Of a stretch of 64,000 nucleotides of DNA, positions 1 to 64,000 are shown piece by piece; position 1 is the stretch's first letter, and the number at the start of each line of letters is the position of its first letter. Below the pieces are notes generated by a model, which was given only the letters and a program-made list of their open reading frames with translations, had not been told where the DNA came from and ran no database searches. The DNA is taken from NCBI RefSeq assembly GCF_000250635.1, contig NC_016940.1:1032995-1096994 (forward strand). The letters run 5' to 3'. A program made the position numbers and the translations under genes. This DNA comes from Saprospira grandis str. Lewin. Its GTDB lineage: Bacteria > Bacteroidota > Bacteroidia > Chitinophagales > Saprospiraceae.

Positions 1-492
1 ATCGGCACTGACCTTGGGCAAGCCCTGGCTAGGACCAAAGCCATAATTATAGAGGCTGAGATAGTCATTGGACAAAACCACCGGCACAAAGGGATCGCCC
101 TCGCTCCATTGGAAATCGCTGCTATCTATGTCGACATAATCTAGAGGGACCGACTGGCAGAACAGCAGGGTAGAAAAACCCAGCTGCGGCACACGGGCCA
201 TCAATTCGTAGCGATTGGAGCGAACGGGAGCCAAATCTTGGCAAAAGCCCTGGGCTCGAATATTGGCAATTTCTTCCTCACTAAAGCTTTTTTCTCCGCT
301 CAGGCCCTCTACCCTTTTTTGTAGGACCAAAAGATTTTCATCGCTAGCGCCATTGGCTAGCGTTTGTACATCCCAGAAAATTTGTAGGCTAAACAAAAGC
401 AGAAAGAGCCCCAAAAAAAGGCCAATAGCCGCTCCCCAAACTTGCCAGGGCGAGCGGCTTTTCCATAATAATTTTTGCAATAAAGGCTTCAT
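1..492 (-). CDS. membrane protein, N-terminal part only (continues past window start); possibly an FtsX/MacB-like permease
   Basis: Minus-strand frame is open from the ATG at 492..490 to the window edge. Translation MKPLLQKLLWKSRSPWQVWGAAIGLFLGLFLLLFSLQIFWDVQ... gives one N-terminal TM helix followed by a soluble domain. The +strand ORF 215..508 on the same DNA is rejected. Confidence 0.45.
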   Translation of the reverse strand, partial: MKPLLQKLLWKSRSPWQVWGAAIGLFLGLFLLLFSLQIFWDVQTLANGASDENLLVLQKRVEGLSGEKSFSEEEIANIRAQGFCQDLAPVRSNRYELMARVPQLGFSTLLFCQSVPLDYVDIDSSDFQWSEGDPFVPVVLSNDYLSLYNYGFGPSQGLPKVSAD

Positions 493-504
493 AGCATTGG
501 CAGC

Positions 505-1440
505 TTAGAGGAAGCGGCGGCGGATCCATTTGATAAAATCCTTGGCCAAATCCTGCTTTTCTTTTTTCATCCAGTCTCCTTCTGGAATCAATTTATTTTC
601 TAGATACTCTCGGGCCTGATTAAAGTCATCGGCCTTGCGGTTAAAGTAGTCAATGGCCTCATCAAAGCGGCTCGCATCGCCAGCAAAGAGCTCCCCAATA
701 TAGCGGAACCGTTGGCCCACCCCAATACTTCCTTTTAGGTCGCTGATGGGTTTTTGTTGCAAGCGGCTCATGAGGTCCGTAGCCTGCTTAAAGACAAAAA
801 GGGCCTCGTATTCGTCCTTATTAGCAGCTGCGGGCTCCTCTTTTGGGGCTTCGACAACAGGCAGCTCTTCTTCTTTGGGCGCTTCCTTTTCTACAATAGG
901 AACAGGCGGTTGTTCTTCTTCTTTGGGCGTTTCTACAACAGGAGTAGCGGGCTCTTCTACTTTCTCTTCTTCTTTTTCGCTAGACAGTTCTAGTTCGGGC
1001 AAAATTTCCTCGGGCAATTGAGCTTCTTCCTCTTTTGCTTCCTCAGTCGCCCGATGGCGTACTGGCTCAAGTTTTTCTTCTTCTAGAGCAGGCTGTTTGT
1101 CTTCTTCCTGAACTTTTTCCTCTACCAGAGGCGGTTCTACAGGAGCTGGAATTTCTTCTTTTGCCTTGGGTAGTTCTGGGGCTTGATTTAAGAAGATTTT
1201 TGGACCTGTTTTTTTAGGCGTTTCTTTTTTGGGGCTTTTGGGCGCTTCCTCTTTTTCTATTTTGGGCTCAGTCGTCAAGGCTGGAGTTTCCTCCTCCTTG
1301 GCCAAGGCCAATTCATAAAAGCCTCTAATTTTTTGTAGAACGAGATCTACCTCTAGTTGACTAATGGGTTGCGATTGCTCGATGCGCTCCAGTAGAATTT
1401 GGAACTGGGCAATCTCCTCTTTTAGGGCTTTAAGTTTCAT
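505..1440 (-). CDS. hypothetical protein with a central Pro/Glu/Lys-rich low-complexity region and a conserved C-terminal domain
   Basis: 311-aa ORF with a structured N-terminal coiled-coil, a PEKE-rich spacer, and a C-terminus ...DEAIDYFNRKADDFNQAREYLENK. No recognisable family. Confidence 0.5.
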   Translation of the reverse strand: MKLKALKEEIAQFQILLERIEQSQPISQLEVDLVLQKIRGFYELALAKEEETPALTTEPKIEKEEAPKSPKKETPKKTGPKIFLNQAPELPKAKEEIPAPVEPPLVEEKVQEEDKQPALEEEKLEPVRHRATEEAKEEEAQLPEEILPELELSSEKEEEKVEEPATPVVETPKEEEQPPVPIVEKEAPKEEELPVVEAPKEEPAAANKDEYEALFVFKQATDLMSRLQQKPISDLKGSIGVGQRFRYIGELFAGDASRFDEAIDYFNRKADDFNQAREYLENKLIPEGDWMKKEKQDLAKDFIKWIRRRFL

Positions 1441-1451
1441 GCTAATTTATT

Positions 1452-2054
1452 TTATGAGCAGCGGTTGGGCTGGTAATATGTTTCGTCAAGGGCAAAAAGT
1501 TCGGGATTTTTTCCCAGTATGTCCTTATAAAAGCACATAATTTCGGCCATATCCTTGGCAATATCTCCAGAAGGGTGAATGACCTTGCCAATTCCCCCTT
1601 CTTTTTTGGCATAATCTAGCCAACCGAGTAAGATAGGTACCTTTGCCTTTAGGGCCACATAATAAAAACCGGTTTTCCATTTGACCACCTTAGAGCGAGT
1701 TCCTTCAGGCTCCATAATAATACAAAGCCGTTCTTGGCCCTCAAATAAATTGGCAATAACGTCTACCATAGAAGGACGCTCCTCCCCTTCTTTTTTGGGC
1801 TTGCGGTTGATCCCAATTCCCCCCATCATCTTAAAAAACCAGCCAAAAGGGGGCCGCATATAATCATCTTTGATGGTGTACTTAATGGGAACGCCCAGCT
1901 CGGCCATAGCGGCCATCGTAATGGGATAGTCCCAGTTGGTGGTATGCGGGGCCGCAATAAGTACGCAGTTGCCTTGGGCCTCTTGGGGAATACTGGGGTG
2001 AATTTTCCAGCCCGCTAGTTTGAGGTAGAGTTGGCTAACTATTTTCTTAATCAT
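1452..2054 (-). CDS. lysophospholipid (1-acyl-glycerol-3-phosphate type) acyltransferase family protein
   Basis: HTTNWD matches the HX4D acyltransferase motif, and EPEGTRS matches the second acyltransferase motif. Confidence 0.6.
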   Translation of the reverse strand: MIKKIVSQLYLKLAGWKIHPSIPQEAQGNCVLIAAPHTTNWDYPITMAAMAELGVPIKYTIKDDYMRPPFGWFFKMMGGIGINRKPKKEGEERPSMVDVIANLFEGQERLCIIMEPEGTRSKVVKWKTGFYYVALKAKVPILLGWLDYAKKEGGIGKVIHPSGDIAKDMAEIMCFYKDILGKNPELFALDETYYQPNRCS

Positions 2055-2142
2055 TGTTTTTATTTTTTTTCAAAAATACAACTAAAAAAAGAGGCTTTTC
2101 GTCAGAGGAGTATATTTAGTAATCATTTAATATCCCCCTCCT

Positions 2143-2658
2143 ATGAAAAACTTATTCTTTCTGGCCCTGGCCCTTCTCGGCCTTGGCCTCTCTTCCTGCC
2201 AAGAAGATAAAGAAGGCTACCTAGAGATTTCAAATATCAAACTACTTAACTATAACGAGTTCGATAAGTCATACTACGGCTATTATGGTCAGTTTTCTTG
2301 GGTAAATTGGGATCCAGAACTGCCCGGAAAAGCAGAAGCGAAATATCCCGATATTTTTGCTCGGGTCTATTTTCGTTATTCTAGCCGTAGAGTAGATACG
2401 ATCGTAAAGGAAACAAGAGTCTTGCATAATTGTCCCCATGGCCAAGAAGTCTACCTCCCCTTACAGAAAATGTCCTTTCCAGATGATACGGAAGCAACTG
2501 TTAGTATTCTGCTCGTAGACCATGATGAAGATAACTATCACAGAGGGATGCACTCCTTTAGGTTTACTCCAGCAGGACTCAAAAGAGACCAAATCGAAAC
2601 CGCCTATATTACAAGCGATGAAAATGGGGTCCTCCGATTTGATGTCAGCTACCACTAA
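2143..2658 (+). CDS. small lipoprotein, member 1 of a tandem paralog array
   Basis: Signal peptide plus lipobox MKNLFFLALALLGLGLSSCQ. The CCCCCTCCTATGAAAAA start context is shared by all four genes. The mature body resembles gene 3. Confidence 0.7.
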   Translation: MKNLFFLALALLGLGLSSCQEDKEGYLEISNIKLLNYNEFDKSYYGYYGQFSWVNWDPELPGKAEAKYPDIFARVYFRYSSRRVDTIVKETRVLHNCPHGQEVYLPLQKMSFPDDTEATVSILLVDHDEDNYHRGMHSFRFTPAGLKRDQIETAYITSDENGVLRFDVSYH

Positions 2659-2708
2659 CATGAGTAAGCAAAAGCTTTTTTAATTAAAAAAACATATCCC
2701 CCCCTCCT

Positions 2709-3248
2709 ATGAAAAATTTATTCTTTCTGGCCCTGGCCCTTCTCGGCCTTAGCCTCTCTTCCTGCCAAAAGGAAGAGGACCTTTCTCCCGCCGCCCCCTG
2801 TACTGACTGTATCGAAATTCTAAATATTCGGCTGCATAATTACATGGAGTTTAAGCTCTATGGTTACTACAACCACGTTTGGGACCATTGGGATAGAGAG
2901 GAAAGCTCTGCAATAGAAAAACGCCCAGACCTCTTTGTTCGCATTAGAGACGACACCTACTCCCAAAGAAGATACATCTATGAGGGAAGCATCTTAGCAG
3001 AGAACGCTCCTAGAGATTCTACCATTTTACTTACTGCCGAAAGCATATTTATTCCCGCCGACTCCTTTCCGAATGCTCGCATTCAAATAATGGATCAAGA
3101 CTATAGATCGAACATAAACCGATGGTATCATGATGAGGTAGGCAATTTTTACTTTAACCCTAGAGAAATTATGGATGACAAAATTTCCCATATCGTCCGT
3201 GGCCAAAGCGATGAAACTCAGATCAGTTTTGATGTTAAATTTCACTAA
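2709..3248 (+). CDS. small lipoprotein, paralog 2
   Basis: Signal peptide identical to gene 1. The mature N-terminus KEEDLSPAAPCTDCIEI is identical at nucleotide level to gene 4. Confidence 0.7.
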   Translation: MKNLFFLALALLGLSLSSCQKEEDLSPAAPCTDCIEILNIRLHNYMEFKLYGYYNHVWDHWDREESSAIEKRPDLFVRIRDDTYSQRRYIYEGSILAENAPRDSTILLTAESIFIPADSFPNARIQIMDQDYRSNINRWYHDEVGNFYFNPREIMDDKISHIVRGQSDETQISFDVKFH

Positions 3249-3262
3249 CTCCCCCCCCTCCT

Positions 3263-3799
3263 ATGAAAAACTTACTCTTTTTAACACTGGCCCTTATCGG
3301 CCTTGGCCTCTCTTCCTGCCAAAAGGAAGAAGCTCCATTAGCCCCAGTAGAACTTACTGGCATTACCTTATTAAACTATAATGAATTTAAGTCCGTTTAT
3401 TCGTACCAATATGCTACCTACTCCCGGGAAAGCTGGGATGAAGATGTTCCTGGACGGCCCCAAGAGAAATATGCCGATGTTTTTGTCCATGTTTATTACC
3501 GCCGTTCTCCTTATCAGGTAGATACACTGCTAAAAGGAAGAAATATCCTACATAATTGGCCCTATGACCAAAGTGCCAACATCCCCATCAGTCCTATAGC
3601 ATTTGAAACTGGAACAGAAGCAATGGTTGAAATCCGACTACTAGACTATGATGAAGCGGGTGCCCATGAAGTGATTGACACTTTTCTTTTTTCTATGGCA
3701 GCAGTCAGAAGAAACCAAATGGAAACGGCCTATCTTTCTACCTATAGCCATAATGCTAATACTGGCAGTAATATCCGCATAGATGTCAACTATAATTAA
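3263..3799 (+). CDS. small lipoprotein, paralog 3
   Basis: Lipoprotein signal MKNLLFLTLALIGLGLSSCQ. The body is similar to gene 1 (LLNYNEF..., ...KYADVFVHVYYRR...). Confidence 0.7.
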   Translation: MKNLLFLTLALIGLGLSSCQKEEAPLAPVELTGITLLNYNEFKSVYSYQYATYSRESWDEDVPGRPQEKYADVFVHVYYRRSPYQVDTLLKGRNILHNWPYDQSANIPISPIAFETGTEAMVEIRLLDYDEAGAHEVIDTFLFSMAAVRRNQMETAYLSTYSHNANTGSNIRIDVNYN

Positions 3800-3820
3800 A
3801 AAAACATATCCCTCCCTCCT

Positions 3821-4360
3821 ATGAAAAAATTACTCTTTTTAACACTAGCCCTTATCGGCCTTAGCCTCTCTTCCTGCCAAAAGGAAGAGGACCTTTCTCC
3901 CGCCGCCCCCTGTACTGACTGTATCGAAATTAGCAGTGTTCAATTACTTTACTATACGCATCTGGCCCCCTATTCTTACTATGGCCCTAGAGATTACTGG
4001 GATAGATATGCGACTAACCCAGAAGACCGCGCCCCCGATCTTTATGTAGCAATAACGGAGGTAGTCGAACGCGGCTATGACGCAACTACCCTTTGTAGCT
4101 CTCCTCCCATACAAAACTGCCCCTCTCTTCCAGGTTTACCAATGGATCTTCCCAAAGTGTATATCGATAATGATAGCGAATATGAGTACGCCATCTCTGT
4201 GATAGATGAGGATGTAAGTGAAGGAGAACATTACAACCGAGGTATGGCCCACTTTTATATTACAGCTACTGAGCTCAAGCGGACAAAGCCAGACTCCCTT
4301 ATTTTGGAAAGCCCTCAATACAATAATGCAGCCCTTCTCCTACTACTAAAATACCACTAA
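3821..4360 (+). CDS. small lipoprotein, paralog 4
   Basis: Signal peptide identical to gene 3. The first ~17 mature residues are identical to gene 2, so the family is mosaic. Confidence 0.7.
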   Translation: MKKLLFLTLALIGLSLSSCQKEEDLSPAAPCTDCIEISSVQLLYYTHLAPYSYYGPRDYWDRYATNPEDRAPDLYVAITEVVERGYDATTLCSSPPIQNCPSLPGLPMDLPKVYIDNDSEYEYAISVIDEDVSEGEHYNRGMAHFYITATELKRTKPDSLILESPQYNNAALLLLLKYH

Positions 4361-4367
4361 GCCCTAA

Positions 4368-4401
4368 GTCCCTGCATTACATTTAAACAGGGGCTTTTTT
4401 G
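4368..4401 (+). terminator. putative rho-independent terminator after the lipoprotein array
   Basis: Stem tccctg...cagggg followed by cttttttgg. Confidence 0.4.
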
Positions 4402-4703
4402 GCCCATAAAAAAAGCATCCTGGCGCTGCTACACCAAGATGCCCAATAGGCTTACACCTATTCTCATGAAAAATCTACTAATTGTAAGGGTAAGCTGCTT
4501 TATTTCTTACCCTTTGCTGCTTAGCTAAGATAAGGATTTATTCTTAATAGGCCCTTATTTTAAAAGAACTTTATCATTTCCATTAAAAAGCTAATAATCA
4601 ATATTCTTACAAGCAGCCCAGAAGCCCTATTGACAGCGGAGTAAATCCCCCTTTTCCAATATTTTATTTTAATTTTGTGCCCTAACCATCAGACCTCTCC
4701 TCT

Positions 4704-5846
4704 ATGTCGGCACTCTATATCCATATCCCCTTTTGCAAACAAGCTTGCCATTATTGCAATTTCCACTTCTCTACTTCCCTAAAATATAAAGGGCAGATGC
4801 TTGAAGCCATTAGCAAAGAGCTGCTCCTGCAAAAAGATTATCTCCAAGGCGCCGAACTACAATCGGTCTATTTTGGCGGAGGTACCCCCTCCCTGCTCTC
4901 CGCCGCCGAGATTAACCAACTCTGGTCCATTATCGAAACACATTACCCCCTCGGCCAAAATATGGAGGTGACCCTAGAGGCTAATCCAGATGATATGTGC
5001 CTCGATAAACTCCGTAGCTATAAGTTACATACGCCTATCAATCGCCTCAGCATCGGCCTGCAATCCTTTTTGCCCGAAGAACTGAGCTATATGAACCGCG
5101 CCCACTCCGCAGAAGAAGCCGAAAACTGCCTGGCCAACGCCCTGGCCGTGGGCTTCAACCAACTTTCTGTAGACCTTATCTATGGCGGCCCCTTCCTCTC
5201 TGATGAGGATTGGCGAAAAACAATCCGAAAACTCTTTGCCTTTCAGGTCCCTCACCTCTCCGCCTATGCTCTCACCCTAGAACCCAATACCCCCCTCGAA
5301 CACCTTATCCGACGAAAGAAGTTGCCCACCCTAGATGAAGATAAAGCCGCCCGACATTTCGAAATCCTCCTCGAAGAATGCCAACTTCACAACTATGAGC
5401 AGTATGAGATTTCTAATTTCTGCCGCAATGAACAGTATGCCCAACATAATTCGGCTTACTGGAAAAGTCGCCCATATCTAGGCATCGGCCCCTCGGCCCA
5501 TAGCTTCAATGGCCATAGCCGACAATGGAATATCGCTCATAATATGAAGTATATCAAGGCCCTAGAAAGTAATGAATTGCTCTTCGAAATAGAGGAGCTC
5601 TCCCCAATAGAACAATTTAATGAGCTGCTCATGACCCGCCTGCGCACCAAATGGGGCCTCTCGCTCTTAGAGGTGGAACAACGCTGGGGAACAGCCACTA
5701 AAACTCAATTGCTGCAAACTATTCAGCCCTTTATTCAAGATGATTTGGCCCAGCTCCAAAATGAACATGTCTATCTCAGCAATGCAGGCAAACTCCTTAG
5801 CGACCATATTATTGCCGAGCTGTTTCTAGAGGATAGCCCTGCCTAA
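4704..5846 (+). CDS. hemW: radical SAM heme chaperone HemW (HemN-like, oxygen-independent coproporphyrinogen oxidase family)
   Basis: N-terminal LYIHIPFCKQACHYCNF CX3CX2C radical-SAM motif; length 380 aa; HemW-like C-terminal domain. Confidence 0.8.
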   Translation: MSALYIHIPFCKQACHYCNFHFSTSLKYKGQMLEAISKELLLQKDYLQGAELQSVYFGGGTPSLLSAAEINQLWSIIETHYPLGQNMEVTLEANPDDMCLDKLRSYKLHTPINRLSIGLQSFLPEELSYMNRAHSAEEAENCLANALAVGFNQLSVDLIYGGPFLSDEDWRKTIRKLFAFQVPHLSAYALTLEPNTPLEHLIRRKKLPTLDEDKAARHFEILLEECQLHNYEQYEISNFCRNEQYAQHNSAYWKSRPYLGIGPSAHSFNGHSRQWNIAHNMKYIKALESNELLFEIEELSPIEQFNELLMTRLRTKWGLSLLEVEQRWGTATKTQLLQTIQPFIQDDLAQLQNEHVYLSNAGKLLSDHIIAELFLEDSPA

Positions 5847-5864
5847 GTTTTCTTTTCTTCTGCT

Positions 5865-6201
5865 TTTTTGGGGCTGCCCCTGCGGCCTGTGGCCTTGGGT
5901 CGGGCCATTGCGCAGCTCGCAGGTCTGCTCGGCCCTTCGGCGCTTGCAGCGCCTCGGTCTGCCGCCTGCGGCGGCCCTGCTACAGCCCCTCAGCCGAGGC
6001 GCTGCGCGCCTTTGCGGCGGCTTCGCCGCCTGCTATACGCAAAACGGACCGCCAAGTTCTTGGCGGTCCGTTTCTATTTGGCCTAGGGGCCTGAAAGGGT
6101 GCCGCGAAGCGGCAGACCCAGCAGGCGAAGCCTGCGCAGGGCCGAGCAGACCTGCGAGCCCTGAAAGGGCCCGGCCGCCAAAGGCGGCAGGCCCCAAAAA
6201 A
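5865..6201. repeat. GC-rich REP-like palindromic element (composite, two inverted units)
   Basis: Contains the family cores gcgcagctcgcaggtctgctcggccc, ggtctgccgcctgcggcggccctgctacagcccctcagcc, and the inverted ggccgagcagacctgcgagccc with ggcaggccccaaaaaa. GC content is far above the flanks. Confidence 0.8.
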
Positions 6202-6203
6202 TC

Positions 6204-7652
6204 CTACTTCAACTGCCCTAAAGCATCTAGCAAATAAGCCCAGAATTTCTGTACCGAACTGATCTGTACCCGCTCATCAGGAGAATGCGCCCCCCGAATG
6301 TTGGGCCCAAAAGAAATCATCTGCATCTCCGGATAATGACGGCCCAAAATACCACACTCCAAACCCGCATGACAGGCATTTACATCGGGCTCCTCCTCAA
6401 AACGATCAAGGAAAAGCTGACGCATTTGGTCCACCAAACTAGAAGCCGGCAAAGGCTCCCAACCCGGATAACTGCCCGACAACTGCGTGTCGGCCCCCAA
6501 TAGTTCATACAATCCCTGAATGCTCTCGGCCAAAGCCCATTTCTCCGTGTCTACGGAGCTCCGACAAAGGCAAAGCACACTGTATTCCCCATTTTTGACC
6601 AGCAAACGCGCCAAGTTATTAGAGGTTTGGACCAAGCCCTCTATCTCGGGACTCATTCTGAAGATGCCGTTGGGCGTAGCCAATACCGCCGATAATAGGG
6701 CTTTTTGCTCCGCTTCTCCCAACTTGATGGCCGGTAGAGCTACCTCCTCTGCAGTGAAGCTAAGGCCGGGGTCAGTGCTGGCATATTCCGCCTTGAGCTC
6801 GGCCTCCAAAGCTGCTAGTTGTTCTTTGCATTGGGCCGCTTCTGCCTTGGGCAAAACCACAATAGCCCAGGCCTCTCGGGGAATCGCATTGCGCAATCCT
6901 CCCCCATCAAATTGGGCCAAAGACAAGGGAGAAAGCGCCCGAAGAACACGGGCCAATAATAGGTTGGCATTGCCCAAACCCTTAATAATATCCATACCCG
7001 AATGTCCACCACTCAAGCCTTTCAAACTGATTTTTAAGGCCAAATCTTCTTCTGCCCCTAAGGCCATAGGCGTATAGCTGCCCGCTACCGAGATATCTAC
7101 CCCACCAGCACAACCAATAGTCAATTCTTTGTCGTCTTCTGTGTCCAGATTGAGCAAGTAATCTGACTTTAACCAGTTGGGGCCCAAGCCCAAAGCACCC
7201 GTCATCCCCGTCTCTTCATCTATGGTAAATAGGGCCTCCAAAGGCGGATGCGGAATATCCGTACTGGCCAATAGGGCCATAATAGCCGCCACGCCAATGC
7301 CATTATCTGCCCCCAAGGTGGTGCCCTTGGCCTTTACCCAATCCCCCTCTACATACATCTCGATACCCTGGCTCGAAAAATCAAAATCGGTATCCGCATT
7401 CTTCTGATGCACCATGTCCAAATGGCTCTGTAAAAGAATAGTGGGACGGTCCTCTAGACCTGCTGTGGCTGGCTTTCGGACCAAAATATTCCCAACTTCA
7501 TCCTCCTCGGCCACTAATCCCAATTTGGATACATATTCACGCATAAATGCACATACCGCCTCCTCTTTTTTAGAGGGCCGAGGCACCGCATTTAGCTGAC
7601 TAAAGGCCTCCCATAATGCTTTTGGGGCCAATTCTGCTACTTTCTGACTCAT
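6204..7652 (-). CDS. pepD: aminoacyl-histidine dipeptidase (Xaa-His dipeptidase, peptidase M20C)
   Basis: 482 aa, HLDMV metal-binding motif, overall PepD-like organisation. Confidence 0.75.
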   Translation of the reverse strand: MSQKVAELAPKALWEAFSQLNAVPRPSKKEEAVCAFMREYVSKLGLVAEEDEVGNILVRKPATAGLEDRPTILLQSHLDMVHQKNADTDFDFSSQGIEMYVEGDWVKAKGTTLGADNGIGVAAIMALLASTDIPHPPLEALFTIDEETGMTGALGLGPNWLKSDYLLNLDTEDDKELTIGCAGGVDISVAGSYTPMALGAEEDLALKISLKGLSGGHSGMDIIKGLGNANLLLARVLRALSPLSLAQFDGGGLRNAIPREAWAIVVLPKAEAAQCKEQLAALEAELKAEYASTDPGLSFTAEEVALPAIKLGEAEQKALLSAVLATPNGIFRMSPEIEGLVQTSNNLARLLVKNGEYSVLCLCRSSVDTEKWALAESIQGLYELLGADTQLSGSYPGWEPLPASSLVDQMRQLFLDRFEEEPDVNACHAGLECGILGRHYPEMQMISFGPNIRGAHSPDERVQISSVQKFWAYLLDALGQLK

Positions 7653-7740
7653 GATTATATAGTATATTTGTTAGGCCAAAAAGCTAAGGAAAATTTAGAT
7701 AATGCCAAGGGATAAGCCCTATTTCTATCTGGCTTTTGCC

Positions 7741-8215
7741 TTTTATTTCGACGAAGGGCTTACCGTAATCCTTAGGAGGGCTTACTCTACCCCTTTCAAG
7801 GGGTTCAGCTAGCCATACCGAGGGCTTGTCGTAGTCCTCCCGAGGGGTTCAACTAGCCATACCGAGGGGGTGCTCTACCCCTCTCAAGAGGTTCAGCTAG
7901 CCCTACCGAGGGGTTACTCTACCCATCTCGAGGGGTTACCTTAGCCCTCTCGAGGGGTGCTCTCCCCCTCTCAAGGGGTTTAACTAGCCCTCCCGAGGGG
8001 ATACGCTAGCCCTCTCAAGGGGAGCAACTAGTACTACTGATGGGGCACTCTAGCCCTCCCAGGGGTTTGCCTTAGCCCTCCTGATGGGGTACGCTAGCCC
8101 TCTCAAGGGGGGCACCTAGCCATACCGAGGGGGTGCTCTCCCCCTCTACAGGACTTCCCCTGATCCTTCAGAGGGTCGTTCTTAGTCCTCAGAGGGATTC
8201 ATGCCCCCCCAGAAC
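7741..8215. repeat. degenerate tandem array of about 20 units of ~22 bp, each with a ccctc(t)cgagggg mini-palindrome
   Basis: Visible units include ctagccctctcgaggggttacc, ctagccctcccgaggggatacg and ctagccctctcaaggggagcaa. Non-coding. Confidence 0.8.
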
Positions 8216-8224
8216 TTTAGTTAA

Positions 8225-8440
8225 AGAAGCCCTAAAGAGGACCTAAACAAGTCCTAGCGAGGACTAGGGGCCAATCAAAAGAGGGCTTGGGCAAGCCCTA
8301 AAGACCATTTAGTCTATAGCAATTGAGGACTTGCCTAAGTCCATTCGAGGAGGTAGTAAAATGGAAGCGAGGACTTGCCTAGGTCCTGCGGAGGACCTAG
8401 GCAACATCAACGGAGGACCTATGAAAGTGCTACTGAGGGG
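8225..8440. repeat. hairpin-rich spacer with repeated gaggac..gtcctc stem-loops
   Basis: Repeats such as gaggacctaaacaagtcct and gaggacttgcctaagtcc / gaggacttgcctaggtcc, plus agggcttgggcaagccct. Confidence 0.6.
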
Positions 8441-8470
8441 GTAGAGTAATCCAAATGGCCAATTATGGGG

Positions 8471-8735
8471 CTCTTCAGGATTTTGTGTATTAGAATAAAA
8501 TTTGGGCCTTTAGCTTGTTGGGATTTAGCCAATAGTCGCCCAGGGACAAGCCCCTAGGCTAATCCAATGGAGTCAGCCCTCTTCGAGGGCCTCAACTGTT
8601 GATATACAAGGCCTTGTTCAGTTGTTATCGCAGAGAAAAACCTTATCCAAAGGCCCTCTTTAGAGGGCTGTCTGAAAAAGCTAGCCTAGGGGCTTGTCCC
8701 TAGGCAGCAAAAAGGAGAAACACAAAATTTTAAAC
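8471..8735 (+). mobile_element. 265-bp MITE-like element with terminal inverted repeats, copy 1
   Basis: About 90% identical to 43453..43716. Outer ends ggattttgtgt ... acacaaaatttt; inner inverted repeat tagtcgcccagggacaagcccctaggc ... gcctaggggcttgtccctaggc. No ORF. Confidence 0.65.
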
Positions 8736-8830
8736 AGACTCCAATTACAGTCTAATTAGTAAGATCTAGCTAAAAGCCCCCTTCTTTTATTTCTAAGATA
8801 AAAAGCAGACCTTGGGCAAAAATCAGTCAT

Positions 8831-10102
8831 ATGCCACAGCTTATCCGCTTTCTTATTTTGCTTTGTTTTCCCTTTATTCTTTTTGCTCAGCAGCCCTTGC
8901 GTTTGGTCGATCAACAGCTAGAACAACTGGTCCCTTTAGCCAATGGAGACTGGGGCTGGAGACCATTTTTAGAACTACCAACTACTTTAAAAACAGTAAC
9001 GGGCCAGGGGGAAGACATTTGGGCCATTAGTTTGGCCAATGAACTATTGCACTATAATAGAAGTCGAGATTACTGGGAAAACCTAGGCCAAATTGAAGGC
9101 CTTCCGGCCCTCATTCAAAGGAGTTTCCTCTATAAGGGGCAGCTGTATTTTCAATCTGGGGCCCTACTCTACCGTCTAGAGCTAGAAACTGAGGCCCAGC
9201 CAACTGTAGTCAAAAGAGGACTACCACTGCTGCTATCCAACTGGAGCTATCTGCCCAATCAGGGCCGTTTTTGGGCCATGCAATCTAGTGGGGCGCCCAT
9301 CTTTTTTGAGCCAGAGAGTGGTGTGATTGAACGGCCCAAAAAAACCTGGTTTAGGAATTTTGCTCGGGGGCAAAGCCAGGCCGAGGGACAACTTTGGCCC
9401 ATAGATGCAGAGCATTTTTTATACTTTAGTGTAGGGGCCCAAGAGCTCTACCTCCTCAATATGGCCAATTATGAAGCCTATAAATTGGGGCCCGTTCAGG
9501 GCATACAACCCAAGGCCGAAGTCCTTAGTCTCAATGGCCCTAAGCTTAAAAGCTTTCTTCCGCCAACGGCCAGCCGTTTGTATTGGGGTAAAGGCCTGCG
9601 AGGAGGCCGAATTAGCTGGTGGCAGCACCCTAGTCCAAAAATTGACCACTTTGAGCTAGAACGTAAGGAGGGAAGCAACAGCTCCTGGCTGATTGTCGGC
9701 AGCCTTAACGCCTATAATCCCCCCCATCAGGCAGGCTTTCATGCCCTAGATGATAGTCGAAAAAGGGGGAAATCAACGAGCTACCGCCTACTAGCGGTTA
9801 ATCCCTGGGGGCATAAGCGCTATTTACAAGAAATTTGCTTGGGCCCAGCCTGCCCTAAGGTCCAATTAGGTCCCAATATTTTATCGGCCCAAGAAGATTT
9901 ACGGCTCTATTTATCGGCCTTAAAGGGAGAATGGCTGAAAATAAAATGGAAAAGGGGCGGTAAAGTCGTTCAAAGCCAAGAAATCTATCTGGATTTACCC
10001 ACATATCAATTAACTTTGCCCGGACAGGCAGCGGGTCATTATGAGCTGTCTATTGAAAATGCCGACAACTGCCAGCGATTTCAGTTGTTTTATGGTTTTT
10101 AG
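8831..10102 (+). CDS. secreted hypothetical protein
   Basis: Signal peptide MPQLIRFLILLCFPFILFAQQ; 423 aa; no family recognised. Confidence 0.55.
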   Translation: MPQLIRFLILLCFPFILFAQQPLRLVDQQLEQLVPLANGDWGWRPFLELPTTLKTVTGQGEDIWAISLANELLHYNRSRDYWENLGQIEGLPALIQRSFLYKGQLYFQSGALLYRLELETEAQPTVVKRGLPLLLSNWSYLPNQGRFWAMQSSGAPIFFEPESGVIERPKKTWFRNFARGQSQAEGQLWPIDAEHFLYFSVGAQELYLLNMANYEAYKLGPVQGIQPKAEVLSLNGPKLKSFLPPTASRLYWGKGLRGGRISWWQHPSPKIDHFELERKEGSNSSWLIVGSLNAYNPPHQAGFHALDDSRKRGKSTSYRLLAVNPWGHKRYLQEICLGPACPKVQLGPNILSAQEDLRLYLSALKGEWLKIKWKRGGKVVQSQEIYLDLPTYQLTLPGQAAGHYELSIENADNCQRFQLFYGF

Positions 10103-10120
10103 CGAACAAAATCGAGATTA

Positions 10121-11401
10121 TTGGAGACGCAGCAAGCAAAAGCCCCTCTTATTTGGGCCTTAGCGGCTAGTTTGGGCAGTGGATTACTGCTGGCCTTTAG
10201 CCTTTCGACATATAGTATTGTATTGACGGCTTTCTTTGCCTTTATTCCTTTGCTTTGGCTTAGTAGAAGGCAGAGCTTTTGGCCTTTTGTAGGCTTTAGT
10301 ATCTTAAGCAACCTACTTGCCTATGGCCTCTTGGCCCCTCAGGCCATAGAGACGGTAAGCCTGCCTATGGGGCTGTTTTCTTGGGCCTTTGTCAGTCTGT
10401 TGTTTAGTATTCCCTGGGCTATGCTTTGGCTGATTCATCATCGGCACAATGCCAAATTGGGCTATTGGGCTTTTGTGAGTAGCTATTTGGCGCTGGAGTG
10501 GATGCAAGGGCAGTTTAGTGGACATTGGGCCGGTTGGCAGCTAGGAAGCTTGCCCCTGCTTTTTGGAAATAGTTGGCAGGCCTTAACGCTTGTGGGTACC
10601 GGGGGCGCTAGTTTATGGATCCTCAGCCTGAATATTCAGTGGTTCCGCTTTCTCTTTCCAGCCCAAGCCAAAAGTAGAAAAGGCGCTATTTGGGCCGGCA
10701 TTCCTTTGGTCCTCCTTCCCTTTATCCTCAGTTTGTTGATGGGGGCAGTACAAAAGGGAGATTCGGGCAGTTTTGTTTATCAGTCTAGCTACAAAAGCCA
10801 AAAAGGCCGCTTGCTGCTAGGCCAAGCCCCCAAAGAAGAGATTCCAGAAAATGCCCTTTATGCCCAAGAAAAGCCTTTAAATGATTGGGCCTATTTGGCC
10901 GGGCAAGATAGTTTGGGTAGCCTTCGGTTTTGGCAAAAAGGAGAGCGGCAGCCACTGAGTAGCCAAGCCTTTTCTGTTCGGACCATTTTGGGGGTAGAGC
11001 AGCGCTTTTTTCAGTTTATCGATTGGCAGGGCTCTCGCCTACTCCTGCTCAATGCCCATAGCCTAAAACGTACGGCCCCTATCCGAGAGGGCCTGCAAAA
11101 AGGAGCACAAACCGTTATTGCCTTTAGTCCAGACAGCAGTTTATCGCCGATTTTATACCGCTCGGCTAGGGCCCGTGCCCAAGAGAGTGGCAGTGATATT
11201 ATTTTGGTCCAAAAAAAGAAAGCTCATCATTTTTCGGCAAATGGCGACTACCAAGCCCTAGAAGATGGCCAAACCTGCAGCCCTAAAATATGGAGCCCTA
11301 CATTTTTTGCCCAATATGGCGATTTGCCTGGGCGATTGTCTATCTTTTTGGCGGCCTGGTTGGCTCTAGCCAGCATTGTCAAACCCTTCCGTAAAAAATA
11401 A
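10121..11401 (+). CDS. polytopic membrane protein, Lnt-like (apolipoprotein N-acyltransferase-like) with a divergent C-terminal domain
   Basis: About 6 N-terminal TM helices followed by a ~200-aa soluble domain. Weak similarity to the Lnt C-terminus (YRSARARAQESGSDIILV), but the catalytic E-K-C residues are not evident. Confidence 0.3.
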   Translation: METQQAKAPLIWALAASLGSGLLLAFSLSTYSIVLTAFFAFIPLLWLSRRQSFWPFVGFSILSNLLAYGLLAPQAIETVSLPMGLFSWAFVSLLFSIPWAMLWLIHHRHNAKLGYWAFVSSYLALEWMQGQFSGHWAGWQLGSLPLLFGNSWQALTLVGTGGASLWILSLNIQWFRFLFPAQAKSRKGAIWAGIPLVLLPFILSLLMGAVQKGDSGSFVYQSSYKSQKGRLLLGQAPKEEIPENALYAQEKPLNDWAYLAGQDSLGSLRFWQKGERQPLSSQAFSVRTILGVEQRFFQFIDWQGSRLLLLNAHSLKRTAPIREGLQKGAQTVIAFSPDSSLSPILYRSARARAQESGSDIILVQKKKAHHFSANGDYQALEDGQTCSPKIWSPTFFAQYGDLPGRLSIFLAAWLALASIVKPFRKK

Positions 11402-11409
11402 TTTAGCTC

Positions 11410-12144
11410 ATGAGTATGAAAAATGAAGATATAGAACTCGAACAGGAGGTCCTTCAAGCAGAATATATGCAGGCTCAGCAACCTGCGCTTTTGGTCCTTT
11501 TGGCCCAGGCTCTTTCAGTGGTCTTCCACCCTTTTCTGATTTTGCTCTACGCCTTTGTCCTTTTGGCCTATTGCAATCCCTTTTTGTTTCGGGTGAGTAG
11601 CTTTGCCGCCGTTTTCGAGAATAAGGTCAATAGTATGCTCTTTATTTGGCTGGCCATTTTCTCTTTTGCGGTCCCTCTGCTCACGGTCCTCATGATGCGA
11701 GCCCTCAATTTTGTCTCTTCTCTACAGATGCCTGGCCGCATGGAACGCATTGGGCCCTATATCGTGGTGGGCCTTTTATATATGGTCATTTTTGTCAATT
11801 TTAAAAATAATCCCGGCGTCCCTCTAGAACTAACGGCCTTTGCCCTAGGCAGTACCATTGCGCTGTTCATCTCTTTTTTCTTCAATCTATTTAGCAAAAT
11901 TAGTGTGCATACTACGGGCATGGGCGGCCTAGTGGCCATGACCCTACTTGCCGTGAGCAGAAGCTATGATGGCCAGGGCTACTTGTTAGTTTGGGTGGTT
12001 TTACTGGCTGGTCTGGTGGGTACGGCCCGTCTGCTCCTCGGCGCCCATAAAACCAAGGAGGTTTATGGCGGCTATGCCTCTGGCTTTATGGGCCAAATGA
12101 TCGCCTTTAATTATTTGTTTGCCACTGCTGCCGAACAGATGTAG
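11410..12144 (+). CDS. PAP2-family membrane phosphatase-like protein
   Basis: Multi-TM protein. SVHTTG resembles the PSGH motif; TARLLLGAHKTKE fits the RX5HX3[DE] PAP2 motif 3. Confidence 0.4.
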   Translation: MSMKNEDIELEQEVLQAEYMQAQQPALLVLLAQALSVVFHPFLILLYAFVLLAYCNPFLFRVSSFAAVFENKVNSMLFIWLAIFSFAVPLLTVLMMRALNFVSSLQMPGRMERIGPYIVVGLLYMVIFVNFKNNPGVPLELTAFALGSTIALFISFFFNLFSKISVHTTGMGGLVAMTLLAVSRSYDGQGYLLVWVVLLAGLVGTARLLLGAHKTKEVYGGYASGFMGQMIAFNYLFATAAEQM

Positions 12145-12159
12145 AGGGGAGCTCTGCTG

Positions 12160-12300
12160 TTTTGGGGCCTCCTGCCTACGGCAGGCGCTACGTTTCGCAG
12201 CTCGCAGGTCTGCTCGGCCCTTCGGCGCAAAGCGCCTCGGTCTGGCCTTCGGCCACTGCTACACATCGCTAGGCCAGTCCTCCCTTCGGTCGTCCTCTAG
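12160..12300. repeat. GC-rich REP-like element
   Basis: cgcagctcgcaggtctgctcggccc core. Confidence 0.75.
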
Positions 12301-12384
12301 CGCCCTAAACAAGCTGTACTTTTGGACCAACAAAAAGCCCCCGCAGTCTCTGACTGCGGGGGCTTCCTTTTTGCCTCGGCTAAT

Positions 12385-13959
12385 TTACCAAAGGCTCCAC
12401 CATTGCTCCTCATCCTTTTGCTGAGGATCTACAGGGGTTAAGCTTTCTGCCAAACCAGAGCTGCCAAAATCTACGGCATTTGCTTCTATTGTGGCTTGTT
12501 GTTTTTGGGCCTCATAAGCATATTTTTTGCGGCTAGGATTGGCAAAATAGGCCTTCCAGGCTTGCTTGTTTTCTTCCTTGGCCAAAATGCGATCTACTTG
12601 CTCACAGAGCGCTTGGCCCTTCTCGGCCTGTACCATACGAACATAGTTCGCAAAGCCCTTAATGCTGGCCAAAATAAATCCTTGGCCCCATTCTGCGGCT
12701 TGATAACCTTTAGTTTCTATGGTATGCAAACAAGCTCTAAATTTCTTCAATGTTTTGCGGTCTACAGCCACTTGCTCATTTACCGTAAGGCCCGTTACCT
12801 CTTGGCGGCGGCCCTTGCGCATAATTTTGAGCTTTTTGGGGTGAATCACAAAGCCTTCATCTTGAATAATCTGCTGGGCCTGCCAAATGATACGGCTAAT
12901 ATTGCTCGTATCATTAGCCGAAAAACTCAGGTCATCGGCATAGCGGCTATAGGTCCAACCTAACTTTTTGGCTACCCCCTCAAAACGGCGGTCCATGCGG
13001 CGGCAAAGCCAGTTGGTAATCGCTGGACTAGTAGGTGCGCCCTGTGGCAAATAGCGCTCTCCCTTTTGGGCATAATACAACTGCCCGTCAATTTCTACTT
13101 GGTCCACCTCTGGTTCTGTCGTCAATAAGGCAAAGATAATGGACTGCTGCTCAGAATAGCCCAAGCCCTTAAACATCCCCTTCACTCGAGGATAGGTTAC
13201 GGTAGGAAAAAAGTCTTTGAGGTCCATATTGATGACCAGCTCTTTTTTCTCATGCAGTTTAGCATTACTCACAATAGAGCGCTCTGGCACAAAGCCATGA
13301 GCCGCTTCATGCATCTCTAAGCGAGCAAGTACATTCTCTAAGAGCCAGTATTGGGCATTTTTAAGCATAGGACGAGGGGCCGAAATCAGGCGTTTTCCTC
13401 CTGTTTTCTTGGCCAAATAAAAGCGCTCATAATGCGATACCGTAGAGAGCTTCCGCTGAAAACAAAGATAGCGCAAACGGCCTACAGAAATATCCATAGC
13501 CTCTGCCAGCTCTTTAATATCTTTAAATGCAGGCAGATTTAAAGCCGCTAATTTTGCTAGGTCAGCTTCTTCTTCACTCAAGCCAGCAGAATAGTCTTTA
13601 CCTAAAAAGACAATACTCCGTTCTTTCTTTTCTTGCCAAGCCTTAGCGCGGGCTTCTTTCTCTGCCTTACGGCGCTCCTTGGTCTCCTCTCGGCGAGCCA
13701 AGGCATCCGCCATGCGTTTTTTACGCATTTCGGCCAGCATACGCTCCTTATCTCGGAACATGCGTTGCTTCTCCATCAGCTCACGCAGCTCTCTTCGGAG
13801 AGCGCCCTTCTTTTGGATAAGCTCCTCAGAGATTTTTGGAGCCTCTTCAGTGGTATCCCAAAAGCCGAGGCGTTTCATTTCTTCTAAGATATATTCCTCT
13901 TTAGAAGTTTGGCGGATACGGTCATAAATCTGTTGGCGGGTCATTCGATGATCAGACAT
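12385..13959 (-). CDS. retron-type reverse transcriptase with an N-terminal charged coiled-coil extension of about 170 aa
   Basis: QGAPTSP (RT motif 4), YADDL (motif 5), the retron-specific NAKLH (NAxxH) and EVTGLTVN (VTG) motifs, plus the RT N-terminal KKTGGKRLISAPRPMLKNAQ. Start is placed at MSDHRM. The alternative upstream ATG at 14049 would put a 15-bp hairpin and the a2 repeat inside the ORF. Confidence 0.8.
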   Translation of the reverse strand: MSDHRMTRQQIYDRIRQTSKEEYILEEMKRLGFWDTTEEAPKISEELIQKKGALRRELRELMEKQRMFRDKERMLAEMRKKRMADALARREETKERRKAEKEARAKAWQEKKERSIVFLGKDYSAGLSEEEADLAKLAALNLPAFKDIKELAEAMDISVGRLRYLCFQRKLSTVSHYERFYLAKKTGGKRLISAPRPMLKNAQYWLLENVLARLEMHEAAHGFVPERSIVSNAKLHEKKELVINMDLKDFFPTVTYPRVKGMFKGLGYSEQQSIIFALLTTEPEVDQVEIDGQLYYAQKGERYLPQGAPTSPAITNWLCRRMDRRFEGVAKKLGWTYSRYADDLSFSANDTSNISRIIWQAQQIIQDEGFVIHPKKLKIMRKGRRQEVTGLTVNEQVAVDRKTLKKFRACLHTIETKGYQAAEWGQGFILASIKGFANYVRMVQAEKGQALCEQVDRILAKEENKQAWKAYFANPSRKKYAYEAQKQQATIEANAVDFGSSGLAESLTPVDPQQKDEEQWWSLW

Positions 13960-14051
13960 AGGGAGCAGATTGAGACAAAAAAAAACTACTTTCAATTTGG
14001 GAGAGCTAAGGCCGAAGCCTAGCTGGTCCAAAATTGAAAGTAGCTGCAAAA

Positions 14052-14309
14052 GAAAAAAAGAAGGAGAGAAGATTTACTTCGTACAATCTTAGAACTAAGA
14101 GAATCAACTCCAGCGAACCGTGGTAGGTGCCCCTACTTGTTCCCCTACAGAGTCTACGACTCGAAACCGCGTAGGGGAACAAGTAGGGGCACCTACCACG
14201 GTTCGCATCATAAAGATTCTTCCTTAGTGAACAGTGAAGAGTAATATCGCTTGAACGCCGAAACAGCGCTCTTTTTGCAAGACTTTGTCTTCTCTTGATC
14301 CTTCTTTTC
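14052..14309 (-). ncRNA. candidate retron msr-msd non-coding RNA
   Basis: Perfect 35-bp inverted repeat 14114..14148 / 14171..14205 around a 22-nt loop gives an msd-like long stem. It is flanked by imperfect inverted repeats at 14287..14309 (gtcttctcttgatccttcttttc, a1-like) and 14052..14074 (gaaaaaaagaaggagagaagatt, a2-like). It lies immediately 5' of the RT on the same strand. Confidence 0.5.
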
Positions 14310-14352
14310 AATATCTATATAGAGATGCTTGTCATCCCCATTTGTCTGTTAC

Positions 14353-14381
14353 AATGATAGATATTCTTTAGCAGCTTGTCA
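14353..14381 (-). promoter_or_regulatory. putative sigma70-like promoter for the msr-msd-RT transcript
   Basis: The minus strand reads TTGACA-17 nt-TATCAT within an AT-rich tract about 40 nt upstream of the a1 repeat. Confidence 0.3.
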
Positions 14382-14447
14382 AGTTTTTATTTAAATTTTT
14401 TCAAAAAATTATCAAAATAGTGAAGCTTTGGTCCTTTTTACGGTAAA

Positions 14448-14586
14448 CAGGCGGCGAAGCCGCCGCAGGCCTAGCGATGTGTAAGGGGGCGGCGAAGCCG
14501 CAGACCAAGGCCATCAGGCCGCAGGGCCGAGCGAATAGCGAGCCCTGAAACGTAGCGCCTGCCGAAGGCAGGAGGCCCCAAAAAAA
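14448..14586. repeat. GC-rich REP-like element
   Basis: Contains ggcggcgaagccgccgcagg, gggccgagcgaatagcgagccc and gaggccccaaaaaaa. Confidence 0.75.
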
Positions 14587-14589
14587 TCG

Positions 14590-16257
14590 CTAGATCAGTT
14601 TTCCAGTTTTGCGATTGTGAGCCATACGGGTGGCTAGAATATGTTCGCAGGGGCCTTTGCGCAATTTATTCATCTGAAAATGATTGCAATTGCATTCGGC
14701 TTGAACCATGCGGTCATCGGCATCGATGAGGAGTTGGCATTGGTAATTGCGCTGTTGTCCTTTGATCTGTGCCGATAGTCGAGTTTGGCCATTTTGCTGC
14801 GACTCTGCCGATAAATTGCTGAGGCGGTTTTGGTCCAAAATCTTGTTGGCTTTTTCTTCTTGTGGCGAGGCAAAGCGGAGCAACTTCATATCGAGTGGTT
14901 CGCGATGCAATTCCCGCAGGCGATACACGCCCAAGGTAGGATCAAAAATCACTCGGCCCGCTTGGGTGTAAGCTTGCAAGGAAGCGCTGACGATATCTCT
15001 GCCTAACTCTAGGCGTTCTGCTAGGCTATCTACCGACTCGAAATAAGTGCTTTTGAGGGCATCAAAAACGGTTTGTTTGGTCCAATCATCTACCTCTAAG
15101 CGAGGGGCGAGCAAATCAAAGTTACCAGCTCTGGACCAATCGTTATCGGTCCAGCCAGAAAGGCCCAAAGTAAAGACCATATCTCCCTCTAGTTGGGCCT
15201 CATAGAAAGAAGGCAAACCAGAACCGAGGAAGCTGACTGTAAATTTTTTGGCTTGTGGAATCAGGCGCTCTAAAATGAGTAAGCGGCGGCGGCCCCAAAT
15301 GCGGACCTCCTCTGCTTTTGGCCCATGATAAATAGAGCGGCGGCAGATAATTTCTTTATTCCAAGGTTCTACCACCACCTTAACGGGCTGCCCAGGGCGA
15401 AGTTGAAAGCGCAAAGAGCGGGGGCCATGTGTTTCCTTAAAGCGGCGCAAAAGCTGGCAGATGCTATGAATATCCATGGGATGCAGGTCAAAGCGAATGA
15501 GCGGCATCGTCATGGCAGAGCTCACTTGAAGGAAGCCGCGGACCCAGCTTTCGGGTAGGTCAATTTTGACCTCCTTATATAAATCTTGGTCCTCCGTTTG
15601 GATTTCGAAGCCAGAAGGATCTACCCGAAAATCGGTTTCCTTATAATTCCGAATCTTTTGAAACTCATTATAAAGGGCTGCGGAGTAATCAATATTGGTT
15701 GTTCCGCAAGAAAACTCATCAATATTCTTAAAGACATTATAGCCACAGCTGAGCTTACCATAGGTAGATTCATCTTGGCTAAAGCACTCAAAGAAAATGC
15801 TATCGGGATGAGTAGTGATAACGGGATCCAGGACGATCCAGGCATCAAAATCCTTTTTATAGAGGTAATTAAAATACTCTCTTTGTTTTTTGTAGAAATG
15901 CTGCATTACGCCTCGTTCCTGCTCTTCTACCCCAGCCAATTCTACCGAAATATCTTCGATACGTTGTTTAATATTGGCCTCATCTCCAGCAATTTCGCCA
16001 AGGTATTGGGCCAGCCAGACCTCTTCCTGCTCCTTGGCCCAGGCCAAATAGGCAGATTTATCACGAGGTTTGAAGCGAAGATCAGAAACCACTACGGCAT
16101 TCAAGGCAGAGATGGCTTCTCTAAAGGCAATTTTCTTATGCAATTGGCCCACAAAAAAAGTAGGCTCGCGCAAACTATCGGGGGCAAAGGACATGGCCGT
16201 TTGCCCAGCTTTATTCTTCACAGAGGAAGTTCCTCCATACTTATAATTAAATAACAT
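14590..16257 (-). CDS. SWIM zinc-finger family protein
   Basis: C-terminal CxC-x11-CxH signature AECNCNHFQMNKLRKGPCEHILA; 555 aa. Confidence 0.65.
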   Translation of the reverse strand: MLFNYKYGGTSSVKNKAGQTAMSFAPDSLREPTFFVGQLHKKIAFREAISALNAVVVSDLRFKPRDKSAYLAWAKEQEEVWLAQYLGEIAGDEANIKQRIEDISVELAGVEEQERGVMQHFYKKQREYFNYLYKKDFDAWIVLDPVITTHPDSIFFECFSQDESTYGKLSCGYNVFKNIDEFSCGTTNIDYSAALYNEFQKIRNYKETDFRVDPSGFEIQTEDQDLYKEVKIDLPESWVRGFLQVSSAMTMPLIRFDLHPMDIHSICQLLRRFKETHGPRSLRFQLRPGQPVKVVVEPWNKEIICRRSIYHGPKAEEVRIWGRRRLLILERLIPQAKKFTVSFLGSGLPSFYEAQLEGDMVFTLGLSGWTDNDWSRAGNFDLLAPRLEVDDWTKQTVFDALKSTYFESVDSLAERLELGRDIVSASLQAYTQAGRVIFDPTLGVYRLRELHREPLDMKLLRFASPQEEKANKILDQNRLSNLSAESQQNGQTRLSAQIKGQQRNYQCQLLIDADDRMVQAECNCNHFQMNKLRKGPCEHILATRMAHNRKTGKLI

Positions 16258-16268
16258 ATTGAGCTAGA

Positions 16269-19200
16269 CTAAGATTGAGTGGGATAATCATGAATCGCAA
16301 TAGGCTGTTCGAGCAAGGGGTATTGGTCCTGCAAATCACGTAGTACAATAACGGCCTGCTCCTTATCGCCAATCGCTGCAGTGGCCGAGATAAAAGTGGC
16401 TAAATCAGAGAGGAATTGCGCTACTTCAAAAGAAGCTTTGGCCTCTTTGGTCAAAAAGCTCCAGATGCGATCCTTGGCCATTCGGCCCTTGTTCACTTGG
16501 GCCAAAACGGTATAAAAATAATCGCGTAGCGATAGAATCCGCTCGGGATGTCCAGCCCCAAAGCGCTCCAAATAATTAGTTGCATACAGTTGTAGTTCTG
16601 GACGGGGGTGCTGACTCAATTGCTCCAAGTACATGGGGCCATCCTCTTCCTCAAAGAAGCGAGTAATGAGTTGGCGACCAAACTGCTGTACATCTTGGCG
16701 AACCGAATCGCAGATGCCCACCATCAAACTAGGGTTCCAATCATCAGCGGTATAGCTTTGGCCAAAGAAATCAAAGGCAAATTGTCGAGAATCGGCCCAA
16801 TCTACATCTAGTAGACGCAAAGCCTCTTCTCTTTCGTAGCGCATACGATCTTTTTGTTCCTTAAACATTTTCCAAGCGAGCTCGCGAACGGCCACAATTT
16901 CATGATTGGCCAGACGAACCGTATTGGCCACCGACAAAGAGTCATAAGGGATATAGCGATCAATTAAGACGGCAGCCAACTCTTGTGCGGGAGCATATTT
17001 TGCATTGAGCAGGCGGAAAATAAACTTCCGGTCTACCTCCGCCAAATGGCCCTCTAGTTCGCTAGTTAAGATATCGGCAAAGAGCGCGTGCAAGCCCTCA
17101 ATTTTTTCTTTGCGGATCAGTTTACGCAAGAGCGCTTGCATTTGCGTCACCGCAAAAGCTTGGTTTTGGGCATAGAGTGGGGCCAAAACTTCACGGCTGG
17201 CCAAGCGCACATCCTCTTCAGGATGCTCTAAAAGGCCCAGAAGGAAGTCGCCTTCCTGCAAGAGCTTTTGCTCTGAAGAGTGACGGAGAAGTTCTAAGCC
17301 ATAGCGCCAATAATCGGCTGTTTTGCCAAAGAGGTATTGAATATCTTCAAAGGGAATTTGTGTAGCTTCTGCCGCATGCCCTTTAAGCAAATGCAAACCA
17401 AAGGCTTGTTGCTGAGCCAAAGGCAGGCGTAAAAACTTCCCGATTAAATCTAGGCTGAGTTGTTGGGTTTCCTCGACAAAGTAGCTCTTCAGTAAGGACT
17501 CTACCTCTGTCATTAGCATCTGTTGATCTTGGCCCGAGCGGAGCAAGAAGCCCAGCAAACGGCCCAAGAGTGCTTGACGCTTGGCGGCTTCATAAACCTC
17601 CACGATACGTCCTAAGGCCTCTTGTGCCCAATTTCTCAAATCTTTGCGTTGGTGCAATAAAAGGCTATAGACCAAATCTAGATCGGCAAAGTAGTCAAAG
17701 AAATCAGCTTCTAGCCAAGCCAAAGCCTGCTCTCTAGCCTTTGCATAATCATGGTCCAAAAGGTAAAGCAGGATAGCCGTAGGCTTGCCTGATTTTTCAT
17801 AATTGGCCACAATTTCTTGCAGGGCCCAAGTTTGTAGTGGCTGATATGGACGGCTCAGTAGCTGCTTCCAGTAAGACAAGCCCAGTCGCTTTTGCAAGCT
17901 CTTGGCCTCGGGATGGGCCATAAATGCCGTATGGGCAAACTCTAGGACCTTTTGGCTTTTGGCCTCGGCCATTAGGTGCAAAAAGGCCTTGGGCTCCTGC
18001 CGCCAAAGGTCGGCATATTTAGTTTCTGAAAGGGGGGCTGGCAAGGGCATATCTGGATCGTAATGCTTACCATAAACCCATTCTTGTTTCATGGGAGAAT
18101 ATACATATCGCTGACTATTCGCATAAAGAACCTCGTTAAAGATCAGCTCCTTAGAGTAGCTAGGATAATGATATACGCTGGCGATCCAGCGCTGTTTCTT
18201 ATTATCAAATCGCCAGTTCTTTTCTCGGCGATCTGTGCGGCCATCTCGGCTATCATCATATTGAAGGAGGAGACTTGTGGCCATAGCGACATAAGCGATA
18301 TTTCCCTTTTGTCCCAATTGGTCCAACTCTTTACGCATATAATCGCTAAAGTAGTCCTTGGTCAAATTGGAGAAGGCTAGACGGCTATTTTCTTTTTTCA
18401 ACTCATCTTTGGGCCGCATACGGTTATAGCTAACCCAAACATATTGATTATTTCGGCGGGGCATTCTATACTGTGGGCTCGCTTTTTCAAAGCGGTAGGC
18501 CAAGGCCCCCCAAAACTGTGCATCCTTGCGAAAGGTCGCCATTTTGAAGAGGCGACGCAGCAAACGGAAGCTATTGGGTCGGAACTCCATTTCGCAAATG
18601 ACCTCTACTAATGTCTTGCGACAATAAGGCATAGCAGGAGACAATAAATAAAGCATAGCAAATGCTTGCTCCATACTTTTATCTCCTTTGGCCTTGCGTA
18701 GCTGATAGGCCAAAGCATCATTATCTTTACGGTCCAAGGCCTTTTGCCAGAGTTCAGGGAGTTTGGGCAGCTCCTCTTCGAGCAAAGCCTGTTGCCCAGC
18801 GGCATCGGCTAGTTCCCAATAGACAAAGGGCGCTAGTTTTTTAGCCGTAGGCGCTTTTTTCTTGCTTCGCCAAAAAGTTAATAAGTTGCTGGGGTCCTCT
18901 ACTGCGGTATCGAGTTGAGCCGTAGCCCAAAGTAGGCTATAGAGCTCCATATCGTCTATAGATTTGCCTCTATGGTTTTGCTCAAAAAGGGCCCAGCAAT
19001 AGGGTCCAGCCGCTTTGATGTTAAGACTAGCGGCACGCCAAGCGACCCTAGACAGCTTCCAGTTGCGGGCCTTTTGGGCCGCTGGATCTAGTTGAGCGAG
19101 CTGTAAATGGTATAGGATCCAGGCCGCCTGAGCTTCTGCTCCTTCTAGGGATTTATCTGGGGGCTGAATAGCCGCCACTTGCTTGGCCTGGCTCTTTTCA

Positions 19201-19445
19201 GATACATCCAAATAGCCCTTTTTCATTTTATCCTGTAGCAATTTATTGTACAGACTGCGGGCCTTGGTTTCATCTACAGGCGTGGGCGTTTTGCTGCCCT
19301 CTCTTAAGGGGCCGCCCGTTTTCCCATAACGGAAATTAACTAGAAAGGCCCCTGCTTCCAATTCGCAAAGGTCTACTTCATATACTTTATCAGAATTGCC
19401 CTGCTTAAAATGCAGGCGCTTTTGTTCTATTAGCTTCATCGGCAA
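16269..19445 (-). CDS. large alpha-helical protein with an N-terminal WGR-like domain (MolR/DUF4132-type partner of SWIM proteins)
   Basis: N-terminus KRLHFKQGNSDKVYEVDL..VNFRYGKTGG....LYNKLLQDKMKKGYLD fits the WGR domain pattern. 1058 aa, mostly helical. Only 11 nt separate it from the SWIM gene. Confidence 0.5.
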   Translation of the reverse strand: MPMKLIEQKRLHFKQGNSDKVYEVDLCELEAGAFLVNFRYGKTGGPLREGSKTPTPVDETKARSLYNKLLQDKMKKGYLDVSEKSQAKQVAAIQPPDKSLEGAEAQAAWILYHLQLAQLDPAAQKARNWKLSRVAWRAASLNIKAAGPYCWALFEQNHRGKSIDDMELYSLLWATAQLDTAVEDPSNLLTFWRSKKKAPTAKKLAPFVYWELADAAGQQALLEEELPKLPELWQKALDRKDNDALAYQLRKAKGDKSMEQAFAMLYLLSPAMPYCRKTLVEVICEMEFRPNSFRLLRRLFKMATFRKDAQFWGALAYRFEKASPQYRMPRRNNQYVWVSYNRMRPKDELKKENSRLAFSNLTKDYFSDYMRKELDQLGQKGNIAYVAMATSLLLQYDDSRDGRTDRREKNWRFDNKKQRWIASVYHYPSYSKELIFNEVLYANSQRYVYSPMKQEWVYGKHYDPDMPLPAPLSETKYADLWRQEPKAFLHLMAEAKSQKVLEFAHTAFMAHPEAKSLQKRLGLSYWKQLLSRPYQPLQTWALQEIVANYEKSGKPTAILLYLLDHDYAKAREQALAWLEADFFDYFADLDLVYSLLLHQRKDLRNWAQEALGRIVEVYEAAKRQALLGRLLGFLLRSGQDQQMLMTEVESLLKSYFVEETQQLSLDLIGKFLRLPLAQQQAFGLHLLKGHAAEATQIPFEDIQYLFGKTADYWRYGLELLRHSSEQKLLQEGDFLLGLLEHPEEDVRLASREVLAPLYAQNQAFAVTQMQALLRKLIRKEKIEGLHALFADILTSELEGHLAEVDRKFIFRLLNAKYAPAQELAAVLIDRYIPYDSLSVANTVRLANHEIVAVRELAWKMFKEQKDRMRYEREEALRLLDVDWADSRQFAFDFFGQSYTADDWNPSLMVGICDSVRQDVQQFGRQLITRFFEEEDGPMYLEQLSQHPRPELQLYATNYLERFGAGHPERILSLRDYFYTVLAQVNKGRMAKDRIWSFLTKEAKASFEVAQFLSDLATFISATAAIGDKEQAVIVLRDLQDQYPLLEQPIAIHDYPTQS

Positions 19446-19699
19446 AAGGATAAAATGGGCTTTTTAGGGCCTTGGTCTTAATTTGTAGCTCATATTATCG
19501 CTTTTTGATGACATTAGCGAGTTTTTTAAGCAAAAAAAGGGGATTTTTTCTTACTGCTGAGAGAAAGAAAGGTAAAAAATCGAAAGGCTGCTATATTTCG
19601 CTTCTAAGCGCCTATAGTTAAACTGTAGTAGGGTCGGTCCAGAAAAAAAAGATAGGGCATTTTAGATACGCCCGGAGGAGTTTTGCAGTTGCAGATTAG

Positions 19700-20034
19700 C
19701 TCCGGGGATTCCCCAGAGCTGTTTGTAAGCTGCAGCAGCGCCCTAGACGGTTATTTCTCTCTAAAAAAACCGCCAACAGCACCCCTGAGGGATTCCTTAG
19801 GGAATCCCGAGGAGGGGCGGGTGGGCGGGGTCGTGAAAACGAATGAGGAGCGCAGCGACGAATACCGCTTTTCTGCGAAGGCCCGCAGGGCCGCTGAGGG
19901 CCCAGCGCTGCGGAGCGGGTGGCCGAAGGCCAGACCGAAGCAGGCGAAGCCTGCGCAGGGCCGAGCGAGCAGCGAGCCCCGCAGCATAGCGGCGGCCGCC
20001 CGCCCTTTTTGGGGCGGCCGCGGGCCCCAAAAAC
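19700..20034. repeat. GC-rich REP-like element (composite) including the gggattccttagggaatccc palindrome variant
   Basis: Shares cores with the other copies. The same palindrome variant occurs at 56930..56990. Confidence 0.75.
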
Positions 20035-20137
20035 ATAAAAATCAAAATAAACTTTCCTTTAAATCATAACAGAATGCCCGCATCCCTTGGACGATTCTGT
20101 ATCTTAGGAGCTCATTCAGCAAAACAAACCATCGCTT

Positions 20138-21370
20138 ATGCGCCAACTTATTTCATGGGCCTTTATTCTGGCCCTACCGGCTTGTCTTTGGAGCCAAGAC
20201 CTTGGTCAAGAACTGCAAAAACTAGAAGCTCAAAAGCAAAGCCTAGACGAACAAAAAGCCGCCCTTATTGAGCAAATTGAAAACGTCCGCCTACAAAAGA
20301 TTCGAGCTGATTTGAAAAAAGTGGGCTTGCCAAAAAATGGCGTAGCAGGGGAACTGGTAGAGCATGCCGCCATGATTCTGAACTATTCGGAGGCCCATGA
20401 ACAGGCCGCTTGGGTGGCCCATATTATTCCGCCCGCCGTGATGGAAGGCAACCTGAGCCGAACCAATGATTTTAGAGCAGATGAGCTAGTCAGTACAGGA
20501 ACGGCGGTAAAAGCCGACTACTGGTATAGTGGTTACGACCGTGGGCATTTGGCCCCTTCTGCGGATTTCCGCTGGTCCAAAACAGCCATTAGTGAGTCCT
20601 ATTATTACTCTAACATGAGCCCCCAATTGCCCGAATTTAACCGAGAGGGCTGGGCCGATTTGGAGCGATGGGTCCGAGGAGCCGTCTTTTCTCACAAACG
20701 CTCTATGTTGGTCATTACTGGCCCTATTTTGAAAGAGGGCTTGCCCCAAATTACCCAAGGCCCCAATAAAGTAAGCATTCCCGAAGCCTTTTTCAAGGTG
20801 GTTCTGGACCTAGAGGCCGAGCAGCCCAAGGCTATCGGTTTTATCATGAAAAATGGCAGCTGCAACAACCCCACAATCAGCTATGCCGTCTCGGTAGATG
20901 AGGTGGAGGCCCAAACGGGCTTGGATTTCTTTAGCAATTTGCCCGAAGAGGAAGAAAAACGCCTAGAAGCCATGAAGGCCCCTTCTAGCTGGGAGAAAAC
21001 GACGGAAGGTCGCTTGGCCGATGTTCCTCCCCTCAGCAATGAGGAATTGCCCAAGGATTGTATCAGCACCGCCGATGCCCCCGTCTTTATGAACCAAAAA
21101 GCCTGCGTTTGCGGCACAGTGGTATCCACCAAGAAAACCAAGTCGGGCTCTGTCTTTATCAATCTGGACACAAAATTTCCCAACCAGATTTTTTCCGTAA
21201 CCATCTGGGGCAAGGACATCAAGCATTTTTCTTATTCGCCAGAGACGGAACTCTATGGCAAGCAGATTTGTGTAAAGGGGAAAATTACAGATTACAAAGG
21301 GACCCCGACCATGAATATCACTCATGAAAAGAAGGTGGAATTTATGGAGGAGATGCCAGATAAGAAGTAG
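20138..21370 (+). CDS. nucA: secreted DNA/RNA non-specific endonuclease (Serratia NucA/EndoG family) with a C-terminal extension of about 120 aa
   Basis: Signal peptide MRQLISWAFILALPACLWSQ. The GYDRGHLAP DRGH catalytic motif is present, with NxS...N downstream. Confidence 0.75.
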   Translation: MRQLISWAFILALPACLWSQDLGQELQKLEAQKQSLDEQKAALIEQIENVRLQKIRADLKKVGLPKNGVAGELVEHAAMILNYSEAHEQAAWVAHIIPPAVMEGNLSRTNDFRADELVSTGTAVKADYWYSGYDRGHLAPSADFRWSKTAISESYYYSNMSPQLPEFNREGWADLERWVRGAVFSHKRSMLVITGPILKEGLPQITQGPNKVSIPEAFFKVVLDLEAEQPKAIGFIMKNGSCNNPTISYAVSVDEVEAQTGLDFFSNLPEEEEKRLEAMKAPSSWEKTTEGRLADVPPLSNEELPKDCISTADAPVFMNQKACVCGTVVSTKKTKSGSVFINLDTKFPNQIFSVTIWGKDIKHFSYSPETELYGKQICVKGKITDYKGTPTMNITHEKKVEFMEEMPDKK

Positions 21371-21372
21371 GA

Positions 21373-21535
21373 TTTGGGGCTGCCCCTCGCCTATCGGCTC
21401 GGGTCGGGCCATTGCGCAGCTCGCTACTCGCTCGGCCCTGCAGGCTTTTTCGCTACGCTTCAAAAGCCTTTGGTCTGCCGCCTTCGGCGGCCCTGCTACA
21501 GCCCCTCAGCCTGCGGCCCTTCGGGCCTGTCCCAT
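21373..21535. repeat. GC-rich REP-like element
   Basis: tttggggctgcccc...gggtcgggccattgcgcagctcgc...ggtctgccgccttcggcggccctgctacagcccctcagcc. Confidence 0.8.
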
Positions 21536-21555
21536 CCAAAAAATCAATCCATCGC

Positions 21556-22362
21556 ATGAATTACCAAGAACAATTTGCGGCCAATAAGGCCGTTTGGGAG
21601 CAAAGAGCGGCTTTGCATCCAGAAACTGAGTTTTATCAGCAAGATGCTTTTATGCAAGGGCAAACGAGTCTGCAGTCTATAGAGCTCTCCTTATTGGAGG
21701 CCAACTTATCGGGCAAAAGAGTCTTGCATCTGCAATGTCATTTTGGGCAAGATAGTCTATCTTTGGCCCGCATGGGCGCAGAAGTCGTGGGCCTAGACCT
21801 CTCCGAAACCGCCATTGCCAAGGCCCAAAGCCTAGCCGAAGCGCTCAATCTCAATGCCCATTTTTACCAAGGCAATGTACTAGACGCTCAAGAGATTTTG
21901 GCCCAAGAAGCCCCCTTTGATCTCATCTTTTGTTCTTATGGGGTCGTTTATTGGCTGCCCGATCTGCTGCAATGGGGCCAAGAAATAGGGCCCTTACTCA
22001 AAAGAGGCGGAGAATTTATGCTGGTCGAGTTTCACCCTATCGTCTGGATGTTTGATGACAACTTTAGCTACATCCAATATAGCTACTTTGACCAAGGCGC
22101 TATTGAAACCGAAGAAGAGGGCAGCTATGCCAAGCGAGAAGCCGAGATCTCAGGAAAATCTTATGGCTGGAACCACAGCCTTTCCGAAATGACCGCCGCC
22201 TTAACCGAAGGAGCAGGCTGGCAGCTCAGTTACCTCAAAGAATATAAGTTTTCGCCTTACAATTGCTTTAATAATACTGTAGCTCATCCCGAAGGCTACC
22301 AAATCAAGGGCCTAGAGGATAAAATCCCTATGGTGTTTGCTTTGGGGGCCCAACGGCCCTAG
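21556..22362 (+). CDS. class I SAM-dependent methyltransferase
   Basis: GKRVLHLQCHFGQDS...VVGLDLSETAI fits motif I / post I. Start moved to MNYQEQ because the upstream 48 codons of ORF 21412.. lie inside the REP element. Confidence 0.6.
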   Translation: MNYQEQFAANKAVWEQRAALHPETEFYQQDAFMQGQTSLQSIELSLLEANLSGKRVLHLQCHFGQDSLSLARMGAEVVGLDLSETAIAKAQSLAEALNLNAHFYQGNVLDAQEILAQEAPFDLIFCSYGVVYWLPDLLQWGQEIGPLLKRGGEFMLVEFHPIVWMFDDNFSYIQYSYFDQGAIETEEEGSYAKREAEISGKSYGWNHSLSEMTAALTEGAGWQLSYLKEYKFSPYNCFNNTVAHPEGYQIKGLEDKIPMVFALGAQRP

Positions 22363-22426
22363 CGAAAAAGCAAAAAGGGGCAGTCGCCAATGGCGACTGC
22401 CCCTTTTCTATTGGGCCAAAAATGAT

Positions 22427-23728
22427 TTAGTTGGCTAAGCCCACAATCAACTCTTGGTCAATACTCGCCTTTTCTGTAGGCAACTTATTGATTTGGACCA
22501 ATTGCGTCATTGTCAGGCCGTACTTTTTGGCAATATCATAAAGATTTTCGCCTTGTCGGACCACATGCACCTTATACTTCTTCCCTGATTTCTCATCGGT
22601 GCGGATATAAGGGTTGGGGTCTACATAACTTCCATCATTCACCACCTTAATTCGGCGACCTCTATCAATAGTAGTCGAGTTCAGGCCATTGAGCCCCATG
22701 AGAACATCTACTCTGGTATTATATTTCTCGGCAATCTTATAGAGATTATCATTCTCTTGCACGATATAATAGTTGGGGTCATTATTGACCACAGCAGGCG
22801 TTTTTTCGCTAGTTTTCTTCTCGGCAGGGCCAGCTTGTTTTTTTGTTTCGGCTGGAATAGGTTCTGCATCAAAAGGAGAGCGGAGGCCACCATGCATAAC
22901 TCCCTTTCGAGCTTTTTGCTCTTCGACAGAAGTCACCCCAGCTCTTTTCTTTTGCTCATTGGCTGACTTAGTTCCTCGGCTAGCAATGCCATTTTCCTCC
23001 TGCATTTTTTGGTAGCAAAGGGCTCGAATATGTTCGGGGATTGTTTTTTTGTCTATTCTTTTCAGTTGGAGGCTACCATTTGCTTGTTGGACCAGATAAA
23101 GCCCAATTCCCTCTAAAAAATAGAGGTTTTCAGAAAGGCGGGCTTGCAGGCGGTCAAAAGAGCGAAACTGTCGCTGTTTGAGGCAGCCCAATTGGTCATT
23201 ATCTACAAAAAGGACCTTTCCTTCAGGGGTAGCGTCTAGATCTTCGCCGCTATTGATTTGGTTGGCGGCATAGACAAAGCTATGTCGGCGGTCCTTATAA
23301 CTCAGTTGCTTATCATTTTCGGTATAGCTAGCAATCTGGCTCACCTGATGGATATGATAGCGTTTAGTTTGTTCATTATAAACGGCAATATTCACTGATT
23401 TTTTCAGGCTATTGACCTCTTGAATAAACTGGCCATTGATAGTAGTTAAATCTGCACAGCCTAGGGCCTTTTGGGGAAGAGCTTCTAAGAGTTCGGCATT
23501 CAGGTTAGTGGTTTTTACCCTAAAGGCCAGCTTTTGTTTTGGGGAAACCTGCAACATAAAATCATGAAAGGCCGATTCTGTATATTTATCGACAGCCTGA
23601 TATTCATATTCCTGCATACAATTGGCATCAAAAAGCAGAATATTTTCGCTAGAGGTTTGGGCTTGGGCGAGGCTAGCGCCTAGGGTGGCGGCAGCCAATA
23701 AAAAGGATTTCCAAAGACGTTTTTTCAT
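22427..23728 (-). CDS. secreted protein with two C-terminal LysM peptidoglycan-binding domains
   Basis: Signal peptide MKKRLWKSFLLAAATLGASLAQAQ. Two LysM repeats: YIVQENDNLYKIAEKYNTRVDVLMGLNGL and YKVHVVRQGENLYDIAKKYGLTMTQLVQINKL. Confidence 0.65.
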   Translation of the reverse strand: MKKRLWKSFLLAAATLGASLAQAQTSSENILLFDANCMQEYEYQAVDKYTESAFHDFMLQVSPKQKLAFRVKTTNLNAELLEALPQKALGCADLTTINGQFIQEVNSLKKSVNIAVYNEQTKRYHIHQVSQIASYTENDKQLSYKDRRHSFVYAANQINSGEDLDATPEGKVLFVDNDQLGCLKQRQFRSFDRLQARLSENLYFLEGIGLYLVQQANGSLQLKRIDKKTIPEHIRALCYQKMQEENGIASRGTKSANEQKKRAGVTSVEEQKARKGVMHGGLRSPFDAEPIPAETKKQAGPAEKKTSEKTPAVVNNDPNYYIVQENDNLYKIAEKYNTRVDVLMGLNGLNSTTIDRGRRIKVVNDGSYVDPNPYIRTDEKSGKKYKVHVVRQGENLYDIAKKYGLTMTQLVQINKLPTEKASIDQELIVGLAN

Positions 23729-23757
23729 AGTGCTAATTTTGTATGTGATGGGGAACT

Positions 23758-24402
23758 TTAGCTTAGCCAAAGCAGGCGAAGCCAAAACAATAAACCTGAA
23801 ATAATTAGGCCAAAGCTAGCGACCCAACGTATTCGCTTCAGCCAAAGTTCATTTAGCAATTGGCGGAGTCGGCTAGCCAGAAAAACTTTTAAAAAGTCGG
23901 TTAGGATGACCATGAGCATAATAGCCACACCAAAAAAGACGAGATCTGTTTGGCTGTAGCCTCTGCTGTAGGCCGTCCCGATACTTGTGAACCAAAAGAA
24001 GAGTGGAAAAGGGGTTAAGCTGTTAATCAGAAAGCCTTGTAGGAAATACTGTCCCGCTTGCTTATTGCTCAGGGGTTCTTCCTTGGTTTTGGCTTTGGAC
24101 TGGGGGCTAAACAGCAGCAGCAGGCCTAAAAGAATAAGAAAAGCGCCGCCGCCTAAGCTCAGGTAAAACTCTAGGTCTTGCCCTAACTCACTTTCTTTGG
24201 TCCAAGAAATTAAGAACTTTGCTAAATAGCTACTAATAGCAATATAAATAAAATCGCTGATCCATTGGCCAGCCACTAGGGCAATTCCTGAGCGACTGCC
24301 TTTTTCTATACTCACTTGTAGAATAGTAAAGAAAATGGGTCCGGTCATGATGCTAAGTAATAGGCCGAGGCCCAAACCTTCCAGAATTGCTTGCGTGAGC
24401 AT
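23758..24402 (-). CDS. LysE/RhtB-family amino-acid exporter-like membrane protein
   Basis: 214 aa with 6 TM helices and a LysE-like N-terminus LEGLGLGLLLSIMTGPIFFTILQ. Confidence 0.5.
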   Translation of the reverse strand: MLTQAILEGLGLGLLLSIMTGPIFFTILQVSIEKGSRSGIALVAGQWISDFIYIAISSYLAKFLISWTKESELGQDLEFYLSLGGGAFLILLGLLLLFSPQSKAKTKEEPLSNKQAGQYFLQGFLINSLTPFPLFFWFTSIGTAYSRGYSQTDLVFFGVAIMLMVILTDFLKVFLASRLRQLLNELWLKRIRWVASFGLIISGLLFWLRLLWLS

Positions 24403-24555
24403 TATTAACTACTTTAATATAGATGATAAAAAAAGGGGGAAGGGATGTATCCGCCCGCAAAGGTAGGCTTGTTTTTAGCTTTCCTTTGTCCTCTTTAGCA
24501 AAAAGGGATCAAAAAAGTTTGTTAAAAAAGCAGATTTTGGCCCAATTGCGTCTAG

Positions 24556-24707
24556 CAGGCGGCAAAGCCGCCGCAGGCTGAGCTGCCTGTAGGGGGGCCG
24601 AAGGCCAGACCAAGTTTTTGAGCGCAGCGAAAAAACGCAGGGCCGAGCAGAACTGCGAGCCCGAAAGGGAGCGACCCGAGCGAAGCGAAGGGGCAGCCCC
24701 AAAAAAA
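24556..24707. repeat. GC-rich REP-like element
   Basis: Contains ggcggcaaagccgccgcagg and gggccgagcagaactgcgagccc, ending gggcagccccaaaaaaa. Confidence 0.75.
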
Positions 24708-24711
24708 TCAT

Positions 24712-25962
24712 CTAGTTCTTATCTAAGGAGAACAGCTGCCAATCATCATTTTTGCTGCGGCGATAGAGAAAATTCTTGCGGGGGCCCAGCTTAAAATGAT
24801 AATCCTTGAGCGGGGCACATTCGCCCTCATGGTTGCATTCGTAATAAATGGGCAGGTCAAAAACCTGGATGCGCCAGGGCCCCTCTTTTTGTTCCTCGCA
24901 AAAATAAAGGGCCGTTTTTTGGCTATACTCCTCAAAATTTACGGCCACAAATAGGCAACTCAGTCGGCCATTTTTCTTGCGCCAAATCACGGTAGACAAG
25001 CCCTCTAGGGTAGAGAGTTGAGGCAAAAGGACCTGTTGTTTATCGGCATTAAAATCATAGAGTCGAAACTGGTTGTGGGGATGGTCCATATACAGCAAAT
25101 AATGGCCATCATTGGAGAGTGAAGTGATGGGCGAACAAAGCAGGGCATCATGAATGTTTTTGGGCATTTTGATTACATGCCCCGCTATATCCTCTATAAT
25201 ATAAGCCTTGCAACCCTCCTCATGAGCCACCACCTCAAACAGGCGTTTTGCCCCCTTGAGTTTGCCCACAACGCCGCCCTTATGGGCCTCTTCCTCCTCC
25301 TCATGCACATCTTCATCTAGCACCTTCTTAAACTCCTCAATGCCCTTATCCCAGCTAAATTCGAGCAAGTGATTCTGTCGGCCCTCAATGGTGCCACGCA
25401 GCAAAATATTGCCCTCAAAAAACTCTGGGGTCACCAAATAATCAATCCGCCTTTCGTGTAAGGGCAGGCCATATTTTTGGTCAAAAGAATCTACATGTTC
25501 CCACTGTTGTTGTAGGGGGAAGCTAAAAATTTCTTCTTGTCGAAGCGTATCAAAGGGATAGCGAAAAATGACCAGCTCCTTGCCCTGATAAGAGAGGTCA
25601 AAATCATAATGCAAATACACCAAAAGCTCCAAATTGCCGTCATAGGTCACATCCTCAAAATGCAGTTCTGTAATTTTGGCCTTTTGCTTATGCCTAAGGG
25701 AAATATGATGGCTATGTTCCCGAGCATTTTCGGACCGAAACAAATAAACCGCAGGCAATTTATGCACCTTATTATAGGCCACCAACCAATGGTGCTCACT
25801 ATCCTGCATCACCTGCTTAATCCCAATGCCCAAAGTATCTTTCAAGCGAAACTCTTTTTGAGCCCGCTGCTTGGCCTCGGCAATACTGAGCGAAAGCGGG
25901 GCATCACAGGCCCAAAAACTGCAAAAAAAGAGGCCAAAAACAAGATAATATAGAAAGCGCAT
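24712..25962 (-). CDS. secreted hypothetical protein
   Basis: Signal peptide MRFLYYLVFGLFFCSFWACDA; 416 aa; no family recognised. Confidence 0.5.
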   Translation of the reverse strand: MRFLYYLVFGLFFCSFWACDAPLSLSIAEAKQRAQKEFRLKDTLGIGIKQVMQDSEHHWLVAYNKVHKLPAVYLFRSENAREHSHHISLRHKQKAKITELHFEDVTYDGNLELLVYLHYDFDLSYQGKELVIFRYPFDTLRQEEIFSFPLQQQWEHVDSFDQKYGLPLHERRIDYLVTPEFFEGNILLRGTIEGRQNHLLEFSWDKGIEEFKKVLDEDVHEEEEEAHKGGVVGKLKGAKRLFEVVAHEEGCKAYIIEDIAGHVIKMPKNIHDALLCSPITSLSNDGHYLLYMDHPHNQFRLYDFNADKQQVLLPQLSTLEGLSTVIWRKKNGRLSCLFVAVNFEEYSQKTALYFCEEQKEGPWRIQVFDLPIYYECNHEGECAPLKDYHFKLGPRKNFLYRRSKNDDWQLFSLDKN

Positions 25963-26023
25963 AGACTAATTTATATAGATAGGCGTTGGAGAAAGAGCTT
26001 CAAAAGAATGTTTATTTTATTTT

Positions 26024-26160
26024 TTTGGGGCCTCCCGCCTGCGGCGGGCGCTACGTTCCGCAGCTCGCAGGTCTGCTCGGCCCTGCAGCGCTTTCAGCGC
26101 TTTGGTCTGGCCCTACGGGCCACTGCTGCACATCGCTAGGCCAAAAGCGCCTGGCCCCAC
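26024..26160. repeat. GC-rich REP-like element
   Basis: ggggcctcccgcctgcggcgggcgctacgttccgcagctcgcaggtctgctcggccc. Confidence 0.75.
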
Positions 26161-26410
26161 AGAAAAAGCTCAGTTTTAAGTGTTTTCTCACCAACCATTA
26201 GAGCCTAGCCTCCGTTCTTAAACAAAATGGCCCCTTGGGGCCCTCTTCTTGATTCTATTAAAAAAGAACGTTATAGCGCAAACTCTACCACTTAATGAGA
26301 AGGCCTCTAAAATAGGGCAAAAAATCATTCTCAGTCCCCCCTAAGATGACCAAAAGCTGCAATTCTTGCATCTTGGTCAAAAAATCACCTTGCCAAAAGC
26401 AATTTATTGC

Positions 26411-26971
26411 ATGAGATATTCTAACAAAAGTACAGATAAAGAGCTCATCCAAGGCTGCCGCAAAGGCGACCGATTGGCCCAAAAGCATTTGTACGAAAAG
26501 TACTACGGACGAATGTATGGCATTGCTATGCGTTATACCAAAAACCAAGAGGAGGCGCTAGATATTCTTAACACCTCCTTTCTCAAGGTGTTTACCTCTT
26601 TGGACAAGTACAAAGACAGCAACAACCTTGCGGGTTGGATTGCCAAGATTGTCTTTAATAGTGCTATCGACCACGTTCGCCGAAATACCAAATACAAACA
26701 AGTCATTAACTATAATATAGAGAGAGATGGGGCCGTGCATAACGGCAGCTTGCAACAACTGCAGGCCGAGGACCTCTTCCGCTTGATTCATCGGCTCCCC
26801 AATGCTAGCCGTAGCGTCTTCAACCTCTATGTAGTAGATGGCTATAAGCACAAGGAAATTGCGGAAATGCTCGGCATTTCGGTAGGGACCTCCAAATGGC
26901 ATTTGGCCAATGCGCGCAAAGAACTTCGGAGCTTGCTCGAACAACAAAAGCGCTATGAAGCCGCCCGCTAA
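26411..26971 (+). CDS. RNA polymerase ECF-type sigma-70 factor
   Basis: Region 2 (YGIAMRYTKNQEEALDILNTSFLKVF) and region 4 (YKHKEIAEMLGISVGTSKWHLANARKELR); about 186 aa from the MRYSNK start. Confidence 0.7.
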   Translation: MRYSNKSTDKELIQGCRKGDRLAQKHLYEKYYGRMYGIAMRYTKNQEEALDILNTSFLKVFTSLDKYKDSNNLAGWIAKIVFNSAIDHVRRNTKYKQVINYNIERDGAVHNGSLQQLQAEDLFRLIHRLPNASRSVFNLYVVDGYKHKEIAEMLGISVGTSKWHLANARKELRSLLEQQKRYEAAR

Positions 26972-27029
26972 GTTGGCCCTATTTTTTGTACAAACATTAT
27001 GAACCACCCAAAATAAATCGCTTTAGCAA

Positions 27030-28370
27030 ATGAAGCAGTTTTACGAACAAGATGATGATTTTATCCGCTCTCAGTTAGAAGGCCATCAGTTTGAGATGCC
27101 GCCTGCTGCTTGGGAAGATATGGACAAAAGGCTCGACCAAATCCAGCTAACGGGAGCCAAGGGCAGTTCTGCCTGGAGCAACTGGTTGGTGATGGGCGCT
27201 TTTGTGCTCGCTAGTGGAGCTGGCGTTTTGGCCTATCAATATTGTCTGCCCTTTTTAGGGATGCAAAAAAAGATGGCCCAAAAAGAAGCCCTCTTAGAAA
27301 AAGCAGCCGAGCCCCAGCTCATTCAACTGGAAGAGCGAGCAGCTATAGCTAGCGCAGAGACAGAAGAAGTACTGCCTTTGGCAAGGGCCAGCAATACGCC
27401 TCCTCCTCCCCCACCCCATAAAACAACTAAAGAAAAAGTAGTGGCGAGTCCAGCCCCCAAGGCCCAAGAAGTTGTTCTTCTAGAAGAAGAGCAAAACACT
27501 ACAGAAAAGGGCCAGAATAAGCATCCTGAGGTCAAACAAACGATTTTGCCCACTCGCTATGTTTTCTCGGCTAGTAGTAAAGCCAAAGCCGAGCAGCTGC
27601 GTGAGATTCAGCGTTTAGAAAACTTGTCTTTTTTAGAAAAGGGCAGTTTCCAGCAGCAGTTGCGCCATAGCCAAAAAACGACTATTGATACGCCAATGAT
27701 TGTTTTGGACCGTTATCGCAAGGGCGGCAAAAAGCTACAGCTATCGGCTAGTTTGGGCCTCAATGCGCAGGGCAAAGCCCTAGGCGTTCAGGCAGGTATA
27801 CAGCTAAGCAAAGAGCTAGATGCTCAGTTTTCACTAGAAGCGGGTTTGCAGTATAAGAATATGCAGCGGCTAGGCAGCCAAAGTGAAACGGCTAGATTGG
27901 AATGGAATGGCGAGCTTCAAGAGGAGCAAATTCAGGCCATTAAGCGTTTAGAATTTTTGGAGCTGCCCGTTTTGCTCAACTACAAACTGTGGCCCAAGCA
28001 TCAGTTGCAGATGGGGGCAAAAGTTAGCTACCTCTTGCCCGTACAGATGACCAATGGCCAGCGTACTGCAGATGATTTGGGCTTTAATAGTTGGTCTTCT
28101 GCGGCTGTTTTGGGCTATCATTACCAGCTTAACGAGCAATTAAAACTGGGGGTACAATGCAATTTGGCCTTTGCCAATTTGGCCAAAAACAGCCGACAAA
28201 AAGCGCATCAGGCCAGCCAAGAAGTATCGGCCCAATTGCTAGAAGAGGACAAGCTTCCGCAGGATGAATGTCTGTTGCCAGAGCAAAATGGCAATGAGCT
28301 AGAATTGAGCAGATTGCCTCATAAGTTATACAATAACGACCTATCTATTCAGCTACAATATCAGTTTTAG
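27030..28370 (+). CDS. putative anti-sigma factor-like membrane protein
   Basis: Lies immediately downstream of the ECF sigma. Has an AWEDMDKRLDQ motif, a single TM segment (WLVMGAFVLASGAGVLAY) and a long periplasmic C-terminal domain. Confidence 0.45.
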   Translation: MKQFYEQDDDFIRSQLEGHQFEMPPAAWEDMDKRLDQIQLTGAKGSSAWSNWLVMGAFVLASGAGVLAYQYCLPFLGMQKKMAQKEALLEKAAEPQLIQLEERAAIASAETEEVLPLARASNTPPPPPPHKTTKEKVVASPAPKAQEVVLLEEEQNTTEKGQNKHPEVKQTILPTRYVFSASSKAKAEQLREIQRLENLSFLEKGSFQQQLRHSQKTTIDTPMIVLDRYRKGGKKLQLSASLGLNAQGKALGVQAGIQLSKELDAQFSLEAGLQYKNMQRLGSQSETARLEWNGELQEEQIQAIKRLEFLELPVLLNYKLWPKHQLQMGAKVSYLLPVQMTNGQRTADDLGFNSWSSAAVLGYHYQLNEQLKLGVQCNLAFANLAKNSRQKAHQASQEVSAQLLEEDKLPQDECLLPEQNGNELELSRLPHKLYNNDLSIQLQYQF

Positions 28371-28390
28371 GCTAGACAAGGCGAAACAAA

Positions 28391-28427
28391 GAAAGACCTC
28401 CAGAATTGGAGGTCTTTTTTTTTGGCC
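28391..28427 (+). terminator. rho-independent terminator
   Basis: aagacctccagaattggaggtctt followed by ttttttttt. Confidence 0.6.
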
Positions 28428-28447
28428 CAAGCGCAAGAAAATTCGGC

Positions 28448-28598
28448 CAGGGGCGGGTTGGCCCAGCGCTGCGCAGCCGTGGCCCGAAGGGCCAGACCCA
28501 AGCCGCCAAAGGCGGCTGCAGGGCCGAGCAGAGCTGCGAGCGGCGCAGCATAGCGGCGGCCAGCTAGGCTTTGCCTAGCTGGCCGCGGGCCCCAAAAC
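28448..28598. repeat. GC-rich REP-like element
   Basis: Contains gggccgagcagagctgcgagcggcgcagcatagcggcggcc, ending ggccgcgggccccaaaa. Confidence 0.7.
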
Positions 28599-28610
28599 AT
28601 CAATAGAATA

Positions 28611-31556
28611 CTACTTTTTGGCTCGATAAATCAGCCAGCCGAAGACTAAAAAGAGGACAAAAAGGGCCGCCCAGATCAATGGACCATAATTCGTTTTTTG
28701 GGGTAACTCTAGCGCGCTACTATTTCCGCTTAGCCACCAAGCGGCCCAGAAAAAGGGCTGGGCGGCCACCTCCTTTTGGTCCACCAACTCTAGGTAGCGG
28801 ATTTGAGCGGCCTGCAAAGCCTTGTCCTTTCGTTGGCCGGCCTGTAGGTAGCCATAAAAGAGCTCCATCAAAAGGCGGCTACTCTCATCATTGACCTCCC
28901 AAAGAGTGCTCAGCGTACTAGCGGCGCCGGCATAGCGAAAGCCAAGGCCGAGACTTTGGGCCCCCTCTCCGGCCTGATAGCGACCGGCGGCAGTTTGGCA
29001 AGCAGAGAGCACCACCAAATCGGCGGATAAATGCAGGCCAGGCAGCTCATAAGCCAGCAACAAATCGTCTTGGAGGCTATCTTGAGTTTCGCTAAAAAAG
29101 AGGGCCGAATAACTAGGCGCCATAGGGTCGGTAATGGCATGCATGGCAAGATGGATAAACTGTGCTTTTGGAGCTAGTTGTCTAAACCGTTGTTCATTGG
29201 CTTGTTCTTGGCGCAAAAACTGTCCATTAAAATGGGTTTCTAGAAAATCGAGTTCGGCCATAGCGCCAGCGAGAGGCTGCAATTGTTTTCGGGCCTGTCC
29301 CCAGTCCAGCGCTTGTCGGTCTACAGCTTGCCCTTGGCCCTGATAGCTAGGCGCCATCGCCAAAAAGCCTTTTGCGGCTGTTTTGGGTTGGGGTTGCAGA
29401 TAAAAATTGGCGGCATACAAATAGCTAATCGCATAAGATCTCATCAGATAACCGAGGCGGCTAAAGGGTTGTTCTTCCGCTTTGGGCAGCAGGCAACTGA
29501 AGGCGAGTTGGGATAATTCGGCATGTGGAGAAATGAGCAAATCGTATTTTGGAGTTTGGGGAATCAGCTGTTGATAGAGCTGATGGGCAAGGCGAATAAA
29601 ATTGCTTTTGAAAGGCTTTAGGCTTTCTCTGGGGCGTTGGACGAGCTGTTTAAAATCTTGTAGCTGTTGACGAAGGTTTGTGGTTGGGCCAAGGATAGAG
29701 AGCTGAATTTTGTCCTCTTCTAGCAAAAAGCAGTAGCTATTTTTGGGGCCCATAAAATAAGTGATCAGGCTATACTTTTCTTTATTCAGCTTTTTCTTGA
29801 GTTTGTTTAGGTCGAGTTCTTCCAGCTCCTCTTGCCATTTTGTATAGCTAGGATACTTTTGGGCCAATTGGGTCAGGAGCTCGTCTAGTGCTTGGCGTTT
29901 TTGAAAAAGGACGGCCTGCATTTTTTGGGCCTTCAGGCTATCTGCCTTTCGTTGGGCTCGACTAAACTGGGCTTGATAATAACTAATATCTTGGCGCAGG
30001 CTACGTTCTTCGGCCAAGAGTTCGGCAGAGACATTGCCCAGCTGTTGAGCTTCCTTATTGCGCAAAGAGCTGAGGAGCCAGCTGCCTTTGGCCAGCTCAA
30101 TTTCGATAAAGGCCTGTTGGATATATATGGGATTCTGTTCTTCTTTTTCTAGGGCGATGGCTGTTTCGACAAAAGCCTCATAGACTTTTTCTGTTTGGGC
30201 TTTTAGTGCGGCTTTTCCACCTTTAGAGCCCAATTGTTTTTCTAATTCTTTGGCCAAAGAAATAGCCATTTGGCAGCTTTGGTACTGCTCTAGCAGAGGG
30301 GCGGCAATTATCTTTTGGGTTTGATAAATTCCCCATAAAATAGCGAGGCCTTCTTGGCCTTTAAGTTGAGCCAGGCCTTCTTTTTGGCCTAGGCCAGCGG
30401 TTTGGAAGCGGATCGCTTCCTCAAAATACTGCTTGGCCAATTCGGCGCTATTCAGGGCTAGGGCGGCTTGGCCGAGGGCGATATAGATTTCTTGATTTTT
30501 GGCCAGCTTTCTAAAGGTGGCCCCTTGTTTTTCGGCATAGGCCAAATCGGCGGCCAGACTTTCTATACCTTCAAGGTCTTTAGCTTTCTTGAGCTTATGA
30601 ATATATGCTTTGAGTAGGGGAAACTGAGCATGGCCTCCACGGCTCAGCAATTCAGGCAGAGAGATATTGCTGCTGCTCTCTTCATCTAAGAGAGCCAAAT
30701 AGGCGGTTGCTTCTAGGGCAAAAAAGCTATTTAGTTGGCCCAATTCTGCAAATAGCTGGCTAGCCTTTTTTAGGAGCGGCAAAGCCTGTTCATTTTGGCC
30801 CAGCTCATAATAGCAAATGCCCTTACTGGCCAAGTTTTTTGCTTGAATAGCAAGGGGTAAGGGTTCGTCATCTAAGGCGGCTAGGGCCTCTAGGGTGCGT
30901 TCAAAGTTTCCTTTCTTTCGATAGATTTGCGCCATAAGCGAGTAGGCGACAAATCGGGCCTCCTGCGATTGTAGTTTAGCCAACTTCTTGGCCCATTTTA
31001 GGGAAGTTTCGGCTTCATTGGCCAGGCCAAAATGGAAGTAAGCGCCTTCCTTATAGAGAGAAAACTTCAGCTTTTCCGAATAGCGATCTGCGTTTTTTTC
31101 TAGCCAGTTCAAGGCCTTTTCTAAGCGCTCTTTTTGCTCTAAAACAGGGCGACTTTCTAGATAACCTACATAATAATGGGCAAAATAGTAATAAGGTAAG
31201 CTAGCGGCAGCCTCTTGCTCGGCCCAGCGCTTTTGTTCTAAGACAAAAGCCTTTAGCTCAGCTTCATAGCGTTTTTTGCCCTTAATTTCTTTTCCCCCCA
31301 TACTTACATAAGCAAAAGCGAGATCGACCAAGGCCCAATCGGCGGCCTCTTGGAAGCTAGTATTTCGCCAAAAAGGGCGTATGGGAGCTGCTTGAGCAAA
31401 GCTCCTTTGATAATAACGCATCAGGACTGCCCGCTGCTCTTTGATTGTAGTCAGCTGGGCCAGACTATCTTGATAGCGCTCGGGCGCTAATTTGGGCTGA
31501 GCCAAAAGCGTGCAGCTAAAGAATAGGCAACAAAGGTTGTAGATATAATTTCGCAT
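28611..31556 (-). CDS. CHAT-domain (caspase-like) protein with N-terminal TPR repeats, secreted
   Basis: 981 aa with an N-terminal signal peptide and multiple TPR-like helical repeats. The C-terminal CHAT domain has the putative catalytic dyad in HLAMHAITD and LVVLSACQTAAG. Confidence 0.65.
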   Translation of the reverse strand: MRNYIYNLCCLFFSCTLLAQPKLAPERYQDSLAQLTTIKEQRAVLMRYYQRSFAQAAPIRPFWRNTSFQEAADWALVDLAFAYVSMGGKEIKGKKRYEAELKAFVLEQKRWAEQEAAASLPYYYFAHYYVGYLESRPVLEQKERLEKALNWLEKNADRYSEKLKFSLYKEGAYFHFGLANEAETSLKWAKKLAKLQSQEARFVAYSLMAQIYRKKGNFERTLEALAALDDEPLPLAIQAKNLASKGICYYELGQNEQALPLLKKASQLFAELGQLNSFFALEATAYLALLDEESSSNISLPELLSRGGHAQFPLLKAYIHKLKKAKDLEGIESLAADLAYAEKQGATFRKLAKNQEIYIALGQAALALNSAELAKQYFEEAIRFQTAGLGQKEGLAQLKGQEGLAILWGIYQTQKIIAAPLLEQYQSCQMAISLAKELEKQLGSKGGKAALKAQTEKVYEAFVETAIALEKEEQNPIYIQQAFIEIELAKGSWLLSSLRNKEAQQLGNVSAELLAEERSLRQDISYYQAQFSRAQRKADSLKAQKMQAVLFQKRQALDELLTQLAQKYPSYTKWQEELEELDLNKLKKKLNKEKYSLITYFMGPKNSYCFLLEEDKIQLSILGPTTNLRQQLQDFKQLVQRPRESLKPFKSNFIRLAHQLYQQLIPQTPKYDLLISPHAELSQLAFSCLLPKAEEQPFSRLGYLMRSYAISYLYAANFYLQPQPKTAAKGFLAMAPSYQGQGQAVDRQALDWGQARKQLQPLAGAMAELDFLETHFNGQFLRQEQANEQRFRQLAPKAQFIHLAMHAITDPMAPSYSALFFSETQDSLQDDLLLAYELPGLHLSADLVVLSACQTAAGRYQAGEGAQSLGLGFRYAGAASTLSTLWEVNDESSRLLMELFYGYLQAGQRKDKALQAAQIRYLELVDQKEVAAQPFFWAAWWLSGNSSALELPQKTNYGPLIWAALFVLFLVFGWLIYRAKK

Positions 31557-31803
31557 GAATTCTGGAAAGTTCGGTGAGTTGGGCCAATTACAAAGGTAGA
31601 CAATAGGCCTTAAAAAGCAGTTCCCTTAAGTTGAACAATTAGTACAACTATTATTTAACATAATTTTAAGCTAGTCTAAATAAACCACAAAGTGAGAAAT
31701 GCTACAAAAGTTACCAGCTTTTTGGACTACACTTGCAAAGCATAAGTTACCAATCAGGTAATATACGCCAAAAACATTGCGCACATTTAAAAACTTTTAT
31801 TCC

Positions 31804-32562
31804 ATGAAGAATTATTCCTTCTATCTCAGCATTTTTTTCCTTTTTTGTTTTTCCTTTTCTCAGAACCTGCAAGCTCAGGAGACCGATGAAATTAACAATT
31901 GGTTTTTTCTACACACGACAGCCAAGTTAAATAACAAATGGAAGTTGGGCAATGAGTTTCATATCCGTCGGGATGACTGGGTACAGAACTGGCGCAATTT
32001 GCTGGAGCGTCCCTATGTCACTTATTCTGTAAACAAGCATTTTTCTGCTACGGTAGGTTATACTTATATTGGTTCTTGGGCGCTACCGGGTAGCGACAAA
32101 GCCCCTCATAGCAATGAGCATAACATCTGGGAGCAAGTCAGTTTTCATCATAAGCTCAACAAGGCGATTAAGGTATCTCACAGGTACCGTTTTGAACATC
32201 GTTTTGTTGATCAGTGGGAGCACAACTTAGTTACAGATGAGTGGAGCAAAACAGATAATGTTTTCCGCAACCGCTTTCGCTATCGGATGACCATTAAATC
32301 TAAGCTGTTTAACTTTGGAGACAATCAGGACATCTACCTACATGTTTTTGATGAGATTTGGGTGAATCAGGCCGACAATCTCCGTTTTAAGGGATTGGGA
32401 CGCAACTGGTTGTATTTGGGCCTTGGGTACGATCTCAATCCGCAGCTTTGTTTTGAGCTTGCCTATATGCACCAACACGATACCTACAATACTACAGACT
32501 ACCTCAACACGCCTATTATGCAGTTGTCTATTGGCTATAAAGTGCCTGTAAAAAAGTCTTAA
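31804..32562 (+). CDS. secreted hypothetical protein, possible outer-membrane beta-barrel
   Basis: Signal peptide MKNYSFYLSIFFLFCFSFSQNLQAQ. Alternating aromatic/hydrophilic pattern; ends ...IGYKVPVKKS. Confidence 0.5.
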   Translation: MKNYSFYLSIFFLFCFSFSQNLQAQETDEINNWFFLHTTAKLNNKWKLGNEFHIRRDDWVQNWRNLLERPYVTYSVNKHFSATVGYTYIGSWALPGSDKAPHSNEHNIWEQVSFHHKLNKAIKVSHRYRFEHRFVDQWEHNLVTDEWSKTDNVFRNRFRYRMTIKSKLFNFGDNQDIYLHVFDEIWVNQADNLRFKGLGRNWLYLGLGYDLNPQLCFELAYMHQHDTYNTTDYLNTPIMQLSIGYKVPVKKS

Positions 32563-32614
32563 TGTTCTTTCTTGTTTTTGGCCTTATCCAAAGGGCCTTA
32601 TCCAAATAGCTAGA

Positions 32615-32652
32615 ATGCCCCTTTACGCTAAATCGTAGAGGGGCATTTTTTA
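32615..32652 (+). terminator. rho-independent terminator
   Basis: Stem atgcccct / aggggcat followed by tttttt. Confidence 0.5.
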
Positions 32653-32687
32653 TCTTATGCTGTTTAAAACGGAGAGGGGGCAATTGG

Positions 32688-32808
32688 CCTAGCGATGTGC
32701 AAGGGTGGCCGTCAGGCCAGACCGAGCCAGCGAAGCTGGCGAAGGGCCGAGCAGACCTGCGAGCCCTGGAACGTAGCGCCGCAGCTTTGCTGCGGAGGCC
32801 CCAAAACA
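32688..32808. repeat. GC-rich REP-like element
   Basis: Contains gggccgagcagacctgcgagccctgg, ending gcggaggccccaaaa. Confidence 0.75.
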
Positions 32809-32817
32809 GCAGGCTTC

Positions 32818-33372
32818 TTATCTACGTCGGCTAGGTCCTTTTGGGAGCATTTCCTCGGCTAATTGCAGGCCAATTTCTTCTACAAAGCAAGCCATTTCCT
32901 TTTGCTTATTATAGAGGCCCCAGAGGCTAGTATTTGGGCTTAGCGGGGCGCTTGTACTATTTTTTGGCCAGAAAAAGCGGCTTGTTTTTCCATTAGATAG
33001 TTGTAATTCTATTTCGTATTGTTTGGATAGGCTGCCCCAATTCCATTTTTCCTTTTGGCTGAGGAGCTGGGCGAGCATAAGTTCGCCATCGGCTAGGCAG
33101 CTACTACGATTTTGCAAAATCTTATTCCCCTGAAAAAGGAAATAGAAAGCGCCCAGCTCAAAAAGCAGCATAAAGGCAGTCATCAGGGCAAAAGAAGGCA
33201 ATGCCTGCAGGGCAAAGAGGAGGACAAAAAGCAGCAGGGGAAACAGCAAGAGGCTAATTCCGACAATATAGTAGCCTCTGAGTCCATGACTAAGTGGCAA
33301 CTGTTTTTTGATCCGTTCTAGATTGCGGCCACTTCCGGGGTCTAGGGCCAAAGTGGGAAAAGACTGACTCAT
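32818..33372 (-). CDS. hypothetical membrane protein
   Basis: Start placed at MSQSFPTL, 5 nt after the fbp stop. The longer ORF to 33528 would overlap fbp by 150 nt. Two TM helices. Confidence 0.4.
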   Translation of the reverse strand: MSQSFPTLALDPGSGRNLERIKKQLPLSHGLRGYYIVGISLLLFPLLLFVLLFALQALPSFALMTAFMLLFELGAFYFLFQGNKILQNRSSCLADGELMLAQLLSQKEKWNWGSLSKQYEIELQLSNGKTSRFFWPKNSTSAPLSPNTSLWGLYNKQKEMACFVEEIGLQLAEEMLPKGPSRRR

Positions 33373-33376
33373 AAAT

Positions 33377-34381
33377 TTAGAAATTGGGCAGCAGCTCCAT
33401 TTTTTCAGACAGGCGTTCCACCAAGCCTTTAGAGCCGATATAAACTGGCGTACGTTGGTGCAACTGCTGAATTTCCAGCTCCATAATTCTTTCTTGGCCA
33501 TTGGTAGCGGCTCCACCGGCCTGTTCAATCACAAAAGCCATGGGGTTGCACTCATAGAGCAGGCGCAATTTTCCGGAGCTAGAGCTAGGGCTACTTGGGT
33601 ACATAAAAATACCTCCTTTGATGAGGGTGCGGTGCACATCGGCCACCATAGAGCCCGTATAACGGAAGCGCATATCCTCTTCCACGCAATCATCGATAAA
33701 GCGGCGGACCCCTTCGGGGAAGGTTTTATAGCGGCTTTGATTGACTGAATAATTCTTGCTTTCGGGAATCTTGATATCGGGATGCGAGAGGCAAAACTCT
33801 CCGATAGAAGGATCGAGGGTAAAGCCGTTGACGCCTTGGCCCGTAGTATAAACGAGCATAGTAGAAGAGCCATAGAGCACATAACCTGCGGCCACTTGTT
33901 CGGCCCCATCTTGCAAGAAATCTTCTAAGGTACAGGGACCATCTAGAGAATTGCGGCGATAGATGGCAAAAATGGTCCCAATAGAAACATTTACATCAAT
34001 ATTAGAAGAGCCATCGAGGGGGTCAAAGGCCACCACATATTTGGCCTTTTTGCAGTTCTCAAAAGCCACAAAGCTCTCTTGCTCCTCGGAGGCGATGCCG
34101 CAGCATTCTCCGCTATTTTGCAGACAGGCCTGCAGAATTTCGTCGGCTAGAATATCTAATTTTTGGACCGTTTCTCCAGAGGCGTTTTCTACGCCCGCCA
34201 AGCCAATAATGTCGGCTAAGCCTGCCTTATTGACCTCTCGGCTAATAATTTTGCAAGCTAGGCAAATATCTCTTAACAGTCCAGAGAGTTCGCCTGTGGC
34301 ATAAGGAAGGTCTTGTTGCTTGCGGATGATAAACTCGTCTACAGTGATGAGCTGTTTCATAAAGTGAAATTGGATAGACAA
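33377..34381 (-). CDS. fbp: class 1 fructose-1,6-bisphosphatase
   Basis: [19 protein letters not shown] metal-binding motif, GSSTMLVY, 334 aa. Confidence 0.85.
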
Positions 34382-34453
34382 AAAAATTAGGGGTACACCC
34401 GCAAATATAAGATGATTTTTAGGAATGCTTGAGGCCCCAAAGGATTTTATCGA

Positions 34454-35029
34454 CTAGTCCGCAGATTCTCCCCAACGATAGCTATCATTTAACTGAAAAC
34501 CGGCCAAATCTAGGGCCCGATCAACCACGGTGGCGGCTAGTTCCTCAAAGGTTTTGGGTTTGGAGTAAAAAGAGGGAACGGCTGGACAAATAATGGCGCC
34601 CGCCTCTGTCAATCGCTGCATATTTTGCAGATGAATGAGGCTAAGGGGCGTTTCTCGGCTGAGCAAAATTAGTTTGCGGCGCTCTTTGAGGATGACATCG
34701 GCGGCCCGGCTGCTGAGATCGTCGGAAATGCCCGCGGCAACCCGCCCCAAAAAGCCCATGGAGCAGGGACAAACAATCATGCTGTTATATTGGGCCGAGC
34801 CCGAAGCAAAAGGTGCCATAAAATCCCTTTTGTCGTAAAAATCAAAGGGGTAATTTTTATAGTCTTGGTTCTCTAGCTCCAGCTCCCAATTATACTTGGC
34901 GTTATCGCTCATGACCACCCCCACTTTTTCCCATTGGGCTTGCAAAAGCAGCAGACGATCAAATAATACTTTGGCGTAGATAGAGCCGCTGGCCCCAGCC
35001 ACCGCAATGACGAGTTTATGTTTTTGCAT
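34454..35029 (-). CDS. ubiX: UbiX-family flavin prenyltransferase
   Basis: KLVIAVAGASGSIYAKVLFDRL N-terminal flavoprotein fold; start at MQKHKL. Confidence 0.7.
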   Translation of the reverse strand: MQKHKLVIAVAGASGSIYAKVLFDRLLLLQAQWEKVGVVMSDNAKYNWELELENQDYKNYPFDFYDKRDFMAPFASGSAQYNSMIVCPCSMGFLGRVAAGISDDLSSRAADVILKERRKLILLSRETPLSLIHLQNMQRLTEAGAIICPAVPSFYSKPKTFEELAATVVDRALDLAGFQLNDSYRWGESAD

Positions 35030-35112
35030 AGCTTTTTTTAGGGAAACAAGTTTTTGTGGCGGGGGTTGAGGGAAAGGGATAAAAAAAGCCGCCAAATGGC
35101 GGCTTGGGGAGT

Positions 35113-36030
35113 CTAAAACTCAATATAATTCTGTGCATCAATCGGTTGCCCATTATACCAGAGCTCAAAGTGCAGATGCGGCCCAGAGCTCATCTCTCCA
35201 GAGTTGCCAATAATGGCCACGGCTTCTCCTGCCTTTACCCGATCTCCCGTTTTTTTGAGGCGGGCCGAATTGTGTTTGTACCAAGAAATCAGGTTGTTGC
35301 TATGCTGCACCCCAATCATATGACCCGTATCGGCAGACCAGCTCGACATGATGACCGTGCCCGCCCGAACAGCCTGTACTACCGAGCCTTTGGGCGCCAC
35401 CAAATCGGTCCCATAATGCGCCCGAGAGGGAGCAAAACTATCCGAAACAACGCCCTTGACAGGAGGAACAAAGCTTTCTTTATCTAGGCGGTCCTCATCT
35501 TCCAAAAAGATACTTTGGATCAAAGAACCTAGTTCTCGCTCCATTTCTGCACTTTCCACCACCGATTTGGTGGCATCAGATTGCTCGGGCACGCCTTGAA
35601 CCGAAGCTTTTTGGCCTGTTTCGGTGCTTCCGCCCGATTTAGGCTTTTCAACATCTTTTTCATACTCAAATTCCGCATTAGCCAGCTGCTTAATGCTTTC
35701 GGTCTGGGCCTGATTATTTTCCATATCCATTTTCAGGCTATCCATTTGCAACAACAACTGCTTGAGCTCCTTCCGAACTCCAGAGTCCGCTATATTATTA
35801 TTGCCCGAAGACATCAAATAATTGAGTGGAGAAAAACGAATCACCAAAACGGTCAGCAAAATAATCCCCAGCGTAATACTACTTGAAACCAGGGCCACAT
35901 TCAGAGGGCTCAAACGCCAACTTTTCTCCTCTACATAGGTCTGTTCATTGACCACCACCAGTTTATGATGTGCAGAGATCCAGGGAATTAGTGGTTTTTT
36001 CTTCTTTTTATGATTTGGCGTAGCGCTCAT
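35113..36030 (-). CDS. M23-family metallopeptidase (LytM-like) with an N-terminal TM/coiled-coil region
   Basis: C-terminal HYGTDLVAPKGSVVQAV...HMIGVQH...GNSGEMSSGPHLHFE M23 signature motifs. Confidence 0.7.
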   Translation of the reverse strand: MSATPNHKKKKKPLIPWISAHHKLVVVNEQTYVEEKSWRLSPLNVALVSSSITLGIILLTVLVIRFSPLNYLMSSGNNNIADSGVRKELKQLLLQMDSLKMDMENNQAQTESIKQLANAEFEYEKDVEKPKSGGSTETGQKASVQGVPEQSDATKSVVESAEMERELGSLIQSIFLEDEDRLDKESFVPPVKGVVSDSFAPSRAHYGTDLVAPKGSVVQAVRAGTVIMSSWSADTGHMIGVQHSNNLISWYKHNSARLKKTGDRVKAGEAVAIIGNSGEMSSGPHLHFELWYNGQPIDAQNYIEF

Positions 36031-36169
36031 AAAGCTCTTGATCTAGATTTTGGGATGCTTGGGGCCCTCTTTAAGGAAAGGGCTCAGAAATGGCGAAAAT
36101 ACGAACAAAGCCATTATTTTTGTAGGCCTTAGGGCTTTTTTCGGTTCAAGGGATGAATTCTTCTGTTTT

Positions 36170-36375
36170 TTTGGGGCCTCCTGCCTACGGCAGGCGCTAC
36201 GTTTCGGGGCTCGCAGGTCTGCTCGGCCCTGCGCGGGCTGCGCCCGCTGGCTCTGGCGCTTCGCGCCACCCCTCCACATCGCTAGGCCGATCAAAAACTC
36301 CCTTTGGTCCTTGAAAGGCAGCCTTTGGCTGCCCAAAAGCTCGCTTTGCTCGCCCTGCAAACTGCTTTTTTGCTC
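36170..36375. repeat. GC-rich REP-like element
   Basis: ggggcctcctgcctacggcaggcgctacgtttcggggctcgcaggtctgctcggccc. Confidence 0.75.
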
Positions 36376-36467
36376 CTAAACCAACAGAAAAAGCCTTTTT
36401 TTACGTTTCTAAATTAGGCCCCTTTTGTTTGGACCAAAAAAATAGGGCCAAACAGTCCTTGGCCACA

Positions 36468-36665
36468 ACAAGCCCTTTAGGGCGTCTTCGACGACCAAAG
36501 GGAGTAACCGATGGTAGGCAGTGCGGCACAGCCGCAGACCTAGGCGGCTTTGCCGCCGCAGGGCCGAGCAGAGCTGCGAGCTGCCGAACGACAACAAGCC
36601 CTTTAGAGTGCAGTTCGACGACCAAAGGGAGTAACCGCAGCAAGCGCAGCGCAGCTGAGGCCCAA
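36468..36665. repeat. REP-like element, sub-variant with a duplicated caagccctttag.gtcttcgacgaccaaagggagtaacc module
   Basis: The ~40-bp module is directly repeated at 36468..36510 and 36590..36640. A related copy occurs at 62290..62395. Confidence 0.7.
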
Positions 36666-36709
36666 AAAATAAATCATTCTACAGATAGCAATTCACTAGC
36701 AAATACCTT

Positions 36710-39475
36710 ATGCGACCATTAAAATTTATTTGGCTGAGCATCAGCCTACTGTTTCTTTTCGCCGCTTGTAAGACCAAAGATGGGGCCACCACAGGGCTGG
36801 GCAAGGCCTACCATAATGTAACTGGCCGCTACAATGCCTATTATAATGCAGGCCTCTTGGTCGATGAAAGTTTTAAGAGCTTGAATCAGGCACATCGAGA
36901 CAACTACAATCAGTTGCTGGCCCTTTATCCCTATGCCGCAGCAGAATCGGGGCAGGCGGTTTCTCCAGCCTTAGATAATGCCATTAAGAAATGTGCCATC
37001 AATATTGAGCTGCACCGCCCTAGCCATTGGGTAGATGATAGTTATTTTTTGGTTGGGCAGTCAGAGTTTTTGAAGCAAGAATATGAGAAATCTGCGGAGA
37101 CCTTTAAGTACATTGTAGACAAATACAATCCCGATAAGGCCATTTCGGCCATGACGCCTGATGAACGCAAAGCTTATAAGAAAAAAGAGAGGGCAAAAAA
37201 GAAGAAAAAGAAAAAGCGGAGAAAAAAGCGTCGTCGGAAGAAGCGCAGAAAAAAGCGTTCTAAGAAGAAAAAAACAGAGAAAAAGGCCGCTGAGGAAGAA
37301 GATATTAGTGAGTTAGACCCTCCCTCCTATTTTCTCAAGCATCCGCCTGTGCGTTATGAGGCCATGCTTTGGTTGGCCAAAAGTTATGTAGAATTGGGCC
37401 GTCATGATGAGGCCGGAACCTACCTTCGTTTGTTATTGGAAGATGGTCGGGTGCGCCGCAAAATCAAGGCCGAGGCCCATGCCGTTTTAGCCCATAGTTG
37501 GTTGATGCGCAAAGAATATGAAAAGGCAATTCCAGAATTGGAACAAGCCATAGAACTGACCAGAGGCAAGCGAAAAAAGAACCGCTATGTCTATGTTTTG
37601 GCGCAGCTTTATGAGCAGCAGGGCCAAAACAAACTAGCCATGGATACCTATAAGCGGGTGCTTCGTTTACGCCCCAAATATGAGATGGAATTTAATGCTC
37701 GTTTGAAAAGAGCAACCAATGCAGCTTCGGTAGAAGACCGAAAATTCAATCCAGAATACGCCCTTAAGCGTATGCTGAGAGAAGGCAAAAATGCCGAATA
37801 CAAGGACCAGATTTACTTTGCTTTGGCCCAGGTACAATTTAGAGCTGGCAGTGAAGAAAATGGTATTTTGGCCCTAAAACAAGCCATGGCCAACAGTCCA
37901 GAAGGTAGTTTCCAAAGAGCAGAAGCCGCCTATATGTTGGCAGAACTATACTACAAGCGCAAGGAATATATTCCAGCCTACAACTACTACGACACCACCA
38001 GCAGAAGCATGCAAAAGGCCGATGAACGTCTGGCCGCAGTAACTGCCCGAACGCAGCAGCTTAAGGACTTGGCGACTAATATGCAAACCTATGAGCTCAA
38101 AGACAGCTTATTGATGGTGAGCAATTGGCCCTATGAAAAGCAGCGGGAATGGGTGCAGCAAGAGCGTAAAGAAGAACTAGAAGCAGCCAATGCCAGCCAG
38201 GACAAAAAGCCTGCGGCAGGGCCTTCCGTCATCAATGCCAATAAAATGGCAAAATCTAATTTTGCGCTTTACAATGCTAGCCAGCTCAAGCGTGGGGAGC
38301 GTGACTTTAAGAAGCGTTGGGGCGATCGTCCTTGGGCCGACAACTGGCGGCGCAGCAGTGGCGATGGCTTTGATACAGAAGGGCCAGATTTTGCTAGCAA
38401 TGAGTTGCCTCCCGTTACCGAGCAAGATGTGAGTAATTTTCTCAAAAAATCGGGCGTCCCTGCAGATGAGGCCAGCAAAAAGGCCGCAGAAAAAGAGCTC
38501 AGAGATGCCCTATTTATGGTGGCGACCCTTTACTATGAGCGTTTGGGAGAAAATCAGTTGTCGCTTAATAAATTTAAGGAATTGCAAGAGCGCTTTCCGG
38601 GACATCCTAGAGAACTAGAGGCCTTATTTAGCATGTACAACATTGCGGGCGCAACTGGCCAAACGGCCCTAGCAGCAGAATGTAAGCGGCGGATTTTGGA
38701 CCAATATGCCGATTCGGATATTGCCAAATCATTGCAAGATCCCAACTTCCTCAATGCCAAAGAGAAAGAACTCAAGGCCATCAATGCAGACTATGAGCGG
38801 ATTTATGCCATGATTCGGGCAGGAAAATCAGAAGCGGCCTATGCTGATCTAGAAAAAGTGGCTAAAAAATATGGGGCCAATAATCCCCTAAAAGCTCGTT
38901 TTGCCTTATTGGGCGCCATTTGTCAGGGCGGCATGCAGGGACAAAAGGCCTATGTACAAGCCCTACGAGCGGTGGTCACTAGCTTCCCCAATACAGATGA
39001 AGAGAAAAAGGCCAAAGAAATGATTGCCATTTTGACCGGAGAAGAGGTTAAAGGCGGCGGGAAGAAGCCTATTGCCGCAGGAGAAACCGATGAAGAGCTC
39101 AACAAAACCTTTGAGAATGATTTGGCCCAGGGCCACTACATCCTCATTAGTTTTGACAATCCCTCGGCCAAGGTCAATAGCTTTAAGGGAGCAATAAGCA
39201 ACTACAATAAAAAATATTATAGCCTACTTCGTTTGAATGTATCGAGCCTGATGTTGGATGGTAAATTTCCTACCCTTATTGTTCGTAAGTTCAAAACGGG
39301 TAAAGAGGCCCAAGAATACTATAAAACCGTAGAAGGAAACAAAGAGTTTTTGGGCGAAGATGCGCCAGCGCATCAGGTCTATTTTATTGGTCAGAATAAC
39401 TACCGAACCATTTTACAAAAGCGCAATTTTGCCGATTACAAGCGCTTTTTTGCGCAGACCTATCAGAATAACTAA
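36710..39475 (+). CDS. TPR-repeat lipoprotein with an internal poly-Lys/Arg tract (SprE/PorW-like architecture is a guess)
   Basis: Lipoprotein signal MRPLKFIWLSISLLFLFAACK. 921 aa with multiple TPR-like repeats. ~35-residue tract KKKKKKRRKKRRRKKRRKKRSKKKK encoded by repetitive aag/aaa/cgt DNA. Confidence 0.5.
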   Translation: MRPLKFIWLSISLLFLFAACKTKDGATTGLGKAYHNVTGRYNAYYNAGLLVDESFKSLNQAHRDNYNQLLALYPYAAAESGQAVSPALDNAIKKCAINIELHRPSHWVDDSYFLVGQSEFLKQEYEKSAETFKYIVDKYNPDKAISAMTPDERKAYKKKERAKKKKKKKRRKKRRRKKRRKKRSKKKKTEKKAAEEEDISELDPPSYFLKHPPVRYEAMLWLAKSYVELGRHDEAGTYLRLLLEDGRVRRKIKAEAHAVLAHSWLMRKEYEKAIPELEQAIELTRGKRKKNRYVYVLAQLYEQQGQNKLAMDTYKRVLRLRPKYEMEFNARLKRATNAASVEDRKFNPEYALKRMLREGKNAEYKDQIYFALAQVQFRAGSEENGILALKQAMANSPEGSFQRAEAAYMLAELYYKRKEYIPAYNYYDTTSRSMQKADERLAAVTARTQQLKDLATNMQTYELKDSLLMVSNWPYEKQREWVQQERKEELEAANASQDKKPAAGPSVINANKMAKSNFALYNASQLKRGERDFKKRWGDRPWADNWRRSSGDGFDTEGPDFASNELPPVTEQDVSNFLKKSGVPADEASKKAAEKELRDALFMVATLYYERLGENQLSLNKFKELQERFPGHPRELEALFSMYNIAGATGQTALAAECKRRILDQYADSDIAKSLQDPNFLNAKEKELKAINADYERIYAMIRAGKSEAAYADLEKVAKKYGANNPLKARFALLGAICQGGMQGQKAYVQALRAVVTSFPNTDEEKKAKEMIAILTGEEVKGGGKKPIAAGETDEELNKTFENDLAQGHYILISFDNPSAKVNSFKGAISNYNKKYYSLLRLNVSSLMLDGKFPTLIVRKFKTGKEAQEYYKTVEGNKEFLGEDAPAHQVYFIGQNNYRTILQKRNFADYKRFFAQTYQNN

Positions 39476-39500
39476 TCGAATCGATTAGTAGAAAACCAAC

Positions 39501-39537
39501 AAAAGCCCCAGCCAAAATTGGCTGGGGCTTTTCTCTT
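39501..39537. terminator. bidirectional rho-independent terminator between convergent genes
   Basis: aaaagccccagccaaaattggctggggcttttc. Confidence 0.6.
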
Positions 39538-39553
39538 TACTTTAAGTCCTTCT

Positions 39554-40606
39554 TTATCCAGTAACCTTAAAGGTAAATTCTACATGGTCTACGGGCTCAT
39601 TCATTTCTCCTTTCTTAATGATCCGACGAACACCAGAACCCGATACAGGCACTAACTCCGCTACCTTGTTCGCAAATACTGAACGATTCCCATTGGGTAC
39701 CACATCCAATGCCTGATTACTCAAGTGCTTACTCGATACCCGCCCTCTGTTCTGATCTCTTTTCTGCCACCAATCGGCAAAGGCCTGAATGTTTCCACTG
39801 AACCTACGACAAGCATCCAATACATCTTGACCATACCAACGAGCAACGGTCTTCGCTCCACGATTGGGCAAGGTCTGCGTCATCGTAATCCGAGCCTGAT
39901 CATGATAGGTTCTAATCGTTGAAGTCACTGTTGCTCCCGTCATACCACAAGCCGCCAAAATACTCTTGAGCAACTTCTCCGCTCTGCTATTCATCTTCAC
40001 CGCCTTCGAGCCATAGCTTAAACTAACATTGCCCGCATTGGGGTGGCTAAAGTCTTTACCCGAAACGCCCCCCTCTTCACTACTGTCTGTAGCCGAGGAA
40101 CTATCCGAACTACTGCTGCTGTCATCCGAACTTGCAGCAGCCGCACCATTAAGCGCCTGCCAACTCTGCCCTCCAGGATCAATCCGCCCATCAGCCCAAC
40201 CAAAGGCCGCCTGCTGAAAAGCTTTGATCTCTCCAATAGTGCCCGGCCCAATCAATCCATCTACAGTCAAATTATGCCCCTTGGCCTTCAATAATTCCTG
40301 AACCAACTGCACATCGGCCTTATCATTGGTTCCACCACGGCCCACAGAGGCCTTTATCGTTTTCTGATTACTCTCTAGTTCCGCAGGAGGAGCCCCAGCT
40401 TCTTCATCTTCACCAGCCTCTGCCTGTGCTGCATCAATTTTGTCCTCCAACAAATCCCCCAAGCTGTTAATCAAGCCCTCAATTTTATCCAATTGATCTT
40501 GCTCCTCTTGGTCAATTTTACCGTCGGCCAAAAATAATTCCTTCAATTTGGTCAATTGACCATTATATTGCCCAATAAGGCCCTGAATCTTACCTAAATC
40601 TGCCAT
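39554..40606 (-). CDS. peptidoglycan-binding-domain protein with a C-terminal M15-like (VanY/endolysin-type) peptidase domain; no signal peptide
   Basis: PG_binding_1-like segment QLVQELLKAKGHNLTVDGLIGPGTIGEIKAFQ. C-terminal SKHLSNQALDV fits the SxHxxGxAxD motif of M15 peptidases, with a following DHVE. N-terminal acidic coiled-coil. Confidence 0.45.
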   Translation of the reverse strand: MADLGKIQGLIGQYNGQLTKLKELFLADGKIDQEEQDQLDKIEGLINSLGDLLEDKIDAAQAEAGEDEEAGAPPAELESNQKTIKASVGRGGTNDKADVQLVQELLKAKGHNLTVDGLIGPGTIGEIKAFQQAAFGWADGRIDPGGQSWQALNGAAAASSDDSSSSSDSSSATDSSEEGGVSGKDFSHPNAGNVSLSYGSKAVKMNSRAEKLLKSILAACGMTGATVTSTIRTYHDQARITMTQTLPNRGAKTVARWYGQDVLDACRRFSGNIQAFADWWQKRDQNRGRVSSKHLSNQALDVVPNGNRSVFANKVAELVPVSGSGVRRIIKKGEMNEPVDHVEFTFKVTG

Positions 40607-40736
40607 AAAAGCTATTCTTTAGTTGTTTTGTAATTGTCCTACTGAAAGATACATAAATCAAGAGCAAAAAACCAATTAGACGCTTAACTTTTCAGCCAGA
40701 TTTTACAGACCATAAACAAGCAGCTCGCCCCCTCCC

Positions 40737-41834
40737 CTACTTTTTCTTGGCCACTAATTCATCAAAAAAGGCCAAATAACGCTCCTTTTGAGCCACTACA
40801 GCATACTCTTCTAACACCCTTTGTCGACCCGCCCGACCCAGCTCTGCCCGCAATTCAGGCGATTCAATCAAAGCCGAAAGCTGCGCAAACCACTCCTCCT
40901 CATTATGCGCCAAATAACCATTAACGCCCTGCTCTATAATTTCAGTATTTACGCCCACCGCCGACATCACCGCAGGCAAACCCAAAGCCATATATTGCAA
41001 GCCCTTCAAGCCACATTTCCCCTTGGTCCACTCATCCGTCGGCAAAGGCATCAAGCCAATATCCAACTCCACCAATTGCTCAATCTCATCCGCTTCGGTC
41101 CAAGCTACCCCCCGAATATCCAACTCAGGCAAACTATAATTGGCATCTCCAATCAACTTAAAGTAAATCTTATCGCCATACTTCTCCTTCAAACGACGCA
41201 AAACCGGCAATAACTGCTCAAAGTATTGTACCGTAGAAAAACTGCCCGTCCAACCAATACAAACAGCTGCATCCGCCGCCTTAGCCGGCTTAAATTTAGG
41301 ATGATGCCGCTGCTCATCCACAGTCGTCGGCAATACCTTTACACAATCATTATATTGCCTCGCATAATCCGCCAAATAACGATTCCCCGCAAATACCATA
41401 TCCGCCAAAGCAATCAATTCCGCCGTCTTATTCGCATTTTTCAAAAATCCCAAGGCCTTATTATTTGTCGATACATTTTGTAACCATATAGAATCGTCAA
41501 AGTCAAAAACCAAGGGCGCCCGCTTGGCAAAACGACGCTCAAAAAAAGAAGTCCCCAACATAAAAGCCTCCCGCTGCACATAAATCACATCAAATTGCTT
41601 GGCCCAAGCCCCAGAAGCCCGCCAAAGCCGCCAAATACTCTTCAACAAAACCTTCATTTTGCCCAAATACTGCCCCGCCCCATAAAAAACAGGATCATCC
41701 TCCGCCTCAATTAAATAAGAAAGCTCATAGGCATAACCATGCTCCTCCAAAAAATCTAAATACTGCTCATACCGAAAACGCTGTGAAGGCGAGCGATTTG
41801 GCCGATGTAAAGCCACAAAAAGAATCCGTTTCAT
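40737..41834 (-). CDS. glycosyltransferase family 4 (GT-B) protein
   Basis: C-terminal EGFGLP-type region GLKGLQYMALGLPAVMSAVGVNTEII...NGYL. Start placed at MKRILFVALH; the upstream 73 codons of ORF ..42053 lie in the REP element. Confidence 0.6.
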   Translation of the reverse strand: MKRILFVALHRPNRSPSQRFRYEQYLDFLEEHGYAYELSYLIEAEDDPVFYGAGQYLGKMKVLLKSIWRLWRASGAWAKQFDVIYVQREAFMLGTSFFERRFAKRAPLVFDFDDSIWLQNVSTNNKALGFLKNANKTAELIALADMVFAGNRYLADYARQYNDCVKVLPTTVDEQRHHPKFKPAKAADAAVCIGWTGSFSTVQYFEQLLPVLRRLKEKYGDKIYFKLIGDANYSLPELDIRGVAWTEADEIEQLVELDIGLMPLPTDEWTKGKCGLKGLQYMALGLPAVMSAVGVNTEIIEQGVNGYLAHNEEEWFAQLSALIESPELRAELGRAGRQRVLEEYAVVAQKERYLAFFDELVAKKK

Positions 41835-41854
41835 ACTATATTTTAGCCTATTGT

Positions 41855-42020
41855 TTTTTGGGGCTGCCCCCTCAGTTCCTTCGGGGTCGGGCTGTTTCGC
41901 AGCTCGCAGGTCTGCTCGGCCCTGCGGGCTTTTTCGCTCCGCTTCAAAAGCCCTAGGTCTGCCGCTTCGCGCCACTGCTGTCCATCCCTCAGCCGGCTCG
42001 CTTCGCTCGCCCCTGCCGCA
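41855..42020. repeat. GC-rich REP-like element
   Basis: ttttggggctgccccctcag...ttcgcagctcgcaggtctgctcggccc...ggtctgccgcttcgc. Confidence 0.75.
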
Positions 42021-42236
42021 GAATATAAACAACGCCTTTAAGGCCCCGCCCAAAAGTAAGACTTAATCAATGTATTTAATAATAGTGGCTTAGGATTCCA
42101 AATCTTATCTCCAACAAAATACAACTTCCTGTTTTTATTTGCAAAAATATATGCAACTATTTGTTTTTAAACAGATTTGTTTTAGATTTGTAGGGCAAGG
42201 GGACTTGTTCCTCCTCTGCTCGCCAAATGATCCAAT

Positions 42237-42977
42237 ATGAAAAATCAAAAAAAGGAGAAGCGTTTAGCCATGAATCGTCGTTTCATCAAGGCCTTTAAAG
42301 CCTTAGAGGAAAAAGGGGATATTGTCCCCAATAGCCACGATAAAGGAATGACCAAACTCTCTTTGCTCTTTTGGGACAAAAAAGGAAACGGACATCTGGT
42401 CCGCGCATTTCTCAACCCCCAAAGTAGCCGCTCTATCGATTTTGATAAAGCCAGCCGCTTTTGCGAAGAATTTGGCGTCAATAAGGATTATCTGCTCCAA
42501 GGTAAAGGCCCTATGTTTGGCGAGGAAGATGCTCCCGCCTTCGCCAATGGCGAATTAGCCTCCGATTATGGATATGGCTCCCAAATTCTATATTCTAGCC
42601 AAGCCGCTTTTGCTAGCTCGGCCCTAGGCATAGATTCCTATGAGGAAGGACAGTATTTTAGCCTGCCCGGCCTCTCTCAAGGCGATTATGTCGCCTTTAC
42701 CATTAGTGGTGACTCTATGCAACCCACCCTTAGTAATGGAGATTTGGTGATCTGCCGCCCTCTAGAAGGTATCGAAAAGGTGCAGGAAAATGAAGTCTAT
42801 GCCATCGTCAGTAGCCATGGCGTCCAAGTTAAACGTATCCAAAAGGTGCTTAATAAAGGCCGCCTTACCCACCTCAAACTCATTTCTGATAACTACCTAG
42901 AACATGATCCCTTTATGGTGGAGGTCGCTGAAGTACGAAAAATTATGAAGGTGGACCGAAAAGTAACCGCCCTCTAA
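42237..42977 (+). CDS. S24-family (LexA/UmuD/phage-CI-like) peptidase domain transcriptional regulator
   Basis: C-terminal FTISGDSMQPTLSNGDLVICRP...VKRI carries the Ser-Lys self-cleavage domain motifs. Confidence 0.6.
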   Translation: MKNQKKEKRLAMNRRFIKAFKALEEKGDIVPNSHDKGMTKLSLLFWDKKGNGHLVRAFLNPQSSRSIDFDKASRFCEEFGVNKDYLLQGKGPMFGEEDAPAFANGELASDYGYGSQILYSSQAAFASSALGIDSYEEGQYFSLPGLSQGDYVAFTISGDSMQPTLSNGDLVICRPLEGIEKVQENEVYAIVSSHGVQVKRIQKVLNKGRLTHLKLISDNYLEHDPFMVEVAEVRKIMKVDRKVTAL

Positions 42978-43021
42978 ACTCTCTCTGCCCGCTTTTTCCA
43001 AAATACAGCTTACAAATAATT

Positions 43022-43055
43022 GATACACCCGCCCCTTAGCTAGGCTAAGGGGCTT
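43022..43055 (+). terminator. rho-independent terminator
   Basis: gcccctta gctaggc taaggggc followed by ttttttatt. Confidence 0.6.
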
Positions 43056-43299
43056 TTTTATTCTCGACTTAGAGCCGTTATAGCCCTTGCTTTCCCCCTT
43101 TTTATCGTCCTATCCCCTCCTTTAGTCTTTGGTTCTACTCATTTATTCTAGCTATCTAGTAGTTGTACTCCTCTAATACAGTAATTTACTGCTTAGATGC
43201 AGTAGCTGTACTGCTCGCATGCGGTCCTTTACTGTATACTAGTGGTAGTCAAAGTCCTTTATATAGGTTCTGGAAGTCCATGGTATAGGTTGTAGGACC

Positions 43300-43445
43300 C
43301 CAAATAGACCTCCCTAGATCTATCCTATAAGGTCTATAGACCTACCTCATACAGTATAGAAACCTACCCAATACAGTTCAGCACCTACCTCATGCAGTAT
43401 AAGAACCTACCTCATACAGTATAGGAACCTACCCGATGCAGTTCA
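43300..43445. repeat. tandem array of about 6 degenerate 22-bp units (acctacc[tc][cg]at[ag]cagt[at][tc]ag[ga]a)
   Basis: Visible units include acctacctcatacagtatagaa, acctacccaatacagttcagc, acctacctcatgcagtataaga and acctacccgatgcagttcagaa. It lies directly upstream of MITE copy 2. Confidence 0.75.
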
Positions 43446-43452
43446 GAAGGGA

Positions 43453-43716
43453 CTGTTCAGGATTTTGTGTATTAGAATAAAATTTGGGCCTTTAGCTGCT
43501 TAGGATTTGGCCAGTAGTCGCCTAGGGACAAGCCCCTAGGCTAATCCAATGGAGTCAGCCCTGACAAGGGCCTCAACTGTTGATATACAAGGCCTTGTTC
43601 AGTTGTTATTGCAGAGAAGAACCTTATCCAAAGGCCCTCTTTAGAGGGCTGTCTGAAAAAGCTAGCCTAGGGGCTTGTCCCTAGGCGCAGGAAAAGGCAA
43701 ACACAAAATGTTAAAC
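43453..43716 (+). mobile_element. MITE-like element, copy 2
   Basis: About 90% identical to 8471..8735 over its full length, with the same nested terminal inverted repeats. Confidence 0.65.
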
Positions 43717-43735
43717 CGTCTCGCATTTGCATCTA

Positions 43736-43822
43736 GAGGCGGCGAAGCCGCCGCAGGGCCGAGCAGACCTGCGAGCTGCGCAATGGCCCGACCCGAGCGA
43801 AGCGAGTGGGCAGCCCCAATAA
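43736..43822. repeat. GC-rich REP-like element (single unit)
   Basis: Contains ggcggcgaagccgccgcagggccgagcagacctgcgagctgcgcaatggcccgacccgagcgaagcg, ending gggcagcccc. Confidence 0.75.
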
Positions 43823-43949
43823 AATAATCCTCCCCAAAAAGCGGAGCTAGGCAGCAAAGACCCTATCTTCAACGTATTAGAAACAACTGGGAAAAGCTAG
43901 CCCAACCGAGAGAATGCACCCCATTTCCCTCCACTGATAATTATCTGCT

Positions 43950-44531
43950 ATGGATTTTGCCTTGAATATATCGTCTAAAAAAGAGCGCGAGCGGACCGCC
44001 AAAGAGCAAGAAGCTCAGCTCATCAAAGCCTGCTTAGAAGAAAAGCGTTGGGCCCAAAAAGAACTCTACGAGCGCTTTTATGGGCGCATGCTAGGGGTCT
44101 GTCTGCGCTATTCTAATAATAGTGAAGATGCCCGCGACATCCTCAATGAAGGCTATATCAAAGTATTCCGTTATCTGCATCGCTACAAAGTAGGGACCTC
44201 CCTAGATGCTTGGATCAGACGGATTATGATTAACACCTCTATTGACTTTTACCGCAAGGCGATTCGCCACCGCAGCGAAGATATAGAGACGGCCCAACAT
44301 AAAATTTCTGAAGATGCCGATGCCATTAGTCGCTATTCGGCCAAAGAAATTATGGCAGTGATCCAAAAACTGCCGCCCTCCTATCGGGCCGTATTTAATC
44401 TATATGCCATAGAGGGCTACTCGCATCGAGAAGTGGCCCAACAATTAGGAATTACAGAAAGTACCTCCCGCTCCAATTTAGTGAAGGCCCGAGCCAAACT
44501 AAGAGAGTACATTAAACAATTATATCACTAA
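43950..44531 (+). CDS. RNA polymerase ECF-type sigma-70 factor (paralog of 26411..26971)
   Basis: Regions 2 and 4 present (LGVCLRYSNNSEDARDILNEGYIKVF; SHREVAQQLGITESTSRSNLVKARAKLR). Confidence 0.7.
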   Translation: MDFALNISSKKERERTAKEQEAQLIKACLEEKRWAQKELYERFYGRMLGVCLRYSNNSEDARDILNEGYIKVFRYLHRYKVGTSLDAWIRRIMINTSIDFYRKAIRHRSEDIETAQHKISEDADAISRYSAKEIMAVIQKLPPSYRAVFNLYAIEGYSHREVAQQLGITESTSRSNLVKARAKLREYIKQLYH

Positions 44532-44551
44532 GCGCTAGAGCTAGTTCGCTT

Positions 44552-46228
44552 ATGAAAGAAGATTTTGACAAATTCGATGAATATAGCCGAGAACTCTTTA
44601 ATGATTTTGAGGCAGAGGCCCATCATCTGGCAGAGGATTGGATGAAGTTGGAGGCCCATTTGGATGCTAGCCAAAATGAAGATGAGCAATTGGACCAATT
44701 GGTCCTTGGCGCTTTGGGCAGTTTTGAAGCCAATGAGCTGAGCATGGCAGAGGATTGGGACCGTCTACAAACGGACTTAGACCTCAATGCCGAGGAGACC
44801 GAAGAGCTGGATGCCCTCGCTAGGCAGGCCTTGGCAGCTTATGCCGCTACAGAAGAAGAAATGCCCGAGGATTGGAGCCGCCTAGAAGCAGCCCTAGAGG
44901 AAGAAAAAAAGGAGCGTCCCCCTGTCTTTTGGCTAAAAAGCATGGAGGCGGGCTTGCTATTGCTCTCGCTCTTTACCTTAATTAACCTCTTTTATTTGCA
45001 CCCTATGCAAGAAAAAGATGCTGGGGATAAAGGTAAGTCTAGCAAGGCTAGCACCGCTAATGATTTGGCCCAAAATACGCCCCTAGCTAAGCCCAAAAGC
45101 GGGCAAAAAGATTCGCCTTCTTCTTTGTCGGCTGGAGAAAATACGGCCCTAAGAGAAGCGCTTCGCCTTAGTGAGGAGCAGCCGAAAATTGCCATGGGCA
45201 GCCCCCTACTACAGCAGCAGCCCACTGGGGCATTTTCGACGAGCTTTGGGGCTGGCGCAAAATTGCCCCCCTTTATTCAGGGCCAAAATTTTGCAAAAGC
45301 AGCCGCTGGAGCTCAGGCTAATCTTTTGCTGGCTACTGCTCAAGAGGAAAGCATGGAGCAAGCAGAAAACAGCCCTCAGATAAAGGGAACAGAAGAAGAA
45401 GCTCGTCCGGAAGAAGCCCGCCCCAAAGCAACACAAAATAAGGAAGCCGCTGTTTTTGCGGCCCTCGACCTAGAAGATCAGGGGCTGCCCTTGGCCGATT
45501 ATTTGGCCAAAAAAGACAGCAATGATTTGAATAAATTGAGAGAAGACCTCAGTTTTCAGCTCAAAAGTCCCTATAGTTTTCCCAAGGTCTATAATCGCCA
45601 TCGTCATTTGGGCCTATACACGGGCTTCAATTTGGGCCTAGGCGAAACGGCCAATTTGGGTAGTGGACAGGCGGGTTTGCAGTTTGGTCTACAGCTAGAG
45701 CAGGAGCTCAACAAAAATTGGGGCTTGTCTTTGGGCCTATTTTGGCAGCGACAAAACTATGCACTTTTCGAGCAATCTAGCCTCCTCCTGCCCGATGGCC
45801 AGAGCTACAACCGCCTAATCAATAAGGAGGAGGGCTTGCAGTTGTTACAATTGCCTTTACAGCTTCGCTATACCGTATATCGAGATAGCAAATGGGAGTT
45901 GCAGACCTTGGCGGCTGGCCTTTATCAGTTGTCTTTGCACCGACAGCAGCGGGGCCAAGAAGAGCTAAGCGGACAACAGGCGGCGGGGCAAATCCTCCAA
46001 AGAAGCTATTTGCCGCATAACTCGCCCAATTCGGCCCTTTTGCAAGAGGGCAGCTGGGCCAACAACCAACAGTTTGCCTTGCAATTGGGCTTGGGGCTCG
46101 ATCGCCAATTGGGCGAGCACTACCGCCTTTCTTTGCAGGCTCATTATCTCCGCCAATTGGCCCAAAATGAACAGATGGCCAAGCATCATTTTCAGTTGTT
46201 GGTGGGCCTAAAATATCGCTTACCTTAA
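44552..46228 (+). CDS. putative anti-sigma-like membrane protein with four N-terminal ~35-aa EDW..LE repeats
   Basis: Four repeats: AEDWMKLEAHLD / AEDWDRLQTDLD / PEDWSRLEAALE plus an N-terminal copy. One TM segment (AGLLLLSLFTLINLFYL), then a Q/L-rich C-terminal domain. Co-directional and 20 nt after the sigma gene. Confidence 0.45.
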   Translation: MKEDFDKFDEYSRELFNDFEAEAHHLAEDWMKLEAHLDASQNEDEQLDQLVLGALGSFEANELSMAEDWDRLQTDLDLNAEETEELDALARQALAAYAATEEEMPEDWSRLEAALEEEKKERPPVFWLKSMEAGLLLLSLFTLINLFYLHPMQEKDAGDKGKSSKASTANDLAQNTPLAKPKSGQKDSPSSLSAGENTALREALRLSEEQPKIAMGSPLLQQQPTGAFSTSFGAGAKLPPFIQGQNFAKAAAGAQANLLLATAQEESMEQAENSPQIKGTEEEARPEEARPKATQNKEAAVFAALDLEDQGLPLADYLAKKDSNDLNKLREDLSFQLKSPYSFPKVYNRHRHLGLYTGFNLGLGETANLGSGQAGLQFGLQLEQELNKNWGLSLGLFWQRQNYALFEQSSLLLPDGQSYNRLINKEEGLQLLQLPLQLRYTVYRDSKWELQTLAAGLYQLSLHRQQRGQEELSGQQAAGQILQRSYLPHNSPNSALLQEGSWANNQQFALQLGLGLDRQLGEHYRLSLQAHYLRQLAQNEQMAKHHFQLLVGLKYRLP

Positions 46229-46248
46229 TTCTTTTTTCCCATAATATT

Positions 46249-46425
46249 TTGGGGCCCGCGGCCGCCCTTTTTAGGAGGGGCGGCCGCCGCTATGCTGCGG
46301 GGCTCGCTATTCGCTCGGCCCTGCAGGCAGGCTTTGCCTGCCTTTGGTCTGGCCCTTTGGGCCACCCGCTCCGCAGCGCTGGGCCTTTGGCCTGCCGGCC
46401 ATGGCGGCTTCGCCGCCTCCCAGCC
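46249..46425. repeat. GC-rich REP-like element
   Basis: Contains gggcggccgccgctatgctgcggggctcgctattcgctcggccc, ggtctggccctttgggccacc and ggcggcttcgccgcc. Confidence 0.7.
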
Positions 46426-46448
46426 CTTTAAATTGGACCAAAAAAAAA

Positions 46449-46476
46449 GCGAGATCGTTTTCACGATCTCGCTTTT
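46449..46476 (-). terminator. rho-independent terminator of tRNA-His copy 1
   Basis: On the minus strand, stem gcgagatcg/cgatctcgc is followed by a T run. Confidence 0.6.
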
Positions 46477-46489
46477 GCTCTTAATGTAG

Positions 46490-46564
46490 GGAGGATGATG
46501 GGTTTCGAACCCACGACCTCCAGAACCACAATCTGGCGCTCTAACCAACTGAGCTACACCCTCC
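46490..46564 (-). tRNA. tRNA-His (anticodon GTG) with encoded G-1
   Basis: Reverse complement folds as a cloverleaf: acceptor GAGGGTG/CATCCTC with G-1:C73, D-arm GCTCAGTTGGTTAGAGC, anticodon loop TTGTGGT, T-arm GTGGGTTCGAACCCAT. No encoded CCA. Confidence 0.85.
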
Positions 46565-46620
46565 ATCTTGAAGCGGTACAAATATAAAGCAGCTTTTTGG
46601 ATAATCCAAGTTTTGGCCAT

Positions 46621-46660
46621 AAAAAAAAGCGAGATACTCAATAGTATCTCGCTTTTGCTC
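46621..46660 (-). terminator. rho-independent terminator of tRNA-His copy 2
   Basis: Stem gcgagatact/agtatctcgc followed by a T run on the minus strand. Confidence 0.55.
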
Positions 46661-46670
46661 TTAAATGTAG

Positions 46671-46745
46671 GGAGGATGATGGGTTTCGAACCCACGACCT
46701 CCAGAACCACAATCTGGCGCTCTAACCAACTGAGCTACACCCTCC
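46671..46745 (-). tRNA. tRNA-His (GTG), second identical copy
   Basis: Sequence identical to 46490..46564. Confidence 0.85.
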
Positions 46746-46805
46746 ATCTTGAAAGCGGCACAAATATAAGCTAGCAAAATGAAAGGACCAAATTTTCTAG
46801 GGATT

Positions 46806-47162
46806 TTATTCTTCGCTAGGGTGCATAATTGCTTTTTTCTTGAGTAGGGTGGCTTCATCCTCTACATGTTCGGGGTCTGGAACGCAGCAATCTACGGGAC
46901 AGACGGCTGCACATTGGGGTTCTTCATGAAAGCCGACGCATTCTGTGCATTTATCGCTTACGATGAAATAGAAATCATCGGAAACGGGTTCGTTCATGAG
47001 GCCTGCATTGGCGGTTTTGCCGTTATGCAGTTCGAAATCGCCTTCTACTTCGGTGCCTTCTTCATAGGACCATTCTACGCCGCCTTCATAGATGGCGGTA
47101 TTGGGGCATTCGGGTTCGCAGGCTCCGCAGTTAATACATTCGTCAGTGATAATAATGGCCAT
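46806..47162 (-). CDS. 4Fe-4S ferredoxin
   Basis: Cys clusters [12 protein letters not shown] and [22 protein letters not shown]; 118 aa. Confidence 0.75.
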
Positions 47163-47337
47163 AAATAGAAAATTATAGGGCAGTAAAGAATCAGTTCAAT
47201 GGGAAAAAGTCTTAGTCAGGGACTTTTTGTTTGGAGGGCTAATTATTTTGCGCTCCAATAAGAAACCCCAAAGATAGCAAGCAGTTTAAAGAAAGGGGAG
47301 AATTTGGTCCCAAAACTTTTGCCCTGCTTGCAGGGCT

Positions 47338-47480
47338 TTTGGGCAGCCGCAGGCTGCCTTTGTTGTGGCCTAGCGCTGTGGAGGGGTGGCCGCAGGCCAG
47401 ACCGAAGCGCGAAGCGCTGAAGGGCCGAGCAGGCTTGCGAGCCCCGCAACATAGCGCCGCAGCTTTGCTGCGGAGGCCCC
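47338..47480. repeat. GC-rich REP-like element
   Basis: Contains ggccagaccgaagcgcgaagcgctgaagggccgagcaggcttgcgagcccc, ending gcggaggccccaaaa. Confidence 0.7.
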
Positions 47481-47483
47481 AAA

Positions 47484-47519
47484 ACATAAAAAAAGCCAAC
47501 CCTAAAAAAAGAGTTGGCT
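47484..47519 (-). terminator. rho-independent terminator
   Basis: On the minus strand, stem agccaac/gttggct is followed by ttttttt. Confidence 0.5.
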
Positions 47520-47544
47520 AAAACTTTATAGAAGCAAAGGCGGC

Positions 47545-47994
47545 TTAGGCCTCTGTATTTTCTTCTTTGGTAGATGTTTCTTCTTCTACAACGGGATCGG
47601 GCTCTAGGTCAATGATACCACGATCGTTGAGGAAATTGAACCACTTAATAATTTTCTTGATATCAGAGATCAGTACACGGTCGGTATCGTGGCTGGGCAA
47701 AATTTCTAGAAAATAGCTACGAAGTTCTTGAGGTTTGGCTTTAGAGGTGGGCGTAGGCAACTGCTCGAGTTGGCTAAACATATTGCGAAACACCTGCTTG
47801 AGGTCTACGGTATCCTGTTCATCTTCCGTATAGATAGAGATAGATTCTAGGGGAGTAAACTGGTGTACTCGTCCAGAGGCGAACATTCTCTTTTTGCTAT
47901 CTAGCTCTTCTAGAATAAGGCCATTGGGGCGGTTGGCAGCCATGCGATAAATGCCTGGGCGTCCGCTTACCGCCACGAGTCGTTCTAGGTTCAT
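47545..47994 (-). CDS. small conserved hypothetical protein (DUF5606-like by recollection)
   Basis: 149 aa; N-terminus MNLERLVAVSGRPGIYRMAANRPNGLILEELDSKKR with an acidic C-terminus. Confidence 0.4.
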   Translation of the reverse strand: MNLERLVAVSGRPGIYRMAANRPNGLILEELDSKKRMFASGRVHQFTPLESISIYTEDEQDTVDLKQVFRNMFSQLEQLPTPTSKAKPQELRSYFLEILPSHDTDRVLISDIKKIIKWFNFLNDRGIIDLEPDPVVEEETSTKEENTEA

Positions 47995-48260
47995 TATATA
48001 TTACATTTATTTAAATAAAATCAAAAGCTAAAAAGGGCTACCATAAGGGCCCTCACAAAAGTATTAGGGTTTTAATGAGGAGAGGCCCATTATGGAGCGA
48101 AATCCAAAAATACAAATACATTTACTAATGTAAAGGGACAAGCAATTTTTTTTTATCTTGTCCTTAGTCCCTTAGCCCTCACTCCTTTCCCCAAAACCAA
48201 AAAATTATATTTCAATCTGCGGCCATTGGCAGGGCCAGGCCGGCACAAAAAAAACACAGT

Positions 48261-49046
48261 ATGAGAACGTTGACTTGTTTAGTATTGCTGCTCTTGGCAG
48301 GCAGTGGGGCATTTGCTCAGAAGGAAAAGGCCAGTGGGGTCAACTCTTTGCAGTATAGCGAGTTTATTCCGGTGGAGCCCATTGAGTTTTATGACAATGT
48401 AGAGGTAGCCGATAATGAGGGCAATGTAGATCTGAAGTACATCAAGAGTATGGACAAGCGAGAGCTACTAGAGTACTTGACCAATGAAACGGTTTTGGTT
48501 TCTGTTGCAGAGGTAGATCCGACAGGAAAAATGAGTTTTATTCCGGGTCGAGTATCTGATAAGGGCATGCAATATATTGTGACCATGGACTACCTCAAGT
48601 TTGCCACCTTGGAGGTAAAAAAAGAAGGCGATGTCGCTGGCGAAGCGGCTGCTGGCGTGGGTTTTCGAGTCATCTTAAATATTTCTTCTCGGGCCAAGGA
48701 CATCAACCTCAGTGATATTTTTAGTATTGGTATGGCTGCCACCGACAAAAAAGTGTATGGTTCTGTGCGGGTTGAAGCCATTGGTTTGCACGATCCAGAA
48801 ATTACTTCAGTGATTCCTTTGCCTAGCGAAATTAGCGGGGCTTCTATTCAGTCAGTTATGCAAGCCATTACTATTATCAAGTATAAAATTTATGATGAAA
48901 AGACGCGTCTCAATCCACAAATTGTAGGCGTACGCGGCACCAAAGAGGGCGTAACGCTTCAGGAACTCCGCGAGGCGGTGATGAAGTACCATAAGTTGGG
49001 TAAGAAAAATGTAGCCACCAACAAAAGTGCCCCCAGAAAGAAATAG
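48261..49046 (+). CDS. secreted hypothetical protein
   Basis: Signal peptide MRTLTCLVLLLLAGSGAFAQ; 261 aa. Confidence 0.5.
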   Translation: MRTLTCLVLLLLAGSGAFAQKEKASGVNSLQYSEFIPVEPIEFYDNVEVADNEGNVDLKYIKSMDKRELLEYLTNETVLVSVAEVDPTGKMSFIPGRVSDKGMQYIVTMDYLKFATLEVKKEGDVAGEAAAGVGFRVILNISSRAKDINLSDIFSIGMAATDKKVYGSVRVEAIGLHDPEITSVIPLPSEISGASIQSVMQAITIIKYKIYDEKTRLNPQIVGVRGTKEGVTLQELREAVMKYHKLGKKNVATNKSAPRKK

Positions 49047-49064
49047 TCTAGTCTCTACTGAGCA

Positions 49065-49100
49065 GAAAAAAGGCCAGCGAAATTCGCTGGCCTTTTTTGG
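49065..49100. terminator. bidirectional rho-independent terminator
   Basis: aaaaaaggccagcgaaattcgctggcctttttt. Confidence 0.65.
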
Positions 49101-49108
49101 TTTATCGA

Positions 49109-50614
49109 TTAAGCGGAGGGAAACAACTCTCGGAGCTTATCGGCAATTTTGCGGTCATCGGATAGACGAGGCACCTTATTTTGCCCTCCCAGTTTGCCAA
49201 TAGACTTCATATATTGTCGGAAGGCATCGGCTGGAACAGGGCGGATTTTTAGCGGCTGCAAGATCTTATCTCGGACCAAATCCTCATAATAAATATTTTG
49301 TTTGCGCATGGCCAAATCGAGGCGCTCGGCTAGCAGCTCCAAGTTTTCCGGCAGCTGATCAAAGGCAATCCACCATTCGTGATAAGGCTTCCCTCCTTCT
49401 GGGGGCGTTACCTGTGGGGCCACCGAAAACTCCACCACCTTGGCGGGTTCTACCTCTAGGGCCTCCAAAAGGGCCTGCTCCACCTCTTTGCCAATCACAT
49501 GCTCTCCAAAGGCCGAAATATAATGCTTGATGCGGCCCGTGACCAAAATCCGATAAGGGTCTTTAGAGATAAACTGCACCGTATCGCCAATGCTATAGCC
49601 CCAAAGCCCCGCATTGGTATTTAATACTAGGGCGTAATTTACGCCCAGCTCCACCTCGGCCAAAGAAAGACGGGGCGGATTTTCAGAAAAGTATTGGTCG
49701 GCAGGCACAAATTCGAAGAAAATGCCCGAATTGATATTGAGCAAAAGCCCGGGCGCATCTTGCTGGTCCTGATAAGCAATAAAGCCCTCCGAAGCGGGAT
49801 AAGTCTCTACAGAGGGAATTCGCCCCCCCACCAAAGATTCTAATTTCTCTCGATAGGGCTCAAAATTGACGCCCCCATAAACAAAGATAGAGAGATTGGG
49901 AAAAACCTCTAAAACGGTCTTCTTGCCCGTCCGCTCCAATAGGCGCTCATAATACATTTGTACCCAAGGCGGAATCCCCGAAATTAAACGCATATCCGCA
50001 TGCATCGTCTCGTCTACAATACGGTCTAGCTTTTCTTCCCAATCTTCTATGCAGTTGGTTTCATAAGAAGGCAGCTGATTGCCCTTTAACCAACTAGGCA
50101 CCAAATGGTTAGAGATCCCAGAAAGCCGACCGAGCAAAATATCGCCCTTTTTCTCTAGTGCTGGAGAGCCCGACAAAAAGATCATTTTCCCATCCATAAA
50201 ATCGGCCTTACCCGTCTGGGCAATATAATTAAATACCGAATTTCGGGCTGTTCCAAAATGGTTGGGAATACTTTCTTTGGTTAGGGGAATAAATTTGGCT
50301 CCCGAAGTCGTGCCCGAAGTTTTTGCATAATATTTGGGCCGACCTTTCCAAAGTACATTTTCCTCTCCCCCATTGATGCGCTCCACATAAGGCCGCAAAG
50401 CCTCATAATCAACCAAAGGCACCTGCTGCTTAAAGCTGGCATAATCTACAATTTTATCAAATTGATGGTCCTTGCCATAAGCCGTTGTTTGGCCCACCGC
50501 CACCAATTCTTGCCGGATTTTCTCCTGATAGTCCAGCCCCTTTAGCGCTTGCCCATTTTTTTGCTTACTGATGTAGCGAGCTAGCTGCTTAATAAGGAAA
50601 GATTTTATAGACAT
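49109..50614 (-). CDS. GH3-family (auxin-responsive-promoter-like) adenylating enzyme
   Basis: N-terminal QELVAVGQTTAYGKDHQF...KTSGTTSGAKFIPLT with the acyl-adenylate-forming family motif; 501 aa. Confidence 0.7.
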   Translation of the reverse strand: MSIKSFLIKQLARYISKQKNGQALKGLDYQEKIRQELVAVGQTTAYGKDHQFDKIVDYASFKQQVPLVDYEALRPYVERINGGEENVLWKGRPKYYAKTSGTTSGAKFIPLTKESIPNHFGTARNSVFNYIAQTGKADFMDGKMIFLSGSPALEKKGDILLGRLSGISNHLVPSWLKGNQLPSYETNCIEDWEEKLDRIVDETMHADMRLISGIPPWVQMYYERLLERTGKKTVLEVFPNLSIFVYGGVNFEPYREKLESLVGGRIPSVETYPASEGFIAYQDQQDAPGLLLNINSGIFFEFVPADQYFSENPPRLSLAEVELGVNYALVLNTNAGLWGYSIGDTVQFISKDPYRILVTGRIKHYISAFGEHVIGKEVEQALLEALEVEPAKVVEFSVAPQVTPPEGGKPYHEWWIAFDQLPENLELLAERLDLAMRKQNIYYEDLVRDKILQPLKIRPVPADAFRQYMKSIGKLGGQNKVPRLSDDRKIADKLRELFPSA

Positions 50615-50685
50615 GAATATATTTTTTGATGATTTCTTAAAGGCGAAGATCCAAAATCAAGGGCAAAGGCAAAAGTATTTTCCTA

Positions 50686-50850
50686 TTTTTTTGGGGCTGC
50701 CCCTCGCTGCGCTCGGGTCGGGCTGTCTCGCAGCTCGCTCTTCGCTCGGCCCTGCAAGCTTTTTCGCTGCGCTTCAAAAGCTTTGGGCCTGCCGCCTGCG
50801 GCGGCCCTGCTGCCCATCCCTCAGCCTGCGGCCCTATCGGGCCTGTAGGA
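50686..50850. repeat. GC-rich REP-like element
   Basis: tttttggggctgcccctcgc...gggtcgggctgtctcgcagctcgctcttcgctcggccc...ggcctgccgcctgcggcggccctgctgcccatccctcagcc. Confidence 0.8.
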
Positions 50851-51000
50851 CCGAAAAAGGCCAAAACATAAATTTTATAGATTAAATATAGAAATTAGAC
50901 TAAAGCCCTGCTTTTCGGCAAGTTTTCTTATATTTGCCCACTGTTAAAGTAAGATACAAAACTGTTGTCCATCATTTTATTTCATACAAAAATTGTCAGA

Positions 51001-52695
51001 ATGAAGAAGTTATATTTAAGCTGCTTATTGATGCTCTTGAGCTTTGGCATGGCCTCTGCCCAAGACTTGCAAGATAGCTTTGAACTTTACTTCGAGTTTA
51101 ATCGTGCTATCCTAAAACAGGAAAGTAAAACGCAGATCGACTCTTTCTTGGAGGCCACTAAAGGCCGCCGTCTTGGTGTACGTATCGCAGGTTATACTTG
51201 TGATATCGGAACCGAAAACTACAACATGGGCCTCTCTGAGCGCCGTGCTGAATCTGCCTTTGAATACCTCAAGGAAGTCGGAGAACCCGAAGATAAAATG
51301 GAGCTATTCTTCTACGGAGAAAAAGATCTTAAGTACGGTCAAGGCGGTGTAGCCGAAAACCGTCGTGTGTATTTCCTCTTCTCTCTAGAAGATGATGACC
51401 GCGATACCCTTTTGCAAAAAGGTTGCTTGGAAGTGTTCGTCGAAAAAGGAACCTTCAAGCCTAAAAAGAATAAAGACATTACCTTTACTTACAAAAGCTT
51501 GTCTAGTGCTCGTGAAGTAGCTCAGGCCGGTATCAAAATGGAAGACGAAAACGGCAAAGGCGTTTATGCCAATGCTATCGCCTACTTTGATGCTAAAGTA
51601 GATGGCAATGCCCTAGAAGCTGGCAAAACCCTTAAGGTGAAAATGCCCGCAGTTGGCGAAGATGCCGAAGGCTTTATGCTTTATACTGGTGTAGATAATG
51701 GCGGAACAATTACTTGGAAAAGCACAGGTAAGCCCTGTGGTAGCCTAGTAAAAGAAGGCGATTGCTCTACCTATAACTTCGAAATGGAAGTAAACGGCTA
51801 CTGTGGCTGCCTTAAGCCCCGCGCTTGTGAAGAAGATTGTAGCGAAGACCCCTTCGGTGGTGAGCGTCTACCCAATCTAGAAGCTGCCGATATCCGCTAT
51901 AGCAGCGAAGGTTCTGTGGCCCAAATCAAAGATGGTACTTATACTCAAGACATCGCCAACATGGATGTTCAAGTAGTAGATGAGCCTAACAAAGAGTCTG
52001 ATTGCGACATCTGCGAGCAGTTCCAGTACGGTATCGCTACCGAAGATTGGTTCCCCGCTTATGCTAACATGAATGATAGCAAAAACGTAATCGTTAAGGC
52101 TAAAAACTCTGCTGGCGAAGCTCAGCAAGGTGATGGCAACCGTGGCATGCGCATTATGCTTCCCCGCGATAAAGTAACTGAAACTAATCCTGTTTTGCTT
52201 ACTGGCCGCCTTACTAAGCAAGGTTACATGAAGTGGGAAACTTCTAAGTATGAGCAAGCTACTTGCCTTGGTCCTATCAACTGTGACTATGTCGTTTTTG
52301 ATGTTCCTGCTACGGGTAACTACAAGTTGGGCGAATGGAACGAAAACCCCGATGCTCCAGGTGAAGATACTTATGTACTCAAAACTCGTGTACTCCGTAA
52401 CTCTACTATCCTTGTAGCCAACAAGAAAACAGGCTATGTTTACCGTGCGAAAAATGTAACTCGCAAAGGTAAAACTCGTACCAAAGAGTATCACATCCGC
52501 CAAGATGATAACATGGATGATATCATCATTCTTCAGCGCTACCAGCACAAGAAGAAGGCACAGAAAAAGCGTTATGCTGAGGTGAAATTGACTGACCTTA
52601 AGTATAAGAAGAAAAAGAAAATGTACGTACTCCGTAAGCGTACTAGCAAGAAAATCAAAGAGTGGGACGAAATGGACCTCAACCTTTGTAAATAA
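51001..52695 (+). CDS. OmpA-family domain protein with the OmpA-like domain at the N-terminus and a long Cys-rich C-terminal region
   Basis: Signal peptide MKKLYLSCLLMLLSFGMASAQ. OmpA_C-like FEFNRAIL...GYTCDIGTENYNMGLSERRAESAFEYL sits right after the signal peptide. Start at MKKLYL. Confidence 0.55.
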   Translation: MKKLYLSCLLMLLSFGMASAQDLQDSFELYFEFNRAILKQESKTQIDSFLEATKGRRLGVRIAGYTCDIGTENYNMGLSERRAESAFEYLKEVGEPEDKMELFFYGEKDLKYGQGGVAENRRVYFLFSLEDDDRDTLLQKGCLEVFVEKGTFKPKKNKDITFTYKSLSSAREVAQAGIKMEDENGKGVYANAIAYFDAKVDGNALEAGKTLKVKMPAVGEDAEGFMLYTGVDNGGTITWKSTGKPCGSLVKEGDCSTYNFEMEVNGYCGCLKPRACEEDCSEDPFGGERLPNLEAADIRYSSEGSVAQIKDGTYTQDIANMDVQVVDEPNKESDCDICEQFQYGIATEDWFPAYANMNDSKNVIVKAKNSAGEAQQGDGNRGMRIMLPRDKVTETNPVLLTGRLTKQGYMKWETSKYEQATCLGPINCDYVVFDVPATGNYKLGEWNENPDAPGEDTYVLKTRVLRNSTILVANKKTGYVYRAKNVTRKGKTRTKEYHIRQDDNMDDIIILQRYQHKKKAQKKRYAEVKLTDLKYKKKKKMYVLRKRTSKKIKEWDEMDLNLCK

Positions 52696-52720
52696 TTGCT
52701 TCTTTAAGCTTTAATTTTAA

Positions 52721-52752
52721 GGGCCCGCTGCTGTAGCAGCGGGCCCTTTTTC
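52721..52752 (+). terminator. rho-independent terminator
   Basis: gggcccgctgc tgta gcagcgggccc followed by ttttt. Confidence 0.7.
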
Positions 52753-52770
52753 TCATATAAATACCTAATT

Positions 52771-53241
52771 ATGTCTATTCAAATTCGCCCAGGTAACCCC
52801 CAAGATATTCCCGCCATCCATGCCCTTGTCCGAGAACTCGCTATTTATGAGCAAGCAGAAGCCGAGCATACGGTAAGTATAGAAGAAATGAAAGAACATG
52901 CCTTTGGTCCCCAAGCCTACTTCTCGTTCTTAGTAGCCGAAAATGAGCAGGGCCAAATTTTGGGAATGGCGCTTTATTTCTTTAGTTATTCTACCTGGAA
53001 AGGCCCCTGCCTCTATCTAGAAGATTTGGTGGTTAAGGAAGATTGCCGCCGCCAAGGTATTGGCCAACTTCTTTTTGATAAACTCCTGCAAATTGCTAAA
53101 ACAAAAAAAGTGGGCCGAATGAGCTGGCAGGTACTCGATTGGAACGCGCCCGCTATTGCTTTTTATAAAAAACTAGGTGCTCAACTTGATGAAAGCTGGA
53201 TTAACTGTCAATTTAGAAAAGAATTTATTGAAAACTATTAA
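52771..53241 (+). CDS. GNAT-family N-acetyltransferase
   Basis: VVKEDCRRQGIGQLLFDKLL acetyl-CoA binding motif A; 156 aa. Confidence 0.7.
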   Translation: MSIQIRPGNPQDIPAIHALVRELAIYEQAEAEHTVSIEEMKEHAFGPQAYFSFLVAENEQGQILGMALYFFSYSTWKGPCLYLEDLVVKEDCRRQGIGQLLFDKLLQIAKTKKVGRMSWQVLDWNAPAIAFYKKLGAQLDESWINCQFRKEFIENY

Positions 53242-54019
53242 GCTATTTCTATTGCTACTTTTGGCCCTCCCACTAAAGGCCCAAATCTTAAATGCCGATG
53301 CACTGGCCCCAAAACTAGACTCTAGCCGAGCCTTTCACTTGTTTGGCCAAGGAAATCTAAGCATCACCAAACGAAATTATACCCCCGTCTATAGCTTTAC
53401 TGGCCAAGCCGAATGGGCCTACCACTCTGGCCAACACCAGCTGATGCACAGCAACTATTACCGCCTGCTTCGATCGGCTGGAGAAAATACCCTCAATAGC
53501 GGTTATACGCATTTTCGCTACCGCTTAGCCCCCGAAGAAGGCCTGCAATATGAGCTTTTTGCCCAGTTTCAAGGCGATCAAATTCGGGGAATGCAAGAGC
53601 GCTACCTATTGGGTGGAAACCTGCGCTTAAAGCTCCGGCAAAAAGATAAAACGAACCTCTTTTTGGGCCTAGGGGGCATGTATGAATCAGAAAAATGGAC
53701 CTATTCCGCTGTAGAGGATAGCCTACTCCCCGCCGATATTAGTGATTTTTATACCCAATATGCTAAGCTCAATTTTTACTTGAGCTACTGGGAGGATTTT
53801 AACCCAAAACTACGCACTCAATTGGTCCTTTATCTACAAACAAGGCCCGATAGCGAATGGCAAAAGGCCCGCATTTTTGTTTCTAATGAATGGAGCTGGA
53901 AAATAGCCAAACATTGGGCGCTGGCCTTTGGAGCCCAACTCAATTATGAGCTAGCCCCGCCTGTTCCCCTTGCTAAGTTTTATTATACGACCTCTTGGGC
54001 CCTAAAGTATAGCTGGTAG
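53228..54019 (+). CDS. secreted hypothetical protein, probable outer-membrane beta-barrel
   Basis: Signal peptide KTIKLFLLLLLALPLKAQ. The ATG-started ORF at 53177 overlaps the GNAT gene by 65 nt, so an in-frame TTG at 53228 is proposed. Ends with an aromatic residue, ..ALKYSW. Confidence 0.4.
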   Translation: MKTIKLFLLLLLALPLKAQILNADALAPKLDSSRAFHLFGQGNLSITKRNYTPVYSFTGQAEWAYHSGQHQLMHSNYYRLLRSAGENTLNSGYTHFRYRLAPEEGLQYELFAQFQGDQIRGMQERYLLGGNLRLKLRQKDKTNLFLGLGGMYESEKWTYSAVEDSLLPADISDFYTQYAKLNFYLSYWEDFNPKLRTQLVLYLQTRPDSEWQKARIFVSNEWSWKIAKHWALAFGAQLNYELAPPVPLAKFYYTTSWALKYSW

Positions 54020-54029
54020 CTAACGGTCC

Positions 54030-54180
54030 TACAGGCGGCGAAGCCGCGGAAGGCTGAGGGGCTGTAGCAGGGCCGCCGAAGGCGGCAGACCAAAGGCTTT
54101 TTAAGCGAAGCGAAAAGCCTGCAGGGCCGAGCAGACCTGCGAGCTGCGAAATGGCCCGACCCGCCCAAAGGGCGGGGCAG
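54030..54180. repeat. GC-rich REP-like element
   Basis: Contains ggcggcgaagccgcgg, gggccgagcagacctgcgagctgcgaaatggcccgacccgcc and gggcagccccaaaaaaa. Confidence 0.75.
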
Positions 54181-54182
54181 CC

Positions 54183-54213
54183 CCAAAAAAAGACGATCTA
54201 AAATAGATCGTCT
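54183..54213 (-). terminator. rho-independent terminator
   Basis: On the minus strand, stem agacgatct/agatcgtct is followed by ttttttt. Confidence 0.55.
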
Positions 54214-54219
54214 GAAAGG

Positions 54220-54747
54220 TTAGTAGAGTTGCTCTAGCCCTTTTAAAGGCCCCATTTGCTCCTCTATCTCATTTTCCCAGCTTTGTTCTAAGCGTCGGCC
54301 CAGATGCAAAAAGAGCTTGCGGTCTTTGGGCGTCCACTCGCAGCGGGCGCCCTTGTTGCTGTTCAGGACCCGCTCTTCGGATAGTGCCCTGTACAAAATA
54401 TGTTGATTTTCATCAATTTCGAAGTGGAGGGCCTGCAACAGCCGCTCTTTATCCTCAAAATGGCCCTGAATACGCAGCAAGGCCTGCCCCCGAATTTTCT
54501 TGAGCTTGATTTTTTCAATCTTCAGGCCCAGTTCCTCATGATGAAAAGGGGCCTTGCTTTCTAACCGAGCCACAAACTCCTGGGCTTGAGCCTCTGCCTT
54601 TTCGGGATACTGAAGATGAACAAACTCCATTTTGAAGCTTTGCTTTTTAAAATTGAGTTCCAAAAGGGCCTCTTCGGCCAAAATTGGGCTTTGCATTTGG
54701 AACAAAAGCGCCGTGAAAAAAAGGAGCTCGTTGAGTAAAATAGCCAT
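54220..54747 (-). CDS. hypothetical protein
   Basis: 175-aa ORF with an N-terminal hydrophobic segment; no family recognised. Confidence 0.4.
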   Translation of the reverse strand: MAILLNELLFFTALLFQMQSPILAEEALLELNFKKQSFKMEFVHLQYPEKAEAQAQEFVARLESKAPFHHEELGLKIEKIKLKKIRGQALLRIQGHFEDKERLLQALHFEIDENQHILYRALSEERVLNSNKGARCEWTPKDRKLFLHLGRRLEQSWENEIEEQMGPLKGLEQLY

Positions 54748-54752
54748 GCTGC

Positions 54753-55187
54753 TTAGTTTTTTGATTCATAAATAGAAATCCAAGCCTGAGGGGTCATTTT
54801 TTGGGCCAATTCTTCAACAAGGGGCCAAGGAATATGCCCCGCTTTTTTCCAACGAATACAGCTTTTCCCCATATTTAGCTTGTATTTGCTGCCTGCGGCA
54901 TAGGCTGCTGTCCACCAATTGAGTAGCTCTTCATCGGCATAAAGCCCAAAGTGATATAGGGCCAAATGACTTTTTTGAGCCGCCAAACTGATGAAAGGCA
55001 AGGGCTGCCCCGGCTGCGCATGATAGCCCTGCGGATAACGGCTCAAGGGAACCTCAAAATGCAACATTCGCCCATCAAAACGCTCTGTAAAGCCAGTAGG
55101 CAGCTGCTGCCGAAGTAATTCGGCTAGTTTTTCAAGCGCTTGGGCCTTTTCTTCAGGCAATTGCGCTAAATAGTCGCTGAAATTCAT
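54753..55187 (-). CDS. DUF1801 (YdhG/YjbR-like) domain protein
   Basis: 144 aa, by recollection of the family pattern (...KSHLALYHF..). Confidence 0.4.
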   Translation of the reverse strand: MNFSDYLAQLPEEKAQALEKLAELLRQQLPTGFTERFDGRMLHFEVPLSRYPQGYHAQPGQPLPFISLAAQKSHLALYHFGLYADEELLNWWTAAYAAGSKYKLNMGKSCIRWKKAGHIPWPLVEELAQKMTPQAWISIYESKN

Positions 55188-55254
55188 AGAAAACTTTTTT
55201 TTGAATAAACATTTAGTTTATTTTAAAGGAGTTTTTCACTACATACTATAAGTT

Positions 55255-56706
55255 ATGAACAAGATACCGAATAAAGGCCAAGATCAACAGCATATTTTAG
55301 CGCAATTAAAGGCCTTTAAAGGGAAAGATTTACCCTGGCAAGCAGGGAAAATCTTTGCCTATATTTACCAAACCACCCCCGAGGCCAAGGCGGTGGCCGA
55401 GGCGGCCTACCTTTCTTTTTTGCCCGAAAATGGCTTGGACCCCACGGCTTTCCCCTCGCTTTTGCATTTGGAGCAGCAGATTATTGGACAGCTAGCGCCT
55501 TTGTTGGGCGGCAATGAAGACGTAAAAGGAAATTGTACCTCTGGCGGGACCGAAAGCGTGATTTTAGCAGTAAAAGCGGCCCGAGATTATGCCCGAGCCA
55601 AGTATCCCGATCAAAAAGAGTTTGAAATTTTGGTCCCTTCTACGGCGCATCCTTGCTTTTATAAGGCGGCTCATTATCTAAATATTGGCATTCAATCTAT
55701 AGATGTAGACCCGCAAACACAACGCCTAAAGGTGGCCGATATGCGGGCCGCTATTAGCAAAAAAACGATTTTGTTGGTGGGCTCTGCGCCCTCTTATGCG
55801 CATGGCGTGATGGACCCCATTGCCGAGCTTTCTGATTTGGCCCTAGAAAAAGATTTGCTTTTGCATGTAGATGCTTGCGTGGGCGGTATGTATTTGCCCT
55901 TTTTGCGGCAGTTGGGTCATGAGGTTCCGCCCTTTGGCTTTGAGTTGCCGGGCGTGACTTCTATTTCTTGCGATTTGCATAAGTTTGGCTATGTGCCCAA
56001 GGGCTGCTCTACGATTTTGTACCGCAATAAGGAGCTCCGCCAACACCAGATTTTTAGTTGCTCGCAATGGCCAGGCTATACGGTGATCAATCCCACGGTT
56101 TTATCGAGTAAAACAGGGGCGCCTATGGCGGCCGCTTGGGCCATGTTTCAATATATGGGCCTAGAAGGCTACCAAAATGCGGTGGCCGATTGCCAGGCGG
56201 CTAGAGATGCCGTGATTGCAGCTTTGGAGCAGTTGCCTAGCCTTCAATTGATTGGCCAGCCCGATATGAGTTTGCTGGCTTTTGCGAGTAAAGATGAGGA
56301 CCTCAGCATTTTTGATTTGGCCGATCAGCTCAATGAAAAGGGCTGGTATGTGCAAGTTCAATTGGCGAGCCCGCATTCTCCTGCGGCCATTCATTTGAGC
56401 ATTAGTCATTTTAATTGCCCACATATTCCAAGTTTTGTCGCTGATTTGCAGGAAACTGTAGCCGAGCTCATGAGTAATCCAGTAGAAGAAAATGAGCTAT
56501 TAGCTGCCCTCGACCATTCTATGTTGGCCCTTTTGATGGAAGATTTTGATCCCGCTATGTTGGGCCAATTTCAAGAATTGATGGGCCTAGAGTCTGCAGA
56601 AGGCGGCCTACCGGCCGATATGGGCGCGGTCAATCAGTTGCTCAATGTTCTTTCGGCCAAGCAACGAGAAGATGTTTTGCTGGCCTTTATGAATGAGTTG
56701 ATTTAA
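55255..56706 (+). CDS. PLP-dependent group II decarboxylase family enzyme (glutamate decarboxylase / sphingosine-1-phosphate-lyase-like)
   Basis: SISCDLHKFGYVPKGCS PLP-lysine motif, with HVDACVGG upstream; 483 aa. Confidence 0.6.
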   Translation: MNKIPNKGQDQQHILAQLKAFKGKDLPWQAGKIFAYIYQTTPEAKAVAEAAYLSFLPENGLDPTAFPSLLHLEQQIIGQLAPLLGGNEDVKGNCTSGGTESVILAVKAARDYARAKYPDQKEFEILVPSTAHPCFYKAAHYLNIGIQSIDVDPQTQRLKVADMRAAISKKTILLVGSAPSYAHGVMDPIAELSDLALEKDLLLHVDACVGGMYLPFLRQLGHEVPPFGFELPGVTSISCDLHKFGYVPKGCSTILYRNKELRQHQIFSCSQWPGYTVINPTVLSSKTGAPMAAAWAMFQYMGLEGYQNAVADCQAARDAVIAALEQLPSLQLIGQPDMSLLAFASKDEDLSIFDLADQLNEKGWYVQVQLASPHSPAAIHLSISHFNCPHIPSFVADLQETVAELMSNPVEENELLAALDHSMLALLMEDFDPAMLGQFQELMGLESAEGGLPADMGAVNQLLNVLSAKQREDVLLAFMNELI

Positions 56707-56711
56707 GTTTT

Positions 56712-56990
56712 GGGGCCTGCCGCCTTCGGCGGCCGGGCTATTGCGCAGCTCGCAAGTCTGCTCGGCCCTGCGCGGGCTTTGCCCGCTGGCTCGGCGGCTT
56801 TGCCGCCCTGCTGCATATCCCTAGGCCGCTCATCCGATGAGCATTTTTTGTAGCTGTCGCCTTTGGCCCTAAAACCGCCCCTTTTAAGCGGTATTCGTCG
56901 CTTCGCTCCTCATTCCTTAATATTAACCCGCCCACCCTCCCCTCCAATGGATTCCCTAAGGAATCCATTGGGGGAGTTTGGGCCAATATT
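56712..56990. repeat. GC-rich REP-like element (composite; includes the ccaatggattccctaaggaatccattgg palindrome)
   Basis: Contains gcgcagctcgcaagtctgctcggccc. 56930..56990 is the reverse orientation of the 19780..19815 variant. Confidence 0.7.
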
Positions 56991-57028
56991 AAAAATGCCG
57001 CTCCTTTTTAGGAGCGGCATTTTTTCTT
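56990..57028. terminator. bidirectional rho-independent terminator
   Basis: aaaaatgccgctcctttttaggagcggcatttttt. Confidence 0.6.
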
Positions 57029-57555
57029 TACTTCTTTTGCTCGACAAACTGCAGGCAGGCCGAGTTAATACAATAACGCAAGCCCGTTGGCTTGGGCCCA
57101 TCGTCAAAAACATGGCCCAAATGGCTCTTACAACGGGGACAATGAATTTCAATCTGCTTGCCCGTCCAGCCATACTCTTCTTGGGCCTCAATATTTTTGG
57201 GATCAAAAATATCCCAGAAGCTAGGCCAGCCCGAACCCGAATCAAACTTATGGGCCGATTTAAAAAGGGGAAGCGCACAAGCTTTACAGCAATAGGTCCC
57301 CGTCTTTTTATTATCCAGCAAAGCGCCCGTAAAGGCCCGCTCGGTCCCTTTTTGGCGAAGGATTTTATACTCTAGCTCCGTCAGTTGGTTTTGCCATTCC
57401 GCCTCCGACTTTTCGATGGTTTTGCCATCAAAAATGAGTTGGGGGTCAATCAGGCTATCATTGGCCATTTTGCTGGCTTCTTGGCCCTTGACGGCCGTGC
57501 CGCAGCTCGTTAGACTGAGGCCAAAAGCGATAAGAAAACAGATTATCCAAGGCAT
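57028..57555 (-). CDS. msrB: peptide-methionine (R)-S-oxide reductase MsrB with an N-terminal lipoprotein signal
   Basis: Two CxxC pairs (CCKAC...CPRC) and GWPSF...HLGHVF catalytic motifs. Start placed at MPWIICFLIAFGLSLTSCG, overlapping the crtZ stop. Confidence 0.75.
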   Translation of the reverse strand: MPWIICFLIAFGLSLTSCGTAVKGQEASKMANDSLIDPQLIFDGKTIEKSEAEWQNQLTELEYKILRQKGTERAFTGALLDNKKTGTYCCKACALPLFKSAHKFDSGSGWPSFWDIFDPKNIEAQEEYGWTGKQIEIHCPRCKSHLGHVFDDGPKPTGLRYCINSACLQFVEQKK

Positions 57556-57556
57556 A

Positions 57557-58021
57557 TTACTTCTTTTTTTTGCGAAAATACTTAGGATGCACCAGCAAGA
57601 GGCCAAAAGAAACGCCATCCTCTTTTTCCTGTTTGGCATGATGAGCGCCATGGGCACGCAAAATCCCTCTAGAATACCAGCCATCCAATTGTTTAAACCA
57701 TTTGAAGCGTTGGTGTATATATACGTCATGGATCAGGAAATAGATCAGCCCATAAATGGAAATGCCCACCCCCACAAAAAAGAGCGGAAAATAACCCGGT
57801 ACAGCCGAGCCAATAATATAAGAGGCCGCACTAGGGACCGCAAAGACCAAAAAGAAGAGATCATTTTTCTCAAAAAAGCCCTCTACCTCATGAGGCTTAT
57901 GATGATCTTCATGCCAAATCCATAAAAGGCCGTGCATAAGGTACTTATGGGCCAACCAGGCCACAAATTCCATGGCGATGACGCTAGCCAGCGTAATTAA
58001 GGTATAGAATAAAATCTGCAT
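57557..58021 (-). CDS. crtZ: beta-carotene 3-hydroxylase (sterol desaturase-family, CrtZ)
   Basis: Histidine boxes HEDHH, HDVYIH and HGAHH; 154 aa; carotenoid gene context. Confidence 0.7.
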   Translation of the reverse strand: MQILFYTLITLASVIAMEFVAWLAHKYLMHGLLWIWHEDHHKPHEVEGFFEKNDLFFLVFAVPSAASYIIGSAVPGYFPLFFVGVGISIYGLIYFLIHDVYIHQRFKWFKQLDGWYSRGILRAHGAHHAKQEKEDGVSFGLLLVHPKYFRKKKK

Positions 58022-58061
58022 ACTAAAGGTATTATGAGAAAGTGGAAATTATCTGCTCCAA

Positions 58062-58210
58062 AAGCGGGCGAAGCCCGCTACGGCTGAGGGATGGAAAGTG
58101 GGGCGGCGAAGCCGCAGACCCAGCGGGCGAAGCCCGCGCAGGGCCGAGCAGACCTGCGAGCCACGACAGAGCCCGACCCGAGCCGAAGGCGAGGGGCAGC
58201 CCCAAAAAAA
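58062..58210. repeat. GC-rich REP-like element
   Basis: Contains ggcggcgaagccgcagacc, gggccgagcagacctgcgagcc and gggcagccccaaaaaaa. Confidence 0.75.
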
Positions 58211-58213
58211 GAA

Positions 58214-58882
58214 CTACATCAATAAAAAGAGGTAGATCCAGAGAAAGAAAACGAACTGCCAAAGAAACAAAAATTCGAGGGCGGGGTTGCGCCTAGGCCC
58301 CAAAAAATGGCCAAAAAAGAGCTGTAGACCAAAGGCGGCCAGCCACCAAACCGCATAATTTTGCCAAGGAGCCACCAATAGGCTGTTGTAGGGCGTATTG
58401 CCCCAGCTCCACATATCGTAACGGACCGCAGCGGGCTCAATAAAGAGGTCGAGACTGACCATGAGGCTGGCCCCCAGCAGGCTGCGCAGCCAAAGCTGGC
58501 GGCTGGCAAAAAAGCGCAGAATGATCGAGCTAGAAGCATAGACCAGCATGGCCCAATTGAGGCCGATCATGAAAGGCGTGCCGCCCAACTGAGGGCCCAA
58601 AGTGGCGCCATAGCTATATTCTCCGAAGATGAGGCCCGTTTGCACCCCCGCCAATTCTAAAAACCAGCCGCCCCAATAAACCGCCAAAAGGGCCAAATAC
58701 AATCGTTTGTCTTGTTGTTTTTCGGCCCAAAGGCAGAGGCCAAAAGTTGTTAATAAGTTGAGGGGCGTGAGCCGCATAAATTCGGGATGCAAGGGCCAAC
58801 TGACGCCCAGCAAGCCCACAGCATAGAGGCAGCAGAGCAGAATGAGTACCCAATTTTGCTTTTGCGAATAGCTTAAGGACAT
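58214..58882 (-). CDS. carotenoid-biosynthesis-associated integral membrane protein
   Basis: 222 aa with 6-7 TM helices, lying between crtI and crtZ. No catalytic motif is identified. Confidence 0.4.
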   Translation of the reverse strand: MSLSYSQKQNWVLILLCCLYAVGLLGVSWPLHPEFMRLTPLNLLTTFGLCLWAEKQQDKRLYLALLAVYWGGWFLELAGVQTGLIFGEYSYGATLGPQLGGTPFMIGLNWAMLVYASSSIILRFFASRQLWLRSLLGASLMVSLDLFIEPAAVRYDMWSWGNTPYNSLLVAPWQNYAVWWLAAFGLQLFFGHFLGPRRNPALEFLFLWQFVFFLWIYLFLLM

Positions 58883-60367
58883 CTATTTTAGGTTTTTAAT
58901 GAGGTCTTCTGTGGCCAGCTTGGCCGATAAAAGGGCCAGGGGAATCCCGCCCCCAGGATGCACGCTGCCGCCCACAAAATAAAGGCCCGACAGCTGCCGA
59001 GAAAAGTTGGGATGACGGAAAAAAGCCGCCATGCTGTTGTTGGAGGAAGTGCCATATAAAGACCCCAAATGCGATTGGGTTTTTGCTTGAATGAGGGCGG
59101 GAGAAAGTAGCTCTTCCTGCACAATATGCGGCTGAATAGGGCGGCCCAAAATGCGCTCTAGCTTTTGGATAATCCGCTTTTTGCTTTGGGCAATCAATTG
59201 CTCCCAATCTTGGCCATCGAGTTGAGGGGCATTGATCATCACAAACCAATTTTCATGGCCCAAGGGGGCATCGGTTTGTTCAATTTTGGAGCTAATGTGA
59301 ATGTAGACCGTAGGATCTTCATAAAGGCTTTTTTCCTCAAATAGTTGGCGGAACTCCTCTGGATAATTATCACTGAAAAAGATATTATGCACATCTAGCT
59401 CGGGAAAACTTTGGTCCATCCCCCAATAAAAAATAAGGGCCGAAGAAGACTTCGGTTGCTCCAAAATGCGCTTAGGCCTAGGCTGTCTGGGCAGCAGGCG
59501 GTCGTAGGCAAAAAAGATATCCATATTGCAAACGACTTGATCGAAGGCGAGTTCTTTTTGGCCAATTCTGATGCCTTTTACGGCTTTGTTTTGGACCAAA
59601 ATCTCCTCTACTTTTTGTCCATAATGAAATTTTACGCCTAAATGTTCGGCCAAACGAACCAGCGAATGGCTAATTTCCTTCATGCCGCCCTTGGGCATAA
59701 AGGCCCCAAAACCCTGTTCCAGATGCGGAATCAGACTCATGATGCCTGGGGTTTTATAAGGACTAGAGCCATTATAAGTGGCATAGCGATTAAAGAGTTG
59801 GACCATTTTGGGATGCTGCTTTAGGCGCTTTTTATTCTCTTGGTCCAAAGAGCGATGCAGCCCTAGCCAAGGCATAGCCAAGACCCTCTTAAAGGTTTTC
59901 CAGCGCAAATAAGTGCTGAGTCGATGTAGTGAGTTTTCGAGAAAAATAGGGGCCGTAGTTTCGTATCTAAAGCGGGCCCAAGCCAGATAATCCTTAAGCG
60001 CTTGGGCGGGAAATCCCAGTTTTTCTTCTACCTCTTGGCCATATTTATGAAGATCGGCATAGGCGGAGATAGACTGCCCATCCTCCCAAAAATACTTACA
60101 AACCGTATTTAGGCGATGGTAATCAAAGCCGAAATCTTTGGGGTTTTCGCCAGCTAGGGCAAAGAGTTCTTCTACATATTGGGGCATGGTAAAGAGGCTG
60201 GGCCCCGCATCAAAGCGGTAATCTCCTACTTGCAAATTGGAGAGTTTGCCGCCGGGGTAACTATTGGCCTCAAAGACCGCTACCCTATGGCCAGCGGCGG
60301 CTAGGCGTACGGCCGCCCCAATGCCGCCAATGCCGGCGCCAATGATGGCAATATTTTGTTGATTCAT
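58883..60367 (-). CDS. crtI: phytoene desaturase
   Basis: N-terminal FAD-binding IAIIGAGIGGIGAAVRLAAAGHRVAVFE; 494 aa; GGS.HPGGG near the C-terminus. Confidence 0.8.
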   Translation of the reverse strand: MNQQNIAIIGAGIGGIGAAVRLAAAGHRVAVFEANSYPGGKLSNLQVGDYRFDAGPSLFTMPQYVEELFALAGENPKDFGFDYHRLNTVCKYFWEDGQSISAYADLHKYGQEVEEKLGFPAQALKDYLAWARFRYETTAPIFLENSLHRLSTYLRWKTFKRVLAMPWLGLHRSLDQENKKRLKQHPKMVQLFNRYATYNGSSPYKTPGIMSLIPHLEQGFGAFMPKGGMKEISHSLVRLAEHLGVKFHYGQKVEEILVQNKAVKGIRIGQKELAFDQVVCNMDIFFAYDRLLPRQPRPKRILEQPKSSSALIFYWGMDQSFPELDVHNIFFSDNYPEEFRQLFEEKSLYEDPTVYIHISSKIEQTDAPLGHENWFVMINAPQLDGQDWEQLIAQSKKRIIQKLERILGRPIQPHIVQEELLSPALIQAKTQSHLGSLYGTSSNNSMAAFFRHPNFSRQLSGLYFVGGSVHPGGGIPLALLSAKLATEDLIKNLK

Positions 60368-61270
60368 TTAGCTGTAAATTTTTTGGGCCATTCGGTAAGT
60401 GTTTGCATGGGCCTCAATGATATAGCGCAGCTGAGGCGAATAGCCGCCGCCCATACTGACCGCTACGGGAACGCCCGCCTTTTGGCAGCAGCTAAACACA
60501 AATTGGTCTCGCTGAGCACAGGCGTTTAAGCTTAGGCCCAAACGGCCCAACTTATCAGAGGCCAAGACATCTACGCCAGAGAGATATAGGACTATATCTG
60601 GCCGAAGGCTTTCGAGCAAAGCGGGTAAATAATCGGCTAAAACCTGCAAATAAGGGCCGTCATCCATCAGGTCGGGCAGGGCAATATCAAGGTCCGACCG
60701 CTCTTTGCGGAAAGGATAATTGGCCGCGGCATGCATAGAAAAGGTAAAGACCCTGGGCTCATTTTCGAAGATTTTGGCGCTGCCATTCCCTTGATGCACA
60801 TCCAAATCGACAATGAGAATTTGCTGGGCCAGGCCTTGGTCCAGGAGATAATTGGCCGCAATCGCAAAGTCGTTGAGCAGACAAAAGCCCTCTCCATGGC
60901 TGGCATAGGCATGATGCGTGCCGCCCGCAATATTGAGCGAAACCCCATATTCTTGGGCCGCCAAGCAGCAATCAATGGTCCCTTGAGCAATCACTTTAGA
61001 ACGCTGGACCAATTTCTCGGACATGGGAAACCCAATTTTACGGGCCGCTTTGGCCGAAATCGTTTGCTTTTTCAAAGAGTCCCAATAATCTTTGCTATGG
61101 GTGCGCAAAATCCATTCTTCGGCAATGGGTTGAGGGTGAAAAAAATTCTCTTCTTCCAGACAACCTTCATAAATGAGCTGCTGGGCCAATAGATCGTACT
61201 TGATCATAGGAAAGCGGTGGCCTTGGGGCAGCTCGTAGCGGTAGATGGGCGAAAAAGCAACTTTTAACAT
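60368..61270 (-). CDS. histone deacetylase-family (AcuC/acetylpolyamine amidohydrolase-like) protein
   Basis: GGTHHAYASHGEGFCLLND...VDLDVHQGNG fits the HDAC signature; 300 aa; stop abuts the crtI start. Confidence 0.7.
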   Translation of the reverse strand: MLKVAFSPIYRYELPQGHRFPMIKYDLLAQQLIYEGCLEEENFFHPQPIAEEWILRTHSKDYWDSLKKQTISAKAARKIGFPMSEKLVQRSKVIAQGTIDCCLAAQEYGVSLNIAGGTHHAYASHGEGFCLLNDFAIAANYLLDQGLAQQILIVDLDVHQGNGSAKIFENEPRVFTFSMHAAANYPFRKERSDLDIALPDLMDDGPYLQVLADYLPALLESLRPDIVLYLSGVDVLASDKLGRLGLSLNACAQRDQFVFSCCQKAGVPVAVSMGGGYSPQLRYIIEAHANTYRMAQKIYS

Positions 61271-61349
61271 TTTATTGATTCTTTGTTCTTAGAAAAGCAA
61301 TTTAGGAAAAAAGTTTTGAGCCCTTGCTAATTTAATTTTTTTGGGAGCT

Positions 61350-61500
61350 TCTTTTGGGGCCCGCGGCCAGCAAGCTGGCCGCCGCTATGCTGCGGGGCTC
61401 ACAGGGCTGTTCGGCCCTGCAGCCGCCTGCGGCGGCTTTGGTCTGGCCTTCGGCCACCCCTCCGCAGCGCTGGGCCGCTCAGCGGTCTTTTTTCTTTGGG
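61350..61500. repeat. GC-rich REP-like element
   Basis: Contains ggggcccgcggcc, gctatgctgcggggctc, ctgttcggccc and ggtctggccttcggccaccc. Confidence 0.7.
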
Positions 61501-61551
61501 CCCTCTTCTTCGGCGGCTGAATTTAGGGAGTAGCCGCCTAGCTGGGAGACG

Positions 61552-61628
61552 GTTTAAAATTTTGTGTGCGCCCTTTCCTGCGCCTAGGGACAAGCCCCTA
61601 GGCGACTATTGGCCAAATCCCGAATAGC
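61552..61628 (-). mobile_element. internally deleted (solo-TIR) inverted copy of the MITE-like element
   Basis: gtttaaaattttgtgt..gcgcctagggacaagcccctaggcgactattggccaaatcc is the reverse complement of the two ends of the 265-bp element, joined with the ~190-bp core missing. Confidence 0.55.
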
Positions 61629-62050
61629 TTCCCCCGCTTTACAAATGCCGTTTCACAATTTCAGAATAGCTTGCCGCAACTGTAAGATGCTGTTTTGCAA
61701 TTTCAGAATAGCTTGCCGCAACTGTAAGATGCCGTTTTGCAATTTCAGAATAGCTTGCCGCAACTGTAAGATGCCGTTTTGCAATTTCAGAATAGCTTGC
61801 CGCAACTGTAAGATGCCGTTTTGCAATTTCAGAATAGCTTGCCGCAACTGTAAGATGCCGTTTTGCAATTTCAGAATAGCTTGCCGCAACTGTAAGATGC
61901 TGTTTTGCAATTTCAGAATAGCTTGCCGCAACTGTAAGATGCTGTTTTGCAATTTCAGAATAGCTTACCGCAACTGTAAGATGCTGTTTTGCAATTTCAG
62001 AATAGCTTACCGCAACTGTAAGATGCTGTTTTGCATCTGCAGAATAGGGC
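61617..62050. repeat. 42-bp tandem repeat array, about 10 units
   Basis: Unit tttcagaatagcttgccgcaactgtaagatgc[ct]gttttgcaa. Nine perfect-phase copies at 61659, 61701 ... 61995 plus degenerate end units. Variants ctg/ccg and cttgccgc/cttaccgc cluster by position. No spacers, so not CRISPR. Confidence 0.85.
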
Positions 62051-62171
62051 ATAAAGGTTTTGATGAGGTATTTGATCGCTGTCAATGGGTATAACTCAGG
62101 GCTTCAGCCCATGGGCCCAAAACTATCCAGCCGCCGAAGAAGAAAGCCAAAAGAAAAAAGACAGATGAGCA

Positions 62172-62397
62172 GGCCTAGCGATGCGAAAGGGGGCGGCGAA
62201 GCCGCAGACCAAGGCCGTCAGGCCGCAGGGCCGAGCAGACCTGCGAGCCCTGAAGCGTAGCGCCGACGACCGAAGGGAGGCGGAGGCCCCAAAAAATCAG
62301 CGAGCTGCGACAACAAGAACTTTAGTTCGTCTTCGACGACCAAAGGGAGTAAACGTAGCGCCGACGAGCATAGCGAGGCGGAGGCCCCAAAAAAACA
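62172..62397. repeat. two adjacent REP-like elements (including the cgtcttcgacgaccaaagggagtaa sub-variant)
   Basis: Contains ggcggcgaagccgcagacc, gggccgagcagacctgcgagccc and the ttcgtcttcgacgaccaaagggagtaaacg module. Confidence 0.7.
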
Positions 62398-62462
62398 GAA
62401 TAAAGCGACTTAGGCATCAACCTTTGGGTCTTGCAGATCGTTAAAGCGGTAAAAGAGAAAAC

Positions 62463-63434
62463 ATGCGAAACCAGCTCCCCATTTTTGCCTTGCTGCTCCT
62501 ATTATTGGGCCTTGGCGCCTGCGAAGAAGAGTATACCCCCGAAGACGTTTTTGATGAGCCTCAACTAGTAGTAGAAGGCTATGTGGAATATGGGCCGGGG
62601 GCCCTGCCACCCTATGTTATTTTGACCCAAAGCTCGCCTTATATAGGAGATTTGAGTCCCGATCGGCTAGCCGAACTCTTTGTGCATGATGCCGACGTTC
62701 GGGTATCGGATGGAGAAAACGAAGTCCAACTGACCGAATTTTGCTTGGGTGATTTGGCCGCTTTGGATACGGCTGTGGCCCAAACCGTTGCCGAATTTTT
62801 GGGCTTGGGGGGCATTTCGGTCACCGAGCTAGAATACTGCATATATATAGACATCTTTGGCTTTTTGAACTTCTCGCCTTTAGAGATTGAGCCTGGGCGG
62901 AGTTATAGTCTGCTGGTTCGGGCGGGAGAAGATAGCGTTTCGGCGGTAACGACCTTAGCGCCTTTGGTGGGTTTTGACAGCCTGTATTACGTCGATCATC
63001 CGGATTATCCAGAGAACGACTCTTTGGTTGAATTGAGGGCTTCGGTGACGGATCCTGCGGGAGAAGAGAACTACTATCGGGTATTTACCAAGCGGAATGA
63101 GGAGCCTTTTTATCCCCTTTTGGGCCAATCGGTTACGGATGATAAGATTTTTGATGGGCGGAGCGGTTTTGAAATCCCGGTACAGCGGGGACAGTCCTTT
63201 GTTTCTGAATTTGACCTAGAAACGGCGGGTTATTATTGGCGGGGCGACACTGCCGTTGTTCGGGTCAGCAACATTGATTATCCGCATTTTCGGTTTTGGC
63301 AAACCTTCGAGTATAGTTCGGGCAGCCAGGGGCCTTTTGGCAATTATGTCCGCATTGAATCCAATATTCAGGGCGGCTTAGGCGTTTGGGGAGGACTACA
63401 TTATGAGGATTATGAGCTGATTATTCCTCGTTAG
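62463..63434 (+). CDS. hypothetical lipoprotein
   Basis: Lipoprotein signal MRNQLPIFALLLLLLGLGACEE; 323 aa. Confidence 0.5.
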   Translation: MRNQLPIFALLLLLLGLGACEEEYTPEDVFDEPQLVVEGYVEYGPGALPPYVILTQSSPYIGDLSPDRLAELFVHDADVRVSDGENEVQLTEFCLGDLAALDTAVAQTVAEFLGLGGISVTELEYCIYIDIFGFLNFSPLEIEPGRSYSLLVRAGEDSVSAVTTLAPLVGFDSLYYVDHPDYPENDSLVELRASVTDPAGEENYYRVFTKRNEEPFYPLLGQSVTDDKIFDGRSGFEIPVQRGQSFVSEFDLETAGYYWRGDTAVVRVSNIDYPHFRFWQTFEYSSGSQGPFGNYVRIESNIQGGLGVWGGLHYEDYELIIPR

Positions 63435-63521
63435 TTGGAATTTGGCTATGCCATTATAATATTGTATTTTTAGATAGACTTGTCCCTATTCCCCTAGCCC
63501 TCCAATTCAAAAACTGCTTAT

Positions 63522-64000
63522 ATGAAAACACTATCACTCTTCTTTTTAGCCTTATCGCTTCCTTTTTTTGTTCAGGCTCAGCACAGTTGGGCTCGGCCTT
63601 ATTTTGAGGTAGGCGCACAGCTAGGGACCTCTAGTTATTCGGGGGAGTTGGTCAACTCTATGCTCGATACCAAACACTTGCATTTGGCGGGAGGTATTTT
63701 TGCTCGCTACAACCTCAACCAGTACCTCAATTTTAGGTTACAGGCTAGCTACGGCAATATTTCGGGCAACGACCAAGATGCTAAAGAGCTACGCGACCAG
63801 ATTCGGAACCTACATTTCCGCTCTCATATTTTTGAGGGGGCCTTGATGGCCGAAATCAACTTTATGGGCTACCATACTATGGGCCACAAAAAATTATTTT
63901 CTCCCTATGCCTTCATTGGTTTGGGCGTCTTCAACTACAACCCCAAGGCCAAGCACTTTGACCCCAACCGAGACGACGAATGGGTAGCGCTACAGCCCTT
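63522..64000 (+). CDS. secreted outer-membrane beta-barrel-like protein, N-terminal part (runs off window end)
   Basis: ATG at 63522 gives signal peptide MKTLSLFFLALSLPFFVQAQ. Frame is open to the window end, with a beta-strand-like alternating pattern. Confidence 0.45.
   Translation, partial: MKTLSLFFLALSLPFFVQAQHSWARPYFEVGAQLGTSSYSGELVNSMLDTKHLHLAGGIFARYNLNQYLNFRLQASYGNISGNDQDAKELRDQIRNLHFRSHIFEGALMAEINFMGYHTMGHKKLFSPYAFIGLGVFNYNPKAKHFDPNRDDEWVALQP

Follow-up and report, generated by a model that had tools for sequence, protein, structure and literature searches.

Type XIII is the retron family to which the earliest retrons found in myxobacteria belong. It is defined by the association of a reverse transcriptase (RT) of clade 10 with a SWIM protein, a WGR/HEAT-ARM protein and a dedicated ncRNA structure, and it includes Retron-Mxa1/Mx162, Retron-Mxa2/Mx65, Retron-Sau1/Sa163 and Retron-Nex2/Ne144 (Mestre et al. 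2020, PMC7736814). In the same study, the SWIM protein (cluster 114) combines a DEDE motif with a winged helix and carries a SWIM finger, CxCx12CxH, at its C-terminus, and its gene is preceded by that of cluster 216, which codes for a WGR-like protein with HEAT/ARM repeats (Mestre et al. 2020, PMC7736814).

In the stretch of 64 kb of Saprospira grandis DNA analysed here (hereafter the window), a WGR/HEAT-ARM gene, a SWIM gene, an msr-msd ncRNA and an RT gene follow each other in this order on the minus strand (Table 1). Each of the three proteins is matched almost from end to end by a PADLOC type XIII profile (8.2e-188 for RT_XIII, 2.2e-232 for SWIM_XIII and E=0 for WGR_XIII), and the RT_XIII match of the RT reaches 623 bits, against 310 bits for the runner-up profile. 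Judged by this profile match, the RT belongs to clade 10. We consider, with a probability of about 0.9, that the locus is a complete type XIII retron making an msDNA, this figure leaving the downstream role aside. The preliminary description of this DNA had rightly proposed a candidate retron. It had also found no recognised retron type for the architecture, a claim contradicted by the near full-length matches of the three proteins, and had considered that the locus may be a novel retron/defence module, which is at odds with both these profiles and the published definition (Mestre et al. 2020, PMC7736814). Both the N-terminal extension of the RT and the pair of genes upstream are typical of the family and do not represent a new design. 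The arrangement WGR, SWIM, gap and RT on one strand was found in 68 of 80 loci, and the syntenic loci span Bacteroidota, Pseudomonadota, Verrucomicrobiota and Acidobacteriota, among others.

Table 1. Features of the S. grandis type XIII locus, in minus-strand order, with the basis of each assignment.
Feature	Position in the window	Strand	Basis
WGR + HEAT/ARM-repeat gene (cluster 216-like)	16269..19439	-	PADLOC WGR_XIII, Pfam WGR
SWIM zinc-finger gene (cluster 114-like), 555 aa	14590..16257	-	PADLOC SWIM_XIII
Promoter-like TTGACA-17-TATCAT, about 45 nt upstream of a1	14354..14382	-	consensus match 11/12, nothing more
a1 inverted repeat: GAAAAGAAGGA, UCAA bulge, GAGAAGA	14288..14309	-	pairs with 14072-14055 in the MFE fold
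CUUGC motif with candidate branching (priming) G14278	14277..14281	-	invariant in alignment; branch role inferred
msr hairpin GAGCGCUG-UUU-CGGCGUUC, 8 bp, 3-nt loop	14253..14271	-	covariation
Boundary motifs UCACU...AUCUUUA, from msr 3' side to msd	14211..14230	-	nearly invariant columns, alignment A2
msd template region: 36-bp perfect stem-loop (14113-14206) + 12-bp outer stem	14080..14228	-	folding
ACGAAG motif adjoining a2 on its 5' side	14077..14082	-	AAG pairs with CUU beside the candidate branching G
a2 inverted repeat UCUUCUCUCCUUCUUUUU	14055..14072	-	MFE fold and cognate pairing test
Terminator-like long hairpin (about 25 bp in total, UUCG-capped) then U9, between a2 and RT start	13977..14043	-	folding
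Retron RT gene, 524 aa	12385..13959	-	PADLOC RT_XIII, Pfam RVT_1, family alignment A1, AF2 model
GC-rich hairpin then TTTTTGTT, directly after the RT stop codon	12335..12365	-	read from sequence

The start of the RT gene was set at the ATG at 13959, a choice backed by the family alignment. The longest ORF opens at a TTG (14049) and encodes 554 aa, which is the length of a 100% identical database copy (P0001), and an exact-sequence look-up of the 524-aa form returned no record. As previously described, the RT carries the motifs NAKLH (N232, A233, H236), QGAPTSP (306-312), YADDL (340-344) and VTG (388-390), and their defining residues (N232/A233/H236, Q306/G307/P309/S311/P312, Y340-D343 and V388-G390) are invariant in alignment A1, which gathers 20 homologues; these come from as many different clusters at 90% identity in the homology search, and their names cover taxa as far apart as Vibrio, Desulfonema and Chitinophaga. 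From the N-terminus onwards, a mini-domain leads into one helix of about 70 residues, which is followed by the RT core, a thumb domain and a disordered tail, with WWxxW at the C-terminus; 134 aa lie beyond the VTG motif, where about 120 had been reported. The pLDDT of the AF2 model is 80.4. The closest solved relatives are retron RTs.

The ncRNA consensus was derived here from 60 type XIII loci. The fold of the 316-nt RNA of S. grandis reaches -141.2 kcal/mol (z = -12.8 versus shuffles), and in the MFE fold 14309-14299 and 14294-14288 pair with 14072-14055, giving 18 bp with a 4-nt bulge, in agreement with the a1/a2-like repeats noted before as complementary at 18 of 23 positions. In 57 of the 60 loci, the score of the cognate a1/a2 pair exceeds the 95th percentile reached with non-cognate partners, the S. 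grandis locus included (31 versus a 95th percentile of 28). The CTTGC motif is invariant in the 41 loci of alignment A2 (41/41), and by its position its G14278 is a candidate branch point. The a1/a2 duplex ends directly 5' of the conserved G in most loci; in S. grandis, the proximal CUU/AAG helix beside the candidate G has only 3 bp, and the single-sequence MFE fold puts this G in a G-U pair. The msr hairpin is conserved in structure, with 99.1% of cells paired among 41 sequences, compensatory changes in five of its eight pairs and a covariation score reached by none of 500 shuffles. On its 3' side, the nearly invariant boundary region is likely the place where reverse transcription stops. A CGAAG lies 173-197 nt past the conserved G in 60 loci, and the signature CTTGC ... 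8-bp hairpin ... UCACU ... CGAAG, with this spacing, finds the ncRNA in about 60 genomes. Going from a1 to a2, all canonical landmarks of a retron ncRNA, with the G14278 candidate among them, are present in the order expected.

Between these motifs, the arms of the msd hairpin (14113-14148 and 14171-14206) are 36 nt long and 100% complementary, with a loop of 22 nt; the perfect stem and the loop of the preliminary description are thus retained, its length of 35 bp becoming 36. The predicted fold of the 149-nt DNA reaches -55.6 kcal/mol (z = -15.1). The msd region measures about 124 nt (121-128) in most related loci and 145 nt in S. grandis and in its nearest relative, L002. Across the family, the main msd stems reach 30-48 bp with a median of 30, branched folds having broken the helix tracing in about one third of the loci. 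In about 60 related loci, a structured msd of near-constant length and differing sequence occupies the same position, framed by CTTGC and CGAAG. The predicted product is a branched msDNA of about 140-150 nt.

Upstream of a1, the TTGACA-17-TATCAT promoter announced earlier was found at 14382-14354, as a consensus match only. This site is also readable as TTG-N20-TATCATTG, which we take to be near the Bacteroidota promoter consensus TTG...TAnnTTTG. The hairpin between a2 and the RT start folds with -32.1 kcal/mol (z = -5.6). A family scan for a terminator-like hairpin at this place, in which the S. grandis locus itself was not scored (its first T-run lies in a2), flagged L002 only, and because of this we rejected the element as a family feature. 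The hairpin that follows the RT stop codon is, from its sequence, likely the operon terminator; the same 14-pair palindrome was scored on the plus strand. A GC-rich repeat at 14430-14590 was rejected as a part of the retron, being a dispersed repeat with five copies in the window.

Concerning the accessory genes, the WGR ORF opens at a TTG (19445) and the gene likely starts at the ATG at 19439. The WGR_XIII match covers residues 3-1056 of the protein and positions 1-972 of the 973 of the profile, and a Pfam WGR domain is located at residues 11-83. The WGR gene precedes the SWIM gene in most related loci, and a gap of 11 nt separates it here from the SWIM start. Both the DEDE motif (Dx7Dx4E...D...E) and the CxCx12CxH finger were found in the SWIM protein of S. 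grandis, whose identity across phyla (59-75%) is above that of the RT (49-59%) and of the WGR protein (24-45%, best tblastn segment). When the SWIM and WGR proteins were compared with PDB chains, by sequence as well as by profile, no meaningful matches emerged. The structural model of the SWIM protein (mean pLDDT 62.7, the first clamp-like domain being poorly predicted) suggests that it may combine a clamp-like double domain, a winged helix and the SWIM finger. An hhalign comparison of residues 138-250 with 251-372, testing a clamp-style internal duplication, returned a probability of 0.8%, and the same region was read as a DEDE, transposase-like motif by Mestre et al. 2020 (PMC7736814). In our literature collection, which is incomplete and in which 'SWIM' is too generic a term, no paper tying the SWIM protein to a clamp fold was found. 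We put forward tentatively, and as an idea more likely to fail than to hold, that the SWIM protein would be built on a PCNA-like double domain and would, jointly with the WGR/HEAT-ARM protein, bind or encircle the duplex stem of the msDNA (about 48 bp); type XIII would in that case be an msDNA-loaded clamp-like sensor and not a toxin/antitoxin retron.

By analogy with characterised retrons, a1 would pair with a2 in the transcript and place the conserved G14278 at the end of the duplex, the conserved msr hairpin would be recognised by the RT, and the 2'-OH of G14278 would prime it. Copying of the msd would begin opposite the G of ACG-AAG (14080) and pass through the 36-bp hairpin, the predicted 5' end of the msDNA, complementary to 14080, reading 5'-CGTACAATC. 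It would halt near the UCACU...AUCUUUA region, with the 3' end of the msDNA predicted within 14211-14230, and once RNase H had removed the template, there would remain a branched msDNA of about 140-150 nt that has a stem of about 48 bp and is attached to some 55-60 nt of msr RNA. Because our literature searches, which also covered Saprospira retrons, found no experimental or mechanistic paper on type XIII function, any step past msDNA synthesis is conjecture. More speculatively, the msDNA-RT particle might associate with the SWIM and WGR/HEAT-ARM proteins, the msDNA duplex might act as a nucleic-acid ligand or as a scaffold, and the output could be a defence against phages, like that of other retrons, or else a role in DNA surveillance acquired by domestication.

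Other readings of the locus were weighed. The preliminary description suggested that the effector may be either the fused extension of the RT or the SWIM/WGR genes upstream. On the first of these views, the locus would be a new retron type whose RT carries a fused effector in the form of its charged N-terminal extension. This extension does exist (about 125 aa when counted against the Ec86 RT, whose residue 8 aligns with residue 133, or about 183 aa when counted to the Pfam RVT_1 match at residues 184-393), Pfam gives no match in residues 1-183, and the RT has no effector gene downstream, as had been noticed. However, an unusual fused effector is not supported: the extension falls inside the RT_XIII profile (protein residues 2-489 aligned with profile positions 8-454 of 469) and is conserved in 20 of the 20 aligned homologues; moreover, in the AF2 model it consists of two short helices and one helix of about 70 residues, without an enzymatic fold, and the cognate accessory genes sit upstream. 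The suggestion that the upstream SWIM/WGR genes could be the effector is retained, and we regard a fused effector as very improbable. Hardly credible is the view that the hairpin would be an unrelated palindrome (a REP-like repeat, a terminator or a transposon end) upstream of the RT of a group II intron, of a DGR or of an Abi/UG/DRT system. The genome does contain dispersed GC-rich intergenic repeats, one of them about 200 nt from the hairpin, a scan of 11500-15500 against Rfam (E up to 10) gave 16 matches of which none was to a retron family, and the sole matches on the hairpin, on both strands, were to mir-764, a spurious miRNA family. Against this, the hairpin arm was found nowhere else in the window, for a chance expectation of 0 matches, and the structured msd recurs at the same place in about 60 loci with CTTGC, CGAAG and covarying a1/a2. 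The profile searches of the RT, which had been proposed as a check, also point to a retron: the best 25 of 61 PADLOC families are all retron RT profiles, and the top NCBIfam matches are retron models, all under their curated cut-offs; the RT falls far under the cut-offs of group_II_RT_mat (65 bits versus 300), Drt2 (31 versus 390) and Drt3a (19 versus 200).

The role of such a type XIII retron is a distinct question, and it is possible, if rather doubtful, that the system is not a phage defence but has been vertically inherited and domesticated, its msDNA-protein complex acting in cellular DNA metabolism or surveillance. The correlation between type XIII and host 16S is moderate (0.78), and vertical inheritance with possible domestication was suggested (Mestre et al. 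2020, PMC7736814). In agreement with this, the SWIM protein is more conserved across phyla than the RT or the WGR protein, the neighbouring genes are ordinary chromosomal genes and not a defence island, the GC content of the operon matches that of its flanks, and the clamp-like fold of the SWIM protein would suit a function in DNA transactions better than a toxin. On the other hand, PADLOC counts type XIII among the defence systems, and some RT_XIII loci (L010 and L018) have no SWIM or WGR gene within 8 kb, a patchiness more typical of accessory systems. To our knowledge, the retrons tested to date act in phage defence, which also argues against domestication.

The three genes would come out as retron type XIII in a standard annotation of defence systems, and the RT architecture holds nothing new. 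The contribution of this work is a full ncRNA annotation for a type XIII retron of Bacteroidota, comprising a1, the candidate branching G, the msr hairpin, the msd, CGAAG and a2, together with the signature given above. The clamp-fold lead for the most conserved type XIII protein provides a testable idea on the purpose of the long msDNA stem.

Compared with PCNA, 9-1-1 and beta sliding clamps, the predicted resemblance of the SWIM protein would be at the level of the fold only: sequence identity is just 6-13%, no solved structure matches at the sequence level, the SWIM protein has no significant internal sequence repeat, and it adds N-terminal helices, a winged helix and the SWIM finger. The nearest solved structure to the RT is that of Ec86 (St85 family; 7v9u, 7v9x, 8qbk), with a homologous RT core (4.5e-38, residues 133-420). 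In Ec86 the branching G comes right after the a1/a2 duplex, in the context UUA-G-C, and the candidate of S. grandis lies in CUU-G-C. The terminal msr hairpin of Ec86, GGAUGUUG-UUU-CGGCAUCC, is identical to the hairpin of the type XIII locus L015; the 82-nt sequence carrying it, taken as that of Ec86, matches E. coli DNA at 100%, at a place flanked by the effector gene of a St85-family retron and by the RT gene belonging to it. Ec86 differs by an RT without the N-terminal extension of about 125 aa and without the C-terminal WWxxW tail, by one extra hairpin in its msr, by an msDNA of 86 nt and by a different effector protein, encoded upstream and annotated as St85-family effector. With respect to the described type XIII retrons, S. 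grandis differs by its host, a member of the Saprospiraceae (Bacteroidota) and not a myxobacterium, by an msd with a perfect 36-bp core stem, which exceeds that of most relatives examined by about 20 nt (145 versus about 124 nt), and by the terminator-like hairpin and U9 between a2 and the RT start, of which a similar element was flagged only in L002. The likeness lies in an RT that fits the same profile, N-terminal extension included, in a SWIM protein with the Dx7Dx4E...D...E motif and the CxCx12CxH finger, in a WGR/HEAT-ARM gene before the SWIM gene and in an ncRNA with a long msd stem, and the predicted msDNA of about 140-150 nt would fit the range of sizes that the names Ne144, Mx162 and Sa163 imply.

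The locus of the window is, as far as its sequence goes, a complete and routine type XIII retron, a classification that the PADLOC profiles settle. Three long ORFs follow one another on the minus strand, with a gap of 630 nt between the SWIM and RT ORFs, and Pfam finds the domains RVT_1, SWIM and WGR in the three proteins. As the preliminary description had recommended, the RT was searched against profile sets: RT_XIII matched it at 8.2e-188 (protein residues 2-489 on profile positions 8-454 of 469), retron RT models occupied the top NCBIfam ranks, and the NCBIfam models for group II intron, Drt2 and Drt3a RTs scored far under their cut-offs. The middle gene was matched by SWIM_XIII at 2.2e-232 (residues 1-550 covered) and the first by WGR_XIII with an E-value of 0 (residues 3-1056 covered). 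The closest solved proteins to the RT are retron RTs, with Ec86 the best (4.5e-38, query residues 133-420). Type XIII has been defined by RTs of clade 10, including Mx162, Mx65, Sa163 and Ne144, an ncRNA structure of its own, a protein that combines a DEDE motif and a winged helix with a SWIM finger of the form CxCx12CxH at its C-terminus, and a WGR-like plus HEAT/ARM-repeat protein usually upstream of the SWIM protein (Mestre et al. 2020, PMC7736814). In the SWIM protein of the window, the DEDE motif is DPVITTHPDSIFFE (residues 144-157) and the finger CNCNHFQMNKLRKGPCEH (residues 522-539). The earlier suggestion that the architecture fits no recognised retron type, and may be novel, is thus overturned by the profile matches of all three proteins and by the fit to the definition of Mestre et al. 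(2020). A 2026 survey places type XIII with the retron types of greatest abundance and widest distribution. Our literature search found no published description of a Saprospira retron, the two papers in which both words occur being on other subjects.

Positions of the retron genes, ncRNA elements and RT helices
Feature	Position	Strand	Detail
WGR ORF	19445-16269	minus	1058 aa
SWIM ORF	16257-14590	minus	555 aa
RT ORF	13959-12385	minus	524 aa from ATG
a1	14309-14288	minus	
CUUGC	14281-14277	minus	candidate branching G at 14278
msr hairpin	14271-14253	minus	
UCACU	14230-14226	minus	
AUCUUUA	14217-14211	minus	
msd hairpin	14206-14113	minus	
ACGAAG	14082-14077	minus	
a2	14072-14055	minus	
RT, two short helices	residues 8-30		AF2 model
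RT, single helix	residues 45-114		AF2 model

Gene order was compared over 80 genomic loci encoding RT relatives. The SWIM gene lies upstream of the RT gene on the same strand in 68 of them, nearly all with WGR before SWIM; most of the remaining loci had too little upstream sequence for synteny to be judged. Two loci with RT_XIII homologues (L010 and L018) hold no SWIM or WGR gene anywhere, despite 8 kb of upstream sequence, and a third (L055) carries both downstream of the RT gene; the gene order thus does not hold throughout. Around the window locus, a DNA/RNA non-specific endonuclease gene (20138-21370, plus strand; Pfam Endonuclease_NS, 6.5e-50) is divergent from the WGR gene. Copies of a GC-rich intergenic repeat with the core GCAGGGCCGAGCGAnnAGCGAGCCC flank the WGR-SWIM pair on both sides (14430-14590 and 19700-20050) and give rise to spurious GC-rich ORFs. 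This repeat is dispersed in five copies across the window (14521, 19955, 21417, 46300 and 50731), which rules it out as a retron-specific element. A stretch of similar GC richness (12150-12330) lies after the RT gene.

The msd-like hairpin, the a1/a2-like flanking repeats and the promoter-like site that had been noticed previously were all confirmed in the window. The hairpin arms (14113-14148 and 14171-14206) are 36 nt long and 100% complementary around a 22-nt loop, the arm sequence occurring once in the 64-kb window with 0 matches expected by chance. As had been suggested, the region was folded: the 316 nt around the hairpin gave -141.2 kcal/mol (z = -12.8 relative to shuffles), with a1 and a2 paired over 18 bp interrupted by one 4-nt bulge. 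The promoter-like TTGACA-17-TATCAT (14382-14354) matches at 11 of 12 positions. Where the RNA branches, where synthesis stops and that an msDNA is made at all are inferred for this locus. If synthesis begins opposite 14080 and ends within 14211-14230, the msDNA would be approximately 138-149 nt long and, folded as DNA, the predicted molecule has a 36-bp plus a 12-bp stem (-55.6 kcal/mol, z = -15.1). Between a2 and the RT start lies another minus-strand hairpin (13977-14043; -32.1 kcal/mol, z -5.6) of about 25 bp in all, with a UUCG cap followed by U9. It has the look of an intrinsic terminator, through which the proportion of ncRNA to RT mRNA could be set; in a scan of the family, the nearest relative (L002) was the only locus in which a similar element was flagged.

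The SWIM-RT gap has a single layout in almost every locus, namely a variable a1, an invariant CTTGC, an 8-bp hairpin with a 3-nt loop, a conserved stretch ...ACGCnTCACTGG...ATCTTTACT, a structured region, CGAAG and a2. The structured (msd) region, whose position in homologues the preliminary description had proposed to check, is thus framed by CTTGC and CGAAG; it spans approximately 121-128 nt in most loci (family median 124 nt) and 145 nt in the window and L002. In 41 distinct sequences the pairing of the msr hairpin amounts to 99.1%, with compensatory changes at 5 of 8 pairs and a covariation score reached by none of 500 shuffles, and sliding the structure by 1-3 columns lowered pairing to 31-60%. 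For 60 loci, the 35 nt before the G were paired with the 35 nt after CGA, in cognate and non-cognate combinations. The mean score was 36.7 for cognate versus 18.6 for non-cognate pairings, and the cognate score exceeded the non-cognate 95th percentile (28) in 57 of the 60 loci (31 in the window). As a1 and a2 vary in sequence from locus to locus, the duplex covaries as a whole. The distance from the conserved G to CGAAG is 173-197 nt in these 60 loci. Across L002-L080, the related loci, it clusters within three narrow ranges (173-180, 185-188 and 195-197 nt), the window belonging to the longest, which suggests that msDNA lengths are likewise discrete, in steps of about 10 nt.

The RT search returned 4904 proteins at E <= 1e-20. 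The best 120 of these are 464-616 aa long with 49-62% identity, apart from the source-genome copy, a Saprospira grandis str. Lewin protein (100%); among the matches listed, one homologue bears the source name RT-Ne144. The RT motifs named in the preliminary description are present and invariant across the family. The N-terminal extension, which it had considered unusual, is instead a family trait: in a 21-sequence alignment, conservation of the N-terminus begins with the very first residues (consensus LTRQQLYDRIRxTSKEEYILxEMKRLGFW, then a charged stretch), and the AF2 model (mean pLDDT 80.4) shows nothing enzyme-like or toxin-like in the extension. Since the N-terminus is conserved from its first residues, the RT start is the ATG at 13959 and not the TTG at 14049. 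The longest ORF, opening at this TTG, encodes 554 aa, as does the database protein, a version that is probably 30 codons too long; the extra codons (13960-14049, minus strand) overlap the terminator-like hairpin. After the single helix, the model places the RT core, the thumb domain and a disordered tail ending in an invariant WWxxW. In type XIII RTs this tail (window residues 475-524; 12385-12450, minus strand) is variable, low-complexity and predicted to be disordered, and its cap combines an invariant WW with a dipeptide that is aromatic or hydrophobic (WWSLW in the window).

In comparison with homologues from other phyla, the SWIM protein (14590-16257) is the most conserved component. Its AF2 model (mean pLDDT 62.7) is of good quality over residues 250-555 and of poor quality over residues 1-245, and PCNA clamps made up all of the top 50 PDB matches by Foldseek (E 8e-7 to 1e-5). 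Sequence-level tests gave neither a PDB profile match nor an internal repeat. The fold comparison gives moderate support to a clamp-like fold. If true, it would supplant the "transposase-derived DEDE" reading of the same region and would point to the long msDNA stem as the ligand of the SWIM protein; this idea is the sole part of the locus worth pursuing.

The RT, ncRNA and msDNA steps probably proceed as in general retron biochemistry, on which, together with the conserved landmarks, this scheme is built. No experimental study of what type XIII does turned up in our literature search, and two roles are possible. Phage defence, as for other retrons, is in agreement with the listing of type XIII as a defence system by PADLOC. 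A domesticated cellular role is in agreement with the 16S correlation of 0.78 for this type (Mestre et al., PMC7736814), with ordinary neighbouring genes, with an unremarkable base composition and with the 59-75% identity of SWIM across phyla, versus 49-59% for the RT and 24-45% for WGR (best tblastn segment). For a defence effector, conservation as high as that of SWIM is unusual.

Ec86 and other characterised retrons have their branching G at the end of the a1/a2 duplex. In most of our loci, the a1/a2 duplex reaches as far as the G in CTTGC. An 82-nt sequence, which we take to be the Ec86 msr, has an exact match in E. coli DNA, in the interval that separates a St85-family retron effector gene from its RT gene. 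The terminal hairpin of this 82-nt sequence, GGATGTTG-TTT-CGGCATCC, is the same as the hairpin of one type XIII locus (L015).

Follow-up and report, generated by a model that had tools for sequence, protein, structure and literature searches.

Directly upstream of a retron in Saprospira grandis lie two genes, one encoding a protein with a SWIM zinc finger and the other a larger protein with a WGR domain. Do these genes belong to the retron and, if so, what might they do? The first-pass annotation of the window (the whole 64-kb stretch of DNA analysed here) proposed either that the pair is associated with the retron or that it forms a separate conflict system within a defence islet. The first proposal is right but not new, because exactly this trio of reverse transcriptase (RT), SWIM protein and WGR protein was already defined as the type XIII retrons by Mestre et al. 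2020 (PMC7736814). Type XIII includes Retron-Mxa1/Mx162, Mxa2/Mx65, Nex2/Ne144 and Sau1/Sa163, and the same study showed that RTs and accessory proteins co-evolve. With a probability of about 0.95, S. grandis has a type XIII retron here, and the two genes encode the accessory proteins that define the type.

The locus and its identity

The genes and elements of the locus follow one another along the minus strand in the order WGR–HEAT, SWIM, REP-like repeat, promoter-like site, msr-msd and RT:

16269..19439, minus strand: WGR and HEAT/ARM-repeat protein, 1056 aa from ATG 19439 (Mestre cluster 216_1)
14590..16257, minus strand: SWIM protein, 555 aa, ATG start (Mestre cluster 114_1; PADLOC SWIM_XIII)
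14449..14580, no strand assigned: dispersed REP-like repeat, rich in GC, lying after the SWIM stop codon and before the promoter-like site (direct repeats)
14354..14382, minus strand: promoter-like TTGACA-17-TATCAT before the ncRNA (11 of 12 positions, the best of 13 sites scanned)
14053..14307, minus strand: predicted retron ncRNA, msr-msd (inverted repeats and fold)
14288-14307 and 14053-14072, minus strand: inverted repeats a1 and a2 of the ncRNA
14113-14206, minus strand: msd hairpin with a 36-bp perfect stem
12385..13959, minus strand: retron RT, 524 aa from ATG 13959, clade 10/type XIII (PADLOC RT_XIII, Pfam RVT_1)
12335..12365, no strand assigned: GC-rich 14-bp hairpin, then TTTTTGTT on the minus strand

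The locus is a canonical type XIII retron, because all three of its proteins are matched near full length by PADLOC type XIII models: the large protein by WGR_XIII (1027 bits, residues 3-1056), the 555-aa protein by SWIM_XIII (770 bits, residues 1-550) and the RT by RT_XIII (625 bits). It shares with the type XIII retrons of Mestre et al. a clade-10 RT extended at its N-terminus, a SWIM protein that combines a CxCx12CxH finger with a D..D..E..D..E motif, a WGR-like and HEAT/ARM gene directly upstream of the SWIM gene and, adjoining the RT, an ncRNA whose msd hairpin is long. It differs in that its host is one of the Bacteroidota and not a myxobacterium, and its msDNA is predicted from sequence.

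The arrangement first described for the pair can be read directly in the DNA; both genes are on the minus strand, 11 nt apart (16258-16268), and ~282 bp separate the SWIM stop codon (14590) from the a1 repeat (14307). This interval also contains a REP-like element and a promoter-like site, where the first-pass annotation placed a REP element and a promoter. The repeat unit GGCGGCGAAGCCGCCGCAGGCC occurs four times in the window, where none would be expected, and GC-rich repeats like it are also present at ~19850-20030, upstream of the WGR gene. The TTGACA-17-TATCAT consensus may not apply in a Bacteroidota host. At the other end, the hairpin at 12335..12365 is terminator-like, and would mark the end of the retron operon and be shared with a convergent gene.

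The predicted ncRNA folds at -141 kcal/mol (z = -11.9), and hairpins upstream of the RT in 59 related loci have a median of -60.9 kcal/mol against -38.2 kcal/mol in the control. The branching G was not located. An Rfam scan of the ncRNA assigned no family; its one hit, a sub-threshold match to mir-764 on both strands at 14113-14206, was dismissed as a by-product of the perfectly paired msd hairpin.

Linkage of the three genes across genomes

Related loci with at least 6 kb of sequence on both sides numbered 55. The RT lies on the same strand as the SWIM gene in 50 of these and the WGR gene in 53, across several phyla; this linkage of the pair's homologues to a retron RT supports the proposed association with the retron. 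Two gene orders prevail, each on one strand: WGR-SWIM-RT (35 loci) and RT-WGR-SWIM (14 loci). A relative at only 29% identity keeps the order large protein, SWIM protein, RVT_1. At four loci the WGR-SWIM pair has no RT within 10 kb.

The surroundings are ordinary. Within ~8 kb of the S. grandis locus are genes for peptidase M20, Endonuclease_NS, methyltransferase, LysM and LysE proteins and three open reading frames without a family match, and across 18 related loci defence models match ~5-8 of 123 flanking open reading frames, which is little enrichment. Neither the window nor the related loci resemble defence islands.

The WGR and HEAT/ARM-repeat protein

The open reading frame of the large protein reaches a TTG at 19445 (16269..19445, 1058 aa), but homologues begin MKLI..., so that translation most likely starts at ATG 19439. 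Its nearest relative, also from Saprospira grandis, is 98% identical. One domain is delimited, in the numbering of the 1058-aa frame:

19197..19415, minus strand: WGR domain, aa 11-83 (Pfam PF05406)

The first-pass annotation had the protein open with a WGR domain and continue in helical repeats, and both statements hold. Pfam matches WGR at residues 11-83 (E 2.5e-5; 24.8 bits against a cut-off of 22), with the motifs VYEVDL, NFRYGKTG and KKGY; Y20, E21, D23, N35, F36, R37, G39, K71, G75 and Y76 are invariant among 40 relatives. The remainder consists of HEAT/ARM-type repeats: HEAT_2 matches 37 of the 40 family members (WGR matches 39), and among PDB entries the profile of the family finds HEAT-like alphaRep repeats (E 5e-16). 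A PDB sequence search returned generic HEAT repeats and no solved relative.

WGR domains bind DNA ends and act at DNA breaks in PARPs, while HEAT/ARM repeats are scaffolds that bind peptides and nucleic acids. The YE.DL, F.YG+ and KKGY motifs of the WGR domains of PARP1-3 and of bacterial WGR proteins are kept here, above the curated Pfam threshold, and by this analogy the WGR domain of the large protein is expected to bind nucleic-acid ends. Unlike PARP1-3, the protein lacks a PARP catalytic domain and carries ~950 aa of HEAT/ARM repeats behind the WGR domain; its WGR motif itself reads Y-G-K/R rather than W-G-R.

The comparison with E. coli fared less well. The large protein had been likened to DUF4132 proteins (MolR, YehI) and the SWIM protein to YehQ, and the E. 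coli cluster yehF/yehH/yehI (MolR, DUF4132) ... yehL-yehP-yehQ (MoxR, VWA, SWIM) does also bring together WGR-containing and SWIM-finger proteins. Homology to the Saprospira pair is, however, undetectable outside the SWIM finger. DUF4132 and DUF6493 match none of the 40 family members; BLASTP and profile comparison of the large protein with YehI and YehF found nothing, and hhalign gave a probability of 0.2% against YehI. For the SWIM protein and YehQ the best BLASTP E value was 0.15, and hhalign aligned 33 columns, all of the finger (probability 4%). The MoxR and VWA genes of the yeh cluster are absent near the Saprospira locus, whose RT and ncRNA are in turn absent from the yeh cluster. A megablast search with the 8.2-kb region found no match among complete E. 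coli genomes.

The SWIM protein

The nearest relative of the SWIM protein is from S. grandis DSM 2844 (99% identity). Identity across phyla is 57-75%, far above the conservation of its operon partners. The following parts are distinguished:

15160..16224, minus strand: predicted PCNA-like two-domain clamp fold, aa ~12-366 (structure model)
15838-16056, minus strand: coiled-coil hairpin insertion in the clamp region, aa 68-140, poorly conserved
D144/D152/E157/D162/D190/E229: conserved acidic motif in the predicted clamp region
14917..15087, minus strand: predicted winged-helix domain, aa 391-447 (structure model)
14632..14745, minus strand: SWIM zinc finger, C522-x-C524-x12-C537-x-H539 (Pfam PF04434 and direct reading)

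That the protein ends in a CxC..CxH finger, as first noted, is confirmed by Pfam (SWIM, residues 505-542; E 1.1e-5; 25.3 bits against a cut-off of 19.6), and the Cys and His columns are kept across the family alignment. G434 and R448, at the winged helix, are invariant family-wide. The D..D..E..D..E motif of Mestre et al. is found as D144-x7-D152-x4-E157-x32-D190-x38-E229. Nothing in the family is better conserved than the acidic residues: across 75 sequences, with identities as low as 26%, D144, E157 and D162 are each retained in 90% or more.

A PDB sequence search found no solved relative of the SWIM protein. Its AlphaFold model, built from a 75-sequence alignment, has a pLDDT of 85.5 and a pTM of 0.83; in a Foldseek search against the PDB the best 50 matches are all PCNA, and clamps and processivity factors also head the matches in a viral fold library. 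The model places two tandem clamp-fold domains in each protomer, and four helices that map to the inner helices of a clamp carry invariant Arg/Lys residues (R46; K201/R203; R240; R323/R325/R331). With a shallower alignment of 26 close homologues the pLDDT was 60, and below 50 in the conserved core, which is precisely the clamp region; that model was set aside and the 75-sequence model used. The Pfam families PCNA, Rad9/Hus1/Rad1 and DNA_pol3_beta match none of the 75 family members, even at E <= 1.

The model suggests that the SWIM protein is built like a DNA sliding clamp and not like a nuclease, in contrast to the transposase-like nuclease proposed by Mestre et al. 2020. A DDE/DEDE transposase-derived nuclease (MULE/IS256-like) was also considered; the RNase H-like fold that carries the acidic residues in such enzymes was not found in the SWIM protein. 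Compared with PCNA, 9-1-1 and the beta clamp, and with the herpesvirus processivity factors UL42, UL44 and BMRF1, the SWIM protein shows no sequence similarity, and its predicted clamp differs from theirs in being fused to a coiled-coil insertion, a winged helix-turn-helix (wHTH) and a SWIM finger, and in carrying an invariant acidic cluster. No clamp loader gene lies near the Saprospira locus. A pure binding role leaves the invariant acidic cluster unaccounted for.

The reverse transcriptase and its C-terminal tail

RT_XIII, at 624.6 bits, is the best PADLOC model for the RT (the next scores 310 bits), and on this profile-based classification the enzyme would fall in type XIII. NCBIfam retron RT models match it at E 1e-63 to 1e-65, and the retron motifs NAxxH, VTG and YADD are read in the translation as SNAKLH, EVTGLTV and RYADDLSF. 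The N-terminal extension is charged; translation most likely starts at ATG 13959 and not at TTG 14049. The C-terminus carries a further feature:

12388..12402, minus strand: RT C-terminal pentapeptide WWSLW (direct reading)

WWSLW sits behind a variable, low-complexity linker. Across the related loci, 41 of 55 RTs end in W-W-x-[IVL]-[FLVW]-COOH, again after a hypervariable linker. The tail is borne by RTs of Bacteroidota, Myxococcales, Planctomycetes, Acidobacteria, Gammaproteobacteria and one Clostridia MAG, and is absent from ~10 cyanobacterial RTs. Its position and hydrophobic pattern resemble those of polymerase clamp-binding tails. Between tail-bearing and tail-less lineages, conserved partner positions yield no discriminating column in the SWIM protein and one in the WGR protein; no covariation therefore ties the tail to either partner.

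A possible mechanism

No experiment on any type XIII retron, and no report of its function or of a clamp fold, was found in the searchable literature, so that everything beyond the identity of the locus is inferred. The RT would copy the msd region to give msDNA with a long duplex stem, here the 36-bp perfect hairpin. The SWIM protein, acting as a PCNA-like two-domain clamp module with a winged helix and a SWIM finger rather than as a transposase-like nuclease, could grip this stem through the basic residues of its inner helices and R448 of the wHTH. A disordered linker at the C-terminus of the RT may hold the enzyme in the assembly, its terminal WWSLW docking in the HEAT/ARM solenoid or on the clamp-like protein. 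By analogy with PARPs, the WGR domain of the large protein would bind a DNA end or the msDNA branch, and the HEAT solenoid would serve as scaffold. The functional unit would thus be an RT–msDNA–clamp–HEAT particle whose output, as in other retrons, might be set off if something disturbs the msDNA or the complex.

Pfam found no recognisable toxin domain, and hence no output, in either protein of the pair or in their families (75 SWIM and 40 WGR members); only the invariant acidic residues clustered on the clamp domain would be a candidate active site. The mechanism as a whole is tentative, and we place it somewhat below even odds. A more specific version is possible but on balance doubtful: the SWIM protein would be a sliding-clamp homologue working with the RT, the RT being tethered by its WWx[IV][FL] tail to the SWIM protein or to the host beta clamp, while clamp, wHTH and SWIM finger hold the msDNA duplex and the WGR–HEAT protein reads the DNA end. 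Identification as a type XIII retron and proposed mechanism, taken together, are somewhat favoured as the best explanation of the locus.

Alternative explanations

The same particle of RT, msDNA, clamp and HEAT protein could instead have been domesticated, serving chromosomal repair, replication restart or recombination, and be inherited vertically, with no part in abortive infection. Clamp, WGR and SWIM modules are common in DNA repair machinery, no toxin domain was found, the SWIM protein is far better conserved across phyla than its operon partners, and the sparse defence-model matches and ordinary neighbours in the window fit such a role. A correlation of 0.78 with 16S likewise led Mestre et al. 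2020 to suggest vertical inheritance and domestication. Yet near-identical architecture across phyla fits horizontal transfer too, PADLOC and DefenseFinder list type XIII as a defence candidate and all retron types tested so far are reported to be anti-phage. We consider a domesticated role unlikely, if still to be reckoned with.

Somewhat less probable again is a retron of the toxin–antitoxin kind, in which the SWIM protein would be a metal-dependent nuclease effector, with the D/E cluster as its active site, held inactive by RT–msDNA until phage infection. The strong conservation of the acidic residues is consistent with this. So is the sequestered toxic effector reported for all mechanistically studied retron types, and Mestre et al. 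2020 placed type XIII among the nuclease-associated retrons, with a 'DEDE' transposase-derived proposal. Against it, the acidic region is predicted to form a clamp, Pfam nuclease families match none of the 75 SWIM-family members, and the neighbourhoods are unlike defence islands. To our knowledge the sliding-clamp fold has no catalytic members.

That the WGR and SWIM genes form a two-gene conflict system of their own, comparable to E. coli yehI...yehQ and beside the retron by chance, would fit the REP-like element and separate promoter-like site before the ncRNA and the four loci without a nearby RT, but is highly improbable and largely refuted by synteny, given the same-strand RT in two fixed orders, the full-length match to profiles built from retron-linked proteins, the co-evolution of RT and accessory proteins (Mestre et al. 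2020), a similarity to YehI, YehF and YehQ that is limited to the SWIM finger, and the absence of MoxR and VWA genes. A separate system in a defence islet is likewise unsupported: the pair is tightly linked to the RT, and the window and the related loci do not look like defence islands.

Significance

Mx162, a type XIII retron of Myxococcus, was among the first retrons ever found. The gene pair of S. grandis consists of known type XIII accessory genes, and its recognition is not new, since such genes have been on record since 2020 and PADLOC annotates them automatically. Few retron types are as widespread in environmental bacteria as type XIII, yet the literature and the PDB yielded neither a function nor an effector activity nor a structure for it; a 2026 metagenome survey ranks it as the third most abundant retron group, with the broadest distribution across phyla. 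The predicted clamp fold is at odds with the nuclease or transposase suggested in print and, together with the conserved RT tail, makes the mechanism of type XIII testable. If the more specific sliding-clamp version is true, these retrons would be RT–clamp machines without a conventional toxin, possibly acting via DNA transactions rather than by abortive infection.

Identity of the module

The two genes beside the retron of Saprospira grandis str. Lewin form, with the retron reverse transcriptase (RT) and its ncRNA, a canonical and complete type XIII retron module (probability about 0.95). Its features are as follows.

Features of the module and its repeats
16269-19445 (-): ORF of the WGR and HEAT-repeat protein, 1058 aa counted from TTG
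14590-16257 (-): ORF of the SWIM protein, 555 aa
14449-14580: REP-like, GC-rich palindromic repeat between the SWIM gene and the ncRNA; dispersed, intergenic
19850-20030, 24558-24579, 43738-43759, 54034-54055: other positions of the REP-like repeat
14382-14354 (-): candidate promoter-like site, TTGACA-17-TATCAT, 11/12 match
14288-14307 and 14053-14072 (-): ncRNA inverted repeats a1 and a2, bracketing the folded region
14113-14206 (-): msd hairpin, a 36-bp perfect stem within the a1-a2 region
12385-14049 (-): ORF of the retron RT, conserved part from the ATG at 13959
12388-12402 (-): WWSLW, C-terminal peptide of the RT, which ends ...PQQKDEEQWWSLW

The three genes are co-oriented, with 11 nt between the WGR and SWIM genes and 540 nt between the SWIM gene and the RT ORF. 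Since homologues of the large protein open with MKLI..., its gene almost certainly starts at the ATG at 19439, which would make the protein 1056 aa long. In the large protein Pfam locates a WGR domain (residues 11-83), and in the 555-aa protein a SWIM finger (residues 505-542; C522-x-C524-x12-C537-x-H539); both score above the curated thresholds. The third protein matches RVT_1, and its translation contains the retron motifs NAKLH, VTG and YADD. The first-pass annotation had described these genes and domains correctly in every detail checked, and its WGR and SWIM assignments were upheld by the profile search.

All three proteins match the PADLOC type XIII profiles nearly end to end: WGR_XIII with 1027 bits (residues 3-1056), SWIM_XIII with 770 bits (residues 1-550) and RT_XIII with 625 bits. 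The PADLOC retron profiles derive from a study in which type XIII comprises a clade-10 RT and two accessory proteins, and includes the historic retrons Mx162, Mx65, Ne144 and Sa163; proteins of accessory cluster 114_1 combine a D..D..E..D..E motif with a winged helix and end in a CxCx12CxH SWIM finger (Mestre et al. 2020, PMC7736814). The S. grandis SWIM protein contains the acidic motif D144-x7-D152-x4-E157-x32-D190-x38-E229, and the nearest relatives, at 98–99% identity, are from S. grandis. The profile matches, the acidic motif, the RT motifs and these relatives therefore identify the locus as a type XIII retron of this species. Association of the pair with the retron was thus the correct reading, but one already published in 2020; the locus is a further member of a described type.

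Linkage in related loci

Relatives of the SWIM protein were scanned for in one genome per species and 80 loci were kept; gene orders were counted in the 55 that had 6 kb or more of sequence on each side. The order WGR-SWIM-RT, as in S. grandis, was found on one strand in 35/55 loci and RT-WGR-SWIM, likewise on one strand, in 14/55. In four of the 55 the WGR-SWIM pair had no RT within 10 kb; one locus lacked the WGR protein but had SWIM and RT, and one had SWIM alone. The loci span Bacteroidota, Cyanobacteria, Myxococcales, Planctomycetes, Acidobacteria, Gammaproteobacteria and one Clostridia MAG, and the arrangement of large protein, SWIM protein and RVT_1 is kept even in a family member with only 29% identity. 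Short-N-terminus variants are preceded by a protein of 615–1159 aa; the 1159-aa example has weak HEAT_2 and faint Arm matches. This linkage, in two orders with the RT on the same strand, bears out the proposed retron association: the two proteins are conserved partners of the type XIII module, not independent neighbours. In the RT-less pairs (L016 2124-9709 of Calothrix parasitica, L025, L048 and L073) the RT gene may sit elsewhere or have been lost; L016 has two WGR-HEAT paralogues in tandem.

An independent conflict system in a defence islet had also been proposed. The RT linkage stands against it, as do the flanks: among 123 flanking ORFs from 18 loci of different genera (E <= 1e-10), few matched defence models, these being Wadjet (JetA/JetB) in one locus, one match each to NsnA, PD-T4-2 and RtcR, and some generic enzymes. 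The window and the related loci are not defence-island-like. The neighbours of the module encode peptidase M20, HemN, three ORFs without a family match, a non-specific endonuclease, a methyltransferase, and LysM and LysE proteins. Type XIII has been reported to correlate with 16S, with possible vertical inheritance (Mestre et al. 2020, PMC7736814).

The suggested analogy with E. coli YehI (DUF4132) and YehQ is not supported either. BLASTP against YehF, YehI and YehQ of MG1655 gave nothing significant; profile comparison aligned only the zinc finger with YehQ (33 columns, 4% probability) and produced no alignment of the large protein with YehI. Among 40 relatives of the large protein, none had DUF4132 or DUF6493, while 39 had WGR and 37 HEAT_2, and no MoxR or VWA genes lie near the S. 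grandis pair. The likeness does not go beyond two small, promiscuous domains.

Other features of the window
2143-4360 (+): four tandem paralogous ORFs (171-179 aa, 33-44% identity to the first), each with a signal peptide and lipobox-like LSSCQ, none with a Pfam family
8831-12144 (+): three consecutive ORFs (423, 426, 244 aa), convergent with the RT; no Pfam or PADLOC match
20138-22362 (+): Endonuclease_NS and SAM methyltransferase (weak PADLOC mad2 match), divergent from the WGR gene
26366-26971: ECF sigma factor, beside a weak beta-barrel OMP-like protein (27030-28370)
28611-31556 (-): 981-aa TPR and CHAT (caspase-like) protein, adjoining the ECF sigma/OMP-like genes
46489-46744 (-): two tRNA-His(GTG) genes in tandem, 107 nt apart

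The spacer and the ncRNA

The spacer between the SWIM gene and the retron contains both the repeat and the promoter-like site that had been claimed for it. Four copies of the repeat unit, GGCGGCGAAGCCGCCGCAGGCC, are present in the window where none is expected, and with the related GC-rich repeats upstream of the WGR gene (~19850-20030) the WGR-SWIM pair is flanked on both sides. The a1-a2 region has a folding energy of -141 kcal/mol (z = -11.9), and the RT stop codon is followed by a GC-rich hairpin and then a T-run. In the related loci the median energy of the best 140-nt fold is -60.9 kcal/mol upstream of the RT and -38.2 within the SWIM gene, as would fit a conserved msd hairpin. The retron ncRNA belongs to no Rfam family; the only match, to the mir-764 microRNA model and below threshold (14113-14206, both strands; 43 bits, with a gathering score of 82), is best put down as an artefact of the perfect 36-bp hairpin.

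A predicted clamp fold in the SWIM protein

Conservation of the SWIM family is unusually high: across phyla, in the same loci, identity is 57–75% for the SWIM protein, 44–61% for the RT and 27–43% for the WGR-HEAT protein. AlphaFold on 26 close homologues failed in the family's most conserved region. Searched exhaustively, 1.84 billion cluster representatives yielded 1189 relatives at E <= 0.001, with identity down to about 29% among the best 150 listed, and a 75-sequence alignment from this search gave a confident model with pLDDT 85.5 and pTM 0.83. The top 50 Foldseek matches in the PDB were all clamps or processivity factors, as were most of the top 50 in a viral library, the remainder being unnamed proteins. 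Domain boundaries were mapped from the model's secondary-structure string.

Predicted domains of the SWIM protein
Residues ~12-212: N-terminal clamp domain, with a poorly conserved coiled-coil hairpin inserted at 68-140
Residues ~230-366: second clamp domain
Residues 391-447: winged helix
Residues 479-550: beta-sheet and SWIM finger

Invariant basic residues sit on all four helices equivalent to the DNA-facing ones of clamps (R46; K201/R203; R240; R323/R325/R331). Only P145, E157 and G185 (clamp domain), G434 and R448 (wHTH) and C522 (SWIM) are invariant across the wide family. Because Pfam found no similarity to clamp families in 75 members, and a PDB sequence search no solved relative, the clamp assignment is purely a prediction; a literature search turned up no report of it.

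The most conserved stretch is aa 142-245 (window 15523-15834), with the invariant acidic cluster D144, D152, E157, D162/E163, D190 and E229/D233. This cluster maps to the predicted clamp domain, and because of it the SWIM protein might still be a nuclease. We know of no catalytic members of the clamp fold.

The C-terminal tail of the RT

Among 55 related RTs with complete C-termini (within L003-L079), 41 end in W-W-x-[IVL]-[FLVW]-COOH and two more in [RG]WKLW; the linker ahead of the motif is hypervariable and of low complexity in every case. Many polymerases bind clamps via a hydrophobic C-terminal pentapeptide on a flexible tether, examples of clamp binding being the bacterial QL[SD]LF motif, PIP boxes and the tail through which UL30 binds UL42. 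By analogy, the RT tail looks like a tethered peptide of this type, and could dock on the clamp-like SWIM protein, the HEAT/ARM solenoid or the host beta clamp. Roughly ten cyanobacterial RTs have no WW tail, and their SWIM and WGR partners show no compensating changes (0 and 1 discriminating columns, respectively), so no single docking partner is assigned.

In tail-less cyanobacterial loci an extra gene lies directly upstream of the RT; by eye its ends are RNase III-like (N-terminal '...ALTHRSY...', C-terminal dsRBD-like '...KKDAEKxAAExAL...').

Extra gene before the RT
L022: 14739-15416
L040: 13130-13843
L042: 14479-15252
L026: 8322-9536
L063: 11211-11909

The RT of L066 (a Gammaproteobacteria MAG) has a hydrophobic, transmembrane-like tail, ...FSWLRFIITVFLVWLVLRLLARLL, in place of the WW peptide.

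How the module may work

The SWIM protein may act as a clamp/wHTH/SWIM module that grips the long msDNA duplex, while the WW tail would tether the RT to the assembly, the WGR domain would recognise an end or a branch of the DNA, and the scaffold would be the HEAT solenoid. This clamp-based assembly is offered tentatively, as a possible rather than a probable model. For the role of the type XIII module, an anti-phage function has about even odds, and a domesticated role in DNA transactions is rather unlikely. No toxin domain is recognisable in the module proteins. Type XIII is common, historically important and mechanistically unexplored, and its analysis provides two testable leads: the predicted clamp fold of the SWIM protein and the conserved tail of the RT.
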